A DNA stretch of 62,797 nucleotides, the filler included. It is 11 parts of 11 records of this genome, joined end to end, with 100 filler letters (N's around TTAATTAATTAA, not from the genome) between each part and the next. Parts side by side here need not be neighbours in the genome. Positions count along the whole stretch, not along the records: positions 1 to 10,311 come from SRR7504441_3712; 10 more parts are not named here. One strand, 5' to 3'. Below the pieces are notes generated by a model, which searched no databases, was not told where the DNA came from, and was given only the letters and a program-made list of their open reading frames with translations. Of this stretch, positions 1-62,797 are shown one piece after another. Position 1 is the first letter of the stretch, and each line of letters begins with the position of its first letter. The position numbers were made by a program, and so were the translations under genes.

Positions 1-1
1 C

Positions 2-2890
2 AGTGGCGCTGCGTACGTTCCTCTGGATCCCAGCTGGCCAATTTTCCGAACTGATCACATCCTGCAGATCACGAGCTCGACCGTAGTAACACTTCAGCGA
101 CGGTTTTATAGTCGTCTGAAGAGTGGCCTGTCTCAATGTCGTTGTACAAAAGTATTGTGCTTTGGTGACTCGAACACCTGGGGCTACACGCCCATTTCGG
201 GAAAGCAGATGCCAGAAGCTCACCGTTACCCTACAGTACTCCAACAATTGCTTGGAGAGTCGTTTTCAGTGACGGCTGACGGTGTCAATGGTCGGGCTTG
301 GTGCTCGGCATCTAATCCTGCAGCGGTTGCTCACATCTTTGCACAAGAGTTACAACACGTGATGGTTATTCAACTCGGAACGAATGATGCTGCCAAGGGA
401 CATTGTTTGCATACCATCAGCATTGCTGTTGAAGACGTCATATCAACTGCCAGAGCGTATAATCCTGGTGTCAGAATCATCCTGGTGTCTGCTCCTCCAA
501 TTCTGCCCAACTTCAAGGTGCCGGTTGAATGGAACTATCACCCAGATGCTGCAGCTTTGTCCGATAAGATTTCGGCCATGCTGAAGAGACTTGCAGCATT
601 CCATTCCTGTGATTGGCTAGACGCTGCTCCTATTGTGCACATACCTCAACCTGGCGAGAATAGTGATGGCGTGCACCTGGATGTCCGAGGTGCTCGGGAT
701 CTTGCCGGCGCGATAGCGGATTGCATCCAGGCAATAGAGGTACCGGTGGCAAACACAGAGCTGTTGCTCCTTGAAGACTGTATGAACTCTGTACCAGCTC
801 AAGTTGCAAAACACTGCAGTGATCAATGCACGGAATCACTGGCCTATGTATTATTTACTTCTGGATCAACAGGCCGCCCAAAGGGAGTCATGATAGCAAC
901 ATCTTCGCTTGTTGTATTTTTGCATGCCCACCGAACTCAACTCTTGCCAGGCTTGACGTGCATCGATCGGATCCTCTACACGTTTGCTTCCACCTTCGAC
1001 CCCTCAGTGTTTTCGGTATGGTCCACACTGATGGCTGGTGCATGCTTGATTGTTCCTCGAGCTCTGACAGACATTCATCGCACACTTGGTGAATTGGCGT
1101 GTTCCGCCGCTACCTTTATAGCAATGGCGCCTTCTGTACTGGCTGCATATTTGGCAGCTGGCCAACTATGTTCGACGGTGAAAGCAGTGCTCGTTGGCGG
1201 GGAGGCGTTTCAACCCAATTTGGCGCGCATATTACTGCAGGCAGGAGTCAGAGTGTTGAATGCGTATGGGCCGTGCGAAGCTACAGTTCAATCGCACATA
1301 TTTGAATGCAAGCGACTTGTTGCTGATGAAGCCGATGATCAAGATTGGCCGTTCAACTTTTCTAGGCGCTCAGTGCCAGTTGGCATGCCTCTAGCAAATA
1401 CGACCTGTTACATCCTTGATGTTACACAGCATCCCGTACCTCTTGAAGTTACTGGCGAGATGTACCTACATGGGCCAAAGCTGGCGAGAGGTTATTTGGG
1501 AACTCCACAGAATTACTCTGTATACATGCCCAGACTTGGTCGGCTCTATCGCACAGGCGATCTCGTAAGGTGGCAAGCCTCTGGCGCAGTCGATTTCCTT
1601 GGGCGAGTCGATCACCAGGTGAAACTGAATGGTGTGCGGATAGAGACACGAGAAATCGAGGAAGTCCTAGTTTCTGATCCCCGTGTCTCTGACGCGTTAG
1701 TGATGCGGGTCGACCAGCCTGCTTCATATCCCCATCTAGTTGGATTTGTGACAATGTCGCAAGCAACCAGACCTGTCGAGACTGCAAAAATACGAGCACA
1801 AGCTTCCAAGTGGCTACCAAGCAGTTTAGTTCCCACGGCACTGATTGCGATTGAGGATTGGCCGCTGACACGGTCAGGAAAGATAGATCGAGCTCAACTG
1901 GTCGGCATGATAGCAAGTGTAGAGAAGACAGGCAGCGAAGATGCAAGCGAAATTCAATGCATTGTGCAGCAGATTTGCGAAGAGGTAGTTGGTCATAAGA
2001 TCGGAATCCAAGAAGATTTAATGCAGGCTGGGCTCACATCTCTCAGGGCTGTGGTATTGTTGGCGAAGTTGTCAGCTCAAGGCCTCGCGGTACCTTCGAT
2101 CTCTGCAATTTTAGCTCAACCGACAGTCAGAGAGCTTGCAAATAGCTGCATGGGGCTAGACTCTCCTTTGCCCCCCTGTATTGCACCAACTGACATAGTT
2201 GTGCTGAATGTGCCAAAGAACGTGGTCGGTGATGAAGCAAAATTACCTCCGCTATTTCTTGCAGCACCACTATTAGGATATTCAGCTTGCTACGGTAAAC
2301 TTGCCGGAATGTTTTTTCAAAGGACTGTCTTTGGCTGGGACCATCGAAATGAGGCTGGAATACTTGCTCTTGCGAAGTCATTTGCTGCGAGAATTGAAGC
2401 CACTGCACCTCAGGGGATGATCCATCTGGGCGGATGGTCTCTTGGTGGTCCGATATGTTACTTTGCAGCTTCAATATTACTTGCTGCTGGTCGTGACGTG
2501 CGAGCGATTCTCCTCCTAGATGCTCCCGACCCAGCAATTCTGGACTCTGCAGAACTGCCTCCCGAGCCAGATTTGCATTGCCGTACAACACGATGTCTAT
2601 CTATTAGAGCAACATTAGATGACGATGGCGAACCCCGGTCTGAGTGCACTCATTGGCAACTCGAGGGCGCGCAAATAAGTGTCCATACGCGTCATGACGA
2701 TCTTCTATCTCCTGAGCACCTTCCCGAGATTGCAAAAGCCATGATCAATCACATGGATTCACTTGAAGAACAGACCTTCTCAGAACCCTTGATGCCATTG
2801 AAACTGGAGCCCGAACCATTGATCCTGCCTCTGCTTCCTGCGCATTTATCTGAAGAGCTTGCTCCAGATGGGTTGCTCGATCACCTGTGA
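2..2890 (+). CDS. NRPS-like terminal module: adenylation domain interrupted by an SGNH/GDSL hydrolase, then PCP (T) and thioesterase; 5'-truncated at the window start
   Basis: The frame is open from nt 2. Motifs in order: SGAAYVPLDP (A2, 2-31), LCFGDSNTWG...GTND...DGVH (SGNH, ~150-730), LAYVLFTSGSTGRPKG (A3, ~839-886), FDPS (A4), NAYGPCE (A5), GEMYLHGPKLARGYL (A6), YRTGDL (A7), GRVDHQVKLNGVRIE (A8), SGKIDR (A10), GLTSL (PCP Ser ~2039) and GWSLGG (TE, ~2432). No introns are needed. Confidence 0.93.
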   Translation, partial: SGAAYVPLDPSWPIFRTDHILQITSSTVVTLQRRFYSRLKSGLSQCRCTKVLCFGDSNTWGYTPISGKQMPEAHRYPTVLQQLLGESFSVTADGVNGRAWCSASNPAAVAHIFAQELQHVMVIQLGTNDAAKGHCLHTISIAVEDVISTARAYNPGVRIILVSAPPILPNFKVPVEWNYHPDAAALSDKISAMLKRLAAFHSCDWLDAAPIVHIPQPGENSDGVHLDVRGARDLAGAIADCIQAIEVPVANTELLLLEDCMNSVPAQVAKHCSDQCTESLAYVLFTSGSTGRPKGVMIATSSLVVFLHAHRTQLLPGLTCIDRILYTFASTFDPSVFSVWSTLMAGACLIVPRALTDIHRTLGELACSAATFIAMAPSVLAAYLAAGQLCSTVKAVLVGGEAFQPNLARILLQAGVRVLNAYGPCEATVQSHIFECKRLVADEADDQDWPFNFSRRSVPVGMPLANTTCYILDVTQHPVPLEVTGEMYLHGPKLARGYLGTPQNYSVYMPRLGRLYRTGDLVRWQASGAVDFLGRVDHQVKLNGVRIETREIEEVLVSDPRVSDALVMRVDQPASYPHLVGFVTMSQATRPVETAKIRAQASKWLPSSLVPTALIAIEDWPLTRSGKIDRAQLVGMIASVEKTGSEDASEIQCIVQQICEEVVGHKIGIQEDLMQAGLTSLRAVVLLAKLSAQGLAVPSISAILAQPTVRELANSCMGLDSPLPPCIAPTDIVVLNVPKNVVGDEAKLPPLFLAAPLLGYSACYGKLAGMFFQRTVFGWDHRNEAGILALAKSFAARIEATAPQGMIHLGGWSLGGPICYFAASILLAAGRDVRAILLLDAPDPAILDSAELPPEPDLHCRTTRCLSIRATLDDDGEPRSECTHWQLEGAQISVHTRHDDLLSPEHLPEIAKAMINHMDSLEEQTFSEPLMPLKLEPEPLILPLLPAHLSEELAPDGLLDHL

Positions 2891-3249
2891 CATCTTGAGG
2901 CTAGTTGTATCTTTCAAGAGAATAGACCACTGGGACTACACTGAAACAATTCTGTAATGATTTAGTACTCTACAATTATTCGATGGTGAATGGGTCAGCC
3001 CCACCACGCACCATGTATTGACCAAAATTTAGCACTCTACCGCACTTCTAAAAGCATTGTTTTATTTGCTCAATATAGGGGTTAGGGTCCCTACACAGAT
3101 TACACACAGATTGTCGCTCGAGTTTGAATTAAATAAATGTTATGCACTTAATCAGTTATATGATAGGTAACTGGTTATGTGGTTTTCCGGACTTTCTTAT
3201 TAAAACGATGCTGTCAATTAACGTTGAACGACAATCAAGTGCGACTCGA

Positions 3250-5723
3250 TCACTTCATGACGCCAATATCGGGGAAGTATTTGTTTGTGTGCACCCGGTC
3301 CTTTGTGTTTTGGGCAGCTGTTCTTCCAACGATCGCTCGTTTATGGTCATCTAGGTCGCGTTGTAACACGGACCGGTATCCAACTGGAGGCATCCAGCCG
3401 GACAGCAGAGACAACTTGCGCCAATCGGAGTGCGAGTCAGCATTCCACATGTTTTTGTCCTTCCAAGCTGCCCTTGCCCGCTGCTGTGCCTCCAAGTCAT
3501 CCAGATCATAACGACCTACGAACTCATTCGCCATTCCAACCTGCACCTCCACAGCTGCGGTCCGAGGATGGTGTACATTAACAGGGAACGTCGGTGATGT
3601 TATGGGAGGCACCACGTTTGGTGAGCGCGATGGTGATGACGGCAGTCCGGCACGGGATGACGACGTTGGGGTTTCTACTGTCAAAGGTGCAGCCTTAGGG
3701 GCAGGGGTGTACGCTGTGCTTGCTTGGTAATGTGGACCTTGTACTGTGCTCGCAGGGTCTGCATCGCTAAAGTTCCAATCGAGAGTACCATGATTTGGTC
3801 GCTGCTCCGAGTTACGACGGTGAGCAGGGACCCGTGGCTGGACAGGTGGAAGTTGTACCGGGGGTTGAAATGGTACGCCATTGAGCAAACAGCCTTCTAA
3901 GATCTCAACGTCACCAAATTCACTTCCAGTGATGGTGCTGCTCAGTGACGTAAAAGCTGCTCCTCGCCACCCAAACACACCATGCCCCCCACACTGAGAG
4001 ATGCTGCTTTCCAGCAACACACCAGTGGAACCTTCGCCATTGACGCGAAATCCGTCTGCCCTGGCATTCTCGATGATACAACCTCTGACAGTTACAGATG
4101 CCGCATTATCGACGACAATTCCATTGTCGCCTGATGCCCGAATCATGCACCATTGTAAGGAAATCCGGCTACTAAGGCCCATAGCCTTTACTGAGCTTCG
4201 ACTGGTACGCTCAAACTCACACCCCATAGCAAGCACAGACCCCCCTGAGCGGCAGAGAACAGCATGTGACCCAGAAGCGGCAACCTCACAGTCTTTCAGA
4301 ACTGCACTCGCGCCAGGCCCAACTGAAACGACCCCTGAAGCCGCAGGAGCGACAATGCGGCAGCTCTGCAGCTTTACTGAGGCCCCGTCAGTGACTGTCA
4401 CAGCAGAGCCAGGACAATTACTGAACTGGATATCAGTCAATTCAAAGCCTTGTGCTCCCTGCCGCCTCAAAAATAAATGGCTGGGGGCAAAGCTAGGCAG
4501 GCGCACTCACCACTCCGGTGATCACGAGTTCGGACTTGTTAATCTGCACCACAGCACCATTGGCAGCAGCCAGCTCCACAGGCCTGCGAAGCACTAGTCG
4601 ACGCCCAATTGCTGTGTACATTCCAGTTGCCAGCACAACTCTACAGTGCTCTGGTGCGCCATGACACGCGTCCTCGAGGGTGTTAAAGTCCCCAGGCACG
4701 TGCACCTCCTTCTTGGCAGTACTGTCTATAAGCTCAACAGAGCTATCCAGCTGCAAGCGGCGACCGCTGTCACACTCAATGTCCTCTATGTGGACCTTGG
4801 TCTGAGACCAGGCCCAGAGTCCCCGATAGTTACCTTCACACTTGCACCTCTCTACATCGACTGACGCAGACTTGCAGCCAGAGAAAGCAGCACTGCCAAA
4901 CCTGCCAAGCCGCCATGAAGAGCACAATCAGGCGGATACAACACCTATACACAGTGCAGCCAACCGCGTGAAGCGACGCCTCCTTGGCTGCTGCCATTGC
5001 CACAGCAGAGGACCACTGCCCGAACCCAGTGCCATCTCGAGCCTCGATCAGACTCTCAAAGACGCAATCGTTCACCTTGGCACACGTGCCAGGATCTTCA
5101 GCGTCCAGAGCTCGATCAAAGGTGCCAGCCACTGAACACTGGTCTAGCTCTGCTTTGGCCCCGTTCCTCACGTATACGGCACAACTAGTGGCGCCAGTAC
5201 AGTGGATCTCGCTACGGGACAGCAGCAGCGCAGTGCTCGAGTCGTCGATCCGGGGCGCACAATTGGAGGCCGTGTTGTCCCGCTGCCCTCTGAACGCGGC
5301 CCCTACCACCAGGGGCACGCTGAGCTGGCAGTCGGTCACGCTCAGCCTGGCCCCATGGTACAGCCAGACTCCACCGCCCTGGAGCCTAACTGCCTCCAGC
5401 TCGATGCTCACACCAGCCCCGCGGATGAGCAGCCCAGGCACTGTGAGCATGCTCTCGAGGTGGTTGCCTTGGATCAGCACTCCCGCCCCTCGGATGAAGA
5501 TCGACTTCTCCATCTTGATCCGCCCGGCCTGGTGCTCGCCCGCCCCCAGCACTATCCGGTCCCCGGGCCTGGCCGCCTCATACGCGGCCTCGAGGCTGGC
5601 ATAATCCTCCGGCACGCGCAGCTCAGCGGCTGTCTCATCGGCAGGACCAGGCTCGGCCGCCGGACACCACTCTGGGTCGCTCTCCGAGCCGCTCTCAGGC
5701 TGCTCGTCTGCGACCTCTCCCAT
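3250..5723 (-). CDS. Right-handed beta-helix (pectin lyase-like / NosD-type repeat) protein, multi-exon
   Basis: ORFs 4836-5891, 4493-4927 and 3250-4506 can be joined by short introns. Two 'VPEDY/F.sLe.A...A' caps each precede PbH1-like repeats (e.g. GIVVDNAASVTVRGCIIEN). Likely ATG at 5723. Confidence 0.7.
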
Positions 5724-5817
5724 GCTATTCCCGCCACTCCAAGTCAACGGAAGAAGAGCAGCGTCTGACTGGTGGGAGGAGACCCTCAGGGCAGCCGGGC
5801 CGGCCGGGTGAGGTGGG

Positions 5818-8800
5818 ATGGAGGCGGCTGCGCCAGCGGAGGGCGAGCTGGACGAGAGCCCTCCCGAGTGTCGAATCTGTCGCTGCGGCACCGAGAACGG
5901 CCCACTGCGTCGGCCGTGCCTATGCTCGGGCAGTGTGCGGTGGGTTCACCAGGAGTGCCTCGAAAAGTGGCTCGAGACGAGTGGCAAGACCAAGTGCGAG
6001 CTGTGCGGCTACCCGTTCAGCTGGACCCAGCTCTACAGGCCGGGCACCCCGGACCGGCTCCCGACCCGCGAGGTGCTGCGCGAGCTCGGGATCATCGTCC
6101 TAGAGGCGTTGGACCTGGCCCTCCGAGCGGTGCTCTCCATCCTGAGTTACGCGGTGCGCGCCCACTCGCGGGTGGCCGGTCCAGCCGGGGCGCAGGTGCT
6201 CACCCCCATCGCGACCATGTGGGTCTGGCGGCTGTTCCTCGCTCAGTCTCTCGACGTCAGCTCCCAGTGGCAGCAAATCTCGGTCGGCTCGCTGGTCGCC
6301 GACGCGCTGTGCGGATCTCTCGTCTCGGTGTCGTTGGCGATGGCGCTTCACGTTCTGGGCGTGGTAGAGGCGGAGGGCGAGGCCCCGGAGGGAGGTGATT
6401 GGGCCTGTCGCAACAAAGCTGACCGTGCTCGGCAGCGTTGGTGCTGGCTCCAGGACTCGGCTCTGAGCCATCGATGGAAGAAGGAGCTGGGACGCCGGCG
6501 GAAGAGGTCGACGAGGAGGGGCCGCAGTCGGGGTTCCAGCGAGTAAACGTGGCAGTAGAGCTCGCAACAGATGGTCTCGAAGACAACCCAGTGATTGCCT
6601 AGTGATATAACGTCTCACTGCCTGTGTCGCAGAGCACAATCAGACTCGAATTCCACCACGGCTACGCCTGGATCTGGCGCAATGCGCTGCTGGTCCTCGT
6701 GTCCAACAGCTGCCTTGTTGGGCTGTTCCTTGCACCACCAATAATTGCAGCCCGGCTGGTGGCTTTGACACTGCAAAACGCCGGAGATCAGGCCCGACTG
6801 GTTGCAGCTGTTGTCACTGGATACACGATAGTGCTCTCGGGTTCTGTGGCGTGGTTCGTAGCGGTGTCCTTGGAAGAGGAGCCCTCAGCACCACCAGCAG
6901 AGCCTGTCGGGGTGCAGGCCATGCCAGCCTGTAGAGCTGAGAGTGAGCCAGGCCGAGCTAGCATTGGATGATGCGGATCCAGCGCCACCCGAGAACGCCG
7001 CAGTGCAGGATAATGCGGAGCCTGAGCCCGGCTACAGTGTAGGGACTCTGACTGCTGTGCTGGCGAAGGTGTGCTCTAGATTCTGCCCAGAGCTCAGTTG
7101 GTCGGTCATCAGGTTGTGTTCATGCTGGGGTGCGAGACGTTAATCTTTCCTTTGGGCTGTGGACTGCTGATAGATCTCTGCGCGCTCTCTGCGGTGGCAT
7201 GCCCTGCTCGCCTTGGCGCCACCCCTGAATTGGATTGTTTTCAGCTGAGCTCGGGAGGATTAGTGGAGCGCAAAGCATTCCTGGCACGATCTCCGTTCCT
7301 GTTTATTTTCGCACACTGGCTTGTCGGCTTTGTATTCATGCTCCTGATGGCATTTGTGCACACGTTTGTCGCATTTGCAAGCTCTTAAATTGAGTGCTGT
7401 TTTGGATGCAGCTTCCTGATGACCACCTTTAGCCATGATATGGTCCCGATGGCCCGCCAACTTAACGCCCAGCAAGAAACTGCGATGGAAGGTGAGTGCC
7501 CCAGGCTGAGTCGTTCTGACGTTTTCGCCTGCAGGCGACTTCTGGGGTGCTCTGATGGCTGCTCGAGTGAGTGATCTGGCTCTCAGCTCGCTATTGTACG
7601 TTCCATTGATCCTTTGTCTGGTGAATTCGAGCCTGCTCTCTCGACCATGAGCTTGTTCACAGGTATGGGTCCCTATTCAGATCAACATGGTGCTCTGCCC
7701 ATGGATCTTCCCAATCAGCATCTCAGCAGCTGGCTCTTCTACATTTGGTCGGCTTGTCTGTGTGAGCTATATTGATGTCACTGGTTTTATGCAGGGTTCC
7801 CGGCAGAGCTGATCGCATTCCACATAGTCATGCCATTTCTTCTGGAGTACCGCGATATGCAGTCACAGCTGTCAGACTCCTTCACGTTCTTATTGCACAA
7901 ACTTGCTGAGACGCTTGGTGTATCCCCATATTTATTTGATCACGATGCAGACCTTCGAAATGCTCAGGAGAGCAGAACTTGTATCCGCACCTGGCTGTGC
8001 CTGGGATGCTTCTTTTTAGGTATGCCTGAATGCTTTCTGTAACAGCTAGTTGTTTACTCTGCTGATCCTTCAGGGACACTCGCACTGGTGATGGTGCTGA
8101 TAGCATACACCATGTCTGTTTCAATCATACTGGGAAGGTTAGAGCTCCAGATAATGCAGCTTGGCAAATCAAATGACTTACTGGCCTTCGCTTTTGGCTT
8201 GTGCTCTGTATGGATTTTGCTACGGTTGCTGGCCCAAGCTAGTTGTGCCTCATTCGAAAGCATATCCAATGCAGCAGTTGCAGCCTTTACCACACTAGCA
8301 AGGGTAAGAACTCCCACAGCCAACTCCCTTCTGAGATGGTTGGCACTTAGGGTGCGGCATTCCTATGCATTTTGGTGTTGTGGGGCTGCGTGATTCCGAT
8401 GCTTGTCGGCATACTGGTTGAGCTCTGCATCGGAGTGCACATCAGGCTGGGGCTCAGTCATCGCACCCCGTGCTTTGCTCTTCATCAGGTCAGTCACCAT
8501 CAACTTCAGCCAGAGTAAAACTGCTTGCAGGACTGGGTGCTCGGACTCTTTGTACTCAAGTGGTGGGTAAGGAGTGTCACTCTGATAGAGAATCGTGAAG
8601 GCGAAAGCGACCATAGCTGGCGGAATAAATTTAATCAGGTGAACTGTGAGCCAAATTAATGATGCTGACATGAGCCTGTAGGTCTACGACCAGGATGGTG
8701 CTGTCAGGACGGGCTTTGTGCTATGCGAGATCATTGCCCCTGTTGGTCTTGCACTTTTGGTAGCCTTGTCGGTTCCTTATACTGCAACTACTGTTTTATG

Positions 8801-9188
8801 TGCGTTGTGTGGCGGTGACTGGCACTATACGGCCGGGACTGACTTGGAAGCCTGTTTGGCAGTGGATGCTGGTAGCACTGCCATAGCAATAAGGCTCTCC
8901 TACTTGGGGTGCTGTGCGACTGCTACTCTGTACTGGTAAGCATTTGATTGTGTCCTGAAGCATAGGAAATGTGTAGCCGGCTTATTCTATGTCTACTTGA
9001 ATGCTATACTGCAAGGTGCGAGAATGACTCTGAATGACGACAGGTTGACTATGAAAGGCTACCAGCTCTTGAGATACATTCACAACAAGATTCGTGATAA
9101 AAAGTATTCTATAGGTTCAGTGCTCCATGATCGGGATCCGGAGGAGAGGGAGGCATCCGAACAATTACTTATTGATTCGGTTCATTGA
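5818..9188 (+). CDS. MARCHF6: MARCH6/DOA10/SUD1-type RING-CH membrane E3 ubiquitin ligase, many short introns
   Basis: N-terminal RINGv CRIC...PCLCSGSVRWVHQECLEKWL...CELC, many hydrophobic TM exons, and a C-terminal IHNKIRDKKYSIGSVLHD matching the conserved DOA10/MARCH6 C-terminal element. Confidence 0.85.
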
Positions 9189-9410
9189 AAAATAAGGCTA
9201 ATGCTCTTTAAAATCCATGCCAGGTTTTAAATCGCGACACGACGGAACGTACCCGTATATAATAAATAATGTAATGAGCTCGAGAAGCATTTAATGAATA
9301 ATGATCAACTTAAAATCAATGATGTTCAAATTTCTACAGCTGTACGGTCGCATGGGATTGTCTTGGCGATTTCATGAAATGTCAACTCATCTGAATCTGC
9401 TAAATATTAG

Positions 9411-10311
9411 CTAAATATCGTTATCAATCATCATCTCTTGCAGTTCCTCTGGCGTCAAGCTCAAAATCATGTTGTACGGGTTTGGTCTGTGCTGCCCCAA
9501 AGCTGGTATCTGCATCTGTGAGGGAGCTGGGATCTGCGGGACAGCTGGGATCTGCATCGGCAAGGGAGCCGGGATCTGCGGGACAGCTGGTATCTGCATC
9601 TGCGAGGGAGCCGGGATCTGCGGGACAGCTGGGATCTGTGAGACAGCCGGGACCAGCAGGGTAGGCGGCTGATGCCTAACAGGTTGCGGCATTTGCGCGA
9701 CAGGCTGGGGCTGTGCGGCAAATGGGGACTGCCAGCCAGTAGCATTAACATGAGTGCTTCCCCTTCCTGAAGCCACCGACACAACTGAGCCAGCAGGATA
9801 GGCCTGCTGTTCGACCATCACTGGTTTGACCAGATTGGGATGCAGCATCGAACCTGGCTGCATGCTGGCTGGGAAGGTCGGGACCACATCGCTGAAACTA
9901 GGCTGTACGGCCTGGACGGGCTGTGTGAGTTGCGCTGAGGGTTGTGGTACTGAGGGGGCTTGAAGGGATTGGACATGGCCAGTCGCTAGTGGTAATAAAG
10001 CTGGCTGTGGCGCGACTGCTGTGCTGTTGCTGTTCTCCCCCGCTATCTCGACTCGACCCTCCTCCTTGGGCTTCTTGCCTCCTCTCGCTATCTCGAGCTC
10101 GGTGCGCAGTGCCACAATCTCTTTGGTTTGGTTCAGGACGACAACCTTGAGCTGCTCACACTCCAGCTGCAGATTATTGATCGCCATCCGCTTGTTCGAC
10201 GAGGCATTCGCGGCCTCCCTGCGCTTCCTGGGCCGGCAGCTATCGCACGTGGCTCGGCCTGACACCGGCCCAGTTAGCACGGCAGCTCGGGAGGGGGGGG
10301 GGGGGGGGGGC
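9411..10311 (-). CDS. Hypothetical protein with a basic region, a coiled coil (bZIP-like) and a Pro/Gln-rich repeat tail; 5'-truncated by gap
   Basis: ORF 9411-10280: CDSCRPRKRR followed by heptad LQLECEQLKVVVLNQTKEIVALRTELE, then PQIPA repeats. Confidence 0.55.
9501..9653. repeat. Coding 42-bp tandem repeat, 3 full copies plus a partial (encodes ~VPQIPAPSQMQIPA)
   Basis: Units start at 9501, 9543 and 9585 (agctgg.atctgcatc...gggatctgcgggac), with a partial at 9627. Confidence 0.9.
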
Positions 10312-10411
10312 NNNNNNNNNNNNNNNNNNNNNNNNNNNNNNNNNNNNNNNNNNNNTTAATTAATTAANNNNNNNNNNNNNNNNNNNNNNNNNNNNNNNNN
10401 NNNNNNNNNNN
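10312..10411. other. Artificial contig spacer (N-TTAATTAATTAA-N, 100 bp)
   Basis: Six-frame stop linker between N runs. The same spacer occurs at 16174-16273, 23539-23638, 26870-26969, 30927-31026, 34281-34380, 38942-39041, 42564-42663, 51829-51928 and 57955-58054. Confidence 0.98.
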
Positions 10412-10635
10412 AGCTTGACCACCCGCGTGCACCACTCGAGGCTCGTCCTGGGGAACAGCTCGTGCGTGGTCATCTGTCGGTTCCGGTGCCTAAAAGTGTC
10501 CCTGATGCACGGGTCAGGAGCTCACGCAGATCGGTTGGCTGTCGGTCTTGACACATGGCTAATGAAGGCGGCCCGCTCCTGGCCCAATTGCGGCTGATCC
10601 GGGATAACCAACTCGCCGCGTACCAAAATGATTAA

Positions 10636-12087
10636 CTATTTGCAGCCCGAATCTTTGCACGCTTGTAGGGACGGGAAGTTGCCCTCCACCGGCCCCCAGT
10701 TCGGCCAGCTGCTATTGACATTCACCGGTGCGTCTAACGGGATGCACACCGGCCACGGGAAGCGAATGACCGAGCCAAACTGGTCAGTAGCATTGCGCTT
10801 GCAGCCGTATCGCATTACCGGCACTGGCGCTGCCTCGCGGTGATCTCTCGAGCCACCGGCTGCAACACGTCGTCGACACCGGGTAGACCGGGTGAAAGTG
10901 ACATTCGGGCAGATGCTGCCGTTGGCCATTGCGCTGCAGTTACCACAATGGCCGTTCTGCTTGATGTCCCGGAATTCCACATTCCAGACTTTGGGCAGGT
11001 AACGGTTGTCAGGCGCGGCTTCCCAGTTAGTGGTCCCAGCGTAGTTGCTGAAGCTGATGCCGCGTGGGTTCGTAATGTTTTCAAAAACTACGTCATGTAT
11101 GTACCCACCGCCACCTAATGCGCCTAGCAGCGACAGACCTCGCTCCCCCTCCAGAATTGAATTCCGGAACGTCACATTCCTCACCCCGCCAGGCTGGATT
11201 CCGACGCGGAAGCCACCACGACCGCCAGCCGGGCAGCTGATGTTTTGGACGAGCACGTTTTCGGTTGGAATGGCAAGGTTCATCCCAAACTCCCAGGCAC
11301 CAGAGTTCATGCAAATCCCGTCGTCGCTGTTTTGAATCACAATGTTCTCGATGAGCGCGTCACGGCTCGAAGATATATCGATTCCATCAGTGTTGCCAAT
11401 GGTGTTGATCGGAGCGAGGATCACGAGGTCACGGATCCTGATATTCTGAGAGTAAGTCGGGGTTAGCGTCCAGAAGGGAGAATTCCGAATTGTGAGCGGT
11501 CGCGCCGCTGAAGATCCAAACACATTGAGCCCGTTAACGAAGGTGAACTGTAGCAGCATTGGCCGGCCGGCTGTGAGGCAGCTCGAGTTGGCGTCGGGCC
11601 AGTCTCCAATGGGCGGCTTGTAGTGACACTTAGTGCACCGCGCCCACCAACTTTGCCCTCGCCCGTCGATGGTGCCGCTGCCCGTCACGGTTACGTTCGA
11701 GGCGTTCCACGAGTTGACGATGCTCTGATAGTTGAGCGCCCCCGGCACAATCTCGTCTATCAGGTCTGGGAAGCAATTTGAGTCTATACTCCAGCCGTAG
11801 CTCATCAGCGGGGCAACCATCGGGTAGTCTGCCGTGTTAGTAGATGCCAGGAGCGTACCGTCGACCACGAGTACCTGATTCGAGGTCAAGTTCAGCGGTC
11901 CAGTGAGGAAGCTCCCGCCAGCCGGAAGCCGCACCTCGTCGCACGCCTCCAGCGCCCTCCTGATGGCCAGCGTGTCGTCGTGCTCTGCGTCGCCCACTGC
12001 GCCGAACGCCGTGACGTCACACGCACGCCACGCAGTGCCAGTGGTGCAGCACGCACAGGAGAGCAGCAGCAGCAGACCAGTCCTCAT
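10636..12087 (-). CDS. Secreted glycoside hydrolase family 28 (polygalacturonase-like), intronless
   Basis: Signal peptide MRTGLLLLLSCAC, then DVTAFGAVGD...DDT.AIRRA, FLTGPLNL, GSGTIDGRGQSWW, RP, NSPFW, NTDGID and DDGI. Confidence 0.88.
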   Translation of the reverse strand: MRTGLLLLLSCACCTTGTAWRACDVTAFGAVGDAEHDDTLAIRRALEACDEVRLPAGGSFLTGPLNLTSNQVLVVDGTLLASTNTADYPMVAPLMSYGWSIDSNCFPDLIDEIVPGALNYQSIVNSWNASNVTVTGSGTIDGRGQSWWARCTKCHYKPPIGDWPDANSSCLTAGRPMLLQFTFVNGLNVFGSSAARPLTIRNSPFWTLTPTYSQNIRIRDLVILAPINTIGNTDGIDISSSRDALIENIVIQNSDDGICMNSGAWEFGMNLAIPTENVLVQNISCPAGGRGGFRVGIQPGGVRNVTFRNSILEGERGLSLLGALGGGGYIHDVVFENITNPRGISFSNYAGTTNWEAAPDNRYLPKVWNVEFRDIKQNGHCGNCSAMANGSICPNVTFTRSTRCRRRVAAGGSRDHREAAPVPVMRYGCKRNATDQFGSVIRFPWPVCIPLDAPVNVNSSWPNWGPVEGNFPSLQACKDSGCK

Positions 12088-12201
12088 CGCGTCTCCCGGC
12101 CACGCTCAGTGCTCACCTGCTGATTTTGATTTTTATTTATTTTTATTTTCCACACAAGATCGCATCTCTCACCAGGATCAGTGGGGCTGGTGCGCGAGGG
12201 T

Positions 12202-13731
12202 ATGCGGACGATGCGCCCGGTGGGGTTGGTGCTGCTGTGGGCCGCTGCCGGATGCGTGGGCCAATCGCCCGACCCGCTGCTAGCCCTCTCGCAGAAGGCG
12301 GCGCTGGCCGACCAAGAGCCGGTGCCAAAGACTCTGCCGGAGATCCCCAAACCGCTCAACCTGGACCGCTCAACCGACAAGCCGGCCTACTCCTACCACG
12401 ACATCGCAGGGTTTGTGCTCGAGGGGCATACCGAGAAGCCCAAGCACAGCCTGATGGGCTGCCAAGCCGTCTGCGACGCGGTGCACAAGTGCCGGTCTTT
12501 CTCCTTCAGGGATCAGGACGGCGCCTGTGAGTGGTCTGAGCACACAATGATGTACGACCCCACCTGGACCTTCGCCTCGCGTGGGATTAAGATCGACCCT
12601 ACTGGCCGCGAAGTGCGCTCGGAAAAGTTTCACACCTTCCCCGGAATGGTCGCGCCAGAGCATTACAAAAAGGAAGTCGGCCTCAACCAGGACGATTGCT
12701 ACGATACGTGCAAGGAAGACCAGCGGTGCAATGCTTTCAGCTACCACGAAGGAAATCTGGAGTGCCTGCTGTCGACCGCGGGTTTGAAATATGATCCAGC
12801 ATTCACGTATTATGAGAATGAGCAGCGGATCTCCCCCGATCCAGCAGCATTGCTTTTGATTGAATCTCGAATGCTACTGCTTTCAATCTGAGCCGCCGTT
12901 GTACGTCTTCAGCATCTGCCAAGCTGTGCCTGGTGACGGAGACTTGCTTTTTAGTCATACGCTCATCATCAGCCTTCTGGGCTGTCTGCTTTGACTGCTT
13001 CTCACTTTTCTGCAGTTTCATCTTGATAAGAGCTGACTTTGAGGATTTCTCTTTGTCCAGCCTGACCTTTGCAGTGCCAACACTCTCGTGGCTCTTGTGC
13101 ACAGCCTCTTTGTACTCCCCTTGCTCTTCGGCGGCCTTGGACGCCTTAGCGACCCGCATTTCACGCTTCCGTGCCTTTTCCTCTGCGGCCTTTTCTGCCT
13201 GTTTCTTTTGCGCTGCCTCCTGTGCCAGCCTTGTCATCCGGGCTCGTACTGCCTCTTTCTCTTTGTACAGCTTTTCCGCTTCATGCTCACGCTTTCGGCG
13301 GAGGCCACGCTGCAACTTGGCTTCGTTGCGCATTTTCGCTTCATCCTGGAGCCGGATCTTCGTATTCGCCTTTCTTTCGATGCGCCACAGATCAGCGTGT
13401 CAGCACAGGTCGCGCGATGCCAGGCGAGCTTGAGAGGTTAAAAGAAGAATCTCAGTTGAAGAGCAAGTTGCACCAATTGAAACAAGCTGCTTCTAAGGTC
13501 GAGCATCAGGCGGGCGACGAGGCTGACACATTCAAACTCGAAATGAGAGTAGCTAAACGTCAACAACTTGACGAGAAAGAAATGAGGAGACGGGAAGTCA
13601 TGGCACAGAAGGCGACTGCAGAAAAGGAGGTGAAAGCAGCACGTGCCAATGCTGACAAAATCGCTGAAGCTGCAGAGCATAAGGAACTTAAGAGCAAATC
13701 GGACCTTCGACTTTTAGAATCATACAGATAG
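12202..13731 (+). CDS. Secreted 2x PAN/apple-domain protein with a K/E-rich coiled-coil tail; interrupted as assembled by an inversion of 12842-13389
   Basis: Signal peptide and two PAN repeats (CQAVCDAVHKCRSFSF...C; CYDTCKEDQRCNAFSY...C). Flipping the segment between GATC 12838-12841 and GATC 13390-13393 gives a stop-free ORF to TAG 13729-13731. Confidence 0.8.
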
Positions 13732-13945
13732 GCTTAAGTAAGACGGGCTCGTCGTGTCATGGATTTGAGAGATTCGATGCAAGGACGAGCCATCTTGATA
13801 ATAAAACCAATGATAACTTCATATTGCTTGCATGAACTTACGTGCAAGCTAGATTGATTACGATCATGTACAATCAGTCATGGCTTGAAGAATTTAATTG
13901 TAATACTTAACGTGGTTACCGACGATGCAATTGAATTATTTGTAG

Positions 13946-16173
13946 TTACGATATAGCGTGGTTTGATTGGCGTTTGACATATTGGAGCAAGAAGAACAAA
14001 GTAGATGGCCGGATTCCAGGTAACCTGCCACGGAAGCTACATTGTCAACACCTGCACTAACTATAACTAGAGACACAACTCGCCTATTTGCGGCGCCCAG
14101 AGTGGCTGGTTGAGCCCGTTCGAGCAGCTGCCGCTCTTCCATCGATATGGAGTCTAGAGAACGGTACGGCAAATCATGGGGCAGCTGGAGACTCTCGTCC
14201 ACCCGCAGCTGCTCCACTTGCTTATCCTGCCTGTCCCCACAAGCCTTCACCTGACCGCATGGCCAGAATCAGCACCTGTCAAGGTACTGCTGATACTGAC
14301 AAATGACCTCGAGCTGCTGCTTCACCTGGCACCCAACACTCGGCCAGTTCCTCGGGCACCAGCCAGCACCGCTTCTGGCAACGTACGGATCTGATCGAGC
14401 TCGGGCTCCACCGCCGTCATCACGTCTCCCAAGCTCAGCTCCTGCGCCGCCAGCACCTGCCACAGACCAGTCACACAACGCTCCAACTGGCCGCACCTTG
14501 GCAGCGCTCCGCCGTTCGCCGTCTAGTTTGACTTGAATCCCGGCTGCCCGCCAAGCCGTGGGCGAGAGCGCACAGCCGGCCAGCAAGTCCATCCCGTGGT
14601 CTATCTGCTCCTGCTTTGTCCGTGTGCGGCTCGCGTCGACAAGCGAGCAGGACGCCGCTAACTCAGCCAGTCGCAGGTCGGCGTTATCGGCCCTGAGGCT
14701 CAGTCGGTACTCGGCTCTTGAAGTGAACATCCTGTACGGCTCGGTCACCCCAGTGGTAACTAGGTCATCCACCAGCACGCCTGCTCCAACTCAGCTGCAC
14801 ATACCCGACCGTGCTACCTGCCATCGAGTTGCCCCGATCGAGCGCAAGTGCCCGGCCCGAAGAGTCGCAGGCCAGTGCCGCGTTGGCGCCTGCTATTAGC
14901 CCTTGGATCCCGGCTTCTTCGTACCTGCCGCCTTGCTCACATGGAGCACCGGCTCAGCAACAACCCGGTAGTGCCATTAATCTGCCCGGCTAAATATAGC
15001 CCGGGTATCCGCTTTGACTCGAGCGAGTGCCGCAGCTCGCGGGGGTCGCAGTATTCATATTCGACAGCATAGCCGGGCTGGAGCACCTGCAATCAACACC
15101 TAAGTTGTGGCTGTCTGCCACCGGTGGCACCTTGGCGTGCTCTAGCCCTGGTATGCTTCGTACCACACGATGCTGCGCCTCCTCCCCTAGTGACGTGGGT
15201 AGCCCAGCCGGATAAACCACCGGCGAGTTCCTCCCTTCCGGCTCCAGCCACACGTGATGCCTCCGACCGGGGAAACGCTGGCATTTCTTCTCGATAGACA
15301 CACAGTATCTGCCGCCCGGATCACGCACGACCCCGGCCCGAGGCACCGGGGCGAGTTTCCAGCCCTGCCGAACGAGTCTTGGCTCTCAAATTGGGCTAAT
15401 TGGCCCGGGGCTTGCAGCGCTTCCAGCACTACTCGTTCGGTCTCCTCTGAGGTCCAACTCAGGTGGCAAGGCTGCAACTGCTGATTCACCTGAGCCGGCT
15501 CAGCGTACACCAACCGGCAGGCCCGCACCACATTGGGCAGGGCTGTCCAGTCGCTGCCGAATGACATGCAGCTCGGTGGGTCATCGCTCTCTTGCACAGT
15601 CAGCTCCGAATAATCTATCGAACTCTTCTCCAGACGCGGCGGCGTGCTCGTAGAGAGCCGCCCAAGCGGGAATCCAGCCCGCTCCAGCGTGTCGGCCAGC
15701 CCTATGGCCGGTGCCTCGCCCATCCGGCCGGCCGGCCAGCTTTTGGGGCCGCAGTGGATCACGCCTCGCAGGAAGGTGCCGGTTGTGAGCACCACCTTGC
15801 GGGCAGCGATCCGGCGGCCGTCGTTGAGCGAGACCCCGGCCACCCGGCCGTCCGGCTCGAGCAGCAGGTCGAGCACCCCGCCCTCGACCACGCTCAGCCG
15901 AGGCTGGGCGCTGATCATCTGCTGCATGGCGGTATGGTACTGGGCCCGGTCGGCCTGCACTCTGGGCCCGTGCACCGCGGGGCCTTTGGACCGATTGAGC
16001 ACCCGGAACTGTATCGCAGCCAGGTCAGCAGCCCGAGCCATCAGCCCGCCCATGGCGTCGATCTCGCGCACCAGTGTGCCCTTGGCCACACCGCCGAACG
16101 AGGGGTTGCAGGACATCACCCCGAGGTCGCCGGCCCGCTGGGTGCACAGCCCGACCTCCGCCCCCACCCGCGC
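13946..16173 (-). CDS. MTO1: tRNA uridine 5-carboxymethylaminomethyl modification enzyme MnmG/GidA (MTO1), multi-exon, 5'-truncated
   Basis: [70 protein letters not shown] and [25 protein letters not shown] across short introns. Confidence 0.93.
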
Positions 16174-16273
16174 NNNNNNNNNNNNNNNNNNNNNNNNNNN
16201 NNNNNNNNNNNNNNNNNTTAATTAATTAANNNNNNNNNNNNNNNNNNNNNNNNNNNNNNNNNNNNNNNNNNNN

Positions 16274-16759
16274 CTACAGCCGAGAGGCCAGCTCGCGCCC
16301 GGTTTGGATCAGCTTCGCCACCTCATCCACCGAGCAGTCATCGCACTGGGGGTGCAGCCTCCACAGAACCGTCCTGTCGCCGCACAGCGCCCCGCTGATA
16401 CCGTCGGCCGAGGCGTCCAGGCCGTCGGGCGCGCACACAACCACACTGGAGGCCGGGTACTCCCTGCCGTTGTCGCACGCCAGCAGCGCCCCCGCCGGGA
16501 TACAGAGCCCGCCCCCGCCTAGGTTCATACCCAGGTGGTAGTACGGCGTCACCCGCCGCACCCGCGCGGCTACCAGCGCCACCCGCCCGGCCGCGGCCAG
16601 CGACCAGGCCTCGCGCCCGAACTGTCCGAACAACGCCACCGGGAGGCTGCGGGCGGTCAGCGCACGGAGGAGCTTCTCCTGGCACGGCCCGCCGCCCAAC
16701 AGTGCCACCGGGGCGCTCCCGGGGCCGGGGGTCCCCACGAACGCCGCCTCCCAGCGCAT
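16274..16759 (-). CDS. Hypothetical protein
   Basis: GC-rich ORF MRWEAAFVG...ELASRL*, divergent from the C2 gene. No recognisable motif. Confidence 0.4.
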   Translation of the reverse strand: MRWEAAFVGTPGPGSAPVALLGGGPCQEKLLRALTARSLPVALFGQFGREAWSLAAAGRVALVAARVRRVTPYYHLGMNLGGGGLCIPAGALLACDNGREYPASSVVVCAPDGLDASADGISGALCGDRTVLWRLHPQCDDCSVDEVAKLIQTGRELASRL

Positions 16760-16820
16760 GCTACGCGCTCCGCCGTCGGGCTCCGGGCGATAATAACGGA
16801 CAAACAGGTAACTGTTCAGG

Positions 16821-18609
16821 ATGGTGTGGTATCCAGGCAAGCTCATCAAGGAGCGTACCGAGGCCCGGTCGGAGCCCGAGCCAGCCCCGCCCGAGCCGCC
16901 CGAGCACAATTCCAGCGAGGCGCGCGACCGTCAAAATGAAAAGGGCGGCTGGTATCCCGGCAAGCTGCTCGATGAGGTCTCAGCGGTCAGAAAAGAGCGG
17001 CGCGAGGTGGAAGCCGCCGGCGGGCAATACCTCGCGAGCGGGCTGACCGGGCTCCGGAAGCGGTGGGAACGCAAGCGAGCGCTGGCCGCGTGCGAGCTTC
17101 GGCACCCTATCGGCCAGGTGCGCGTGACGGTGCGCAATCTCAAAACTGGCGTGACCAACCGGCCGTACGTGATCATGGCCATCGACGGGAACGAAGCGCG
17201 CACCTCGACCGCCGTCACCGCCGACCCCGGCTGGCCCGAGGACGAGTTCAGCCTGCCGGTCCAGAGTCCGTTTGCCAATTTGAGCGTTTTGCTGTTCGAC
17301 GACGAATCGGTTTGGAACGAGGAGTGCGTCGGCCGTGTGATCGTCCCGCTCTCCCAGTGAGCCCGTGGCTGCACGTGAGGCTGACGGGTGGTGTGTCAGC
17401 CTCTGCCAGCCGCCGCTGGGGCTCTCGCCCAGCAAGGCGCAAGAGAGCTGGTACTGGCTGGCGCCGCCCACGAAGCAGCACAGCGACGCGCTGGTGCAGG
17501 AGCGTTACACTGAGGCAGTGCACGGTGTGCCCGGGTCGGGGATGGTTTGGGCGTCCGGGAAGAAGTACGGGCTCGGGTTCATTCAGTTAAAGCTGGAGCT
17601 GGTTATGGATAAGAATCTCGGGATGCTCTCCGCAATGATCGGTCAGGTTAACGCTTTCTTCCTAATAAGGAAATGATCTGTTAACACAGTCGTACATGGC
17701 GCAGTTTGACGAGGATGCGCTGCACGAGAGCGAGCCGGCTGACGAGAAGGAAGAAAAAGTGGACATCGAGCCCCGGATCCTCAAGCTGTGCGTGCAGAGG
17801 ATCAAGCGGCTGGTCGGCCGGCCGTACATCCTCACCCCCCCATATGTCTACGCGCTGCTCCCGCTGCACTACTACACCTGCTTTCATAGGCAGCAGCTAG
17901 ATCGCCTGCGGATTGACCGGTGGGCAGTCCTGTCCGCGACCTGCCGTACGGAATCTGGCTGGTGCTGCTGCTCAACGGAATTGTTGGGTTCTGGCACCGT
18001 CGGGAGCGAGCTGCGGAGATGGTCTTTTGGGAAGATAAAGTCGGGCCGGACATGACGCCCAAAGGGCTGGCCAAGCTTCGGCTGCTGGTAGACGGCTTGA
18101 CCAAGCTCCAGCAGGCAGGCTGGCCCAGCAGGCGGGTGTCACTAGTACGGGGCAGGGGCTGCAGATGGTGACGAGCGCGGCGGAGCGGATCGCGAATCTC
18201 CAGAACTTCACTATGCCGGTTGTGAGCATTGTGTTCTACACAGCGATGCTAGTGGCCGCCTGGTGCCGTGCTCGTGCGCTCTAGCCGCTGACGGGTGGGC
18301 GACAGGCTGGTCTCTGCGCTCCTGACCATCCTGCCCGTGCACTGGCTCTGGTTCGGAGCAGGGACTGCAGTGCTGCTAAAGCTGAGTGTGCCAGCCGACA
18401 CAGCCGCTGAGGCGGAGGCCGAGGCTAAGGAGTCGGCCAAGCCCAGCCCTGTCCAAGAGAGCGCGGCACCGCTGTTCAAGACTGTGTCTGACATTATCGG
18501 CAAGGCTCCGGATGCGACCGTGGTTGCGCATGAAGAATTCTGCTACCGACAGCGGATGACCGATGCGGAGATGGAAGCTCTCGACTCTCGCGAGCGGAAA
18601 ACCAAGTGA
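16821..18609 (+). CDS. C2-domain membrane protein (MCTP/PRT_C-like architecture), multi-exon
   Basis: C2 motifs (PYVIMAIDG..ARTS, DPGW.E.F, VLLFDDE...CVGRVIVPL) followed by hydrophobic segments in downstream exons. Confidence 0.7.
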
Positions 18610-18704
18610 ACGTGATTGTGTAGGTCATTTTTATTAAAACAGTGTACCGATTGCTCATGCCGGAACGTAGACTGTCCAACTGCTCTTGACAATCTGCCGT
18701 TATC

Positions 18705-18768
18705 TGCAAATGATTAATTCTAAAAAGTAAAAACCACTAGCGATGCAAATGATTAATTCTAAAAAGTA
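18705..18768. repeat. 25-bp direct repeat with a 14-bp spacer between convergent genes
   Basis: tgcaaatgattaattctaaaaagta at 18705-18729 and 18744-18768. Confidence 0.9.
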
Positions 18769-18772
18769 CAAA

Positions 18773-19678
18773 TTATCCGGCAGCTTGTATCGCTTGCTTG
18801 GCTCGGCCTTTCTTTGCAATGTACTGGGCTGTCGCAGGCCTTGACCCGGCCGCTAGCAAGACGGCCATGCTCGGGTGCTCGAGCATTTGGCCAAACTCGT
18901 TCAAATCAAACTCCTCACGCCCGCCCACGGCTGTCTGTGCGATGATTGCCTGGAGCTCTCCCGGACTGAGCGGCCGGCCCGCAGCTTCGAATGCGGCTAG
19001 AAGCTCAGACACTGATACAGTCCGGCTGTGGTCCGTATCGACCCTGTCAAACACTTGCTGTGCAATGCTCGAATCCAGCCGCGATGCGACCCCAATCACA
19101 GCGTCTGCCGGCAGCACGGCGTCTGTGCTCCCGTTATTGGCAATGTAGCTCAGGGCGACGTTCCAGCCGAGGTTGCCAGTATTCATAAACGATGCCTGCA
19201 GCGGCCTGGGTACGAACCCAAAGTTAACGGTCTGCAGTGGTAGCCAGAGCCCCCAGCAGGCGACCAGCGAGGTGCCGTACGACTGTTTCATCGCATCCAG
19301 GCTCTCCTGGACGGACAGGCCTGTGAGTAACCCGTACGTCAGGTAGAAAGCCGGTGTGTAAGCTAACGGCACGTGCGCAAGGTTATCAATGAGCGAGGAG
19401 CCCACTCCCGTCCGGAGCGGCGTGCTGGTAAACCAAGCCGGCAGCAGCCGCGGGTACAGGCTGTAGAGCACCGGGCAGGCCCAGCCGCAGTAGACGGCCC
19501 CGAACGCGCTCATCGCGGCGGTGCGGCGGGTGTCGACCCTGCTCACGCCCTCGAGCCCGTGCTGGCAGATCAGGTCCCCAGCGCAAGCGAGCACCCCGCC
19601 CGTGGCAATGTTAGTCGGTACCGGGTGCGTGGCGGTCAGTCGGCTGTAGGCGCGTCCCGCCGTGTGGGCCGCCCCCAT
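18773..19678 (-). CDS. Mpv17/PMP22-family membrane protein with a C-terminal EF-hand pair
   Basis: HPVPTNIATGG...GDLICQ, D.RRT, W.PLQTVNFGFVP...WNVALSY, then FDRVDTDHSRTVSVSEL and FDLNEF. Confidence 0.82.
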   Translation of the reverse strand: MGAAHTAGRAYSRLTATHPVPTNIATGGVLACAGDLICQHGLEGVSRVDTRRTAAMSAFGAVYCGWACPVLYSLYPRLLPAWFTSTPLRTGVGSSLIDNLAHVPLAYTPAFYLTYGLLTGLSVQESLDAMKQSYGTSLVACWGLWLPLQTVNFGFVPRPLQASFMNTGNLGWNVALSYIANNGSTDAVLPADAVIGVASRLDSSIAQQVFDRVDTDHSRTVSVSELLAAFEAAGRPLSPGELQAIIAQTAVGGREEFDLNEFGQMLEHPSMAVLLAAGSRPATAQYIAKKGRAKQAIQAAG

Positions 19679-19730
19679 ACACCAACAGGCGGGAGATGTC
19701 ACCCCCGGCCCGCAACAACGGACATTCCAC

Positions 19731-20613
19731 ATGGCGGCAACCGCACTGGTGACACCTCGGTCCTGGCGACTGCCACGGGCGATCCTGAGTGCAGGTGATC
19801 GGGACCGGGATGATCGGATCGGAAGTAGTCCGTCAGCTCCGCGCCCGCGGCATCGTCGTGCACACCGCCGGTGCCCTCCACCGGGCCGGCACCCCGACCG
19901 GCGGCAGACCTCAAGCCGGGGGCCGACGCCCAGTTGGATCTGACCGACGTCAGCTCGATCCAGCGGCTGGATGGCGCCTTCCCGGGCGGCGTGGACCACG
20001 GTCCGCCCAGCGGTCGCGCAGGCCTGATCGGCTGGCAGTAATAGTCTGCGCGGGGCACTCGTCGTTCGGACCCGGTGCGGCCGCCGGTGGGGCCTGGCGA
20101 TTGAGGGCGCAGTGAGTAAGTTCGACGCGGCCTCGTGGACCAAGAACTTTGAGAGCAAACTGATCCCCATGAGCCGGTGCCGGCCTGACCGTCCGGGCCG
20201 ACCCCTAGTGTGACAGGCTGGCGGTTATGTTGATCAACGGCACCGAGCTTAAGCTTCTCAAACCCAACGGCTCGGTCACGATCACCTCGGGGCTGGCCGC
20301 GCGGACCATGAACCCCAACTGGCCGGGCATTTCAGCCAACTGCGCCGGTCTGGACGCGTTTGTGCGGTGCGCCGGGGTCGAAACGCCACGGGGCATCCGG
20401 CTAAACGCTGTGGCGCCGACCACCGTGTCGGAGACGGCGCAAGCGGCAGGGCAGGGGACCAAGGGGACGGTGCCCAAGGCCAAGGTGGCCGGGCTCTACG
20501 TTGAGTCCGCGCTGGGTGCAATGAGTGGAGAAGTTCTGCTGGGAGGCGACCCGGGGGCCCCCAAGGCGTTCAACAGTAAGGTGTTTGATTATATTCACAA
20601 GGCCAAGCTCTGA
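19731..20613 (+). CDS. Short-chain dehydrogenase/reductase, multi-exon
   Basis: Spliced MAATAL|VIGTGMIGSEVVRQL (Rossmann), GSVTITSG, N..LDAFVR...ETPRGIRLNAVAP. Confidence 0.8.
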
Positions 20614-20758
20614 GCTCGATTTGGCTGGGGGTGCCCTAGGCACTTGGCCTGCTAATCAACTGCTTTGTTGACCATTTTAACAAATTCACATCGTATTCGG
20701 TCTTTCTACTTACGTACAAATGCAACCGTATGAAAGATTTGATTATTAAATTGCCGGT

Positions 20759-21667
20759 TTAGTTCGGCGCGTACTCGGGCGGCTCAGCCACCTCTTGATA
20801 AGCCGGCGGCGGTAGGGCCTTCCGCCAAGTGATGGTGTCGACTCGATGTGGGTTAACGCACTTGTTGATCATCGTATCGTTCCTGAAAGCGAGCCAGGTG
20901 AGCAGGCCCGTCTCCACATCGAACTCAGCCGCCTTCTGGATCGTGCCGTCCTCCCGCTCAAAGCACACCGGGTCGGTCAGATGCAGCCTGTACTTCTTCC
21001 CGTGACGCTCCCACCTCCCGTGCTCCACTTTCACTCTATCAACTGCGCCGCTCCTGTGCGAAACCAACCACTCTCCATCCAAATCCTCCCTTGACCAGAT
21101 CCCCAGCCCGCCCCCCTCCAACAGCCGCCCCCGCCGCAGTCTCCCGCCCTCGCCAACATCCCCCAAAAGCCGGTCGAGAGCCAGCCGGCGTAGCCCGCCC
21201 TCGGGGCCCGCGTACACCCACGGCCACTCCTCCCAGCCATCCGGCGCGGATGCGCCCAGAGCCCGCCGGAGCAGCCCACCCACCGGCTCGCCGGGCCAGC
21301 ACTCCACGTCCAGCCGCCGGCCGCCCGGGAGGATCACCACCAGCCGCACCCCCGGCGCCGTCTCGAGCCGCACTAGGGCCCCGTCCGTGACGCCGTTGCG
21401 GGCCCAGCTAGCCAGGGCGTCCAGCTCTCCCGACGGCCCCACCAGCCGGGTGGTGTGGGCGGGTGGCAGCTCCGGGTTTCCGTTGCAGAGCCGGAGCTTA
21501 AGCCGATATGCCATCTCGCCGCTGCAGACCGCCTCGGGTTTAGGTTGCGGCCGGTCGGGGAGGGCGACTAACAGCTTGAGGAACGGCCCGGTCCGCTCGG
21601 TCGGACCCACCGCCGGCAGCCCGCTCGGGTCGGCTGGCTCGCGCGGGGCGGAGCTGCACTGGCCCAT
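20759..21667 (-). CDS. Hypothetical N-myristoylated protein with probable ubiquitin-like segments and a PPAY motif
   Basis: Starts MGQCSS. Contains LASWARNGVTDGALVRL and VILPGGRRLDVEC.PGEPVG.L (beta-grasp-like) and a C-terminal PPPAY. Confidence 0.5.
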   Translation of the reverse strand: MGQCSSAPREPADPSGLPAVGPTERTGPFLKLLVALPDRPQPKPEAVCSGEMAYRLKLRLCNGNPELPPAHTTRLVGPSGELDALASWARNGVTDGALVRLETAPGVRLVVILPGGRRLDVECWPGEPVGGLLRRALGASAPDGWEEWPWVYAGPEGGLRRLALDRLLGDVGEGGRLRRGRLLEGGGLGIWSREDLDGEWLVSHRSGAVDRVKVEHGRWERHGKKYRLHLTDPVCFEREDGTIQKAAEFDVETGLLTWLAFRNDTMINKCVNPHRVDTITWRKALPPPAYQEVAEPPEYAPN

Positions 21668-21738
21668 GCCGCGTGAGGTCAATCGCGACCCCCAGGCTCC
21701 TAACGGAACCAGCACTGCAGCTGGGCAACGGACTCCAA

Positions 21739-22365
21739 ATGGTCTAGCCTGTGGTGCGGGGGGGGGGGAGCACCGAGGGTTCGGGCGGCTGCGGCGGGCG
21801 GGGCGATGCAGTTGATAATCAAGTACCAAGGGGCCAACGGGAATGACGACGTCGTGCTCGAGGTTCCCGGCACCTGCGACGTCGGCGAGCTCAAGAGACA
21901 GATCATCGACAAGCTGCCCGAAGGCGCGCCCGATGGGGCCGGTCGGAGCTGAGTGGGCGGCAGGCAAGCTTCGGGTGGAGATGATCCGGCTGTTCACCTG
22001 GGGCAAGGAGATGAAGAACGGCACCACTGTGTTAGGTACCGGCAGGGTAGCCAGGGGGGCGAGCCGGGGTCAGACAACGTCTCGGGGGCGGTCAAATCGT
22101 CAGACGAGCTCAAGCCGAAGGGCCAGATGTACCTGCACATGCAGATCAACACCAAATCGGACGCCGCATCATCTGGTCTCCAACGGCCGCGAGCCTCCCC
22201 CTTCTGCTGCTGTTGTTTTTGGTATTAACGCATCCCCTATCGTCGTCGTCGTTATGGCATGGTCACCCCCTGTCCGGCCTAAGAGTCGGCAGCCAGCCGC
22301 TCACTGTTGCTGTGCCAGCGAGTCCGGTTGAGAAGGTCCAAAGCTGCCCTTGCTCCATCCTCTAG
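21739..22365 (+). CDS. Membrane-anchored ubiquitin-fold (MUB/UBL3-like) protein, multi-exon
   Basis: Spliced M|LIIKYQG...VGELKRQIIDKLPE|GK..EMIRLFTWGKEMKNGTTVL...LHMQI. A downstream exon ends SCPCSIL* (CaaX). The last splice junction is uncertain. Confidence 0.65.
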
Positions 22366-22578
22366 ATTGCGACTCGCGGGCATGGTGCTCTGAACCACTC
22401 TAATACGTATTTTTAATACCATTAAACTCACGCGCTTCTGCGTCGCCTGGTCCACCCTTAGATTCGGTCGTTTCGAACCTTTGTTGTCGTTCGAGCAATC
22501 CGGTCACATTGTTGCGAGACGAATCAGAACATTGAGCCCTAGGTGCAGTGAACTGACATCGATGCATATTTTTATTAA

Positions 22579-23378
22579 TTACGAGACCTCCACAACCTCG
22601 GCCGCACGGAACACCTCGCGCGCTGCATCCACCGTCGCCTTGCTCGCCCGCATATGCGACTCCTCAAACACCTGCCTTGCCTGCCCGGCGCCCCACCATT
22701 GCTCTCACCTCGACCCTCCTTTCCAACTCGAAACCCAACCCCTCAAACAGCGCCAGCGACGGCAGATTCCGGTCCAGAATCTTGGCCTGCCCCGGCTCGG
22801 CTCTCCAACCGGCAGCCACCCACCACAAACCGCTCGATCCGCAGCCGCTCGGCCCCGAACCCGATCATGAGCATCACAGCCTCCTTGCCCAGCCCACGCC
22901 GCCGGCTGGCAGGCTCGGCCACCATTACCTACCCAGGCTGGCCGGGCCCGGGCTGTGGGCGCACGTCAATCTCGGCCTGGCCAGGCTCCTCGGACAGGAA
23001 CAGGTTGACATCCCCCGCCATCGCTGCACAGCGGCTCAGGCCAGGGGCCGTCGCTGGGCCGTACCGCCCCATGGGCCTTCCCCCCGGTGCCTGTCGGTGA
23101 CGATGAAGGTACACTCTGCCCGGCAGTCGGCCCGGCCCGGCTGGGCGCGCGACTGAGCGGGTCTTCGGCCCAGCTCAGCTGCATCTGGTACTCGGCCTCG
23201 AGGCTCAGCGGCTCTGAGCAGGTCATCTCCTGCCGCCCGCTGGTCCCCCGGCTGGCCGCCCGGCCGCCTGCAGCCAGGGGTCCTGCATCCAGCCGTGGTA
23301 CGTCGCCACGTGCTCCCGCCGGTAAGGCACCAGCCAGACCCGCTGGCCGCCCAGCCCGAGGGTCCCGTTCTCCCGCAT
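22579..23378 (-). CDS. NAT9: GNAT acetyltransferase, NAT9-like, multi-exon
   Basis: VWLVPYRREHVATYHGWMQDP, T.SEPLSLEAEY.MQ.SW.ED..KCTFIV, MAGDVNLFL, AEI..MVAEP..RRRGLGKEA. Confidence 0.9.
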
Positions 23379-23669
23379 TTCAACGGATTGGCAGGCAACG
23401 AATACGGTATTGAGTAGGCAACCAGTCAGCTGCCAGTCCAGATCTAAAGACCTGTTACATACATGTAGATCTATATTCTATGACGGCAAAATCGCCTTCC
23501 TGATATATGTAACTACAAACGATCTAGACTTGCAACGCNNNNNNNNNNNNNNNNNNNNNNNNNNNNNNNNNNNNNNNNNNNNTTAATTAATTAANNNNNN
23601 NNNNNNNNNNNNNNNNNNNNNNNNNNNNNNNNNNNNNNTGAAATTGAAGTATTTGCGTCGAAATCTTAA

Positions 23670-24200
23670 TTGAGACTGCGCAAACGAGAGGTGATTCAGA
23701 GAGACTATCCTGTACACACAATCAGCCCGTGTACTTTGGTAGCATCTCTATGCTCGTCTCTGACAGCTCTGTCGGCGTCCATTCCCCGCCCAATGACATA
23801 CACAGTGCACCTCTACGAGGAGAAGTCATCGGACCATCTGCGATACAATCCGCTGTTCGTCCGTCCTAATGGCAAAGTCGTGATCGAGTCAAAGGGCAAC
23901 AAGCCATTCCTCAAAGAAATACCTAAGGAAACCGTCGTTTACACTACGCGGCGGTACCAGCCACATGCGGCCTTACTTGGGCCTGTTTGCGTTTCGAGCT
24001 CCGAAGCATGCTGCGGGCGGGCTCCGAAGCCGGTCTCGAGACCCCCGGGACCGCCCGTTGTTGATCTTGATGGTTGTGCAACAGGCCACAAACTGCAAAT
24101 GTGGGTGGACACGAACGCACTTCTGATAGCGACACCAATCTTCCAATATGCGAAGCATGGCTCAGCGAGAGTTAGTACGCACTTGAGGCTACAATTTTAG
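23670..24200 (+). CDS. Hypothetical ORF, lower GC
   Basis: 176-codon ORF with no recognisable motif. First ATG ~23793. Confidence 0.3.
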   Translation: MRLRKREVIQRDYPVHTISPCTLVASLCSSLTALSASIPRPMTYTVHLYEEKSSDHLRYNPLFVRPNGKVVIESKGNKPFLKEIPKETVVYTTRRYQPHAALLGPVCVSSSEACCGRAPKPVSRPPGPPVVDLDGCATGHKLQMWVDTNALLIATPIFQYAKHGSARVSTHLRLQF

Positions 24201-24424
24201 ATATGTTCTAATTCCATACAATAATTATAATTATGCACATGATTGTAGTGTAACCTTTGTGTTGCGCATCCACTCCCGTTGCTTGCGTGCTTGGGTTTTA
24301 CTCCGCGCTAATGTTGACTCAGTGAGCACTCATTGCACATCTCTAATGTTTATCTAATGTTATGTACATTGCGGCGGTGCCCATCTTAACCATGGAAGTC
24401 GTCAACTGATCATTAATTTTAATG

Positions 24425-26777
24425 CTAGCTAGTCTTGACAATTTTTGGGTCTAATGTTGTTACTCCTACTACATCGTGTGAACCATCTTCGCTCTCGGCT
24501 CCATCTGGTTCCTCTTGTGGAAATAAAGCTTGGAGCTGTGGAACAATGCTAGCAAAAGTATTAAAATTGCTCATGGACACTGTCATTAGATCAAAAGCAA
24601 AAACAATGTTTTGATTCAAGAGGCTTTCTTCTGGTATCATTGGAATCTTGGGGTATCTCTGGCTGAAATGGGTGAGAATTATGTTCTGAGCTCGCATTGC
24701 AGAAGCAGATTTCAGAGCCTCAGCAGTCGTGCCTGCAACCCATTGCAGTCATCTGACTGCCCATCTATGCATGCTAACAAAATGCCAGGCCATTTAGGAT
24801 TACTGTGGCGCTTTGAAAGAGCTTCTTGCTCTAATCCATCATCAAATGTGGCTTCATGGATCAGAATCAGCGCGCCTTGCCCCTTCTCCTCCAGCCGAGT
24901 ACAGGGCCTAGTATCACCAGAGTAAACTAGTCGCCATCCATCTTGATGATCCAAGACCTGCAATCTTGCGTTAGCCCAGACCATGGTTTGATACGACCAG
25001 TCCATAGGCGCTCCAGCAATGGTCTACTGGAACGTTAATAATTGAGCTGATGCGCAGATTGTTCCAGAGCGGAGCGAGCACTCCGAAGTCGAAACTCTCA
25101 ATATTCAAAAACTGATAGTCGAGAGGTTCGACGATGTTGCAATATGATTGCAACCATTTTCCCAGGGCCGTCGGCCCCATCACAACTAGCGGTTCTCCGG
25201 CCTCATTGGCGCGCTCCCAGGCCTGAATCACCTGCAGCAACCCCTAAGCCGCTTCGTGGTTCAAATCATTCTATCAGATCGGAACACAGTAATTCACAAG
25301 ATAATGGCTTTCTAACCCTAACCCTAAAGTAATGCACAAGATAATGGCTTTCACTCACCGAAATGGTGCCAAGGTGGTGGTCTGCGTGCATGTGCGACAC
25401 CCAGAGCAAGCACATCCGCCTCAGCAGCTGGTTGAGGTCTGGCACGCACCTGGCCAGCTGGCCCAGAGTGCCCTCACCTGGATCGAGCACCATCCCGGTT
25501 TGGCTGTCGAGCTGCACGTGGATCCCGCTAACGTTCCTGTATTTGGAGGGCACCATCGAGCCGGTCCCCAGGAATCTGATCAGCTCCGGCCCCGGCTGGA
25601 CACTCGGCTCGGGGGTGGGCGGCCCTGCAGCCAGCCCGTTGCTCTGCCCAAACAGCTGCTGGGCAGCCAGCTTGCAGTCATCTCTATTGAAACCCGGGAG
25701 GCAGCCGGAGAAGTCGGCTTTGCCGGCGAGCCTGGCTGGGTCCAAGTGGAAGCAGGCGAGCGGCTGGGCCGGGATGATCTGGGACGGGTCGACTCCGGCG
25801 ATCTCAACACTCTCACGCTCAGTGGAGAAGACGGGCTGTGCAAACAACTGAGCGGACAGCTGGTGCAGCATCTGCGAGTTGATCGAGGCAGAGTTGAACA
25901 CGATCGCGTTCGGGCTCGCCTGCTGGTTGACTATGATGTGCTGGGCCCGACTGCCGTGCGAGGCCGCCCAGCGCGAGTAGCCAGGCTCACTCAGCACGGC
26001 ACTCGGGGTCAAGTGCACGATGTAGCTCGGCGAGTCGGCAGGAGCCATCAGCGGGGCCGCGCAGAGCAGCTCGGCGTGCTCCGTGCTGGGGCAGTCTACA
26101 ATCATAACCCGGTGCCGGCCGGCTTGGTTTTGATCCACGCAGTCCGCAGAGCGGACCACCCTGCCGTCTGGCAGTGTCACGTCCTCGCCTTTCTTGAGAG
26201 AACCAAACAGCGGACCAGGCGGCACCCCCAGCTGCTTGGCCTTGGCCGCATTCAGCTTGCCCGGCGCCGGCGCCAGCTGGCAGCAGTAGCAGACCCTTGT
26301 GTCCGGCTGGGGCCTCACTGCCTGGCCGGCCCGGCGCTTCCTCTTTGTGCCGCGGGCCGGCGGGGCGAGGACGAGCGCGCAGACGGTCAGGTTGTGGTCG
26401 GCCCAGACCTGCTGCTGCTGCTGCCCGAGCACCGGCCCGATCTCGTCCAGCTCCAGCCCGAACCGATCCCGACTCATGAACGGCTGCATCGCCCCGACCA
26501 GCCGGCGCAGCCCGGGCCCCGCGTGCACCCGGAGGCCTTGGTGCCCGCTGTCGGCCATTGTGAGCACAGTGCCCGGCAGCCCCCCGACTCGGCTCCAGCA
26601 CAGCCCAGTGAGGAAGAGCGATCCGATCCCCGACAGCTTCACCCCGTGCTCGCAGCAGAAGCGCTGGGTGCCCTCGCCCGCATTGAACAGGTAGCGCCGG
26701 TCGTCGAAGAAAAGCAGCACGCTCGGGCCGCAGTCCACGCTGCCCGTCCCCAGCAGCTGCACGTACGCCCGCGGCAT
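24425..26777 (-). CDS. ELAC2: tRNA 3'-processing ribonuclease Z, long form (ELAC2/Trz1)
   Basis: YLFNAGEGTQR, GGLPG, GVPPGP.F..LK.G, FLGTGS..PSKYRNVS, LDPGEGT.GQL, SHMHADHHLG, YSGDTRP, LIHEATF, LTHFSQRYPK. Confidence 0.93.
25288..25352. repeat. Intronic telomeric tract (TAACCCTAACCCTAA) between 25-bp direct repeats
   Basis: agtaat(t/g)cacaagataatggctttc at 25288-25312 and 25328-25352; tract at 25313-25327. Confidence 0.9.
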
Positions 26778-26969
26778 CGGACCGTCCGCGTGGCGTCGGG
26801 CCGGTAGTCCGTTGCCGTTGGCTGTGTAGGCAAAACACAAACGCAAAAGCCAGTTTTCGCGGTGAGCTGNNNNNNNNNNNNNNNNNNNNNNNNNNNNNNN
26901 NNNNNNNNNNNNNTTAATTAATTAANNNNNNNNNNNNNNNNNNNNNNNNNNNNNNNNNNNNNNNNNNNN

Positions 26970-27944
26970 CCCCCCCCGCGCCGCTGCCTGCGGCCCTTGG
27001 CAGGAATTGCAGCACCTTGCTCCTGCAGCTTGGAGCTCGCCTGCTCGCCCTCCACCAGCTCGATCACCGCCCTCTGCACATCCACCATCGAGAGCGCTTG
27101 CTCCCGGCTCGGCTCACCCGGGGCATCTGCACGAGTTCCAATCAGCCCACCGGCTAACTAACTACTCACCCTCGGCCGGCTCTGCAGAGCAAGGCAGCTC
27201 GGTGGCGTTCGCTGGCTCCTCGCCCTCCTCTCTGAGCCGACCCCAGGCTATGATCGAGAACCTGCGCCGAGCTAAGCACGTGGCTGGCTGGGCCGGCGAC
27301 CTCGGTCCACAGGACGACTTGGCCTTGGGCACACCGTGCTTGAAAGCCTTGTTCACCGCAGTGTTGAACGCAAAGACATCCCCGTTGTTCTGCGGGAAGC
27401 TGAAGCAATGGCCCGACCCGCAGTGCTCGAACTCGAGGCAACGGGAGGCCCCGAAGCTCGCCCCCATCGTAAAGTTCTCTCTTCGGTCCTCCTCGGCGTA
27501 ATAAGCGTTGCGGTCGTGATGAAACGGCTTCCAATCGGTGCCGTCCCGGTAAAAGTTGAGCCGGCTGGCCGAGATATCCACCCCAAAGTGCTCAGCCATC
27601 CGGGCGAGGACCGACCTGAAAGTGGGGCTGAACTGCGGTTCCTCGAACTTAAGGTGCTGCGACCACTCGACCAGTCCCTCGCTCTGCTGGTGCGCCACCA
27701 GCTCCGCGGTCAGCGCGCTCAGCAGCTCGAACTCCCCGCTCCCGCAGAGGAAGCCGGGCAGGTACTTGGCCCCGCCGTCGAGCACCTGCTGGATATCGCT
27801 CAGCAGTCCGGCGTCCACTCGGGCGCTCTCGGACTTCATGGCCGCCGCCACGTGCAGCTGTGCCGCCGCGCTCGTGCGACTGGCCGTCTTGGCCGCCCGT
27901 GAACGCCGCGAGACGAACACACGCCGTGCCGGCGGGTCCACCAT
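26970..27944 (-). CDS. 2OG-Fe(II) oxygenase, AlkB-like fold; 3'-truncated
   Basis: RLNFYRDG.DWKPFHHD (HxD), TMGASFGASR.L.F, NNGDVFAF...FKHGVP, R.SIIAWG. Confidence 0.85.
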
Positions 27945-28034
27945 CTCTTGGCGAGGAGCGCGTGCTTGCCGCCACTTGCTTGAATACAATTTTAACGGAC
28001 TGCAAGTCTAAAATAAACGAGAACAGCCCTCACA

Positions 28035-30105
28035 ATGTCGAAGGTCTGTGCCTGTGCCTGCTCCGCTGCACGCGCCCCCAGATGCGGCCGGCCGCGCGCT
28101 TCCGGGCCGGGGCTGGCTGGTGTTGAGACCGGGCGGCCGCAGGTACCGGGCGAGTATCTGATCATGAAGCGGCGCAAGCAGGAGTCCCATCAGAAGGTCT
28201 ACGAAGACGTAATCAACAAGCAGCGCTCGTACAAGGTGCCCTGCCCGCCAGCCGGCCGCCCGACCGCCCGGCAGGCCACCTGCGACTTCGAGACCAGCGG
28301 CGTGAAGAAGGCCTACGCCAACGCGGTGCAGGTGCCCCCCCGGCGGCTGGGCGGGTCGGAGCGGCTGCCGCAGCTGAAATACGACACTAAATTCGGGGCC
28401 AAAGCGGACAGCCTGGCGCTGCGCCGGCAGCGGTGCGGCTCTGGGGCGAACCCAAGTCCAACCGGGGCGCAGGCTGGCCGATTTGTATGCAAGCGAGCAG
28501 CAAATGTATGAGCAGGAACTGGCCGGGCTAACCAAGGTGCCCGCACCCGCGGGCTGGGGCGAGCCGACCGGCAGAATGCGGACGAGCGGAAGCTGGACAT
28601 GCAGCAGCGCGCCGAGAAGCTCAAGGCCGCCCGAGAGGCCAAACGCAAGGAGCAAGCCGATGCTGCGGAGCTGCGGCGGTGGCGGTCCGCTGTGGCGCTC
28701 GTGCTGGGCTGAGCGGTGCGGCAGCGACGGCGCGGACGAGTTGCGTGCTGAGGTGGCCCAAGGGATCGTGCTCGAGTGTGAGCCCGGGCGGTCGGGCCGG
28801 CTGGGAGCGAGGGTGCACAGGCATGATCGACAGGGACCTTCAAGTGAAGGAGAAAGAGCATCGGTTTGAGGAGGCCATGAAGGCTGAGATGATGTACGAT
28901 AAGATGATGGAGCAGGACCGGCTCAAGAAGATCGAGCGCGAAAAGTCCGCCGGGCCTCCGGTTAGGCCCGAGCCCTCGGCAGGAAAGACGAGGCACGGAA
29001 GACGGAGATCGAGAAGGAATGCTGTGACATGATCGCGGTCCAGATCGAGGAGCTGGCTCAGCGGCGGGCGGACGCCGAGACAGTAAAGTACGAGGAGGGC
29101 CAGGCCATGAAGCAGGAGTTCCAGGCGCAGCAGATCGCCGCAGCACAGGTGCGGGCTGCGTGCGGCCGCGCCGACATTGGGTCAGGACGCTCGGGAGAGG
29201 GCGATCGAGCAAGTTAAGGAGCGCGAACGGGTTGCCGAGTTCAATCAAAAGACCGCCGAGGAGCGGCAGGGCATAATGGACCTGGAGCTGGCTGAGGATA
29301 TCAGACTTCTCAACATCGTGCTCGCCAAGGAAAAGGCTGACGATGAGCGCGACAGAGCGCGGCGAGCCGAGGAGATCGCCGAGTGCCGGAAGCACGGGGC
29401 CGAGGTCAAAGCCCAGATGGCCAAGGACGCGTCGAACGAGGCCGAGCTAGATCGGTTGAGGCAGGACGACGCAGAGAGGCAGTGGCGGAAGAGAGAAGAA
29501 CAGTGGGCTCGAGAGAAGTCGGCGCGCGATCACTTGATGAGGGAGGTGATACTCGAGAGGAAGCGGCAGCTTGAGTTTAAGGCCAACCAGTTCCTGCGCG
29601 ACAAGGGCGAGGAGCTGCTCGAGCGAGAGCGTTTGATCAACGAGATGGAGAGGCTGGCCACAATAGAGGAGCAGCAGGCGTTTGATAGAAGGGAGGCCAA
29701 GCTGGAGAACCAGGACGTGCTGGTCCACCAGATCAAGCGCAAGCAGCAGGCCAAGCTGGAGCAGGCCGAACAGGTTGCACTCCAGCGTGAGCATCAGCTC
29801 AGGCTAGAGGTCGTCGCTTGCTCACGCGGTCGCGTCTGAGCCGGGCGGGCCAGGAGGAGTACATGCGGCGGGTGAATGTAGAGCGGCAGGCCTTCCAGGC
29901 CGAGCGGGAGCGGATCGTGCAGGAGCGCAAGCGGGGCACTGGCGTGATTGATGAGACGCCGGCGCCGGCCGCACCTGTGGTGTCGGAGGTCAGGCACGGC
30001 AGGAGAGCAGGTGCGGGCCCGGTCGGGCAGGAACCAGGGCTGACCGGCTGGGCAGGGTCGGCGCGGGAACGGAGCGCGCCACCTTTTGCCACGGACGACA
30101 GCTAG
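28035..30105 (+). CDS. Cilia/flagella-associated coiled-coil protein, CFAP53/trichoplein (TPH) family, multi-exon
   Basis: LALRRQR|LADLYASEQQMYEQEL, DELR, ERQWRKREEQWAREKSARDHLMREVILERKRQL, which resemble CFAP53-type sequences. Confidence 0.7.
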
Positions 30106-30610
30106 AGGCTACAGATTGAGAATTGTCCCCCCCCCGTTGTGTAGTACGTTATGTGTTCAACAACTGAATGCCGGACAGTACATTCATTCACACGGCGGGC
30201 GCCATCGAACGTTTTAAATTATCACTAAACTTTCTTCACATTTACTTAACATTTACTCACGTGTTATGATTCATTCAGTTGCCCTTTAGACTAGTACGTC
30301 CTAACCTGTACGCCTGTATACCGACTACATGTACAAACGACACGAGCATGACGGCCTGGTGCTCTACTCGGCGAACTTTAGGGCATGTGTGTGGCATTAT
30401 CTTTTACACCCTAGTGGGGGGGGGTTATAGTCAACAATGCAGTGGCGCCAACACAACTCGTGTGTATGTGTTAGAGTTGGTGTGTAGTCTCATTGGTGCT
30501 AGGTACACTTGTGTTCAAGTAGTGTTCAAGGGGATGAATTTGATATTGCCCCACATAATACCAGAAAATTAGGTTGATTTAATCAAATTCGGAGTCGACA
30601 CATACTAGTA

Positions 30611-30926
30611 TTAATGTCGCCATGACAATGTAACGTGTATGTTTCTGAATGGTCGAGACACTTCCAGTACCTCATACATGTATGTAGCGGTATCTGCTAG
30701 CATTTGTGGTGTGATTTCACATGGGTCAACTAACTGAAATGGTTTTACAAAAGGGTCGGTCAGCAACATCCCCATCAGATTGTCTTCATAGGAGTGGTGC
30801 TGCACTGTCTGGTTGAGTGGTCCAAACAGGTGGCACAGCTTCGATGCATCGTCCCACAGCTAATATAATGATTGAAAGCTGCTAACGCCCTCAGGCTGGC
30901 TTCTTACGCCTGTGTACATAATCCTC
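30611..30926 (-). CDS. 3' fragment of an unknown gene
   Basis: A reading frame LWDDASKLCHLFGPL...HVTLSWRH* follows a putative acceptor. Lower GC; cut by the spacer. Confidence 0.3.
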
Positions 30927-31026
30927 NNNNNNNNNNNNNNNNNNNNNNNNNNNNNNNNNNNNNNNNNNNNTTAATTAATTAANNNNNNNNNNNNNNNNNN
31001 NNNNNNNNNNNNNNNNNNNNNNNNNN

Positions 31027-34000
31027 TACAGCGCGGCTGGAGCTGCTGCCTGCACCGACTGCGCGGCCGGAACCTGGAGCGAGGCTGGAGCTGCTGCCTG
31101 CGCCCCGACCCTTGCACCAACATCGACCAAAGCCCCGACCAAAGCCCCGACCAAAGCGCCAACCCAAGGTGCGCGGAGGCGCAGAACAAATGGCGAAGCA
31201 TCGAGACGAAGGTCCTCGCAGGCCGAAGATAAAAAAAGAGACAAGAAGAGTTCTGCGTCTGCAGCCAGTGGCAGCATAAAGACATGCACCAAAACAACAA
31301 AGCGAGAATGCAGGGACGATGCGAGATCGGCGTATACAGCAGAAACTGGAATCGAGATCGGCGAGACAGAACTAATCATCGAGATAGAAGCCGACATCGC
31401 TGAAGACGTTAGAGCAGCGGTGTCCAAAGACTACTTTAGGGTTAGGGTTAGGGTTAGGCGCTGAAGACTAAAGCAGCGGTGTCCAAAGACTACTGGCGTG
31501 GTGCATGCCCTCACCCCCATTGTGGTTTGTAGGTCTATACTTGTTGTTCAAGTGGGAGCACCACCGAGAAGGCCTGTCTCGACGATCAGAAGGCTCTTGT
31601 CGCTACAATTTACGGCACTACCTCCGATGCTGTGCAAACTTTCCAGGTTAAAGAGCTTTTACAGAAGGGTGCCCTCAAGGCAGCAGTTACGTTCATGCAG
31701 GACTGCATGAGTGCGGTGGTCGACGAAACCGGCGCCGTTGAGTGTCAGACGCAAGTTAGGACCCCTCTGGTCTGTCCGAGAGCTGGCTTTGTTTGAGTCG
31801 GCGTGTGGAATTCTTAGGCCGCGGATCTCTGCAAGTCTAGCCTCACCGCGACTGAGTCGAAACGATTGCTCAGGGAAGCCGCCGATCAAGAGGTGAGGGC
31901 GTGCCCTAACCGGGGCCTGTAACGTGCGCTTCTGCAACAGTTGCGAGAAGACCTCATTGCCTATCAGGACTCTTCTTTGGATGCTCAAGAATCCAAAGAA
32001 GAGACGATCTATACTTGGGTATCCATGCTGCCTGCATTCCTGCCTTACTTTTGGTAGTTCGGAAACCAGGGAATACTTATAATGGACGATCTGAACGCAC
32101 AGCAACAGATTATTGGCCGGAAGGCAGTAGATCGAGCAAACAGAAAGATTTCACAGGAGTGGATGTTGGCTTGTAAAGAGGTAGAAGGAAAGGATGCTGT
32201 AGATTGCATCGCCGATGCAAAGGCCGAGCTTGACGCGTTTTATATATTCTCCCGAGGAAAAGCTTTGAGCGACATCGCGTTTGAGGTGTCGCACGCGTGC
32301 TGGCCGCGTGTGATCGAGGCCTGCCAGATCGAGCTTAATGCCGGGGCGAAAACCGCTGCGAGCGACACGATTATGGCGTGCGACAAGGATCGAGCTTCAT
32401 GTCTAGCATCTGCGTTAGAACAATATGCAAGTGCCAAAGGGTTGACTCCTACGACCGTTAACAGTGACAAGCCCTGGCGGCTGCTTTCGGGCTGTGCCCC
32501 TGACTTGTTTCTGTGTGTGAAGCTGCCGAGTTCTACAGAGACATTCATAAGGCCGAAAACACATACGTCAAGACCACAGCTCAAGCTTGTTCGTCAGGTT
32601 CAGACTGTCCCACGGAGATCAAGGCGGCCCTCGCGCTGGTCGAGGGGGTGCAAGAAGAAGAAGTCAAGTCTTATGGTAGCTTTTATTCATCACCCTTTCC
32701 CCACATAGGGGGTGGCCGTGTCTATTCTGAGCCTGTAGTTGGACTGCTCAGATATTGTACGCGCTATCAGCGGCGCTACTGTTGAGGCCGTGGGAGAAGC
32801 CGCATCGGCGTGCGTCCTATCAGAGACCGACAAGAACACCTGCGGTGACTCGTTGTTGGAGGCGTATGAGGCGACGAACCCTGGTATGGGCTCATTGAGG
32901 TGACTAGCGTGTCTTGCCCTAATGCATGAGCTGTCATGATTGTGGGGCAGTGGAGACGACGCGGGGATAAAAAAGGTGGGGCTCGCTCAGGATGCCGCGG
33001 TCGAGATCATATCGACTGCTTTGCTTGCATGCCTGAACACGCAGGTAGGAAACGCCGAGGTGTGTACACAGACGCAGGTTGAGGAGGAACTCAAGCTGCT
33101 GGAGTTGTCAAGCCACTTCGAGAAATTGGTTGCCAAAGGAGTAGTCAAGTTGTCGGGCGAACTAATGAGGGGCTGTACAACGGGTGGCAGCACAACGGCT
33201 GATTGTACTGCTAGAGTAGGAAGCACCGTGTCAGCTCGGAGGTCCGCAACAAGAAGCTTAGCAGAAAATCTTGACTGGTCTGCTATATCGTCTGCAAACC
33301 AGGTTTTCAGCGAAGGTGTCGAGGTCGCTGCCGAGACCGCGACCAACGTGTTTGCTACTATGAAAGAGGATTTGCCCAGTATCGGAGAACCAGAGAGCAG
33401 CGCGGTTGGATACGTGAACCTAGCCGCACTCGATGCGGCCGCAAACGAGTATGCGCAGTGTTTGACATATGGGCTTCTGACCGCTGTAACCTCTGCTGAC
33501 CGAGCGAAGAGTACGTACGAATCTCATAATGGAAAAGACTGGGCTTCTCAGGGCGCCAATGTGCTTGAAGTGGGCAAGGCAGTGGCTCAGGGGGATGTGC
33601 CAAAGATTGTGCATTCCAATGTGATCAACGTCCCAGTCATTGTCCCTCTTCCTCGTGAGGATGTCACAAAAGCTAGCCTGGAAAATATTGTGAGTCAAGT
33701 AGAGGAACAGGCGAATTCGTTAGCAGATTACCCTGAAATGGGGTTCACTGCCACTGCAAGACTCGGATCCGACGTGTTTCTCCAGGACGCCAACCAGTGC
33801 CAGCTGGATGTACAAATTAAGATGGTCATGGATTACCTGGCGGTGGATGAGGCCTTGATAGCCGCCGTTGCGGGCTTGAGCATCACCGTTCCGGACAGCA
33901 GCCGACGTGGCTGGGTGACAGCTGAGGTCTACGCGTCGCAGAGCGCTCAAATCTGCGCTTCGTGGGTGAGGACAGCGCCCTGTGCTTGGCCATGAGAGTT

Positions 34001-34280
34001 TGCGTTTGCGCAGGGATGCTACACCGGGGGGAGCAAAAAGAGTGAGTTTATGATGTATTCGATTCTGGGTCTGGCCGGCGGCTACTTCCTATGTGTCGTA
34101 GTCTGTGGGTTGAATATCGATCTGATCTCCCGCGCCATCAGGTGGCTGGTTAGAGCACACATGAACAGTACAGCAGAGCGATGGCGAATCGAAGCTGAAA
34201 TGAACGCAATCACCTTCAGGCCCCTCAACCCGGAGGCGACAAGCGAAGCAGACTCAGACCACAATGCCACCACCACATGT
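31027..34280 (+). CDS. Large Cys-patterned cell-surface protein (Cys repeat, PT-rich linker, helical Cys repeats, late TM segment), partial at both ends
   Basis: CTDCAAGTWSEAGAAAC repeat, APTK repeats, exons 32082-32480 and 32950-33960, and a hydrophobic YSILGLAGGYFLCVVVCGL at ~34055-34112. Confidence 0.6.
31398..31494. repeat. (TTAGGG)3-TTAGG tract between ~37-bp imperfect direct repeats spanning a splice donor
   Basis: cgctgaagac..agcagcggtgtccaaagactact at 31398-31435 and 31459-31494; tract at 31436-31458. Confidence 0.9.
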
Positions 34281-34494
34281 NNNNNNNNNNNNNNNNNNNN
34301 NNNNNNNNNNNNNNNNNNNNNNNNTTAATTAATTAANNNNNNNNNNNNNNNNNNNNNNNNNNNNNNNNNNNNNNNNNNNNTCGGAGCACCGTCTGTGTCG
34401 GAGCACCGTCGGGCACGCCGCGGAGAAAATAAAAATAAAATAAATCACGAGACTTCATTGACTTGCCTCGCTCGGGCATCTTCAACCTAGAGAC

Positions 34495-35040
34495 ATGTCT
34501 TCATCCGCGCCCCAATCCCTCGCCCGCCAGAACTTCGACGACTCGGTCGAAGCGGCCCTGAACGATCAGATCAACATGGAGCTGTACGCCTCGTACGCCT
34601 ACCAGGCCGCGGCCCGGCACTTTGAGCGGGACGACGTCGCCCTGTTCGGGTTTGCCAAGTTCTTCCAGCACTCAAGCGACGAGGAGCGCGAGCACGCCGA
34701 GAAGTTCCAACAGTACCTCAACATCCGGGGGGGGCGGCTGACCCTCAAGGATGTCAAGGCCCCGCCCACCTTCTACGAGTCCGGGCTGAGCGCGATGGAA
34801 GCCGCGCTGCAGCTTGAGCGGGACGTGAACGAGTCTTTGCTCAACATGCACAAGATCGCAGACGAGGTGCACGACGCCCAGTTCACCGACTTCCTGGAGG
34901 GCAACTTCCTGAACGAGCAAGTAGAGGGGATCAAGCAGATCAGCGACCATGTAACCAACCTGCGCCGGGTCGGAACCGGGCTTGGCGAGTACCTGTTCGA
35001 CAAGCAGACGCTGGGCGGGGGCGAGCAGCTCAAGCTCTGA
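34495..35040 (+). CDS. Eukaryotic-type ferritin with a ferroxidase centre, intronless, no N-terminal targeting peptide
   Basis: RQNF...EAALNDQINMELYASY.Y, GFAKFF..SSDEEREHAEK, RGGR, ALQLERDVNESLL, DFLE..FLNEQVE.IK, GLGEYLFDK. Confidence 0.96.
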   Translation: MSSSAPQSLARQNFDDSVEAALNDQINMELYASYAYQAAARHFERDDVALFGFAKFFQHSSDEEREHAEKFQQYLNIRGGRLTLKDVKAPPTFYESGLSAMEAALQLERDVNESLLNMHKIADEVHDAQFTDFLEGNFLNEQVEGIKQISDHVTNLRRVGTGLGEYLFDKQTLGGGEQLKL

Positions 35041-35640
35041 GGCCGCTCTTTGGATGATTCTTTGGATTACTAGGTACACTCACCTACCGGCTCACAAGTC
35101 GGTCGAGATCGAGATCGAGCACCTATTGCTCTCTCACACCTATTGCTTTCTCAACCTCTACTCAACCCTAGCCCGGCCCTATGCCGGGTTGATTTCTATT
35201 ACGCATGAGCATCTAGTGACTAAAAGATTTGATCAACTAATCGCTGTGATTACTGTGTTTCGCGTACGCTCGACCGGAACAAAAAGTGATGCGTACACGT
35301 GGCGGCTTTTATTACGTACTCGACTACTCGTACGTATGATTAATTTTTGTATGATTGTGGCGCCTGACTGAGTGGGCAGCGCCACGTATATGAGTAATAT
35401 GATGTTCGGTATCATTACATGTATGAGATTTCAATATATGATCATTTCGTAGGGTCGACCGGAGCAGTCGGTACCCTCGAGAACCAGCGCGATATCAATC
35501 GAGTTTGTACTAATGTGACATGGGCCCACAGCACTGATCTGATTGACCGTGCGCCGGCCTCATGGGATGCAGATTGTAGCAACCTGCAAAAGCGCTGTCA
35601 GCCAACGAACATCCCAAGAGAGAAAAACTAAAGCTAAAGG

Positions 35641-38600
35641 TTAGGCTGAAGCGTACCAGAGGTTAGATATCTCCTTCTGCTCAGTGATCTTGTCTGCTTT
35701 CAGGTTTTTGCGCCAGTTGTTGAGCATATTTAATGTGAGCATTTGTTGCCACTTCACAAACGTTCTACTGAGCATGCTCAGGCCACTGTCCATATTTGAT
35801 TGCGATTTGGCCTTGGAGCAAACATTCATCCTCCACGTGCTGAGTAGATTACTGACTGACCTCTGCTGCCAGTTGTTCATGGTCCGACTTATCATGCTCA
35901 GTCCATTCTTCATTGGAAGCGGAGAGCCGGGACCATGACTAGCCATTAAGCGACCTCTCCACTGATCTACCTCTAGATTCAATTGCCACCTGGTGATGGC
36001 CTGACGATAGCCATGCTGCCACATGCTGTGCAGTAAACGGCGGACAGCATGCATCCCGTCCTCGATGCTCTCCAATTTGGCTACTGTGCTACTGTTGACA
36101 ACCATCTGGGAGATGGCTCCCTGTATGCTTGCACTGCGGAGCCAATTGCTTACCGCTCGTAGGCATCGGCTCCATGAATTCCACTGCACTGCCAGGCCCA
36201 TCCAGCGGGTTGCGAGCGAGAGCGTCAACAGCTTTAGCTTGTATAGCTGGAGCTGTTTGAAGATGTCATAGTCTTTATTGATCTGCCAGTTCATCACTGC
36301 ATGGCTCATACCTTGCTGCCAGAAAGTGCGCAGTAACGAGCTACGAGCGAATGAGCTCACAGCACTTGCCAACCGCCACTGCCAGACCAACCGCATAGTA
36401 CGTATCTGATCGTCACTGAGAGTCGTCCCTCTCAGCAGAGCAGACACGAAAGATTTCATAATGGCAGGGCCTCGTTGGGCCGGCTGTGCAACCTGCTGTT
36501 TCTTCAAGGCAGCCTGCTCTACCCGTAAAGACCAGCTGTTCCATGCTGCCGACAGAGCGCGATGCATCATGTGAGCCAAGGCAGCCACTAGCTGCTGCTT
36601 CTGCTCAATAATTTGCGCTGAATGGTCATGTAGCACGACCCAAGCTTCCTTGAGTCGTCTACTTTTGAATAGAGCCTGCAGTAAGATCCTAGTCCCAAGC
36701 ATGACCGGAGCTGTCTCCTGAGCTTCGTAGCAAACCTCTCGCCATTTGTTCCACGATCGCAGTACTTGTGTATTCGCCGCTATCCTCATTTGCAAAGCGG
36801 CATGTCCTGCATCGGCCGCTGCATCTCTCCAGGTTTGCAGACTCCTAGCCTGCCATAAGTTCATCATCCTCAGCAAACCCTTCCGAGCTGTATCCTCTTG
36901 TGCAGTGGCCTCCATGGCGTCTGTGCGCCAAGTGTTCCATGCCGCTTGCAATGCCCTTGTGCACAACATTTGCACAGCACGAGCTAGCCCTGTGCTCCCA
37001 TCCCTAAGCTGCGTTACAAGAAGTCTCCACTGAGTGAAGCTTCCAGCAAGTCTAGTTTGTGCAGAATTGATCCACAAGTTGAGCCAGCCATTCAAGCCTT
37101 TTTGCATGACCTCTTTCCTTGCATTCTTGTCCAACAGAACTTCATACCACGAATCCCAAGCAGCTGCAATGGCCCGTAACCTCATACGTTTCAATGCACG
37201 CGCATGTCTCTGCATCCTTTCGTTCAGCTCCTCCACGCATTCACTCCAGGTGGAAAAAGCTGCTGCTAGCTTTGACTTCATCATCCTCATCAGCATTTTT
37301 CTCAGGAAATTCTCTGCCTCGCTGGCCTCTAGGAAAACACTATGCCATTTATCAAATGCGGCTGACAATGCCCGATTCTTCATCCGTATCAGGATACGCT
37401 GAAGCCTCTGCTCAGCACCCTTACGCTCCGACACGATTTCCTGCCAAGTCTCAAATACAGCTGACAGAGCCCGGTGCATCATGCGCTTCATCGCTCCCAA
37501 CATCCGTCGCTTCTGTTCCACAAGCTCCTCGGCCCAGTCCCGCCAGCTATTCCATGCTGCTGACAGAGCCCGATGCATCATGCGCCTCAAGGCAGATGCT
37601 AACCTCTGCTTTTGCACTTTTGCCTCAGCAGCCTGACCGCGCCAAAGATCAAAGCAAGCTGTAAGCTTCCACTTTGCACTGCGGAGCAGAAGCATGTTGA
37701 CCCGACGCATCACAGCAACGTTTGTTACCAGGTCCAGCTGCCTCTGTTCCTTATAAAGTTTTCTCCAGGCTTCCCAAGTGGCAGAGAAATTGTGAGCAAA
37801 CATGTGGGCAAGCATGTGGACTACTTTCCTCCTTCTTTCTATAACTGCAACATCCCCAGACTCCAGGGCCAGTGAGAATGCCTCCCTCGCCTCTTGCAGC
37901 ATTTCTGTGGTGCGCGGATCCTGGAAAGAGGTCCAGCATATTGCAGCAGGGTTCTTCTTGCTAGCTTTGGCATGTTCGCGCCACCTGGAGACCAAGAACA
38001 GCAATTCAAAGAATCGACCTCGATTACAGTCGTGTAAAGCAGCCAACCATAGTCTCGCGTAGTGATGCATTGTATCTGAAACACCCACAGTGTAATGCGC
38101 ATAGCGGAGCTCCAGGTGGCAGTTGAGCTTCCATTGGTGCAGGTACTGACTAATACCGGCCCAGTAATTCATTTTCCATTGCATTGTTGCTGTCAGCAGC
38201 ACCTGGTGGTAGCGCACATCTGCTGCAAGCCGTATAAAATTCACATACATCTTGCGCAGCCGGGAGCAGAGCAGAGAAGCCTGCATATCTCGAACCGCCC
38301 TTTGTATCTCCAGAACTTGTCCATGCCGCATCATGTTCACTAGCATAGTTACCACAGCCCGATGCGACATGCGTGTGAAGCGCCTCCCTGAGCGCTTCAA
38401 TTGAGTTCCTAGCTTAGATCTCTGAAAGTTCTGGATCATGCATTGCATTGCCGAGAGCTGCGTATGCTGCTGCACTTGAGCCAACATCTGGGTGGCTGCA
38501 CTGTGCCTCAAGTCTCGTATGTTAGTGCTGAGCTTCATGTCTTTTGCAAAAGCTTGCAAGCTCCTCACCGCTCGCTGCAATGTTGAAGTCTGCGCTCTCA

Positions 38601-38941
38601 GTAGCATCCGCATCAGCATCTTGCCCACAGCCTTATCCCTCAAGTCCCGCATGCCGGAATTCAATGCTGCGTGTTGCAGCCTTCTCACTACGCGCTGTAC
38701 TAGACTCGTCCGAGCTTGTTTCAGTATACGCATTAGCATCTTGCCCACAGCCTTGTCCCTCAAGTCTCGGTGCCCGTCACTACGCATGCCCTCTTGCAGG
38801 CTCCTCACTGCTTGCTGCAACGCAGATGTCTCCGCCTGATGCAGCACTCGCGACAGCATCTTGCCCACTGCTGTGCCTTTCAGGCCTTGCAGCTTGGCAA
38901 CTTTTGCACCTTCCTGCAGCCTCCTCACCACACGCTGCACC
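35641..38941 (-). CDS. Sfi1-like Trp-repeat helical protein, intronless, 5'-truncated
   Basis: 1099-aa ORF with recurring RMMHRALSAAWNSW / AAFDKW / AAFSTW motifs at ~33-aa spacing. N-terminal 40-aa repeats (agcatcttgcccac at 120-bp spacing). Confidence 0.6.
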
Positions 38942-39041
38942 NNNNNNNNNNNNNNNNNNNNNNNNNNNNNNNNNNNNNNNNNNNNTTAATTAATTAANNN
39001 NNNNNNNNNNNNNNNNNNNNNNNNNNNNNNNNNNNNNNNNN

Positions 39042-42000
39042 CGCATCCGAGCCTTTTCATCTTGCTCGTTCCACTGGAGATCAGTAGGCCGTGCCTTACT
39101 TTCAGGCTTGGCCTTGGACGGCAGCTTGATCTCCCCACTGAGCAACATCTCTGCCCTCTTCTCCATGGCATCTAGGCTCGGCCTTCGTTTCCTCTCAGAG
39201 GGCGACAGGCTGGTCGAGCCCCTCGTATAAGTATCTGCACGCACAACAGCATCAGTAAGAGCCCATCTGTGCATTCTAACACGGCCTACCTGTACGTCGC
39301 GCTATTCCTCCCGCTGCCTTCGAGTCGCCAGCACTCAACTTCTTCTGATCCGCGACCAACTGCCTGGCTTCTTGAATCCCTCGCAGCGTGTCCGCCTCAT
39401 CCTGCGACAGCACGCCGTCGCTATTCACATCGAAGGTCTCGAAGTCTTTTGCTGTGCCGCCAGACGCAATGAAAGCGTCACGACCCATTCCAACAGCCGG
39501 GCCGTCGCGCGAGCGGCCCGACAGGCTAGTGACCTGCAACCCGGAGGTGGTAGTGGCCCGAGCCTGCGCTCTCTTCCTCCGCTCTTCTGCCACACTGTTT
39601 TGAGTCGCTTCTGCAGCGAGCTTCCTATCAGCTTCAGCAGGCCTATTGCCCAAGCTCGCTCTGCGCTTCTGCGTTGCGGCTTTCCTCTCTTCTGCAGCCT
39701 TAGCCCATTCATGCGCCTTCTTCATCTCCTCCGAAGCCCGTGCTTGCGCCTCCGATTTTCTCTTCTCAGCTGCTTCCTTCGCCCTCTCCATCGCCTTGAC
39801 GTTGTCCTCTACCTTCCTCTGTGCTGCCACTGCATCAGCGCGCTTCTCGGCTACGCTCGGCTCGGCCTTGTTCTCAGCAGCCTGCCTGGCTTCAGAGATT
39901 GCCCTCCGTTTTGGTGAGACCCCGAGCCCTTCGATCCCAAGCCTTGACCGGCGTTTCTCCTCCTCGACCTGCATCACCACGGTTCTCTTGTGAACCGTAT
40001 CCATCTGCTTTCCAGCTTCGGCCATGGTATCCTCCAAATGCTTTCTATCAGCAGCGGCTGCCACTGCTGCAGCTTGAATTTCCTCCAGCAGAGTGTCACT
40101 GCCTGATTCTACTTTTTGTGCAAGAGCAGCTTCAGCTTCTTCCATGGCCATTCTCTCAAGCTTCAGCTGCTCATACTGCGCACGCTGTTGCTCGTATTGC
40201 GCACGTTGCCCTTCAAGTTTCTCTTCTTCAACGCGATTTTCAGCAGCCAACTGCTCGGCGGCGGCGCGCTTCTGCTCTTCCACTCTCTTTTTTACGAGGG
40301 CTTGATGCACATGAGCCTCGCGCTCGCCATGCTCCAGCCTGTCTTTTGCGCTTACCTTGTCATCAGCAGCATACTTGCGTTCAAGTACTTGAGCTTTGAG
40401 AGAAGCTCGATACTCAGCTGCTCTCTTCTGCTGCTCGAGGGCAGCAGCCTTGATTGCTGCTGCTTCTTCAGCTGCCCGCTTGCGATCCTCCTCCCACTTG
40501 GCCTCAGCTGCTGCCCATCGTGCCTCATCTGCCCTTTGGCGTGCGGCCCCCTGCTTTGCCAGCCTCTCTTTCCTCTCTGCAGACCTTTGGTCGGAAATGG
40601 AATACTGTTGTGTGTGTCTCTCACGTGCGGCTTCGGACTTGGCTACCTCTGCCTTCGATCTCACACTCTGTAGCGCGTCGAAGCGTGCGGCAGACCTCTT
40701 CTTTCTGGCATCTTCCTGCTGCAGTAGGGACTCCAGTCTCGACGCCTGGCGCATTGCCTTCTGTGAAGCAGTCATCCACTCGTCAGCTTCCTCGTCGTCC
40801 ACTATACCGGCTTTGGCCTTGAGAATTGCTTCGCCATGAAGCATCATTGCCTCCTCTTCTTTGGCAAGCATGGCATCCGCATTCCGGCGCTTTCTCTCTT
40901 GAGCTTCAGCTGTTATGACCAACGATGCCTTCCGTTTCTCTTCCTCAAATCGGGCCACTGCTGCTATCTCTCTATCCTGAGCGGATAGTTTTGACATTAC
41001 CTTATCCTCTGACTCGGCTTGCAGCCTCTGCTGCTCCGCCAATGTATCCGTTGCGGTGGGTGACTGCCTAAGAGTCAATTCTTTGACAATCATATCCTTT
41101 TCCATGAACTTTTTGGCTTCTTGCAGGATTGAGGCCTCATCTGCGACCATCGAATGTTGCATTTCCTTCCTCCTGTCACGCGCCTTTGATATTTCTTCTT
41201 CCATTGACAGCTTGGCAGCCTCAGCCAGCTTCTCTTCCTCCTCCATCAGCCTTTGCGCCTCCTCCGCCAGCCTTTCGGATTCAGCCTCCCGTGCTTCTTG
41301 CTCCAGACGTTTGTCCTCCATCAGCTTCTTCCTAGCTTGCTCCATCTCCTCTGCGGACATGCCGAGCCTTGGAGAGTTCTCTGGAGTGCCCGCTCTCGAT
41401 CCGCGCCGCGAGTGTGACCGGCTCCGTCTGCCTTCCTCCTCTTTGACCAAGGCATCCCAAGCAGTCGCGTGCCGAGCAGCCCTCTCTGTGGCATCCCGCC
41501 AATCGTCATTTGTATGAATCTTCTCTTCTAGATCACCAATTCTGCGATCGTGAGACAGATCTGCCTCGATCTTGTCATCCATGCGTGTTTTGACGACAGC
41601 TCGTGCGTAATCTGTTGATGAATTTGTATCAGCATGAATCTGATCCTCAAAACTGGCCCACGAATCCATGTCTGTTTTGAATGACGCAACCTCTGCATTG
41701 ACAGCAGCATGGGCATTTTCACGAGCAGAAAGCCTTGGCGAAGACCGCCGTTCAATCTCTCTCTCCAGCTCATCGGCCTTTGCCTTTAAGGCCTTCCTTT
41801 GGCTCCTGGGCGACGAAATCATCTCTTCTTGAACTTGGCAAAGCTCAGAGTTCAGATTCTTGAGTTTACTCACATCAAGAGGAGGAACAGGACTCCTGCT
41901 GCGCTTCACAACTATGACCTTAGTTCCGAACACAGGCATTGTTGCTTCTTTGTCCTCAGGACTAAGATCCTGGCAAACCGGATCAGCATGCAGCGTATTC

Positions 42001-42563
42001 AGGCAGTAGACCTCCTCAGCGGAGTAGCTGCCACCCAGGCTTGTGATCTCTGCTGTAAGCTGCACCGTGGGCAAGTCAGAAGGTTGTTCGCAAGTGGCCA
42101 CGCACCGTCGTAATCCGCTCATTGATCTTCTTCAAGCGCTCTTCTGCTCCCTCATCAGCTCCACCTTGCCCCATTTGACTGGTGAGGATTGCTCGCTCGC
42201 GTTTCAGTCCATTTGCAAGATCAACAAGAGTCTCACACCGAGTTGTATTGATAGCTTCCTGCACAGAATACAAAGTGTGAGAGTGCACAGGGGGCTGGCT
42301 AACCTCCTCTGGCGAAAGAGGCACGTCTTCAGTCATAGAAGCATCCTCCGCTTGTGGTGATTGAGCTTCGTCTGCAACAGCAGGCTCTGCCTTCTGCTGC
42401 TCAACTGGCTTTGGCATAGGTGGAGGCCGACTCTTAGCAGCAGAGCGAGATCTTGGAGGAGCGCCACCTTGAGACCTTGGTTCAGTTGAAGCCAGATCGT
42501 AGGATGCCGCCTTGGGCTCCTGCGGATGCTGTACATTTTCGAGTCCAGCCTTGATCTCAGTCA
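39042..42563 (-). CDS. Large coiled-coil protein with one EF-hand, partial, few introns
   Basis: 948-aa E/A/K/R-rich ORF with FDVNSDGVLSQDE. Adjacent ORFs join through GT-AG introns near 42060-42105 and 42260-42304. Confidence 0.65.
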
Positions 42564-42663
42564 NNNNNNNNNNNNNNNNNNNNNNNNNNNNNNNNNNNNN
42601 NNNNNNNTTAATTAATTAANNNNNNNNNNNNNNNNNNNNNNNNNNNNNNNNNNNNNNNNNNNN

Positions 42664-45089
42664 CAGGGGTTTACGCTGCCCGGCGTGACAATGGTCTGCG
42701 GCGACTCTCACACCTCCACTCACGGTGAACGATGCGCGATTGGAAGGTTTTGACTCCCGAGACAGGCGCGTTTGGGGCCCTGGCGTTCGGCATCGGCACT
42801 TCGGAGGTTGGTGCACTGGGCGCCGGTGTGGGACGAGCCGTGGTGCCAGGTGGAGCACGTGCTGGCCACCCAAAGTCTGATGATGAAGCGGCCCAAGAAC
42901 ATGAAGGTCTCTGCTTTGAATCCGGGCCGCCCAACTCCCACTCGACAGGTCCAAGTAGACGGACAGCTCAGCCCCGGCGTGAGCTCCAAGGACGTGGTGC
43001 TCCACGTGATCGGCCGGTGATTTCGCATGGATGAACCAGATTCGAAACTGTGGCAGGCTCGGGACTGCCGGAGGCACTGGCCACGTGATTGAATTCTGCG
43101 GTTCCGCTGTTCGGGCGATGAGCATGGATGGTGATGGCCTAGACGTGCCCGGCGATGAAGCTGGTGGCAGCGCGGATGTCGATGTGCAACATGTCGATCG
43201 AGGCCGGCGCCAGGTGGTCCCTTGTCATGCACGGCTCTCACGATTAAACAGGGCTGGGCTGGTGGCACCTGACGCTACAACATTCGCGTACCTCAAGGGC
43301 AGGCCGATGGCGCCAACCGAAGGTGCGAAGCTTAGTTATTCCCTCAGTGCCTTGAAGACGTAAATAGAGCGCACTCGACTATAGGACTTGCTGACCCTTT
43401 CACAGGCCCGGAGTGGGAAGCAGCCGTTGCCTACTGGCGTGGCCTGTCAACTGACAATGGTGCCACGTTCGATTCAGAGATCCTTATTGATGCGGCCGAG
43501 GTGCCCATCCTGGCTCGATCCGAATTTAGTTTGGGCAGGTGGCACCAACAGTCACATGGGGCACCTCCCCGCAAGACGTAGTGAGTATCCAGGAGACCGT
43601 GCCGACGCCAGAGTCATTCGCGGACCCTCAGCGGCAAGCGGCTGTCCGCCGGTCGCTAGAGTACATGGGGCTGGAGCCGGGTACGCCGATGGATCAGATC
43701 AAGATTCAAAAGGTTGACCGGAGCCCTTGTTAGCCGCTGAGCATGACCTGTGCAGGTGTTCATTGGTTCGTGCACCAACAGTCGAATAGAAGATCTGAGG
43801 ATCGTGGCCGCGCTGGTCAAAGGCAAGACTGTTGCCGAGGGCGTGCAGGTCGGCCCAGCTCGCACTGTCTCGGTTTGGATTCAAAATTGTGCAGGCGTTG
43901 GTGGTGCCCGGCTCAGGACTTGTCAAGCAACAAGCCGAGACGGAGGGTCTGGCGGCAGTGCTGATGGAGGCCGGGTGAATTGAATCGAATTCAAGTAGAT
44001 GAATTGTGTGGTGGCAGCTTTGACTGGCGGGAGCCTGGCTGTTCGATGTGTCTTGGAATGAATCCAGACAAGCTGGTGCCTCAGGTAACTCAAGATTCAA
44101 TGTTGCACAAAACTGAGACACTCGTGTGGCAGGAGCGCTGCGCATCCACATCCAACCGCAACTTTGAGGGGCGGCAAGGCCCGAAAGGCCGGACCCACCT
44201 CCTGTCGCCTGCCATGGCTGCGGCCGCTGCAGTGACCGGCCACCTCACCGACGCCCGATCGATGCTCAGCAGCCAGACCCGAAGCAGAAGCCACTCAACT
44301 GTCGAGCTCGAGCCGGTCAGCGCGCCGCCAGTGGATTTCGAATTCAAACCTGTCGAGACCGCAGGCGAATCTGCGCCGCAGGCTGCAGCGGGGATGCCTC
44401 CGCTAACGTCTGTGGAGAGTGTAGCGGCGATGATTGATTTGGAGAATATCGACACTGATATGATAATACCAGCCAAGTTCCTCAAGACAATCAAGCGAAC
44501 CGGTCTGGGCGTCTCGGCGTTCTACTCGATGCGGTACCTTGCGGACGACACCCCAAACCCTGAGTTTGTCTTCAACAAGGCCGAGTATGCAGGCGCTCGT
44601 ATCCTTGTGGCTGGTGCCAATTTCGGTTGTGGATCGTCGCGCGAGCATGCCCCCTGGGCTCTCAAGGACCTGGGTGTCATATGCGTGATTGCGCCCAGCT
44701 TTGCCGATATCTTTTTCAACAATTGTTTCAAGAATGGGATGCTGCCACTTGTGCTGCCACTGGAGCAGGTGCGGACGTTGATGGCCGCTGCTGGCGACAA
44801 GGAAACGCTCAACGTTGATTTGGAGGCTCAAACAGTCACACGAGTAGCAACTGGCGACAAGTTTGGATTCGAAATCGAACCGTTCAGGAAGCTCTGCTTG
44901 TTACAAGGCCTCGACCACATTGGAGTCACGCTCCAAAAAGCGACCAAACTCAATCAATTTGAAGAGCAGAGGGCGTCGGTGATGCCGTGGCTGAATGGTG
45001 CCATCGCCAAGGCGTCGCCCTCCTTGGAGCCCTCCTGTCAACGAGAAGGTGGCTGCGGCTGTGCAGACGGTGAAAACAAGGCTTGGTGA
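42664..45089 (+). CDS. LEU1: 3-isopropylmalate dehydratase with fused large and small subunits (LeuC-LeuD, LEU1-type), 5'-truncated
   Basis: [58 protein letters not shown] and [16 protein letters not shown], then in frame [26 protein letters not shown] and [14 protein letters not shown]. Confidence 0.95.
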
Positions 45090-45668
45090 GCACAGCGGTG
45101 TGGCGAGTCTCGGTGCGGCTGCATTGAACTTTCGATGGTGAGCTCTAATGAATTCATAGATCGGATTGTCGAGCAAGTTTCCAGCTCAATGTTCACGAGT
45201 ACGAGTGCGAGTACGCAATAGTTCACTTGATAAATTGTAAACGCTTGGTGCCCCTAAGGCACGGAGCGTGCGTCTTGAAACTAGCGTCGACTTCTTAAAT
45301 TGATTAACGCTGGATTGATATAGGACATTGCAGTCGACCAACGTGTATAGTAGACGTGGTACGTGATGAAATCTTACAAGTACATGTACCGCCGGCCGTC
45401 AGACCCGAGTTCTCCAGATCTAGACTCCAGGGCTTCGCCGCCCGCGAACTGTTTGGTAAAGCGCTGGACCTCAAGTGAGCATGTCGGTTATCGCCTGCAG
45501 GTAGTCCTCATGCACGTGGTCCCCGTCTGGCGTCCACATTGACGCACCGGCCATCGCCCAAGCGGGCCAAGGCGAGCCACAGCTTCGCGCGAGTCGTTCA
45601 TCCCACGCCAAGTCGTTGGTCCCAACCAGGTGGCAGAATAACGGCGATCGCTTGCCGCGAAGGGAAAG

Positions 45669-47915
45669 ATGGCGGAAGTTTCGGCGCTGAAGCAAGCGGA
45701 GGAGCGTCTGGCTCGGGCCGAGGCCGAGTTCTCTCGCAAGACCGAGATCTACGAGGACCGTATCGCTGCCCTCCGACCACGCTTCGACAGGGACGTCGCC
45801 GCGGCCGAGGCACGAGCCACCGAGGCGGCCGCACGCGCGGAGAACGCGGCGCAGCGCGCGGCGCAGGCCGAGGGGCTCGCCGCAGAGCTGGAGGCGGCGG
45901 CGGCGTTCCAGGACAATCAGCTCGATCGGCTCCAGGCCACTCTGCAGGTCACGTCGGCCGAGCTAGCTGCCGCCAGGCAGGCAGAGGCGGGGGTGCGCCA
46001 GGAGGCGGCGGCGGCCGGCGAGAAGCTGCGGGCGGAGCAGGCCAAGTGGGAGCGGCAGAGGTCAGAGATGGTGGCGTCGATGGCGCGGCTCGAGGCGGAG
46101 CATCAGGAGCAGCTGGCTGCCGCCCAGGCGGCGAGCCGGTCGTCGAAGAGCGTGGCGGCCGCGCAGCTGGTCGAGTTAGAACAACGGATGGAGAGGGCGG
46201 CCGCGGCTGCGGTAACAGCCGACAAACAGCGCGGGCATGTATCCAGTCAGATGACCGATCTCCATAGCGCGGCTGCGACGAGTGAGGCGGAGGCAACTCA
46301 GCTGCGGGCCGAGCTCGATGCACTCCAGACTCAGCTCGCGATCGCGGAGCAATACCACCAGCAGGCCGAGGGCGCCGCGGCCGCCAAGCAGGCCGGATTG
46401 GCGCGGGAGCTGGCCGAGCAAACAGAGCGGCACACGCAGCTCGAGGCCGGGCTGAAGCAGCAGCTGTCGAGTCTGCAGACTCAACTGTTCTCTGACAAGC
46501 AGATGGCAGCTTCGGCGCAGCGGCAGGCGCTGTCGGATCTGCAGGCTCGGCTGGCTGCGTCCGAGCACGCGGAGGAGGCTTTCGAGAAGGCTGCTGTGAA
46601 GGCGGGCCTGTCGGCTGAGATAGAGGCTGATCGTTGGAAGTTCCAGATTTCGAAGCAGGAGGAGCAACACAAGCTGGCCATGCAGCAGCTGAGCGACCAG
46701 CGCGACAAGGTGATTGCGACTCAGAGCGGCAAGATCAGCCAGCTTGAGCGCGCCCTGCAGGCCGCGCGCGAGCAGCAGCACGGGCATGAGAAGTCACTCG
46801 CTGCGCTCGACCATGCCAAGGCCAGCGCCGAGCACCAGGCCGAGGCAGCCCAGCTCGACCTGGATCGGTTCGCCAAAGGGCTGCGCGCTCAGCTCAGCAA
46901 GTGTCAAGCTGAGCTCTCGGAGCAAGCCGAGCGTCGTGCCGAAGCTGAAGAGGCCGCCGGGGCATTGGAGCGACAATGCAAGATTCAGAAGGAACTGGCG
47001 GACGCTGCAGCCAGCGCTGCTGTGGAGGTGCAGCAGGCACTGGAGCAAAAGATTGGGGCGCTGGAGCATCTGATCGTGCTCAGCCAGAAAGAATCTCGCA
47101 CAGCCAGCGCAGCGGCGGAAGAGGCTGAGCTCCGTAACGCAACCCTCCAGGCTCAGATCGATGAGTGGGAGTCTCCGGTTAACGAGCTTAAGACACAGGT
47201 CGCCTCAAGCCAGGCCATATGTGATGTAGTCCAGAGGGAGAAGGCTCAGCTTGCTCTCGAGCATGAGCGTGAAATCAAACTCTTGGAAGCCGAGCTTGCC
47301 AAGATGGCTGTTGGGATTCAAGCCGAGAAATCGGCCGCGAGAGAACTCCAGTGGGAGATCGAAGCGGATCGGCTGGTGGCGGCTGAGTCCAAGGTTAGGT
47401 TAGCAGAGGAGGTGATGACTGAGAAAGATAGGCTGCCTTATCGCGACTCTGAGATAAAGAATCTGCGCCAGCAGCTGATTGACCAAGCACAGGACTCTTC
47501 TTCGCAGCTGGCGTCGGTGCAAGCTGATGTTTTCCAGGTGCAGCGGTCTCTCGAGGCAACGATCGAGTGGGGAGATGGAGTTCAAGAAAAGCTCGAAAAG
47601 ACAACCAGCACACTGGACAAGGTTTCAAAGGAGCTGGCGAAAGAGCAGCAAATCACGGCTAGACTGGACCAAGAAAAGGCCATACTCGCGCAGCAGTTGG
47701 CACAGGCGCGCGCCAGGGTGCCCCCGCTGGAGGAGGTGCTCGCTGGCACACGGGATCGGTTGAAGCAGACTGAGCAAGAGAGGGATGTGGCTCTGGCCGA
47801 GGCCGACCAGGTCCGCAGGTCGTATGGCAAGATTGCAGATCCGGTGATGCTAGAGGCGGAGCAGATCCGGAGGGATTACTTGACCTCTAGAGCACTAGCA
47901 GCCCCTGGGTTTTGA
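45669..47915 (+). CDS. Long coiled-coil protein (748 aa), intronless
   Basis: Continuous A/E/Q/L-rich heptad ORF. Confidence 0.8.
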   Translation: MAEVSALKQAEERLARAEAEFSRKTEIYEDRIAALRPRFDRDVAAAEARATEAAARAENAAQRAAQAEGLAAELEAAAAFQDNQLDRLQATLQVTSAELAAARQAEAGVRQEAAAAGEKLRAEQAKWERQRSEMVASMARLEAEHQEQLAAAQAASRSSKSVAAAQLVELEQRMERAAAAAVTADKQRGHVSSQMTDLHSAAATSEAEATQLRAELDALQTQLAIAEQYHQQAEGAAAAKQAGLARELAEQTERHTQLEAGLKQQLSSLQTQLFSDKQMAASAQRQALSDLQARLAASEHAEEAFEKAAVKAGLSAEIEADRWKFQISKQEEQHKLAMQQLSDQRDKVIATQSGKISQLERALQAAREQQHGHEKSLAALDHAKASAEHQAEAAQLDLDRFAKGLRAQLSKCQAELSEQAERRAEAEEAAGALERQCKIQKELADAAASAAVEVQQALEQKIGALEHLIVLSQKESRTASAAAEEAELRNATLQAQIDEWESPVNELKTQVASSQAICDVVQREKAQLALEHEREIKLLEAELAKMAVGIQAEKSAARELQWEIEADRLVAAESKVRLAEEVMTEKDRLPYRDSEIKNLRQQLIDQAQDSSSQLASVQADVFQVQRSLEATIEWGDGVQEKLEKTTSTLDKVSKELAKEQQITARLDQEKAILAQQLAQARARVPPLEEVLAGTRDRLKQTEQERDVALAEADQVRRSYGKIADPVMLEAEQIRRDYLTSRALAAPGF

Positions 47916-48161
47916 GCTACGCAACTAAGGTTGTACAATATTGTCCGGAGTATGGATCTGATTTCGAATTCACAAATCTTGATACATTTGCATCTCAGTC
48001 CATGATTGTGTTCCGAGGTGAAGCGTTATAGAGTACCTAAGAGTTTTAATGAATTCTTTCAAAAAGACTTGAGTTCATGATTGTGCTAAAACAAGCTTAC
48101 AAGTTTGTATACTCTTATAATACTCTTTGTGTGTGTTTACATTGGTACTCGAGCTCGTTAG

Positions 48162-49647
48162 TTAGAATTTTGCAGCATCGCCAAGCTTTGCCCGCAATGC
48201 GTCCAGCATGGTATCCACCTGACAGAGAGAGCAGCGCTCCTTGTCAGCCCGTCGGCAGTGCGGCGCAGGCACCATCTTATCCAAGTCGTACCGGTGCTGC
48301 CAGCCCCAATGGCTCCGGGCATTCGAGTCGTCCACGCTCTTGGGCCACGAGTCGGCAATTTGTTGCCGGAAGTCCGGCTCACAGGTCAGTTCAAACTGCG
48401 GAATGTGCCTCCTGATGCTCTCGGCCACCTGAATCGTGTATCGGCAGCAGTTCAGCGCGTGGTTGCCTGGGCTGGAGAGAAAGAGCAGCCTGTAACATTG
48501 TACACTCGGCGCTGTAGCCTCGCTGGGTCGGCTTCGATTATCTCTTGAGTGCACCTGATCGCCCTCGGCTCCAGCCGGCTGCCAGCCCACCGGATGCAGT
48601 CGTCCATGAACATCATCGGCATCTCAGTGTCCTCGGTCACAAAACAGGTATATTTGCCTGGTGCACACTCAGCATGGCTAGCAAGCTGCTTACCGTGAGT
48701 GAGCGCCTTGTAGAAGATGTCCACCGCCCAGTCCGTGGTCCCGCCCCCAGGCAGCGCCTCCGACGAGATCACCCCCGGGTAGCGCAGCGAGCGGAAATCC
48801 ACCCCGTATTTGCTGGCCCCCGCACTCGCCCCCCCCCCCCCTACGGGCAGCCCACTCGTGATAGTATTCGCCCATTAGCTCCGCGTGCACCTGCCCGCAG
48901 CATCAGGGCGAAGCTCACGCGGGCGGACCTTGGTGATCCCGTACATGGTGGTCGGGTCCAGCAGCGTATCGTCCGGGGTCTGCTCGCGCGGGGTTGACGG
49001 CCCAAACGCGGCAATCGACGACGGTATGTACAGCCGGAGACTGTGCTGCCGGGCCACTTCGAGCATGTTCTCGCAGCCCTTGACGTTGATCAGCAGCGCC
49101 AGTTGCGGGTTTTGCTCGCCGGTGGCCGACAGGATCGAGGCGTTGTGTATCACCTGCCCGGGCTCACGCCCCCCGGGCCCGCCAGCCACCCAAGAGGCGT
49201 TGTGCTCTACCACCACCCGCTGGATGTCGTCCATGTCAGTCACGTCCACGAACGCATACGGCCCGTGGCTCTCAAACCCGGAGCCTGGGGGCGGCCGGCG
49301 CACATCGGAGGCGATCACGTTCCGGGCCCCGAACTTGGCCCGGAGCACCGCCACCAGCTCGGTCCCGATCTGGCCCAGGCAGCCTGCCGGCCGCTCAGGG
49401 CGGCCCAGCCGGGGGCCTAGCCTGTGATCAGAATGCGGGGCACCCGCCACCGGCCGTCTGCCGAGCGGTGAAGGTGCACGCCGCCCGGCTCCGGTCGGGA
49501 ATCCTCGGAGCCGAACCGGCTCTCCGGGTCGTCGAGCGAACTCCAGCTCGGGCCCGCGCGGGCGCACCGCCAGCGCCTGCCGGCCGCCGAGAGCGGGCGG
49601 TGTGCCCGAGCAACCCGTGGCAGGAGAGACCGCAGGAGCCCAGCCAT
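48162..49647 (-). CDS. TDH: L-threonine 3-dehydrogenase (SDR-type, mitochondrial), multi-exon
   Basis: PRILITG.LGQIG.EL, VIASD, LSATGE.NPQLA, PSSIAAFGP.TP, P.TMYGITKV, DFRSLRYPG.IS...PGGGTTD.AV, PDFRQ.IADSWP. N-terminus resembles a mitochondrial presequence. Confidence 0.92.
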
Positions 49648-49689
49648 CTCGAGCGGCTCGGAGTGCCGTTACTGGCTGCGGAAGTAGCG

Positions 49690-49959
49690 ATGAAGCACCC
49701 GGCCTCCGGGGTCGAGAAGGCCACCGAGGCGGCCTCTGAGGAGCTATGGGAAGTGATGAGGAAGACAGAGAAGGCCAAGGAGTGGGTCGAGATCGAGGGG
49801 ACCAGGCTGGATGACACGATCTACGAGGCTAAGATGGTCTTCAAGGTCTCAACGGTGGCCTCGGTTGTGGCATTCACAGGCGGCATTGTGACTGCGCTGC
49901 GCTATCCGCAATACTTTAGGCGGATCGCGCCTCTGCTGCAGAAGAAGCCAGCCAAATGA
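49690..49959 (+). CDS. Small single-pass membrane protein, hypothetical
   Basis: 89-aa ORF MKHPASG...VSTVASVVAFTGGIVTAL...KKPAK*, divergent from TDH. Confidence 0.55.
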   Translation: MKHPASGVEKATEAASEELWEVMRKTEKAKEWVEIEGTRLDDTIYEAKMVFKVSTVASVVAFTGGIVTALRYPQYFRRIAPLLQKKPAK

Positions 49960-50596
49960 TAGTCCTGGTGAGCCCCCGCGCCACCGGCCAGCGCAGCCCG
50001 CTGTGGCACAGCGCTGACTGGTTGATGCAGGGAAGCTGGGCCGCCGACCGTCTACTGGCGCGGGGCGTGGACGGATGTGGGAGCACTGGAGTGGAACACC
50101 GAGTGCTTTCGCCAGAGGCCGGCTGTGCAATTTGTGTGCTCGCGGTGCTCTAAGAGCAGGCATTGCTGTTCTCCGAAGACTTACAGATATAGTGTCACAT
50201 AGTGTGCTGAGCGTCGCGGTGCGTGGCTGCGCTTGAACGACGGCAGGATGATAGATCAGAAAACTCCCCATGCAAATCCTCTAGGTATGGCCGGAGTCAC
50301 GATGTACCGGTACATTGATTACCTAATCGATGTTCGGAAATAAAATGAGGATCGATCGAGAGGATTGATCATGCTTTTGTAGTACAGCTCGGCAGTTATA
50401 CTGGTGGAGGAGACCCACGGCTCGGACGAGTGCTCACTTACATGTAGTCTAAACTTTCACCTGAGGCTACTCGTACTCCATCGTACTCAGAGCGGCACGG
50501 CCTGACCTGAACTGACCGACAACCGATGAGCGAAAATTCTGAATCGATGGCCCTGGTATCGCTGGGGCCCTGTGTTTGAGAGGCTGAGGCTGTACG

Positions 50597-51828
50597 ATGG
50601 AGTACGCTGGGCGGGATGGCGGGGTGCGAGCGGTGGGCAGCTCGCTCGAAGAGCCCAAGACCTTTGTCGGCACCCTCCGTATCGCGGCCGCCGACGACGA
50701 TGAGCACGGGGCCCACGCTGCCGCGCAGGTCGGACTGTACCTTGCCGCCATCCGGCCCGAGGGCAACGAGCCAGACCAGCGCGCCGAGCTCATCGGGTCG
50801 GTCGCTGACCGGCTGCCGGATGAGCGGTGGGCAGCAAGCTGCTGGGCTCGGGGGCGCCCGAGGCGATCGCGGCAAACTTGCGCAAGTTCCCGTTCGCGGC
50901 GCGCAAGGAGGCGGCGCGTCTGGTGGTGCAGCTGCTGTTCAGTCAGGGCCCGGCCGGCGAGCAGCTCGGGCTGGACCACCTGGCACAGAATTCTTCGGTG
51001 CTCGTTGCGCTCGTGCGAGGGTCGCGCCCGATGGGGCGAGGGCTCACCGGTCGGCAGGTACGAGGCAGATGCGGCGGATGTGGCGCTCATCTGCGGCGGG
51101 ACGCTGCGGGACCTGACGCGACACCCTCAGGTAGCCAGCTTGCTGCTCCACTCCCCGGGGTTCGGAGCGCTGCTTGGGCATTTGGTGTCTCCAAACTTTG
51201 ATGTCGCCTCCGATGCATTTGACTTATTCAAGGTGGCCAGCCGCCGCCGGGCCGACCGAGCGAGCGTGGCAGCACCTGCTCACCAGCACCAGCAACAAGC
51301 CGATGGTGGCCGAGTATCTGGAGACTGAGTACCAGACGGTGGGCTGAGCCCGCGCGCAGTGTGACCACCAGCAGTTCTTTGGGGCGTGCCACAAGATTTT
51401 CCAGTCTGAACACTTCCTGGCTCGGCTGCAGCTGATCAAGGCATCCGGCTGGCTGGGCAGGCTGAGGCTGGGCAGCTGCTGGGTGAGCTGCTGTTTGACC
51501 GTTCCAACTTTGCCGTGATGAAGCGATATATCTCCGAGCCTGACAACCTAAAGGCCGTGATGCTGCTGCTCAAAGACAAGAGCAACAAGATCGCCTGCGA
51601 GGCGCTCAACGTGTTCAAGCTGTTTGTGGCCAACCCGGACAAGCCGGACCCAGTCAAGGAGATTCTGCTCAAAAACAAGGAGAAGCTGCTCTTGTTCCTG
51701 CAGGGGTTTAACTCGGATGAGGGTGCCAGCCAGGCCGGCCCACGCTGACGGCCGGGGCAGCCAACCAGCAGTTCAACGAGGAGCGTGAGCAGGTTATCCA
51801 AGCCATCCGCAACCTCAACAGCGAATGA
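50597..51828 (+). CDS. CAB39: Mo25/CAB39-like protein, multi-exon
   Basis: FAARKEA, G|YE..DVAL.CG..LR, NFDVASDAF..FK|.LLT.H, K|LLGELL.DRSNF.VM.RYIS.PDNLK.VM.LL.DKS..IA.EA..VFKLFVANP.KP. Confidence 0.9.
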
Positions 51829-52107
51829 NNNNNNNNNNNNNNNNNNNNNNNNNNNNNNNNNNNNNNNNNNNNTTAATTAATTAANNNNNNNNNNNNNNNN
51901 NNNNNNNNNNNNNNNNNNNNNNNNNNNNAGTAAATGAAACTCACGATTAGAAAACAACTGTGATAAAACTCAGGTCATGAACGATCGGCATCATTCGTGT
52001 AAAACACATCCAATGGCCCGAACGGCTAAATAAATTTATTTTTATTCATCTAAAGTGGATGGCGCCCCATGTAGGGGCGCCGTCATGTAGGGGTGTCTAG
52101 TTGTGGT

Positions 52108-53505
52108 CTATAGCTCGTCGGCGCCACCCAAATTCATGCTGGGCATTAGCGCGGTGTCTACTAGCGCCAGCACCGTCGAGTCCACCCTGCGAGACGCCTC
52201 GACCAGCCGCCAAGTCGCATTGTCAGACTCTACCTCGAGCACCTCAGCAGAGCCGAGCACAAACGCAGATTCACTATGCGACAGCACATCATTCGGCATC
52301 CGGTCCATCGCGTGCACGTCGATATCGTTTTCCGTTGACTGTGGCCTAACCCAGCCGCCGAAGACCACGAAATTGCCGGCAAGCACTGCACCTCTTGCAC
52401 CTGTGAGCAATCAGCCAGCCGGCGTGTGGCTGGGCCGACCTGTGCGGGGGTAGCGCATCGGGGCAATGGTGCTCCATGTGAGCGTGCTAGTGCAGAAGGA
52501 GAAGACGGAGTTCGTGTGTTCTGTGCCAGAGAACCCTCCCGCGATGATCACCTTGTCTTTAGACACTCCGATTGCTGCGGATGACTTGAACGCGGGCATG
52601 GCCGGGATCGCGGCCCACTGCTCGGTCTGTGGGTTGTACATCTCACACACGTCGAGGTACTCGGTCCCACTGTACCCCCCAAAAACATACAGCCGCCCGG
52701 CGACCGCCGCAGCGCAGCATAGCGTCCTACACTGCGCCATGCTGGGCGCTTCCTGCCACTGGCCGTCCGGGTCGCGCGGGTCCAGGGTGAAGACCGTGCT
52801 TAGGTACCCGTCCGCACCGACAGTCTCGGCGGTGTAGCCTCCGATTAGGTAAATCAACCCCTTGAGAACTGCCGCAGCCGGCCTGGCTGTTGCGTGCACC
52901 ATCGCTGGGCCTACCGACCACTGCTGAGTGCGCAGATCGAACACATCGGTGGCCGCCGAGCGCACACTGTTGTATCCTGAGCCCCGGTGAGCCTGGCGGC
53001 CTGTCCCGGGAAAGGTACCCCCCATGATGTACACGCGATCTTTCCAGACCGCGCCCGCTGCCCCGGACCGCCGCTCCGACGGAACGATCGGGTGCTCCGA
53101 GAGAGCCACCCCATTCGGGTTCAGGATCTGGAACGTGTCGCAGTAGGTCACCTGCCCGAGCCGGTCAGCGCGATCCAGACTGGCAGTCACCGGCTGGGTA
53201 GTACTCTTGCCGCCCCATGCGAGGATGTACTGGCTGGCTCGCCACTTGAAGCCGTCCTCGGCCACAATGTCGCGCGAGAGCCGGTTCACGAGCGGCAGGT
53301 GCCGGCCTTGGTACCGAGTGAGCTGGGCGAACACCATGCCGGCCGCCTGCCGGTCGAGCAGTCCCCCGTCCACACGCCACTCGAGCGCGGCTGCTGGAGG
53401 CGCCAAACGGAGGACAGAACGGCGGAACCATCGGGCCAGCCGGTTTGGCGGCGACGGCGGCTCCACCATCTCGTCGTCCCGCGACTTGCACGTGTTAGAG
53501 CCCAT
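52108..53505 (-). CDS. Kelch-repeat protein with a predicted N-myristoylation start
   Basis: Repeated IY.IGG / LYVFGGY / CEMYNP.TEQW motifs; start MGSNTCKS. Confidence 0.85.
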
Positions 53506-53631
53506 CCTTTGCCGACCCTCGAACAGGTTTGCGGCCGGCGAGCGGACGGGAATAAAAAAAAAATCATTGTCGGAGCTCGGATCCACCGGCGCGGCAAAGC
53601 TCGCGAAGGCGGAAGAGCACCGGCGCCGGGC

Positions 53632-55452
53632 ATGGGAATTCCAGGTTACAGCCGGTGGGTTTCCGAGCAGTTCCCGCAGGCCTTCACCCAGGCCCCGGCC
53701 GGCGGGTTCGACCACGTCTACGTGGACGTCAACGCCCTGATCCATCCGGCGCTCCGGACCAGTCAGCGATCGCGCCGGTGGGAGGCCAGCTTCTTTCGCA
53801 CCCTGTACCAGCGGCTGGACCAGATCCTGCGGATTTGCCGGCCCGGGCGCACGCTGGTGCTCGCGCTGGATGGGGCGGCTCCGCTGGCCAAGATCGCTAC
53901 CCAGCGATCCCGCAGAGTGCACATGCTGGCCGACGATGGACAGGGGGTGCCGTCCGAGCGGGCGCCGGCCTCGTTGGAGTCGCTGGCCATCTCGCAGCTG
54001 GCGCTCACCCCGGGGACCGAGCTGATGAGCCAGATAGAGGCTGGGCTGGAGTTCTATGCGGCTTCGCGGCTGCTCACTCGGACCCACAAGTTTGCGCACT
54101 GTGTGGTGTCACCGGCCACAGTGACCGGGGAGGGCGAGCTCAAGATACAGGACATGATGATAGAAGTGGGCGAGGGCACGCACGCTCTGGTCGGCAACGA
54201 CGCGGATTTGATCCTGCTAGCCGCCAGTGCGATGATCGATGGGGTGCATGTGGTGACTAACAGCATAGATCCGAATGACTACCGGTTCCTGTCGGCTGAT
54301 CTGCTGGCCGATCAGCTCGGCAAGCTCCGGCCGGGTCGAGACAGTCCGCAGCTCGAGTTTGCTACGATCTCGCTGCTTGCAGGGAATGATTATCTGCCCA
54401 AGCTGCGTACTGTGCAGTTCAGTCAAGTTTGGCAGGTCTACGCCAGCCGCAAGTCCATATCCCCGCTGCTCTGCCCCGATGACGGTCTGGGTCCGGGCTT
54501 CTTCGAGCTGATGGATGCGATGGCCTGTGGCCAGCCCAGTCCGCCCAGGGACGAGCGTCAGTGCTACGCACCTGTCGAGCTCTACCTGCAGGGCTTGCTC
54601 TGGAACCTGGCCATGTACCTCAACGGACAGTGTCCGGACGTCCGATTCTGCCTAGACCGGCACCTGTACGCCCCGTCGCCTCGCGAGATCGCCGACTGGT
54701 ACGCGCAGCAGGACGGGAAGTCCATTCGTGAGCGGCTGGCGGTGCCGAGCTCAGACCAGCCTGGGCTCAGCGTGCCGGAGTGCCTGCTGGCACTGCTGCC
54801 GCGCGCGGCCACCGCGCTGCTGCCCGGGCCGATGCAGCCGCTGGTGCAGAGCGCGGAGCTGGCGGGTTTGTATAAGGCTGAGCAGTGCGACAAATGCGCA
54901 TGGTACCGTAACGAGCTACGCAGCCTCCAGCAAGCCATTTTTGTGAAGAAGAAGCTAATCGCGGAGCAGGCCGCTAGCAAGGACTTCGACGCGGAGGATC
55001 AGGAGGCGGTGCGGGCGTTGCAGAAACTCAAGGAGAAGGCCAGAGACCGGACCATTAAGTATGGTAGGCACAAGGCACGGGAGCATGAGGAGCCTCTCCC
55101 GTGGGATGCACTGCAGCATCAGGTGGCTCGGATGCCCATGGCCCAGTTCAGCGAGCGAGAGCTGCACCGGATCTCCGACGGGACCACCAAGTGCTTTTGG
55201 AACGGGCGGGGTGCCAACCCGCCGAACAAGCACCTGGCTCAAGGGGGCAAGCTGAGCCAAATTAAGTCGCTACCCAAGCCGCCGGTCGGCAGCTGGAAGG
55301 CGCTGTCGCCGCGCACGCGGCTCTGGGGTGGAGAAGCGCCGCAGGTGCCACGGCGCAGTAGGGCGTGGGCTCGGAGGTTTAGTTGCATGCCGCGAGGGCG
55401 CGGTCTTGCTTTAGCTGTGGGGTCACTAGGATGTACCTTAGGATCGCTCTAG
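53632..55452 (+). CDS. XRN-family 5'-3' exoribonuclease (short form), intronless
   Basis: MGIPG..RW, DHVYVDVNALIH, ALDG.AP.AK..TQRSRR, LTPGT.LM, GEGELKI, GNDADLILL, GNDYLP, YLQGL.W.L..Y..G.CPD. Confidence 0.9.
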   Translation: MGIPGYSRWVSEQFPQAFTQAPAGGFDHVYVDVNALIHPALRTSQRSRRWEASFFRTLYQRLDQILRICRPGRTLVLALDGAAPLAKIATQRSRRVHMLADDGQGVPSERAPASLESLAISQLALTPGTELMSQIEAGLEFYAASRLLTRTHKFAHCVVSPATVTGEGELKIQDMMIEVGEGTHALVGNDADLILLAASAMIDGVHVVTNSIDPNDYRFLSADLLADQLGKLRPGRDSPQLEFATISLLAGNDYLPKLRTVQFSQVWQVYASRKSISPLLCPDDGLGPGFFELMDAMACGQPSPPRDERQCYAPVELYLQGLLWNLAMYLNGQCPDVRFCLDRHLYAPSPREIADWYAQQDGKSIRERLAVPSSDQPGLSVPECLLALLPRAATALLPGPMQPLVQSAELAGLYKAEQCDKCAWYRNELRSLQQAIFVKKKLIAEQAASKDFDAEDQEAVRALQKLKEKARDRTIKYGRHKAREHEEPLPWDALQHQVARMPMAQFSERELHRISDGTTKCFWNGRGANPPNKHLAQGGKLSQIKSLPKPPVGSWKALSPRTRLWGGEAPQVPRRSRAWARRFSCMPRGRGLALAVGSLGCTLGSL

Positions 55453-55792
55453 ATTGTTACTAGATTGTCTCTGGAGAGATGAGATGCTTTCGTAAAGCTG
55501 AAGCAATATCAACTTGGTAAAGAGATGACTGGTTGTCTAGACCACAGTTTACTCGCAATTGCAATGACTGAGTGTTTAGCAAACTTCAAGTTTGTCACGT
55601 TACATGTACGTACATGTACATGATTGTGAGCTTAGCCTCGCACGCTCGCACGTCGGGATCATTGATACTCGTAAAGAATTATGCTCTTGTTACATGTACC
55701 TTTACTTCGAATTTTTCGTACATGCATACTCTCAGCAACACTCCCACGACCACGTCACTGATTCTACCACGGCTAACTGTCTCGCGAGATTT

Positions 55793-56901
55793 CTACTGTT
55801 TTGTTGGCGTCCTCCTCGGCCGTAGCCGCATGCCCGTCGTCGTCACTGTGCCGGTGTCGGCGCTCTCCAGCCCGTCTGTCACCTTTTGCAGATCGCCGGC
55901 AGACGCCAGTGTTGCGCCTTTGGTCCCGGCGGCCGAAGGAGGCGGCATGGATGCGTCGAAGCGGGTTCCCATGACCACATCCCAAAAAGGAAAGAACAAA
56001 GCATAATTGCAGTAGTTGGCACGGCCGCGGCGCCAGGTGATATGGTGCGCAAAGTGGTCATTGTAGTCAATCGTAAGGCCTCCGTGGTTGAAGACAGCGC
56101 CAAACAGAAACGCGAAGGCACCCAGCGCCCGGTGCGTGGCGGGATGGAACGGGATTATGTACTGAATCAAATGATGCGCCAGGGCGTATTCCAGAAACAG
56201 CTCCAGCACGTGCACCGTGGGGCCGCCGAACGAGGTTGGCTCCCGCAGCTGGTGGTGTTGGTAGTGCATAGACCACAGCGGTCCGCAGGCGTGGAATGCA
56301 TAGTGCCACCAGTAGAACCAAGTGTCGCAGAAGACCAGGTAGAATCCGACGTTGGCGCCCAGCCACGGCCATGTGTACGCATGCTCAGCGAAGTAGCCGT
56401 GATAGGGACAGTAAGCCGGGTCGACGATCTCATACATTGCGCACGAGAAGGCGCACACACCGACCAGCGCCTCCACCTGCAGCCGGCGGGGATCAACGGC
56501 AACCCTAACCCTAACCCCTGCAAGCCAAACTATGAGAAACAAAGCAATAATCCCATTACTGCGTAATGTACCCACGGCAACCGGGGGCGGGGAGGGAGGG
56601 GAGGCACCGCCACTTGGATCTCGGCAATCGACTGCTTGATCCGCCGCTCCTTGACTTTGCTGCCGCCGTCGAGCAGGCAGCAGTGCACGTAGAGCTCGCC
56701 GGCGCCGCCCAGGAGCAGGTAGAAGAAGACAATTTGGCCGATGAGCATCTCGGCGAGCTGGGCGGCCTTGCCGTGCGCCAAGTTCACCAAGATGAAGAAG
56801 CCGGCCCAGGCGTAGGTGAGCCCGCGCGCGTGGTGCTCGAGTGGCAGCTTGGAGGTCTGCGTGTTGAGGTAGCTCACACCGAGCGAGGCTGGCCAGAACA
56901 T
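55793..56901 (-). CDS. Sterol desaturase / fatty acid hydroxylase family protein (ERG3-like)
   Basis: His boxes DTWFYWWHYAFH, HYQHH and NHGG...HFAHH, then NY..FF.FWD..MGT. Start is at 56901, or at 56987 if there is a 44-nt intron. Confidence 0.85.
56496..56582. repeat. Intronic insert with a telomeric tract, flanked by 9-bp direct repeats
   Basis: acggcaacc at 56496-56504 and 56574-56582; aaccctaaccctaacccc at 56501-56518. Confidence 0.75.
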
Positions 56902-56985
56902 TGCGCCGTCGTCCCAACCGCCCAACAGTCACCCCGCCGTTGATCTGCCGTTGTTGCGGCCGTCGAATCGTTGCTCTCGTCGAGC

Positions 56986-57920
56986 ATGGTGCGTGGTCTG
57001 AGCTCGGCCGTGTACGTGCCGTGGGGCCTGTGGTGGTTCTGCACGAGCCCCGGGCTTTGGGGGCTCGCGCTCGGACCGATGCTGCTTTGCTTGCTCGCGG
57101 TGGGCTTCGTCACGCTGGCCCTTTTCCTGGTTGCTCTTGTCCCCCAGACCGGTGAGCCTCCGACAGCCTGCCGCACTGACCCGGCGGGCGCCAGTGCTGC
57201 TGGCCGGGCTAGTGACGCCTTGGCTAGCGCCGGTGATAGCGGTTGTGCTGGTTTGCGTCGAGGCCGCTCTGATCACCCAGCTTCTGGTCAGCTGCTGCCT
57301 GGCACGGGCGCAGGACGCGATCTTCGAGAAGGTCTTGCTCGAACGGTTGAACCAGACCGAGCTACGGCGAGACGACCAGGATTGGGCCGGGATCTGGCGA
57401 TCTGCCGGCGCCCTGTGCAAGTTCACCTGTCTCCGGCTGGTTGTGATGGTCGCCGCCCTGCCGCTGAACATGATCCCGGTGACGCTCCCCCTGCCGTCCT
57501 GAGCCTGGCCACAGCTGGTGGGCACCGCGATGTGGCTGGCCATATCCGGATACTTCCTCGGTGCGCTTTCCGTTGGGTTTGCCTGACTGGCCCGCAGCTT
57601 GGGACGCGCACAGCGGGTATTTTGAGTATAAGAGTATGGACTTTGCAGCGCAATCGGCACACGTTGCCGGGCGGCGGATCGAATACTCGGCGTTCGGGTT
57701 CACGGCGCAGCTCGTGGAGATCTGCCCAGTTCTGAACGTGATTTGCTTCTTTTCGAATTTCGCTGGGGCGGCGCTTTGGGCAGCAACAATGGAAGGCACG
57801 GAGCAAGCTGATGAGCCCACGCCTGCGGAGGTGCAGAGGCCACAGAACTTGTCGTCGCCGCTGCTGGAGGAGCCGCTGAGTCCGACTGAGAAGAGGATGT
57901 TAGCTCGCGTCCAGTCCTAA
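56986..57920 (+). CDS. EI24/CysZ-like multi-pass membrane protein, multi-exon
   Basis: GLWWFCTSPGLW, QDAIFEKVL, LPLNMIP..G, AWD.H..YF..K, Y.AFGF.A.L.E..P.LN..F.SN..GAALWA..ME. Confidence 0.7.
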
Positions 57921-58054
57921 AACTCAACAATTTCATTCCACTCGGGATCAACGCNNNNNNNNNNNNNNNNNNNNNNNNNNNNNNNNNNNNNNNNNNNNTT
58001 AATTAATTAANNNNNNNNNNNNNNNNNNNNNNNNNNNNNNNNNNNNNNNNNNNN

Positions 58055-59682
58055 GTAGTAGCCTCTTTCCAGGAGCTTGTAGCACATGTCAATCCCAACG
58101 AACTCCCCTCGGTCTGGGTTGAACACGCCCTGGTTGAGCTTGTGCAGCCGCGCCATCAGCGTTTGCACCACCTCAGGATTTTGCTGTGCCACGTCGCTCG
58201 ACTCAGTCGGGTCAGCGCGAATGTCGTAAAGGCAGCCTTTACCGCAGTCCCGCCCTTTGTTGAGCACATTTCGCACGGCGCTTATCCCATAGCCGACGCC
58301 GTAGATGTCAAATTTGACCTTGTCCGGGCTCTGGAACTTGTTGATGTTGCCTGCGTCGCTCCCCGTCAACAGTTTCCAATTGCCGGCGATCAGAGTCTTG
58401 GGCGAGATATGCATCCCGGTGCGCGCGCCCTTGGCGACAGCCCCGCTGAGCAACGGCCATTGGTTGATAGAGTCGATCGGCGGGAGATTGTGCTGCGCTG
58501 CGAGCTGATCGGCCGGGTCGACACCTGCAAGAGCGCAAAATGTAGCATACCAGTCCGCGATGTGGATATAATCATCTATCTGGGTGCCCCGGACCTCTAC
58601 CGGCAGCAGCCCGCCTGCCAGCACGGATCACTAGCCGGCGCGCCCGTGCACGCACCGCTGACCATGGCGTTCACGCGGATGCCGCCCTCCCAGTCCGAGG
58701 TCTTGCCCCCCCGCAGCGGATGGTTGTCGGCACCCCCGAACAGCTTGAGAGACTTGCCGGCGTAGATCGGCCCGCCGTTGTCCGAGCTGATCACCAGCAG
58801 CGTGTTCTGCCACATGCCCTTGAGCTTGAGCTGTTCAACCAGCTTGCCAACTGAACTGTCCATAAACGACACCATCGCGTTGTACGCTCGACGGGTCGGG
58901 TCTGCAATCCGGCTGTACGGTTCGAGCAGCTCGGCAGGCGGGTCAAGCGGGGTGTGGATCGAGTGGAATGCGTGGAACAAGAACAACGGCACCCCCTTGG
59001 CTGGGTCGTGCTCAGCGATCAGCTTGAGGCTCTGATTCATAAACAAATAGTCCTCCCACATCGTCCCGTTCAGTCCGTACGCCGGGCCGTCGTTGAGCGA
59101 GAGGTCGCGGATCCCGTTGATCCCGTGCTTTTCGCACGCTTTGGGCACCTCGACAGAGGAGGACTTGACTGTTGAGTCCCAATAGTCGTTGGAGTCCATC
59201 AAATACCCCAGGAAGGAGTCATACCCCCTGCTGAGTGGCATCTGCTCCGGCCGGGCAAACCCAACCCCCCACTTGCCGTTGTAGTGGGTCGAGTACCCCG
59301 CTTGCTTGAGCTTGCCGGACACCAGCGTCATCTTTGTAGGAATCCCAGCGCTGCCCGACACTTTGTCCGCCGGATTCACAGACATCGGGTCGGTGGCGTT
59401 TACGTTCACGTGCACAGGCAGCCGGCCCGACATCAGGCTGGCCCTGGACGGCGCGCACCACGAGTACGCGTAGTGCCGGTTGAGCTGGATGCCCCCAGCC
59501 AGCAGCTCTTCGAGCACCGGGGTCTGGGTCTTGTTGCCATCGCCTCCGCGGTAGCTGACGTCGGCCCATCCGAGATCGTCCACCAGCAGGAACACAAGGT
59601 TGGGCTGCTGCTGCTTGTTGTTGATGGCCGCGTGCCCCCCCCACAGAAACAGGCACAGCACCGCCGCCCCCCTGCTCCACAT
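58055..59682 (-). CDS. Secreted formylglycine-type sulfatase (arylsulfatase B-like), 3'-truncated
   Basis: Signal peptide, PNLVFLLVDDLGWADV, CAPSRASLMSGR (CxPxR), GKW, SSDNGG, N.PLRGGK...WEGGIRV, HIADWYATF. Confidence 0.93.
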
Positions 59683-59835
59683 TCCGGCCGCAAATTAATG
59701 CCCGAGATTGCCCGTAATATGCCGTTGCCATGATGAGTGTCCGTAGATTGTCGAGTACAATCCGTACCTGACTGCGTACCTGTACGTACACGTCGAAGAA
59801 AAGCAAGAGGAAATCGATTCCAAATTTAGCTAGTG

Positions 59836-62664
59836 CTATAAGAGGTCGGCCTCGTCTAGGTCGTACGCAAAGCTACTCGAGTTCCAGAAATTGCTCGTGT
59901 TGTAGTCCTCCGGCGCTTGTAAGTCGTGGCCTATTCTATCATGCGGAAACATCACGTCGACCATCTCTAGCAAGCTTGAATACGTCTTGGTGTAGGTCGA
60001 CAGCCCGGACCCGGTCTGTATGGTCCCCGCCGGGTTAATAATGAATATCTTCCCATCGGGCACTCCAACAGTTCTATATGAGATAGCATCGGTGTTCCTG
60101 CCAAAGCAAGCTGGAAACAGGGTCACTGTGAGCGGTAGTGCCTGTTCCCAAAGCCTGCGTAGATCGGCGGCGGCTGATCCGGAGGGAACAGCGAGCAGAT
60201 GTTCCGGAGCGCTGCAATCTTAAACTCCTGTCGATTGATCGTTAGGCTGCAGTGCAGGTTAGCAGAAGTCGCCTCGGGCCGGCGGAGAATCACTTCGCGC
60301 GTGAAGGCCACAATCAACCCGTCCGGGCTCATGATCACCTACCAAACGGACGTAAACTGGCATTGATTAAGGAAGAAAGTCACGGGGCCGGCTGGCAGCC
60401 CCTCGCGCGCCTCGCCTTGCTCAACTGACTGCAGGTAGCCACGGGTGGTGCTGGCAACCGGTCAATGATCAGTCAATTAATAATTAATTCACCTGGCTTG
60501 TCCGAGCGCCCGAGAGGTGAGGTAGAAGATGTAGTAATTGTTCTGGACGATGGCGCGGAGCAGCGCAGTCACGCCAGGGTGAGACCAGTCCATCCCAACC
60601 TGCGCCGGCGGCTCGATCGAGCTGCAACTATATAATAAATCGGACCTGCGGGAGAATCTGGCCGAGCACGTCGGATCGAGTGATGGTCCCATCCACGTCT
60701 GCACACCCTAATCATCAGCCAGCGCGAGCCTATTATGATAATATTATTAATTAATACTAAGTATTGTATCAGCTCAGTGCCTGAGACGATAATCTTGGCA
60801 TCGTGAGGCCACAAAAAGATGAAACAGGCCACGGCCGACGATGACTTGGCGATCACGAATTCGACCGTGTTTTGCCCGGGCTGAACCTTCCCAATCAGCA
60901 AAGCCCTAATCCAACACCTTGTCGCCTGCAGGTTCATCAGCGCCAGCTGACTCGAGCTCGGGTAGAGCGTCCGTATGTTCCGGGGCGGGTCCGGTGGCGG
61001 TGACGGCGGCGGCGGCAGCGGCGGCACAGGCGGCACCGGAGCGGGCTTGGCTCGCCTGGCGGTTGAGTGTTAGCATTAAATCAGCGAGCGTTGGGTACCT
61101 GAATGGCCAGATCGACCAGCCAGTGCTCCCAGGCTGGGGCGGCTCTATCAGCTCCATCGAGGGCGGGCGGCCTGCTGAGGCTGGGAGCTAGCCGCTGCCG
61201 GAGGTCACACCATATAGCAGAACCGACATGATCGCTGCGAGTGCCGGCTTCCCGGGCAAGTAGCAGTCTCCCGACCGCACCTACCTCTCCGATCAATACT
61301 AAATAAATAAATAAATAAGAGTTAAAGCGGCAGCGTACCATCAGCCGAGCGTGGTGCAGAAGGCTTGGATCCGCCTCAAACGCGGCCTGGCCCACCTGCC
61401 CTCCCGGATCTACATTAATAAACCCCAACCGCCCGCCTTGTGCTTGTCGAACAGCTGGGCGGCAGAGGTCGCATCCGTTGGAAGCTCCCCCCCACAGAGA
61501 GAGATCTCGAGGGAATCAGGCCGGATCCCGTTCTGTGCCCATTCGGCCAAGAGCCCGATCACCGCTTCAGTCGAGCAGCCCTGCGGCTCCTCCCCCGTGG
61601 CCCCAGCCTCCTCCTCAGCGGGCTCATCGCCAGCCTCCTGCTCCTCTTCAGCAGCCTCGGCAGCGGCGGCCTCCTGCTCAGCCTCGCCTGCGGCCTCGGA
61701 TGCAGGCTCGGCCTCTTCAGCGGCCTCCTCGGCCGCAGGTGCAGCGGCCTCCTCCACCGCGGGCCCGCCCGACTGCGGCTCTAGCGAGTCGCCCGGCGGA
61801 TGCCGCCCCTTCGGGGTGTGGTACAGGTCGGCCCCTCGCGGGGTTTCCCGCACTGGATCCTCCTCATCCGGCGACTCAGCCGGCGAGCCGTCCTCCGACC
61901 GCTTAGCAAAGAACGACGGCCACCACGAGCCGGAGCTCGGGCTGTCTGCCAGACCCGGCCGGCGCTCCTCCACGTCCTTCTCCGGCATCCCGCCCCACTC
62001 CCAGTGCAGCGGTGGGCCTTCGTGTTCGAGTGCAGCCGGCTGTGGGTGCTCGGGGGGTGGGAGCTCGACCTCGTCAGGGCCCGAGTCCTGCCAACGGCTC
62101 CACAGGCCGTCAGAGGGGGCAGCCGACCAGTTCACGCGGCGAGATTTCGGGCGATGTCTCAACGGATGCGATCGGGGATGCCTCCCACTCGGAGGGTATC
62201 TGGACGAGGTCAGACCGGTCACCAGGGCTGGGCGCCTCAGACTGGTCGGTCTGGTGGACGAAGTAAGCCTCGCCGGCCGAGCCGAGCTTCATCTGGACGC
62301 CCACCTGCCCAACGCAAATCAGCCGACATCGCCAGCCCGGCAGCTGCCTCCTCCCCGTTGACCTTGAGGTGGACCACCTGCCCGCGGTCTCAGCCCGGGC
62401 CGCAGCCGGGGCGGCGCCTTCTCCCGACTGCGCAGGCACTTGATGGCAGCGTACCGCACGTGGAACGGAGTGGACCTGCCCGGAGGTCAGCGGCTGGCTT
62501 TCCGTTGGGAGGGCTTGAAGCTGCCGTCCGGCTGGTGGACCACTATCACGTCGATCGCCCCCGATAGCCCTGCCGGACTCGGATGGGCCAGGGCGGGGGG
62601 CACCGGTGGTGTTGAAGCCGAGCTGGTCCTGCACGAAGGTGCGCGGGTTGAGGAACGAGGCCAT
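59836..62664 (-). CDS. LPIN: Lipin/Pah1 phosphatidate phosphatase, multi-exon
   Basis: [23 protein letters not shown]-like and [70 protein letters not shown]. Confidence 0.93.
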
Positions 62665-62797
62665 TCAGCCGTGTCAGACCGGGATCGGCAGCACTGCCGG
62701 TGACAAAACACCGGTACCTAAGTACCGGTACCCAAGTACAAGTGTACAAGTACTGTACCAGCTACAGTATGCTCGAAACGGAGATTTTTCCCGATTT

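Follow-up and report, generated by a model that had tools for sequence, protein, structure and literature searches.

The locus at the start of this stretch of DNA raises the question of whether an adenylation (A) domain of an NRPS (non-ribosomal peptide synthetase) can house a complete SGNH/GDSL hydrolase between its core motifs A2 and A3, and, if so, what that hydrolase does there. The window (the whole stretch of DNA that was analyzed, 62,797 nucleotides) is made of 11 contigs with spacers between them, so physical linkage to the NRPS gene is confined to positions 1–10311. Positions beyond 10311 are other contigs of a bin. The open reading frame (ORF) occupies 2–2890 on the plus strand, encodes 962 aa, is open at its 5′ end, and closes with a stop codon at 2888–2890. 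It begins at the contig start; the A1 region and everything upstream fall outside the stretch. Along the ORF come A2, ca. 36 aa of A domain, the SGNH domain (aa 47–246), a linker of ca. 33 aa, A3 through A10, a carrier domain, a thioesterase (TE), and the stop codon. The features are as follows:

2..31, plus strand: A-domain core motif A2 (SGAAYVPLDP); NRPS rows fully occupy its columns in alignment A4
32..139, plus strand: A-domain segment after A2 (aa 11–46), modeled as helix-strand-helix; precedes the insertion
140..739, plus strand: inserted SGNH/GDSL hydrolase domain (aa 47–246); Pfam PF13472, PDB profiles, AF2, Foldseek
170..172, plus strand: SGNH block I (GDSN), Ser57
281..283, plus strand: SGNH block II, Gly94
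383..385, plus strand: SGNH block III (GTND), Asn128
665..667 and 674..676, plus strand: SGNH block V (DGVH), Asp222 and His225
740..838, plus strand: return linker leading back to the A domain (aa 247–279), with strand ELLLLED (aa 252–258) and a low-confidence loop
839..1921, plus strand: A domain from A3 (LAYVLFTSGSTGRPKG, 839–886) to A10 (SGKIDR, aa 625–630); Pfam, TIGR01733, AF2
1964..2143, plus strand: carrier (T/PCP) domain, phosphopantetheine Ser680 at nt 2039–2041; Pfam PP-binding
2249..2890, plus strand: thioesterase, C-terminal tail, and stop codon, with GWSLGG Ser813 at nt 2438–2440; Pfam Thioesterase
2891..3000, plus strand: 3′ untranslated region; RNA contig from a polyA library (run X9 record 8: 2788–3000 and beyond)

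The initial annotation had proposed a frame open from nt 2, and the frame was indeed continuous, with neither a stop nor a frameshift over 2.9 kb. The motifs it had named were located at nt 2–31 (SGAAYVPLDP), 155–184 (LCFGDSNTWG, with Ser57 at 170–172), 281–292 (GVNG), from 374 (LGTND), from 665 (DGVH), and at 839–886 (the A3 motif). It had also held that the A domain resumes at A3 and runs through A10, the carrier, and the TE; Pfam matches to AMP-binding, AMP-binding_C, PP-binding, and Thioesterase agreed with this layout. A split AMP-binding match around a GDSL match had been expected: Lipase_GDSL_2 was found at aa 53–232, and the AMP-binding match downstream of it (aa 274–499, E = 6.4e-42) started at position 158 of the 384-position profile. 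AMP-binding_C was matched at aa 551–627, and TIGR01733 at aa 268–567. In one reading frame, then, A2 (aa 1–10) and A3–A10 (aa 280–630) flank the GDSL_2 match, which is the arrangement of an interrupted A domain.

The inserted domain matched Pfam Lipase_GDSL_2 (PF13472) over profile positions 1–177 of 178 (E = 2.3e-18), scoring 67.7 bits where the cutoff is 32.9. It contained each of blocks I, II, III, and V, as had been claimed, and the catalytic columns were kept in 65–70 rows of a 70-row alignment (Ser57 in 69, Gly94 in 65, Asn128 in 70, Asp222 in 69, and His225 in 70). The domain was confidently modeled by AF2 (pLDDT 89–98) with the α/β/α fold of SGNH enzymes. Profile searches of the PDB returned 8zbc, 4tx1, 2q0q, 7bxb, 5hoe, and 3dci (E = 1e-15 to 7e-20). 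The best Foldseek matches to the model were 8zbc, 7bxb, 5hoe, and 2q0q, and the top ten all belonged to the MsAcT/Est24-like group; E-values for members of that group (8zbc, Est24 5hoe, MsAcT 2q0q, 3dci) were 1e-13 to 1e-15, with TM scores of 0.73–0.80 and identities of 22–26%. Structures of E. coli TesA/thioesterase I were matched by Foldseek at E ca. 1e-9, at ranks 12 and below, and were not listed by sequence. Profile matches and fold thus both bore out the proposed placement in the arylesterase/MsAcT-like SGNH subgroup. Enzymes of the MsAcT type (2q0q, 8zbc, 5hoe/4tx1 Est24, 3dci, 7bxb) have in common with the insert the blocks GDS(N/L)TWG, GxNGR, GTND, and DGxH and a length of ca. 200 aa; they are, however, free-standing proteins of ca. 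210–230 aa, to which the embedded model is 22–26% identical. The insert is not a member of the type II (editing) thioesterases, as it has the SGNH fold rather than PF00975 and is placed in cis, a statement that concerns membership and not editing capacity.

The spacing between A2 and A3 was 281 aa in this ORF and 291 aa in its homolog P0271, against a median of 74 (368 A2–A3 pairs in 236 NRPS hits). The sole other outlier, P0029 (spacing of 405), was discarded as a regex artifact. The insertion is clean: ca. 200 aa were added, and the remaining a2–a3 spacer of ca. 70–80 aa is roughly of the usual length. NRPS occupancy in alignment A4 was 0.97–1.00 across aa 1–40. In the AF2 model, the segment before the insertion comprised helices at aa 14–24 and 37–45 and a strand at aa 28–32; the return linker contained a strand at aa 252–258, and pLDDT was below 50 for aa 258–276. 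The A3–A10 part was modeled with pLDDT of 80–95, and its VIA Z-scores were 30–33 against NRPS A-domain structures. Residues 1–715 of the A-domain model were aligned by VIA with EntF (528–1041) at Z = 33, with ca. 200 residues in surplus. The insert therefore occupies a recognized site (a2–a3) in an intact A fold, with the flanking helix and strands modeled. When the exact insertion residue was sought by pairwise alignment with low gap-extension penalties, the boundaries scattered and none was fixed. Alignment A4 sets ca. 25 NRPS linker residues inside SGNH columns, and this misplacement probably lowered the SGNH confidence in a 720-aa model. The specificity residues, which we take to be D-P-F-S-L-G-A-V-Q-K (positions mapped from motif offsets), resemble no standard code known to us; they consequently give no indication of a hydroxyl on the loaded residue.

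The remainder of the ORF has the composition of a termination module, with a carrier bearing Ser680 and a thioesterase bearing a Ser813/Asp840/His898 triad. PP-binding was matched at aa 655–714, and G677 and S680 were nearly invariant in the 45 rows of alignment A4. The Pfam thioesterase match spanned aa 750–851, and S813, D840, and H898 were invariant in the ORF, P0271, and P0277. As for an upstream Condensation domain, the ORF here starts at A2, and the homolog P0271 carries one at 143–591.

A search for the same architecture, which had been suggested as a check, recovered the fusion in P0122/P0271 and, on its 3′ side, in P0277. P0122 (310 aa) consists of A2 followed by SGNH; P0271 (1726 aa, on a 13.7-kb contig from another metagenome) belongs to the 90% cluster of P0122. 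The layout of P0271 is (A10)-T-C-A(SGNH)-T-TE with A1 present, and over 881 aa it matches the window ORF at 42% identity, collinear through the insertion. P0277 (802 aa, 39% identity to the window ORF) opens within SGNH block V, which immediately precedes A3, and continues as A3–A10-T-TE. Identity to P0271 was 39% in the aa 11–46 segment, 36% in SGNH, 57% in A3–A10 (51% to P0277), 35% in T, and 36% in TE; the return linker was 18–21% identical to those of P0271 and P0277. In a quick tree, the SGNH domains of the window, P0122, and P0121 formed one clade (SH-aLRT 99) against 67 free-standing relatives, which are apparently bacterial; the embedded domains made up a long-branched clade of their own among free-standing esterases. 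When 1.84 billion representatives were scanned exhaustively, two close representative clusters only came up, and the family comprises three or four sequences, in which both the pocket and the catalytic residues are conserved. Judged from these sequence comparisons, the A(SGNH)-T-TE architecture is real; it arose once and is retained by at least two further, divergent genes.

Against this stands the explanation that there is no such fusion protein, and that the frame reflects a chimeric assembly, a nested intronic gene, or a segment that was left unspliced. Cover of nt 1–3000 was examined in four runs (X1, X2, X3, X9). One DNA contig, from run X1, spans 673–922 and with it the junction from SGNH to A3, and RNA contigs cover 1170–1469 (X3) as well as 2502–2728 and 2788–3000 and beyond (X9, a polyA library). 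Neither contigs nor reads covered 31–672 or 1470–2501; these gaps carry no evidential weight. A contig of run X2 has only nt 1–30 in common with the ORF and beyond them leads into another A domain, which places the end of the gene's contig at a repeat also present in that A domain. The artifactual explanation draws on that coincidence, on the absence of independent cover for nt 31–672, and on the GC3 of the NRPS gene (0.44, against 0.72–0.83 in genes farther along the first piece). It is nevertheless very improbable, for the same in-frame fusion occurs on other contigs in P0122/P0271 and (3′ side only) P0277 at 36–57% identity per domain, the frame runs for 2.9 kb undisturbed, the SGNH-to-A3 junction is bridged, and GC3 is unbroken across both junctions (SGNH part 0.465, A part 0.449, with no compositional break). 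The initial annotation had called for reads and transcripts spanning both junctions: the X1 contig supplies this for SGNH to A3, but the A2-to-SGNH junction (nt ~100–170) had no independent cover in the four runs. Because nt 31–672 lack such cover, that junction rests on one assembly together with the homologs P0122/P0271.

The recognized interruption sites are a2–a3, a6–a7, and a8–a9. In two accounts (PMC8341866, PMC11355689), side-chain methyltransferases are inserted at a2–a3 in TioN (thiocoraline) and MarQ (maremycin), as the initial annotation had it for this site. Excerpted sources list methyltransferase, KR, and Ox/MOx domains as known A-domain interruptions, the KR cases having later been judged not to be true ones. 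So far as those excerpts describe TioN and MarQ, the present ORF is like them in placing a tailoring domain between a2 and a3 of one polypeptide with A fold on both sides, and tailoring would be expected, as there, on the carrier-bound residue following adenylation. It is unlike them in that its insert has an SGNH serine hydrolase/acyltransferase fold, whereas theirs is a SAM-dependent Rossmann methyltransferase, and in that its host is a predicted C-A-T-TE termination module on a eukaryotic contig rather than a bacterial protein. P0064, an A domain interrupted by an M domain, was rejected as an a2–a3 comparator; it is interrupted at a8–a9. Free-standing SGNH/GDSL proteins occur in bacterial NRPS/PKS clusters: a neighbor of PipG, PppH (pseudovibriamide), and ORF H of the speirobactin cluster. 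These too, in the excerpted sources, are tied to peptide assembly, but they are separate and act in trans, whereas the domain here is fused inside the A domain.

No instance of an A(SGNH) architecture was found in the literature or in several sequence collections (supplementary tables could hold one); within that scope, the statement that none has been described holds, and the known inserts are methyltransferase, KR, and Ox domains. A homolog search with aa 1–300 gave PF13472 in 0 of the 120 matches listed, the search having been swamped by A2/A3 motif words. A 'longer' profile search gave five matches, none with an AMP-binding domain. Among 30 loci from a metagenome scan (25–35% identity), none had an A domain within the flanks, and a prokaryote genome scan with two peptide patterns only gave 27 NRPS loci (26–36% identity), none with an SGNH relative within the flanks. 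The ESM Atlas clusters nearest to the whole ORF were bacterial A-T-TE proteins, with no GDSL family among those listed. In two dinoflagellate papers that name GDSL or SGNH, the mentions concerned sxtL only.

With regard to function, the reading to which we assign a probability of ca. 0.55 is built on the analogy with TioN and MarQ: positions 2–2890 would be the 3′ portion of a nuclear gene for an NRPS and encode a termination module A(SGNH)-T-TE, whose SGNH domain would (de)acylate the carrier-bound residue in cis. A complete MsAcT/Est24-like short-acyl esterase/acyltransferase domain would sit in the A2–A3 surface loop. The A domain would first charge the carrier downstream of it with the amino acid, as in TioN and MarQ; the phosphopantetheine arm would then bring the residue, bound as a thioester, to the SGNH active site, formed by Ser57/Asp222/His225 and an oxyanion hole of Gly94/Asn128. 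There a short acyl group, probably acetyl, would be added to or removed from a side-chain hydroxyl or amine, and the TE domain would then free the product. The embedded domain probably brings a novel type of chemistry to the assembly line. In MsAcT, acyl transfer is tied to the oligomer with its hydrophobic channel, and the embedded domain may not form such an oligomer. SGNH enzymes include thioesterases (TesA); in chemical terms, hydrolysis of the thioester would be just as possible, a point against tailoring.

That last chemistry underlies the proposal of built-in proofreading, in which the SGNH domain would be a cis editing hydrolase that clears a mis-activated aminoacyl-adenylate or a mis-loaded aminoacyl- or acyl-S-carrier, performing inside the activating domain a task like that of type II thioesterases. 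The catalytic apparatus is intact, the domain lies inside the A domain and adjoins the carrier, the fold includes true thioesterases (the TesA matches at E ca. 1e-9), and, since the module already possesses a TE for release, a second hydrolase would have to serve some other purpose. The proposal is nonetheless unlikely: the closest relatives are of the acetylesterase/acyltransferase type (E = 1e-15 to 1e-20), TesA being matched at ca. 1e-9 by fold; the a2–a3 insertions known from the excerpted sources are side-chain tailoring domains; and the known editing in NRPSs is done by free-standing TEII enzymes of the α/β-hydrolase type. The CP1 editing domains of class I aminoacyl-tRNA synthetases are likewise hydrolytic inserts in the body of an amino-acid-adenylating enzyme; their folds and carrier chemistry are unrelated to those here, and the likeness is an analogy only.

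Similarly doubtful is action elsewhere than on the tethered monomer, whether de-esterification of an O-acyl amino acid ahead of adenylation or a part in passing the completed peptide to an alcohol, by transfer with ester formation or by release. Among the relatives, 2q0q, 5hoe, and 8zbc (whose title calls it an acyltransferase) use free short-chain esters and can acylate alcohols, and in both the window and P0271 the SGNH domain is in the last module; yet for release there is a canonical TE whose Ser/Asp/His triad is conserved, and retention of the fusion inside the A domain in three lineages argues for coupling to the carrier cycle. Inserted M domains, as described in PMC8341866 and PMC11355689, refuse free substrate. 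The same accounts record that A domains interrupted at a2–a3 were first proposed to be inactive, which, with the rarity of the family in the 1.84-billion scan, would fit a catalytically silent structural relic or an inactive A domain. Such an outcome is quite improbable, as the SGNH catalytic residues and the A3–A10, T, and TE motifs are all kept at 36–57% identity, the SGNH domain has diverged no more quickly than T or TE, and contigs from RNA libraries match the gene.

A serine hydrolase/acyltransferase fold at a2–a3 would widen assembly-line chemistry, perhaps to O- or N-(de)acylation of a tethered residue, or even to editing; the a2–a3 site would tolerate a fold unrelated to Rossmann methyltransferases; and NRPS engineers would have a new natural template. 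Were the editing reading true, this would be the first proofreading domain within an NRPS adenylation domain, in parallel to the editing inserts of aminoacyl-tRNA synthetases. The gene is one of an uncultured marine eukaryote, expressed insofar as RNA-library contigs match it; the non-ribosomal peptides of such organisms are, to our knowledge, largely unknown.

Assignment of the NRPS gene to a marine eukaryote rests on the multi-exon RING-variant gene that shares the first piece (1–10311) with it and on the polyA RNA contigs. The initial annotation had spoken of a protist NRPS; its eukaryotic origin stood on these two grounds only, and the rest of the stretch gives no linkage. Scans of IMG/VR found no relatives of the NRPS ORF or of an XRN ORF elsewhere in the window. 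The Atlas neighbors of that XRN ORF were mostly Nucleocytoviricota clusters. An origin in a giant virus was set aside because the XRN ORF belongs to another of the pieces between spacers and the other ORFs of the bin are cellular, with partial domains (intron-split).

The reading frame was open without a break from nt 2 and, on translation, gave 962 residues, with the stop codon at 2888-2890. The initial annotation had placed an SGNH/GDSL domain with all of its catalytic blocks intact between core motifs A2 and A3 of an NRPS adenylation (A) domain in this frame; motif searches located every named element where it had been reported:

nt 2-31, + strand, A2 motif SGAAYVPLDP
nt 155-184, + strand, LCFGDSNTWG (serine codon 170-172)
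nt 281-292, + strand, GVNG
from nt 374, + strand, LGTND
from nt 665, + strand, DGVH
nt 839-886, + strand, A3 motif LAYVLFTSGSTGRPKG

Pfam profiles matched the translated protein in the following order:

aa 53-232, Lipase_GDSL_2 (nearly full profile; E 2.3e-18; 67.7 bits against a cutoff of 32.9)
aa 274-499, AMP-binding
aa 551-627, AMP-binding_C
aa 655-714, PP-binding
aa 750-851, Thioesterase

An intact domain of serine hydrolase fold, its catalytic residues conserved, thus sits within the A domain at a2-a3, and the host of the insert is a termination module with its own A, carrier (T) and thioesterase (TE) motifs intact. The Pfam domains and conserved motifs also agree with the proposal that the A domain resumes at A3 and is followed, through A10, by T and TE. 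Because A3-A10, carrier Ser680 and thioesterase Ser813/Asp840/His898 were all conserved, the module looks functional at the level of sequence. An AMP-binding match split around the GDSL domain had been anticipated; it was obtained in the metagenomic homologue P0271, and in the window the match lay only after the GDSL domain, beginning at profile position 158 of 384. The NCBIfam amino-acid adenylation model matched two stretches, the better of which (aa 268-567) corresponded to profile positions 110-409.

The A2 tyrosine and TSGSTG of A3 were 281 residues apart, compared to a median of 74 for 368 A2-A3 pairs from 236 NRPS hits. Without the SGNH domain (ca. 200 residues), about 80 would remain, a normal spacer, and the insertion is therefore clean. 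The only other spacing outlier, in the NRPS hit P0029, was a pattern-matching artefact.

Residues 1-720 were modelled using family and NRPS rows (mean pLDDT 76.5). Before the insert, the model had two helices, at 14-24 and 37-45, with a strand (28-32) between them; after it, a strand at 252-258 led through a disordered loop to the A3 strand (280-286). pLDDT was 80-95 over the rest of the A domain. Using VIA-align, model residues 1-715 were superposed on EntF 528-1041 (Z 33.2, 472 aligned), 1-549 on FscH (Z 33.3) and 1-578 on PheA 112-459, so both flanks are predicted to form one A fold with about 200 surplus residues. Pocket residues, whose positions were mapped by offsets from the core motifs, were D-P-F-S-L-G-A-V-Q-K in the window, D-P-F-S-L-G-A-I-Q-K in P0271 and D-P-F-T-L-G-A-I-Q-K in a further homologue, P0277. 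We know of no recognised standard code that this resembles; the Asp and Lys would argue for an alpha-amino acid, which we take as no more than a lead.

A profile built from the three embedded SGNH domains was used to search the structure database, and matched 8zbc, 4tx1, 2q0q (the Mycobacterium smegmatis aryl esterase MsAcT), 7bxb, 5hoe and 3dci (E 1e-15 to 7e-20). An AlphaFold model of aa 1-300 (70-row alignment) had a pLDDT of 89-98 over aa 48-246. The same proteins occupied the top Foldseek ranks for the SGNH model (E 1e-13 to 1e-15; target-normalised TM 0.73-0.80), with E. coli thioesterase I/TesA lower (ca. 1e-9). Sequence and fold thus both back the arylesterase/MsAcT-like assignment made initially. 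The title of 8zbc describes an acyltransferase with selective perhydrolytic activity, and that of 5hoe a carbohydrate acetylesterase. All five catalytic-column residues were present in the window domain (Ser57, conserved in 69 of 70 rows; Gly94, 65; Asn128, 70; Asp222, 69; His225, 70).

The window SGNH part was scored against 1.84 billion representative proteins, yielding 1990 matches with an E-value of 0.001 or better; 238 of these reached 1e-10, and a single one reached 1e-30. The best, P0121 (a fragment of 170 aa; 43% identity, E 7.5e-31), and the second, P0122 (310 aa; 36%, 3.8e-29), stood apart from the remainder, the next match being at only 5e-22. Most of the 150 matches listed were ca. 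200-230 aa long; the three listed matches of more than 1000 aa were multi-SGNH, carbohydrate-esterase-like proteins and not NRPSs. In P0122, an A2 motif and further A-domain sequence at the start lead directly into the SGNH domain. P0271, a fellow member of its 90% cluster (1726 aa, 13.7-kb contig), has the Pfam order A-domain end, PP-binding, Condensation, AMP-binding split around Lipase_GDSL_2, PP-binding, Thioesterase; it was 42% identical to the window ORF over 881 residues and collinear across both junctions. The P0271 ORF opens in a module that precedes this one, within its A10 region (residues 1-115), and the synthetases of this family therefore have at least two modules, with A(SGNH) last. 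In a separate search with the A-T-TE part (2218 matches at E <= 1e-30), the best match was P0277 (802 aa, 3-kb contig, 39% identity by BLASTP), which opens inside SGNH block V (DGIH) and continues with the last SGNH helix, a longer linker and A3-A10-T-TE. Among the best 120 matches listed, the others had no GDSL annotation and were all bacterial-type NRPSs (29-37% identity).

The fusion is therefore present in at least three divergent, independently assembled genes: elsewhere, as the initial annotation had proposed to look for, in P0122/P0271 and, for its 3' side, in P0277. Between the window ORF and P0271, the identities were 36% (SGNH), 57% (A), 35% (T) and 36% (TE); the insert thus shows a degree of conservation similar to that of the module's other accessory domains. 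When 70 SGNH sequences were placed in a quick maximum-likelihood tree, those of the window, P0122 and P0121 (a fragment without known flanks) formed one group versus 67 free-standing sequences (SH-aLRT 99). The named members among the free-standing clusters were "SGNH/GDSL hydrolase" and "lysophospholipase L1-like esterase" proteins from cyanobacteria or metagenomes. Judged from these comparisons, the A(SGNH) arrangement is conserved and of single origin. GC3 ran across both junctions without a break (0.50, 0.465, 0.449).

Contig cover of nt 1-3000 was compared in four public runs. A DNA contig of run X1 spans 673-922, i.e. His225, the linker and through A3, with three differing letters; RNA contigs covered 1170-1469 (X3) and 2502-2728 and 2788-3000+ (X9, polyA-selected). 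The SGNH-to-A3 junction was thus bridged, and the A2-to-SGNH side had no covering contig in the four runs (nt 31-672). A 729-nt metagenome contig of X2 was identical to nt 1-30 (the A2 motif) only; beyond nt 30 it encodes a different, ordinary, uninterrupted-looking A domain (...DPKLPSDRLRF) and is probably a paralogous module. This limited identity suggests that the window's first contig ended at a repeat common to modules that broke the assembly, as is probably the case. An assembly or splicing artefact is unlikely, and we put the probability that the A(SGNH) fusion is real at about 0.9.

In a 2024 A-domain review, inserted methyltransferases are described as refusing free substrate and acting on the carrier-bound residue after adenylation and loading (PMC11355689); the a2-a3 examples given, TioN and MarQ, modify side chains (PMC11355689; Lundy et al., PMC8341866). 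Such action on a carrier-bound residue, taken with nearest enzymes that handle short acyl esters, points to short-acyl tailoring in cis. The residue would be adenylated and loaded onto Ser680; the SGNH insert, as a cis-acting acetyl-/short-acyl-transferase or esterase, would then act on the side chain of that loaded residue, at a hydroxyl or amine, before TE release. We give this specific reading, acyl transfer or hydrolysis on the carrier-bound residue, roughly even odds. The data also allow cis proofreading of the thioester, as thioesterases exist among SGNH enzymes, and a role in substrate preparation or ester-forming release. They allow a silent relic as well; the inserted domain is probably catalytically active.

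Interrupted A domains are already a known kind, and what appears to be new is SGNH as a class of insert. In the bacterial interrupted-A-domain review, the inserts named for sites a2-a3, a6-a7 and a8-a9 are of the M, KR and Ox/MOx types, with GDSL, SGNH, hydrolase, esterase and lipase all absent (PMC8341866); the 2024 review has M, Ox and KR (PMC11355689). The main-text passages surveyed of the literature on SGNH/GDSL with adenylation domains or NRPSs yielded no A(SGNH), the SGNH proteins there being free-standing cluster genes or sxtL. Database searches returned no further instance; several were word- or pattern-limited, so this absence is weak evidence. To that extent, the initial annotation's remark that it knew of no described A(SGNH) architecture stands, and the initial interpretation overall is supported, with caveats on host and function.

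Ten identical spacers (44 N, TTAATTAATTAA, 44 N) were found in the window:

10312-10411, 16174-16273, 23539-23638, 26870-26969, 30927-31026, spacers
34281-34380, 38942-39041, 42564-42663, 51829-51928, 57955-58054, spacers

The window is therefore 11 concatenated contigs and seems to represent a binned genome; neighbouring genes can be interpreted as such only inside a single piece, and the NRPS is physically linked only to 1-10311. This first piece also contains two convergent beta-helix ORFs and the following:

5818-6546, + strand, RING-variant ORF (PF12906, Pfam)

A series of hydrophobic ORF pieces follows on the same strand to ca. 9188, and 5812-9188 (+) looks like a multi-exon gene for a membrane RING-CH E3 ligase. 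The RING-variant gene is the main evidence, the NRPS itself apart, that the first contig is eukaryotic. The NRPS gene was matched in polyA-selected marine metatranscriptomes, with its 3' UTR covered. For the "protist NRPS" of the initial annotation, a eukaryotic host is accordingly supported but not proven. GC3 rose steeply along the piece over 2-6546 (NRPS, 0.44; beta-helix ORFs, 0.50 and 0.72; RING-variant gene, 0.83), which makes the composition of the NRPS and its neighbour atypical. Their low GC3 is compatible with acquisition from elsewhere, and together the NRPS and the convergent beta-helix ORF next to it may form a foreign island; less probably, the gradient stems from a mis-join beyond nt 3000.

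Other pieces carry genes of a cellular eukaryote, several as partial domains, as exons would give; among these genes are GIDA (profile positions 38-226), an aconitase C-terminus, Mo25 (134-188), ferritin, sulfatase, tRNase Z, Kelch, XRN and Mpv17/PMP22 with EF-hands. Two long ORFs on adjacent pieces, 35641-38940 (-; 1099 aa) and 39276-42122 (-; 948 aa), had no Pfam match and a GC3 of 0.56-0.59, below most of the bin. The XRN-type 5'-3' exonuclease (53632-55452, +) is a short single ORF of 606 aa from ATG; an IMG/VR pattern scan returned no relative of it, and its nearest ESM Atlas clusters were mostly Nucleocytoviricota (score 0.96).

What the first reader, a model, noticed from the sequence alone, without database searches (positions are those of the whole stretch)
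12838..13393. Exact GATC-bounded 548-bp inversion inside a PAN-domain surface-protein gene
Seen: the + strand PAN ORF runs out after ...EQRISPD. A K/E-rich coiled-coil ORF lies on the opposite strand (12803-13333), and similar coiled coil resumes on + in the original frame after 13390. Reverse-complementing 12842-13389, between GATC at 12838-12841 and GATC at 13390-13393, gives ...RISPD|LWRIERKANTKIRLQDEAKMRNEAK...SKAMLL|DQRVSTGRAMPGELERLK... This is one stop-free ORF of about 509 aa from ATG 12202, with no base gained or lost. Only the 4-bp palindrome is shared between the ends, and one internal GATC (13355) is unused. Inference: three explanations are possible. It may be a library or assembly artefact (Sau3AI/DpnII religation, amplification chimera), a recent microhomology inversion that truncates the gene, or an invertible switch between a short secreted 2xPAN form and a long stalked form. 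Artefact has to be excluded first.
Basis: partly seen in the sequence, partly recalled or inferred. Interest (0 to 1): 0.72.

Follow-up and report, generated by a model that had tools for sequence, protein, structure and literature searches.

The report
Flipped middle of a PAN-domain gene
The middle 0.54 kb of an otherwise intact gene for a secreted two-PAN-domain protein lies backwards in this draft assembly, which is either an assembly or library error or a very recent gene-breaking inversion, and very probably not a genetic switch.

Summary
The sequence facts are confirmed. GATC lies at 12838-41 and 13390-93, and reverse-complementing 12842-13389 gives one 509-aa open frame from 12202.

ORF continuity alone proves little, because 6,998 breakpoint pairs do the same. 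The real proof is homology. A profile of five environmental homologues, built without the window, is tiled in order by the three as-assembled frames: + strand nodes 18-211, - strand nodes 220-401, + strand nodes 397-505. So the un-inverted order is ancestral.

The flip is clean and young. There are no stops in the displaced pieces, and GC3 falls smoothly only in the un-inverted order.

"Exactly GATC-bounded" is not established. Homologues prefer a right breakpoint at 13382-13384. Yet a frame-compatible GATC pair this close arises by chance in only 0.13% of trials.

No flanking inverted repeat or recombinase was found, so a programmed switch is unlikely (about 0.03).

Sequence alone cannot separate artefact (about 0.5) from a real recent lesion (about 0.4). 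The window is 11 short contigs, and no reads or same-species records were reachable.

No membrane anchor was seen, so "surface" and "stalked" are unsupported.

The parts
12202..12841 (+). Piece A: start codon, signal-like N-terminus and two PAN/apple domains, up to the left breakpoint
   Evidence: Pfam PAN_1 2e-14, two stretches. Matches family profile nodes 18-211, 171.6 bits, E 4e-54. N-terminal hydrophobic stretch.
12838..12841 (.). Left GATC, at or next to the left breakpoint (candidate left ends 12842-12846)
12842..12891 (+). 16 codons plus a TGA that end the as-assembled product. They are read from the antisense of the flipped piece.
   Evidence: There is no homology beyond ..RISPDPA.
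12842..13389 (-). Piece B: the inverted segment, which codes on the - strand for the first two long helices of the tail. The right end is 13389 by the GATC reading and 13382-13384 by the homologue reading.
   Evidence: Family profile nodes 220-401 without a gap, 109.3 bits, E 3e-35. blastp against P0003 gives 1.6e-16 and against P0014 3.3e-16. Purine-skew change points at 12829 and 13378.
13355..13358 (.). Internal GATC inside the inverted segment, not at a junction
13390..13393 (.). Right GATC.
13384..13731 (+). Piece C: the last helix of the tail and the stop codon TAG at 13729-13731, in the same frame as piece A
   Evidence: Family profile nodes 397-505, 27.8 bits, E 1.6e-10. The alignment begins at the residues coded from 13378. 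blastp against P0009 residues 447-472 gives E 0.002.

Best explanation
SHOWN. The locus is one gene of an uncharacterised family known here only from unnamed database records. The one homologue looked up, P0003, is a JGI 'hypothetical protein' on a 1,614-bp contig. The family architecture is a signal-like N-terminus, two PAN/apple domains, and a K/E/R/A-rich tail of about 290 residues predicted as three long helices. In this record the middle 541-548 bp lie in reverse orientation, and the un-inverted order is the ancestral one. As it stands, the + strand gene would give a 229-aa product: 213 native residues with both PAN domains, then 16 nonsense residues. The coding sequence for the whole tail is cut off from it.

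INFERRED. This is a single clean cut-and-flip with no detectable loss or gain, and too young to have left decay. It is not a programmed switch.

MY COMMITMENT ON ORIGIN (inferred, weakly). The flip more likely arose outside the cell than in the organism. Candidates are re-ligation of a fragment in a GATC-cutter library, a double template switch during amplification, or a mis-oriented piece in a fragmentary assembly. I put this at about 0.5, against about 0.4 for a real lesion.
For: Ancestral order:
- The search of protein representatives with the PAN part found 223 proteins at E<=1e-3, 59 at <=1e-10 and 3 at <=1e-30.
- Many of the 13 fetched are 416-554 aa, with 2 PAN domains followed by a K/E-rich tail.
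- The - strand piece hits 5 of the 150 listed proteins at E<=1e-3, always downstream of their PAN part: P0003 residues 231-372, P0014 120-276, P0009 314-443, plus P0028 and P0010.
- Piece C hits P0009 at 447-472, directly after piece B's match.
- A 522-node profile of 5 homologues, built without the window, is tiled by the as-assembled frames at nodes 18-211 (+), 220-401 (-) and 397-505 (+).
- These are the only 3 hits among 347 ORFs of the window.

Youth and cleanness:
- Pieces B and C have no stop in 295 codons. The chance of that falls to 0.05 at 6.3% neutral divergence.
- GC3 falls smoothly in the un-inverted order: 0.85, 0.82, 0.66 | 0.63, 0.62, 0.53 | 0.53, 0.41.
- Piece B aligns to 182 profile nodes without a gap.

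For an origin outside the cell:
- The window is 11 contigs of about 3-10 kb joined by spacers, so the assembly is fragmentary.
- A frame-compatible GATC pair within 7 nt of both breakpoints occurs in 0.13% of random trials. GATC is the site of common library enzymes (my own knowledge).
- MDA chimeras are mostly inverted joins primed on 2-21 nt of complementarity (PMC1855051, abstract).
Against: Against an artefact:
- The flip is balanced. There is no N, gap, duplication or deletion at either junction.
- No fold-back or inverted repeat of 30 nt or more exists anywhere in the window. MDA chimeras typically carry an intervening deletion, and a mis-oriented contig in a scaffold normally leaves gaps or overlap scars (my own knowledge).
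- An in-place flip of a restriction fragment needs the same three neighbouring fragments to re-ligate, which is improbable in a whole-genome library (inference).
- If the homologue-preferred right breakpoint (13382-13384) is correct, the restriction-site logic fails. That reading scores 11-13 bits higher in the profile and wins pairwise in 7 of 8 homologues.
- Contig ends show no restriction half-site pattern.

Nothing in the sequence itself shows an error.
Confidence: 0.5

Rival explanations
1. A real, very recent inversion in the organism's genome (a truncating allele, possibly polymorphic or heterozygous). Two double-strand breaks were made and the middle piece was rejoined backwards. If the breaks were at the two GATCs, the ends could be 4-nt cohesive overhangs of identical palindromic sequence, as topoisomerase II leaves. 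Such ends religate in either orientation without loss. If the right break was at 13382-13384, it is ordinary end joining with 0-1 nt of microhomology.
For: - The junctions are clean and balanced, with no assembly scar.
- The rest of the contig reads well: an intact GH28 ORF, an intact PAN part, and GidA/MTO1 exons with GT..AG introns.
- TOP2 breaks processed by TDP2 give 4-bp cohesive 5' overhangs. These occasionally religate to a distal break with the same 4-bp overhang, giving junctions with 4 bp of perfect homology (PMC5550487, passages).
- The GATC pair is a 0.13% coincidence otherwise.
- Short records ending right after the PAN domains exist, for example P0001 at 221 aa. A PAN-only product may therefore be tolerated, unless those records are fragments.
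Against: - A gene-breaking inversion with no decay at all is a rare class of variant.
- There is no independent record of the same species to show it. The search for homologous proteins found nothing of 125-2000 aa sharing words with the PAN part.
- The assembly is fragmentary.
- Known natural microinversions between human and chimpanzee are 17-33 nt long and are flanked by perfect or near-perfect inverted repeats, which are absent here (PMC8755829, abstract).
Confidence: 0.4
2. A programmed invertible switch that toggles between a short secreted 2xPAN form and the full-length form with the helical tail.
For: Both orientations keep every piece intact. The as-assembled orientation still encodes both PAN domains behind the signal-like N-terminus. 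The same 4-bp palindrome lies near both ends.
Against: - No inverted repeats beyond 4 bp lie at the ends. Equally good or better 5-6 bp inverted matches occur at other frame-compatible positions by chance.
- No recombinase domain was found in the contig's other genes, which are GH28 and GidA, or in the 16 large ORFs scanned elsewhere in the window.
- DNA at the breakpoints folds no better than shuffles (z -1.06 and +1.52).
- The organism is a eukaryote with 40-44-nt spliceosomal-type introns. I know of no such gene-internal inversion switch in eukaryotes (my own knowledge).
- None of the 13 homologues fetched shows an antisense-coded tail.
Confidence: 0.03
3. There is no inversion. Instead there are three unrelated ORFs: a short PAN gene, an antisense K/E-rich gene and a third small gene. 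Their frames merely happen to line up.
For: Such ORF triples are common in this window: 5 in the same frame and 8 in other frames. Antisense frames of K/E-rich coding are often open.
Against: The three frames tile one family profile in order, at E 4e-54, 3e-35 and 1.6e-10, with piece B gapless over 182 nodes. The B-to-C hand-over falls within 5 profile nodes (397-401).
Confidence: 0.01

Closest known systems
Small gene-disrupting inversion, or an 'inversion' misjoin in a draft assembly
   Same: A segment of a few hundred bp in reverse orientation inside an otherwise collinear gene. Relatives show the un-inverted order.
   Different: The junctions are unusually clean: no gap, duplication or deletion, and only a 4-bp palindrome near the ends.
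Restriction-fragment re-ligation in a GATC-cutter library (Sau3AI, MboI, DpnII; enzyme names from my own knowledge)
   Same: GATC near both ends, no base gained or lost, and an internal GATC left uncut as in a partial digest.
   Different: Homologues place the right breakpoint 6-7 nt inside the right GATC. An in-place flip needs a three-fragment re-ligation. The library type is unknown.
Topoisomerase-II-type rearrangements with 4 bp of perfect junction homology (PMC5550487, passages read)
   Same: Cohesive 4-nt ends that religate without processing to a distal break carrying the same 4-nt sequence. Two identical palindromic overhangs would allow a loss-free flip.
   Different: The published cases are translocations in drug-treated human cells, not a sub-kilobase inversion. 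Nothing here shows TOP2 involvement.
MDA chimeras (Lasken and Stockwell 2007, PMC1855051, abstract read)
   Same: Inverted joins primed on 2-21 nt of complementarity. Short contigs like these would fit an amplified sample.
   Different: More than 85% of MDA chimeras are inverted joins with an intervening deletion. Here the flip is balanced with two reciprocal junctions, and no fold-back repeat exists in the window.
Bacterial invertible-DNA switches (Hin, Gin and Fim type; from my own knowledge)
   Same: A DNA segment whose orientation decides which protein form is made.
   Different: Those switches have defined inverted repeats and a dedicated recombinase. Neither was found, and the host here is a eukaryote.
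Tandem-apple (PAN) lectins of coccidian micronemes: Sarcocystis muris SML-2 and Toxoplasma MIC4
   Same: Two consecutive PAN/apple domains. By sequence, 4a5v_A (MIC4) matches at E 0.0017. By fold, 2yil (SML-2) matches at E 1.6e-3 with probability 0.99 for the model of homologue P0003.
   Different: Weak similarity (10-16% identity, no Foldseek E<=1e-3). Those proteins lack the ~290-residue helical tail. Sugar binding is untested here.

Membership tests
PAN/apple domain proteins (Pfam PF00024) | Match to the PAN_1 model above its curated cut-off | tested here: met
   53.6 bits against a cut-off of 21.4, E 2e-14, two stretches. PAN_4 and PAN_2 also match.
Environmental '2xPAN + long helical tail' family (P0003, P0009, P0014, P0010, P0028) | One continuous ORF with the PAN pair followed by the collinear tail | tested here: not met
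   As assembled, the ORF stops at 12889-12891. The three pieces do tile the profile in order, but piece B lies on the other strand. Membership by descent is met; the intact architecture is not.
Programmed DNA inversion switch | Inverted repeats at both ends of the invertible segment | tested here: not met
   Only the 4-bp palindrome is shared. No inverted repeat of 14 nt or more brackets the segment. Chance 5-6 bp inverted matches occur elsewhere.
Programmed DNA inversion switch | Site-specific recombinase encoded nearby | tested here: inconclusive
   None was found on the contig (GH28 and GidA only) or in the 16 large ORFs scanned. The contig is only 5.8 kb, and the other contigs need not be neighbours.
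Programmed DNA inversion switch | Both orientations present in one population | not testable with these tools
   No reads are available.
GATC-cutter re-ligation artefact | Both junctions exactly at GATC | tested here: inconclusive
   This reading is compatible with an open frame, and a GATC pair this close is a 0.13% coincidence. But it ranks 59th of 821 against the family profile and loses pairwise in 7 of 8 homologues.
GATC-cutter re-ligation artefact | Library made with a GATC cutter | not testable with these tools
   The origin of the record is unknown. Contig ends show no half-site pattern.
MDA chimera | Inverted join with an intervening deletion or fold-back | tested here: not met
   The flip is balanced and gapless against the profile. 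There are 0 inverted repeats of 30 nt or more in the window.
Scrambled germline gene of ciliates (from my own knowledge) | Segments separated by non-coding spacers, and a ciliate genetic code | tested here: not met
   The pieces abut with no spacer. The genes read through in the standard code and end in TAG or TGA.

The most novel reading that the evidence does not exclude
The flip happens in living cells at the two GATC palindromes. Either it is a loss-free cut-and-flip by an enzyme leaving 4-nt cohesive ends (topoisomerase-II-like or an endonuclease), or it is a true eukaryotic invertible switch that turns a long-tailed PAN protein into a short secreted PAN lectin-like form and back.
Probability: 0.04. 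Interest if true: 0.8.

Novelty: new member of a known kind. Interest (0 to 1): 0.25.

Why it matters
Mostly as a caution. An annotator would call a 229-aa PAN protein, a spurious antisense "coiled-coil" gene and a third small ORF, where relatives show one gene of about 509 aa.

If the flip is real, it is a cleanly datable loss-of-tail allele in a gene family whose nearest structural relatives are adhesive lectins. If it is an artefact, it flags the assembly.

Only if both orientations coexist in cells would it be important, because gene-internal inversion switches are not known to me in eukaryotes.

A side result is the family itself. The PAN part of the query found 223 database proteins at E<=1e-3. 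The full 2xPAN plus helical-tail architecture was verified in a handful of them. My one literature search found no description of it.

Tried and rejected
1. ORF continuity as proof. Rejected: 6,998 of 120,000 breakpoint pairs work. Inverting between palindrome pairs often keeps frames open (1,322 hits in 47,989 pairs). ORF triples are common.
2. Long inverted or direct repeats at the ends. None found.
3. Hairpins at the breakpoints. DNA folds are no better than shuffles.
4. Splicing rescue. I read 12800-12891 and 13345-13393 for a donor and acceptor that would skip the flipped piece in frame. There is no GT between 12808 and 12891, and the one candidate at 12807 is out of frame with an acceptor at 13389 (reading). 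Rejected.
5. Heptad-register continuity to choose between the two breakpoint models. Inconclusive: the homologues themselves split into +1 and +3.
6. A paralogue or second allele in the window. None; the family profile hits only the three pieces.
7. Same-species or close records.
   - The search for homologous proteins found nothing in the near or longer length ranges. That index misses relatives at about 39% identity even though it holds P0003.
   - Both genome-contig scans confirmed 0 of 238 and 0 of 26 pattern matches.
   - The Atlas gave only generic PAN clusters at 0.77 or below.
8. Rfam gave no hit.
9. Literature.
   - On small inversions as misassemblies: PMC4214606 passages were read and nothing was usable.
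   - On the protein family: I looked at the top 8 of 240 listings and none was relevant.
10. Ciliate-style scrambled gene. Rejected: no spacers, and the standard code applies.

Full report
1. WHAT THE WINDOW IS

The 62.8-kb window is not one molecule. Ten spacers of the form N44-TTAATTAATTAA-N44 join 11 contigs of about 3-10 kb. The finding lies in the contig 10412-16173.

That contig also carries:
- a GH28-type glycosidase gene on the - strand (10636-12087; Pfam 1.3e-19);
- a GidA/MnmG/MTO1-type gene on the - strand (Pfam 1.5e-69 for 15190-16167).

The GidA-type gene is interrupted by two very short GT..AG introns of 44 and 40 nt (my reading, with the frames). The source is therefore a eukaryote with tiny introns. 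I did not identify it further.

2. THE OBSERVATION

- GATC lies at 12838-41 and 13390-93, with an internal GATC at 13355.
- The + ORF from 12202 ends at 12889-91.
- A K/E/R/A-rich ORF lies on the - strand.
- The original + frame is open again downstream.
- Reverse-complementing 12842-13389 gives a single 509-aa frame.

The argument from the open frame is weak, however.
- The downstream frame equals the upstream frame one time in three by chance.
- The third condition, the sum of the two breakpoints modulo 3, can be met by choice of breakpoints.
- 6,998 of 120,000 pairs tried give a stop-free frame.
- Null tests show that open frames after inversion and three-ORF patterns are common in this GC-rich window.

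3. WHAT SHOWS THAT IT IS AN INVERSION

An exhaustive HMMER search with the PAN part found 223 relatives at E<=1e-3. The library carries no names. The one homologue looked up, P0003, is a JGI "hypothetical protein" on a 1,614-bp contig.

Many of the 13 homologues I fetched are 416-554 aa. They have a signal-like start, two PAN domains, a "YYE(N/R)" motif and then a K/E-rich tail.

The window's - strand piece is homologous to that tail:
- P0003 residues 231-372, E 1.6e-16;
- P0014 residues 120-276, E 3.3e-16;
- also P0028, P0009 and P0010;
- in all, 5 of 150 proteins at E<=1e-3.

The downstream + piece matches P0009 at 447-472, directly after the - piece's match at 314-443.

The cleanest test used a 522-node profile of five homologues, built without the window. 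It was searched against the as-assembled stop-to-stop frames:

| Piece | Strand | Coordinates | Profile nodes | E-value |
|---|---|---|---|---|
| A | + | 12130-12888 | 18-211 | 4e-54 |
| B | - | 13399-12806 | 220-401, gapless | 3e-35 |
| C | + | 13150-13728 | 397-505 | 1.6e-10 |

These are the only three hits among 347 ORFs of the window. The ancestral gene therefore ran A-B-C on one strand.

4. AGE AND CLEANNESS

Pieces B and C (295 codons) hold no stop. Given their codon content, the chance of that falls to 5% at 6.3% neutral divergence.

Third-position GC falls smoothly along the un-inverted order, and the steps across both junctions are nil: 0.85, 0.82, 0.66 | 0.63, 0.62, 0.53 | 0.53, 0.41. 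In the assembled order the series is broken.

The event is recent, or it never happened in the cell.

5. WHERE THE BREAKPOINTS ARE

With it, the read-through has two extra residues at the first junction and lacks two at the second. This is relative to homologues that otherwise align without a gap over about 180 columns.

The six bases 13384-13389, read on the + strand, supply exactly the two missing residues. Piece C's profile alignment begins upstream of the GATC.

Scores for the alternatives:
- 821 distinct stop-free read-throughs were scored against the profile. The best was (12843, 13382) at 356.6 bits.
- (12842, 13383) scored 354.7 bits.
- The GATC pair scored 343.8 bits, rank 59.
- Pairwise BLOSUM62 scores prefer (12842, 13383) in 7 of 8 homologues, P0008 being the exception. 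With another gap cost the count is 6 of 8 plus a tie. Three of the eight were not in the profile.

Against this, a frame-compatible GATC pair within 7 nt of two random breakpoints 541 bp apart occurs in only 0.13% of 200,000 trials. For any of the 16 four-base palindromes the figure is 2.6%.

The two lines of evidence are of similar weight and point in different directions. I leave the right breakpoint as 13382-13389. Purine-skew change points (12829, 13378) agree with either reading.

6. MECHANISM

(a) A programmed switch is unlikely.
- There is no inverted repeat beyond 4 bp.
- There is no unusual DNA structure at the breakpoints.
- No recombinase domain was found in the neighbours or in the 16 large ORFs scanned.
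- The host is a eukaryote.

(b) A real one-off inversion is possible. If it occurred at the GATCs, identical palindromic 4-nt cohesive ends would explain a loss-free flip. Such ends are what topoisomerase II leaves, and they are known occasionally to religate to a distal break with the same overhang (PMC5550487, passages). If the right break was at 13382-13384, it is plain end joining.

(c) An artefact is possible.
- The assembly is fragmentary.
- GATC is a common library site.
- MDA makes inverted joins on short complementarity (PMC1855051, abstract).

Each artefact route fits poorly in detail.
- The flip is balanced and scar-free.
- No fold-back repeat exists in the window.
- An in-place restriction-fragment flip needs a three-piece re-ligation.

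Weighing base rates (my own judgement, not a computation), I give artefact about 0.5, real lesion about 0.4, switch about 0.03, and the rest to more complex histories.

7. THE PROTEIN

As assembled, the product would be 229 aa: both PAN domains plus 16 residues read from the antisense of the flipped piece.

The AlphaFold2 model of homologue P0003 was built from a 14-row alignment and has mean pLDDT 76.5 and pTM 0.35. It shows two PAN domains (residues 48-183, pLDDT 83-94) and three long helices (196-279, 286-380, 386-459). The break at 380-385 corresponds to the region of the second junction.

The nearest solved relatives are tandem-apple lectins:
- MIC4 by sequence, E 0.0017;
- SML-2, factor XI/prekallikrein and MIC4 by fold, with best E 1.6e-3 and none at or below 1e-3.

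No hydrophobic segment lies in the tail. A secreted, possibly sugar-binding protein is a reasonable inference. A membrane-anchored "stalk" is not supported.

8. VERDICT

The inversion in the record is real and is now proven against relatives. Its biological reality is undecided, and either ordinary explanation is of low interest. The exciting reading, a switch or an in-vivo GATC cut-and-flip, survives only at a few percent. Read mapping or one PCR would settle it.

LIMITS
- No reads, no same-species record and no genomic context of the homologues were available.
- No supplementary files were consulted.

Noticed in passing
window 10312-10411, 16174-16273, 23539-23638, 26870-26969, 30927-31026, 34281-34380, 38942-39041, 42564-42663, 51829-51928, 57955-58054: Ten identical spacers (44 N, TTAATTAATTAA, 44 N) with stops in all six frames. 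The window is therefore 11 short contigs strung together, not one contiguous locus. GC content differs between contigs, from 49% to 65%.
   Followed up: yes
window 14269-16173, - strand: A GidA/MnmG/MTO1-type gene that runs off the contig end. It is split by very short GT..AG introns of 44 nt (about 15083-15126) and 40 nt (about 14924-14963). A third frame change near 15340-15390 has no GT..AG pair that I could find. It may be a non-canonical intron or a 1-nt consensus error.
   Followed up: partly
window 10636-12087 (-) and 12088-12201: A GH28-type glycosidase gene with a signal-like start lies head to head with the PAN gene. They share a ~115-bp spacer that holds an AT-rich run at about 12124-12150.
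   Followed up: no
window 35644-38940 (-) and 39279-42131 (-): Two very long open frames (1,099 and 951 aa) on neighbouring contigs have no Pfam match. The first has internal repeats with 99-nt and 120-nt spacing. Strand composition is strongly skewed here, with GC skew about -0.19 and AT skew down to -0.29.
   Followed up: no
window 9501-9638: A 42-nt tandem repeat of 3.3 copies at 90% match. It lies inside a 314-codon open frame (9411-10355, -) that has no Pfam match.
   Followed up: no
window 10282-10311: The contig ends in a G run of about 18 bases, and the contig starting at 26970 begins with a C run. Contig breaks at homopolymers may say something about the sequencing chemistry.
   Followed up: no
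P0002 (database homologue, 303 aa): After the PAN pair, its tail turns R/K/P/S-rich instead of K/E/A-rich and stops early. This looks like a frameshifted copy of the same tail in that record.
   Followed up: no
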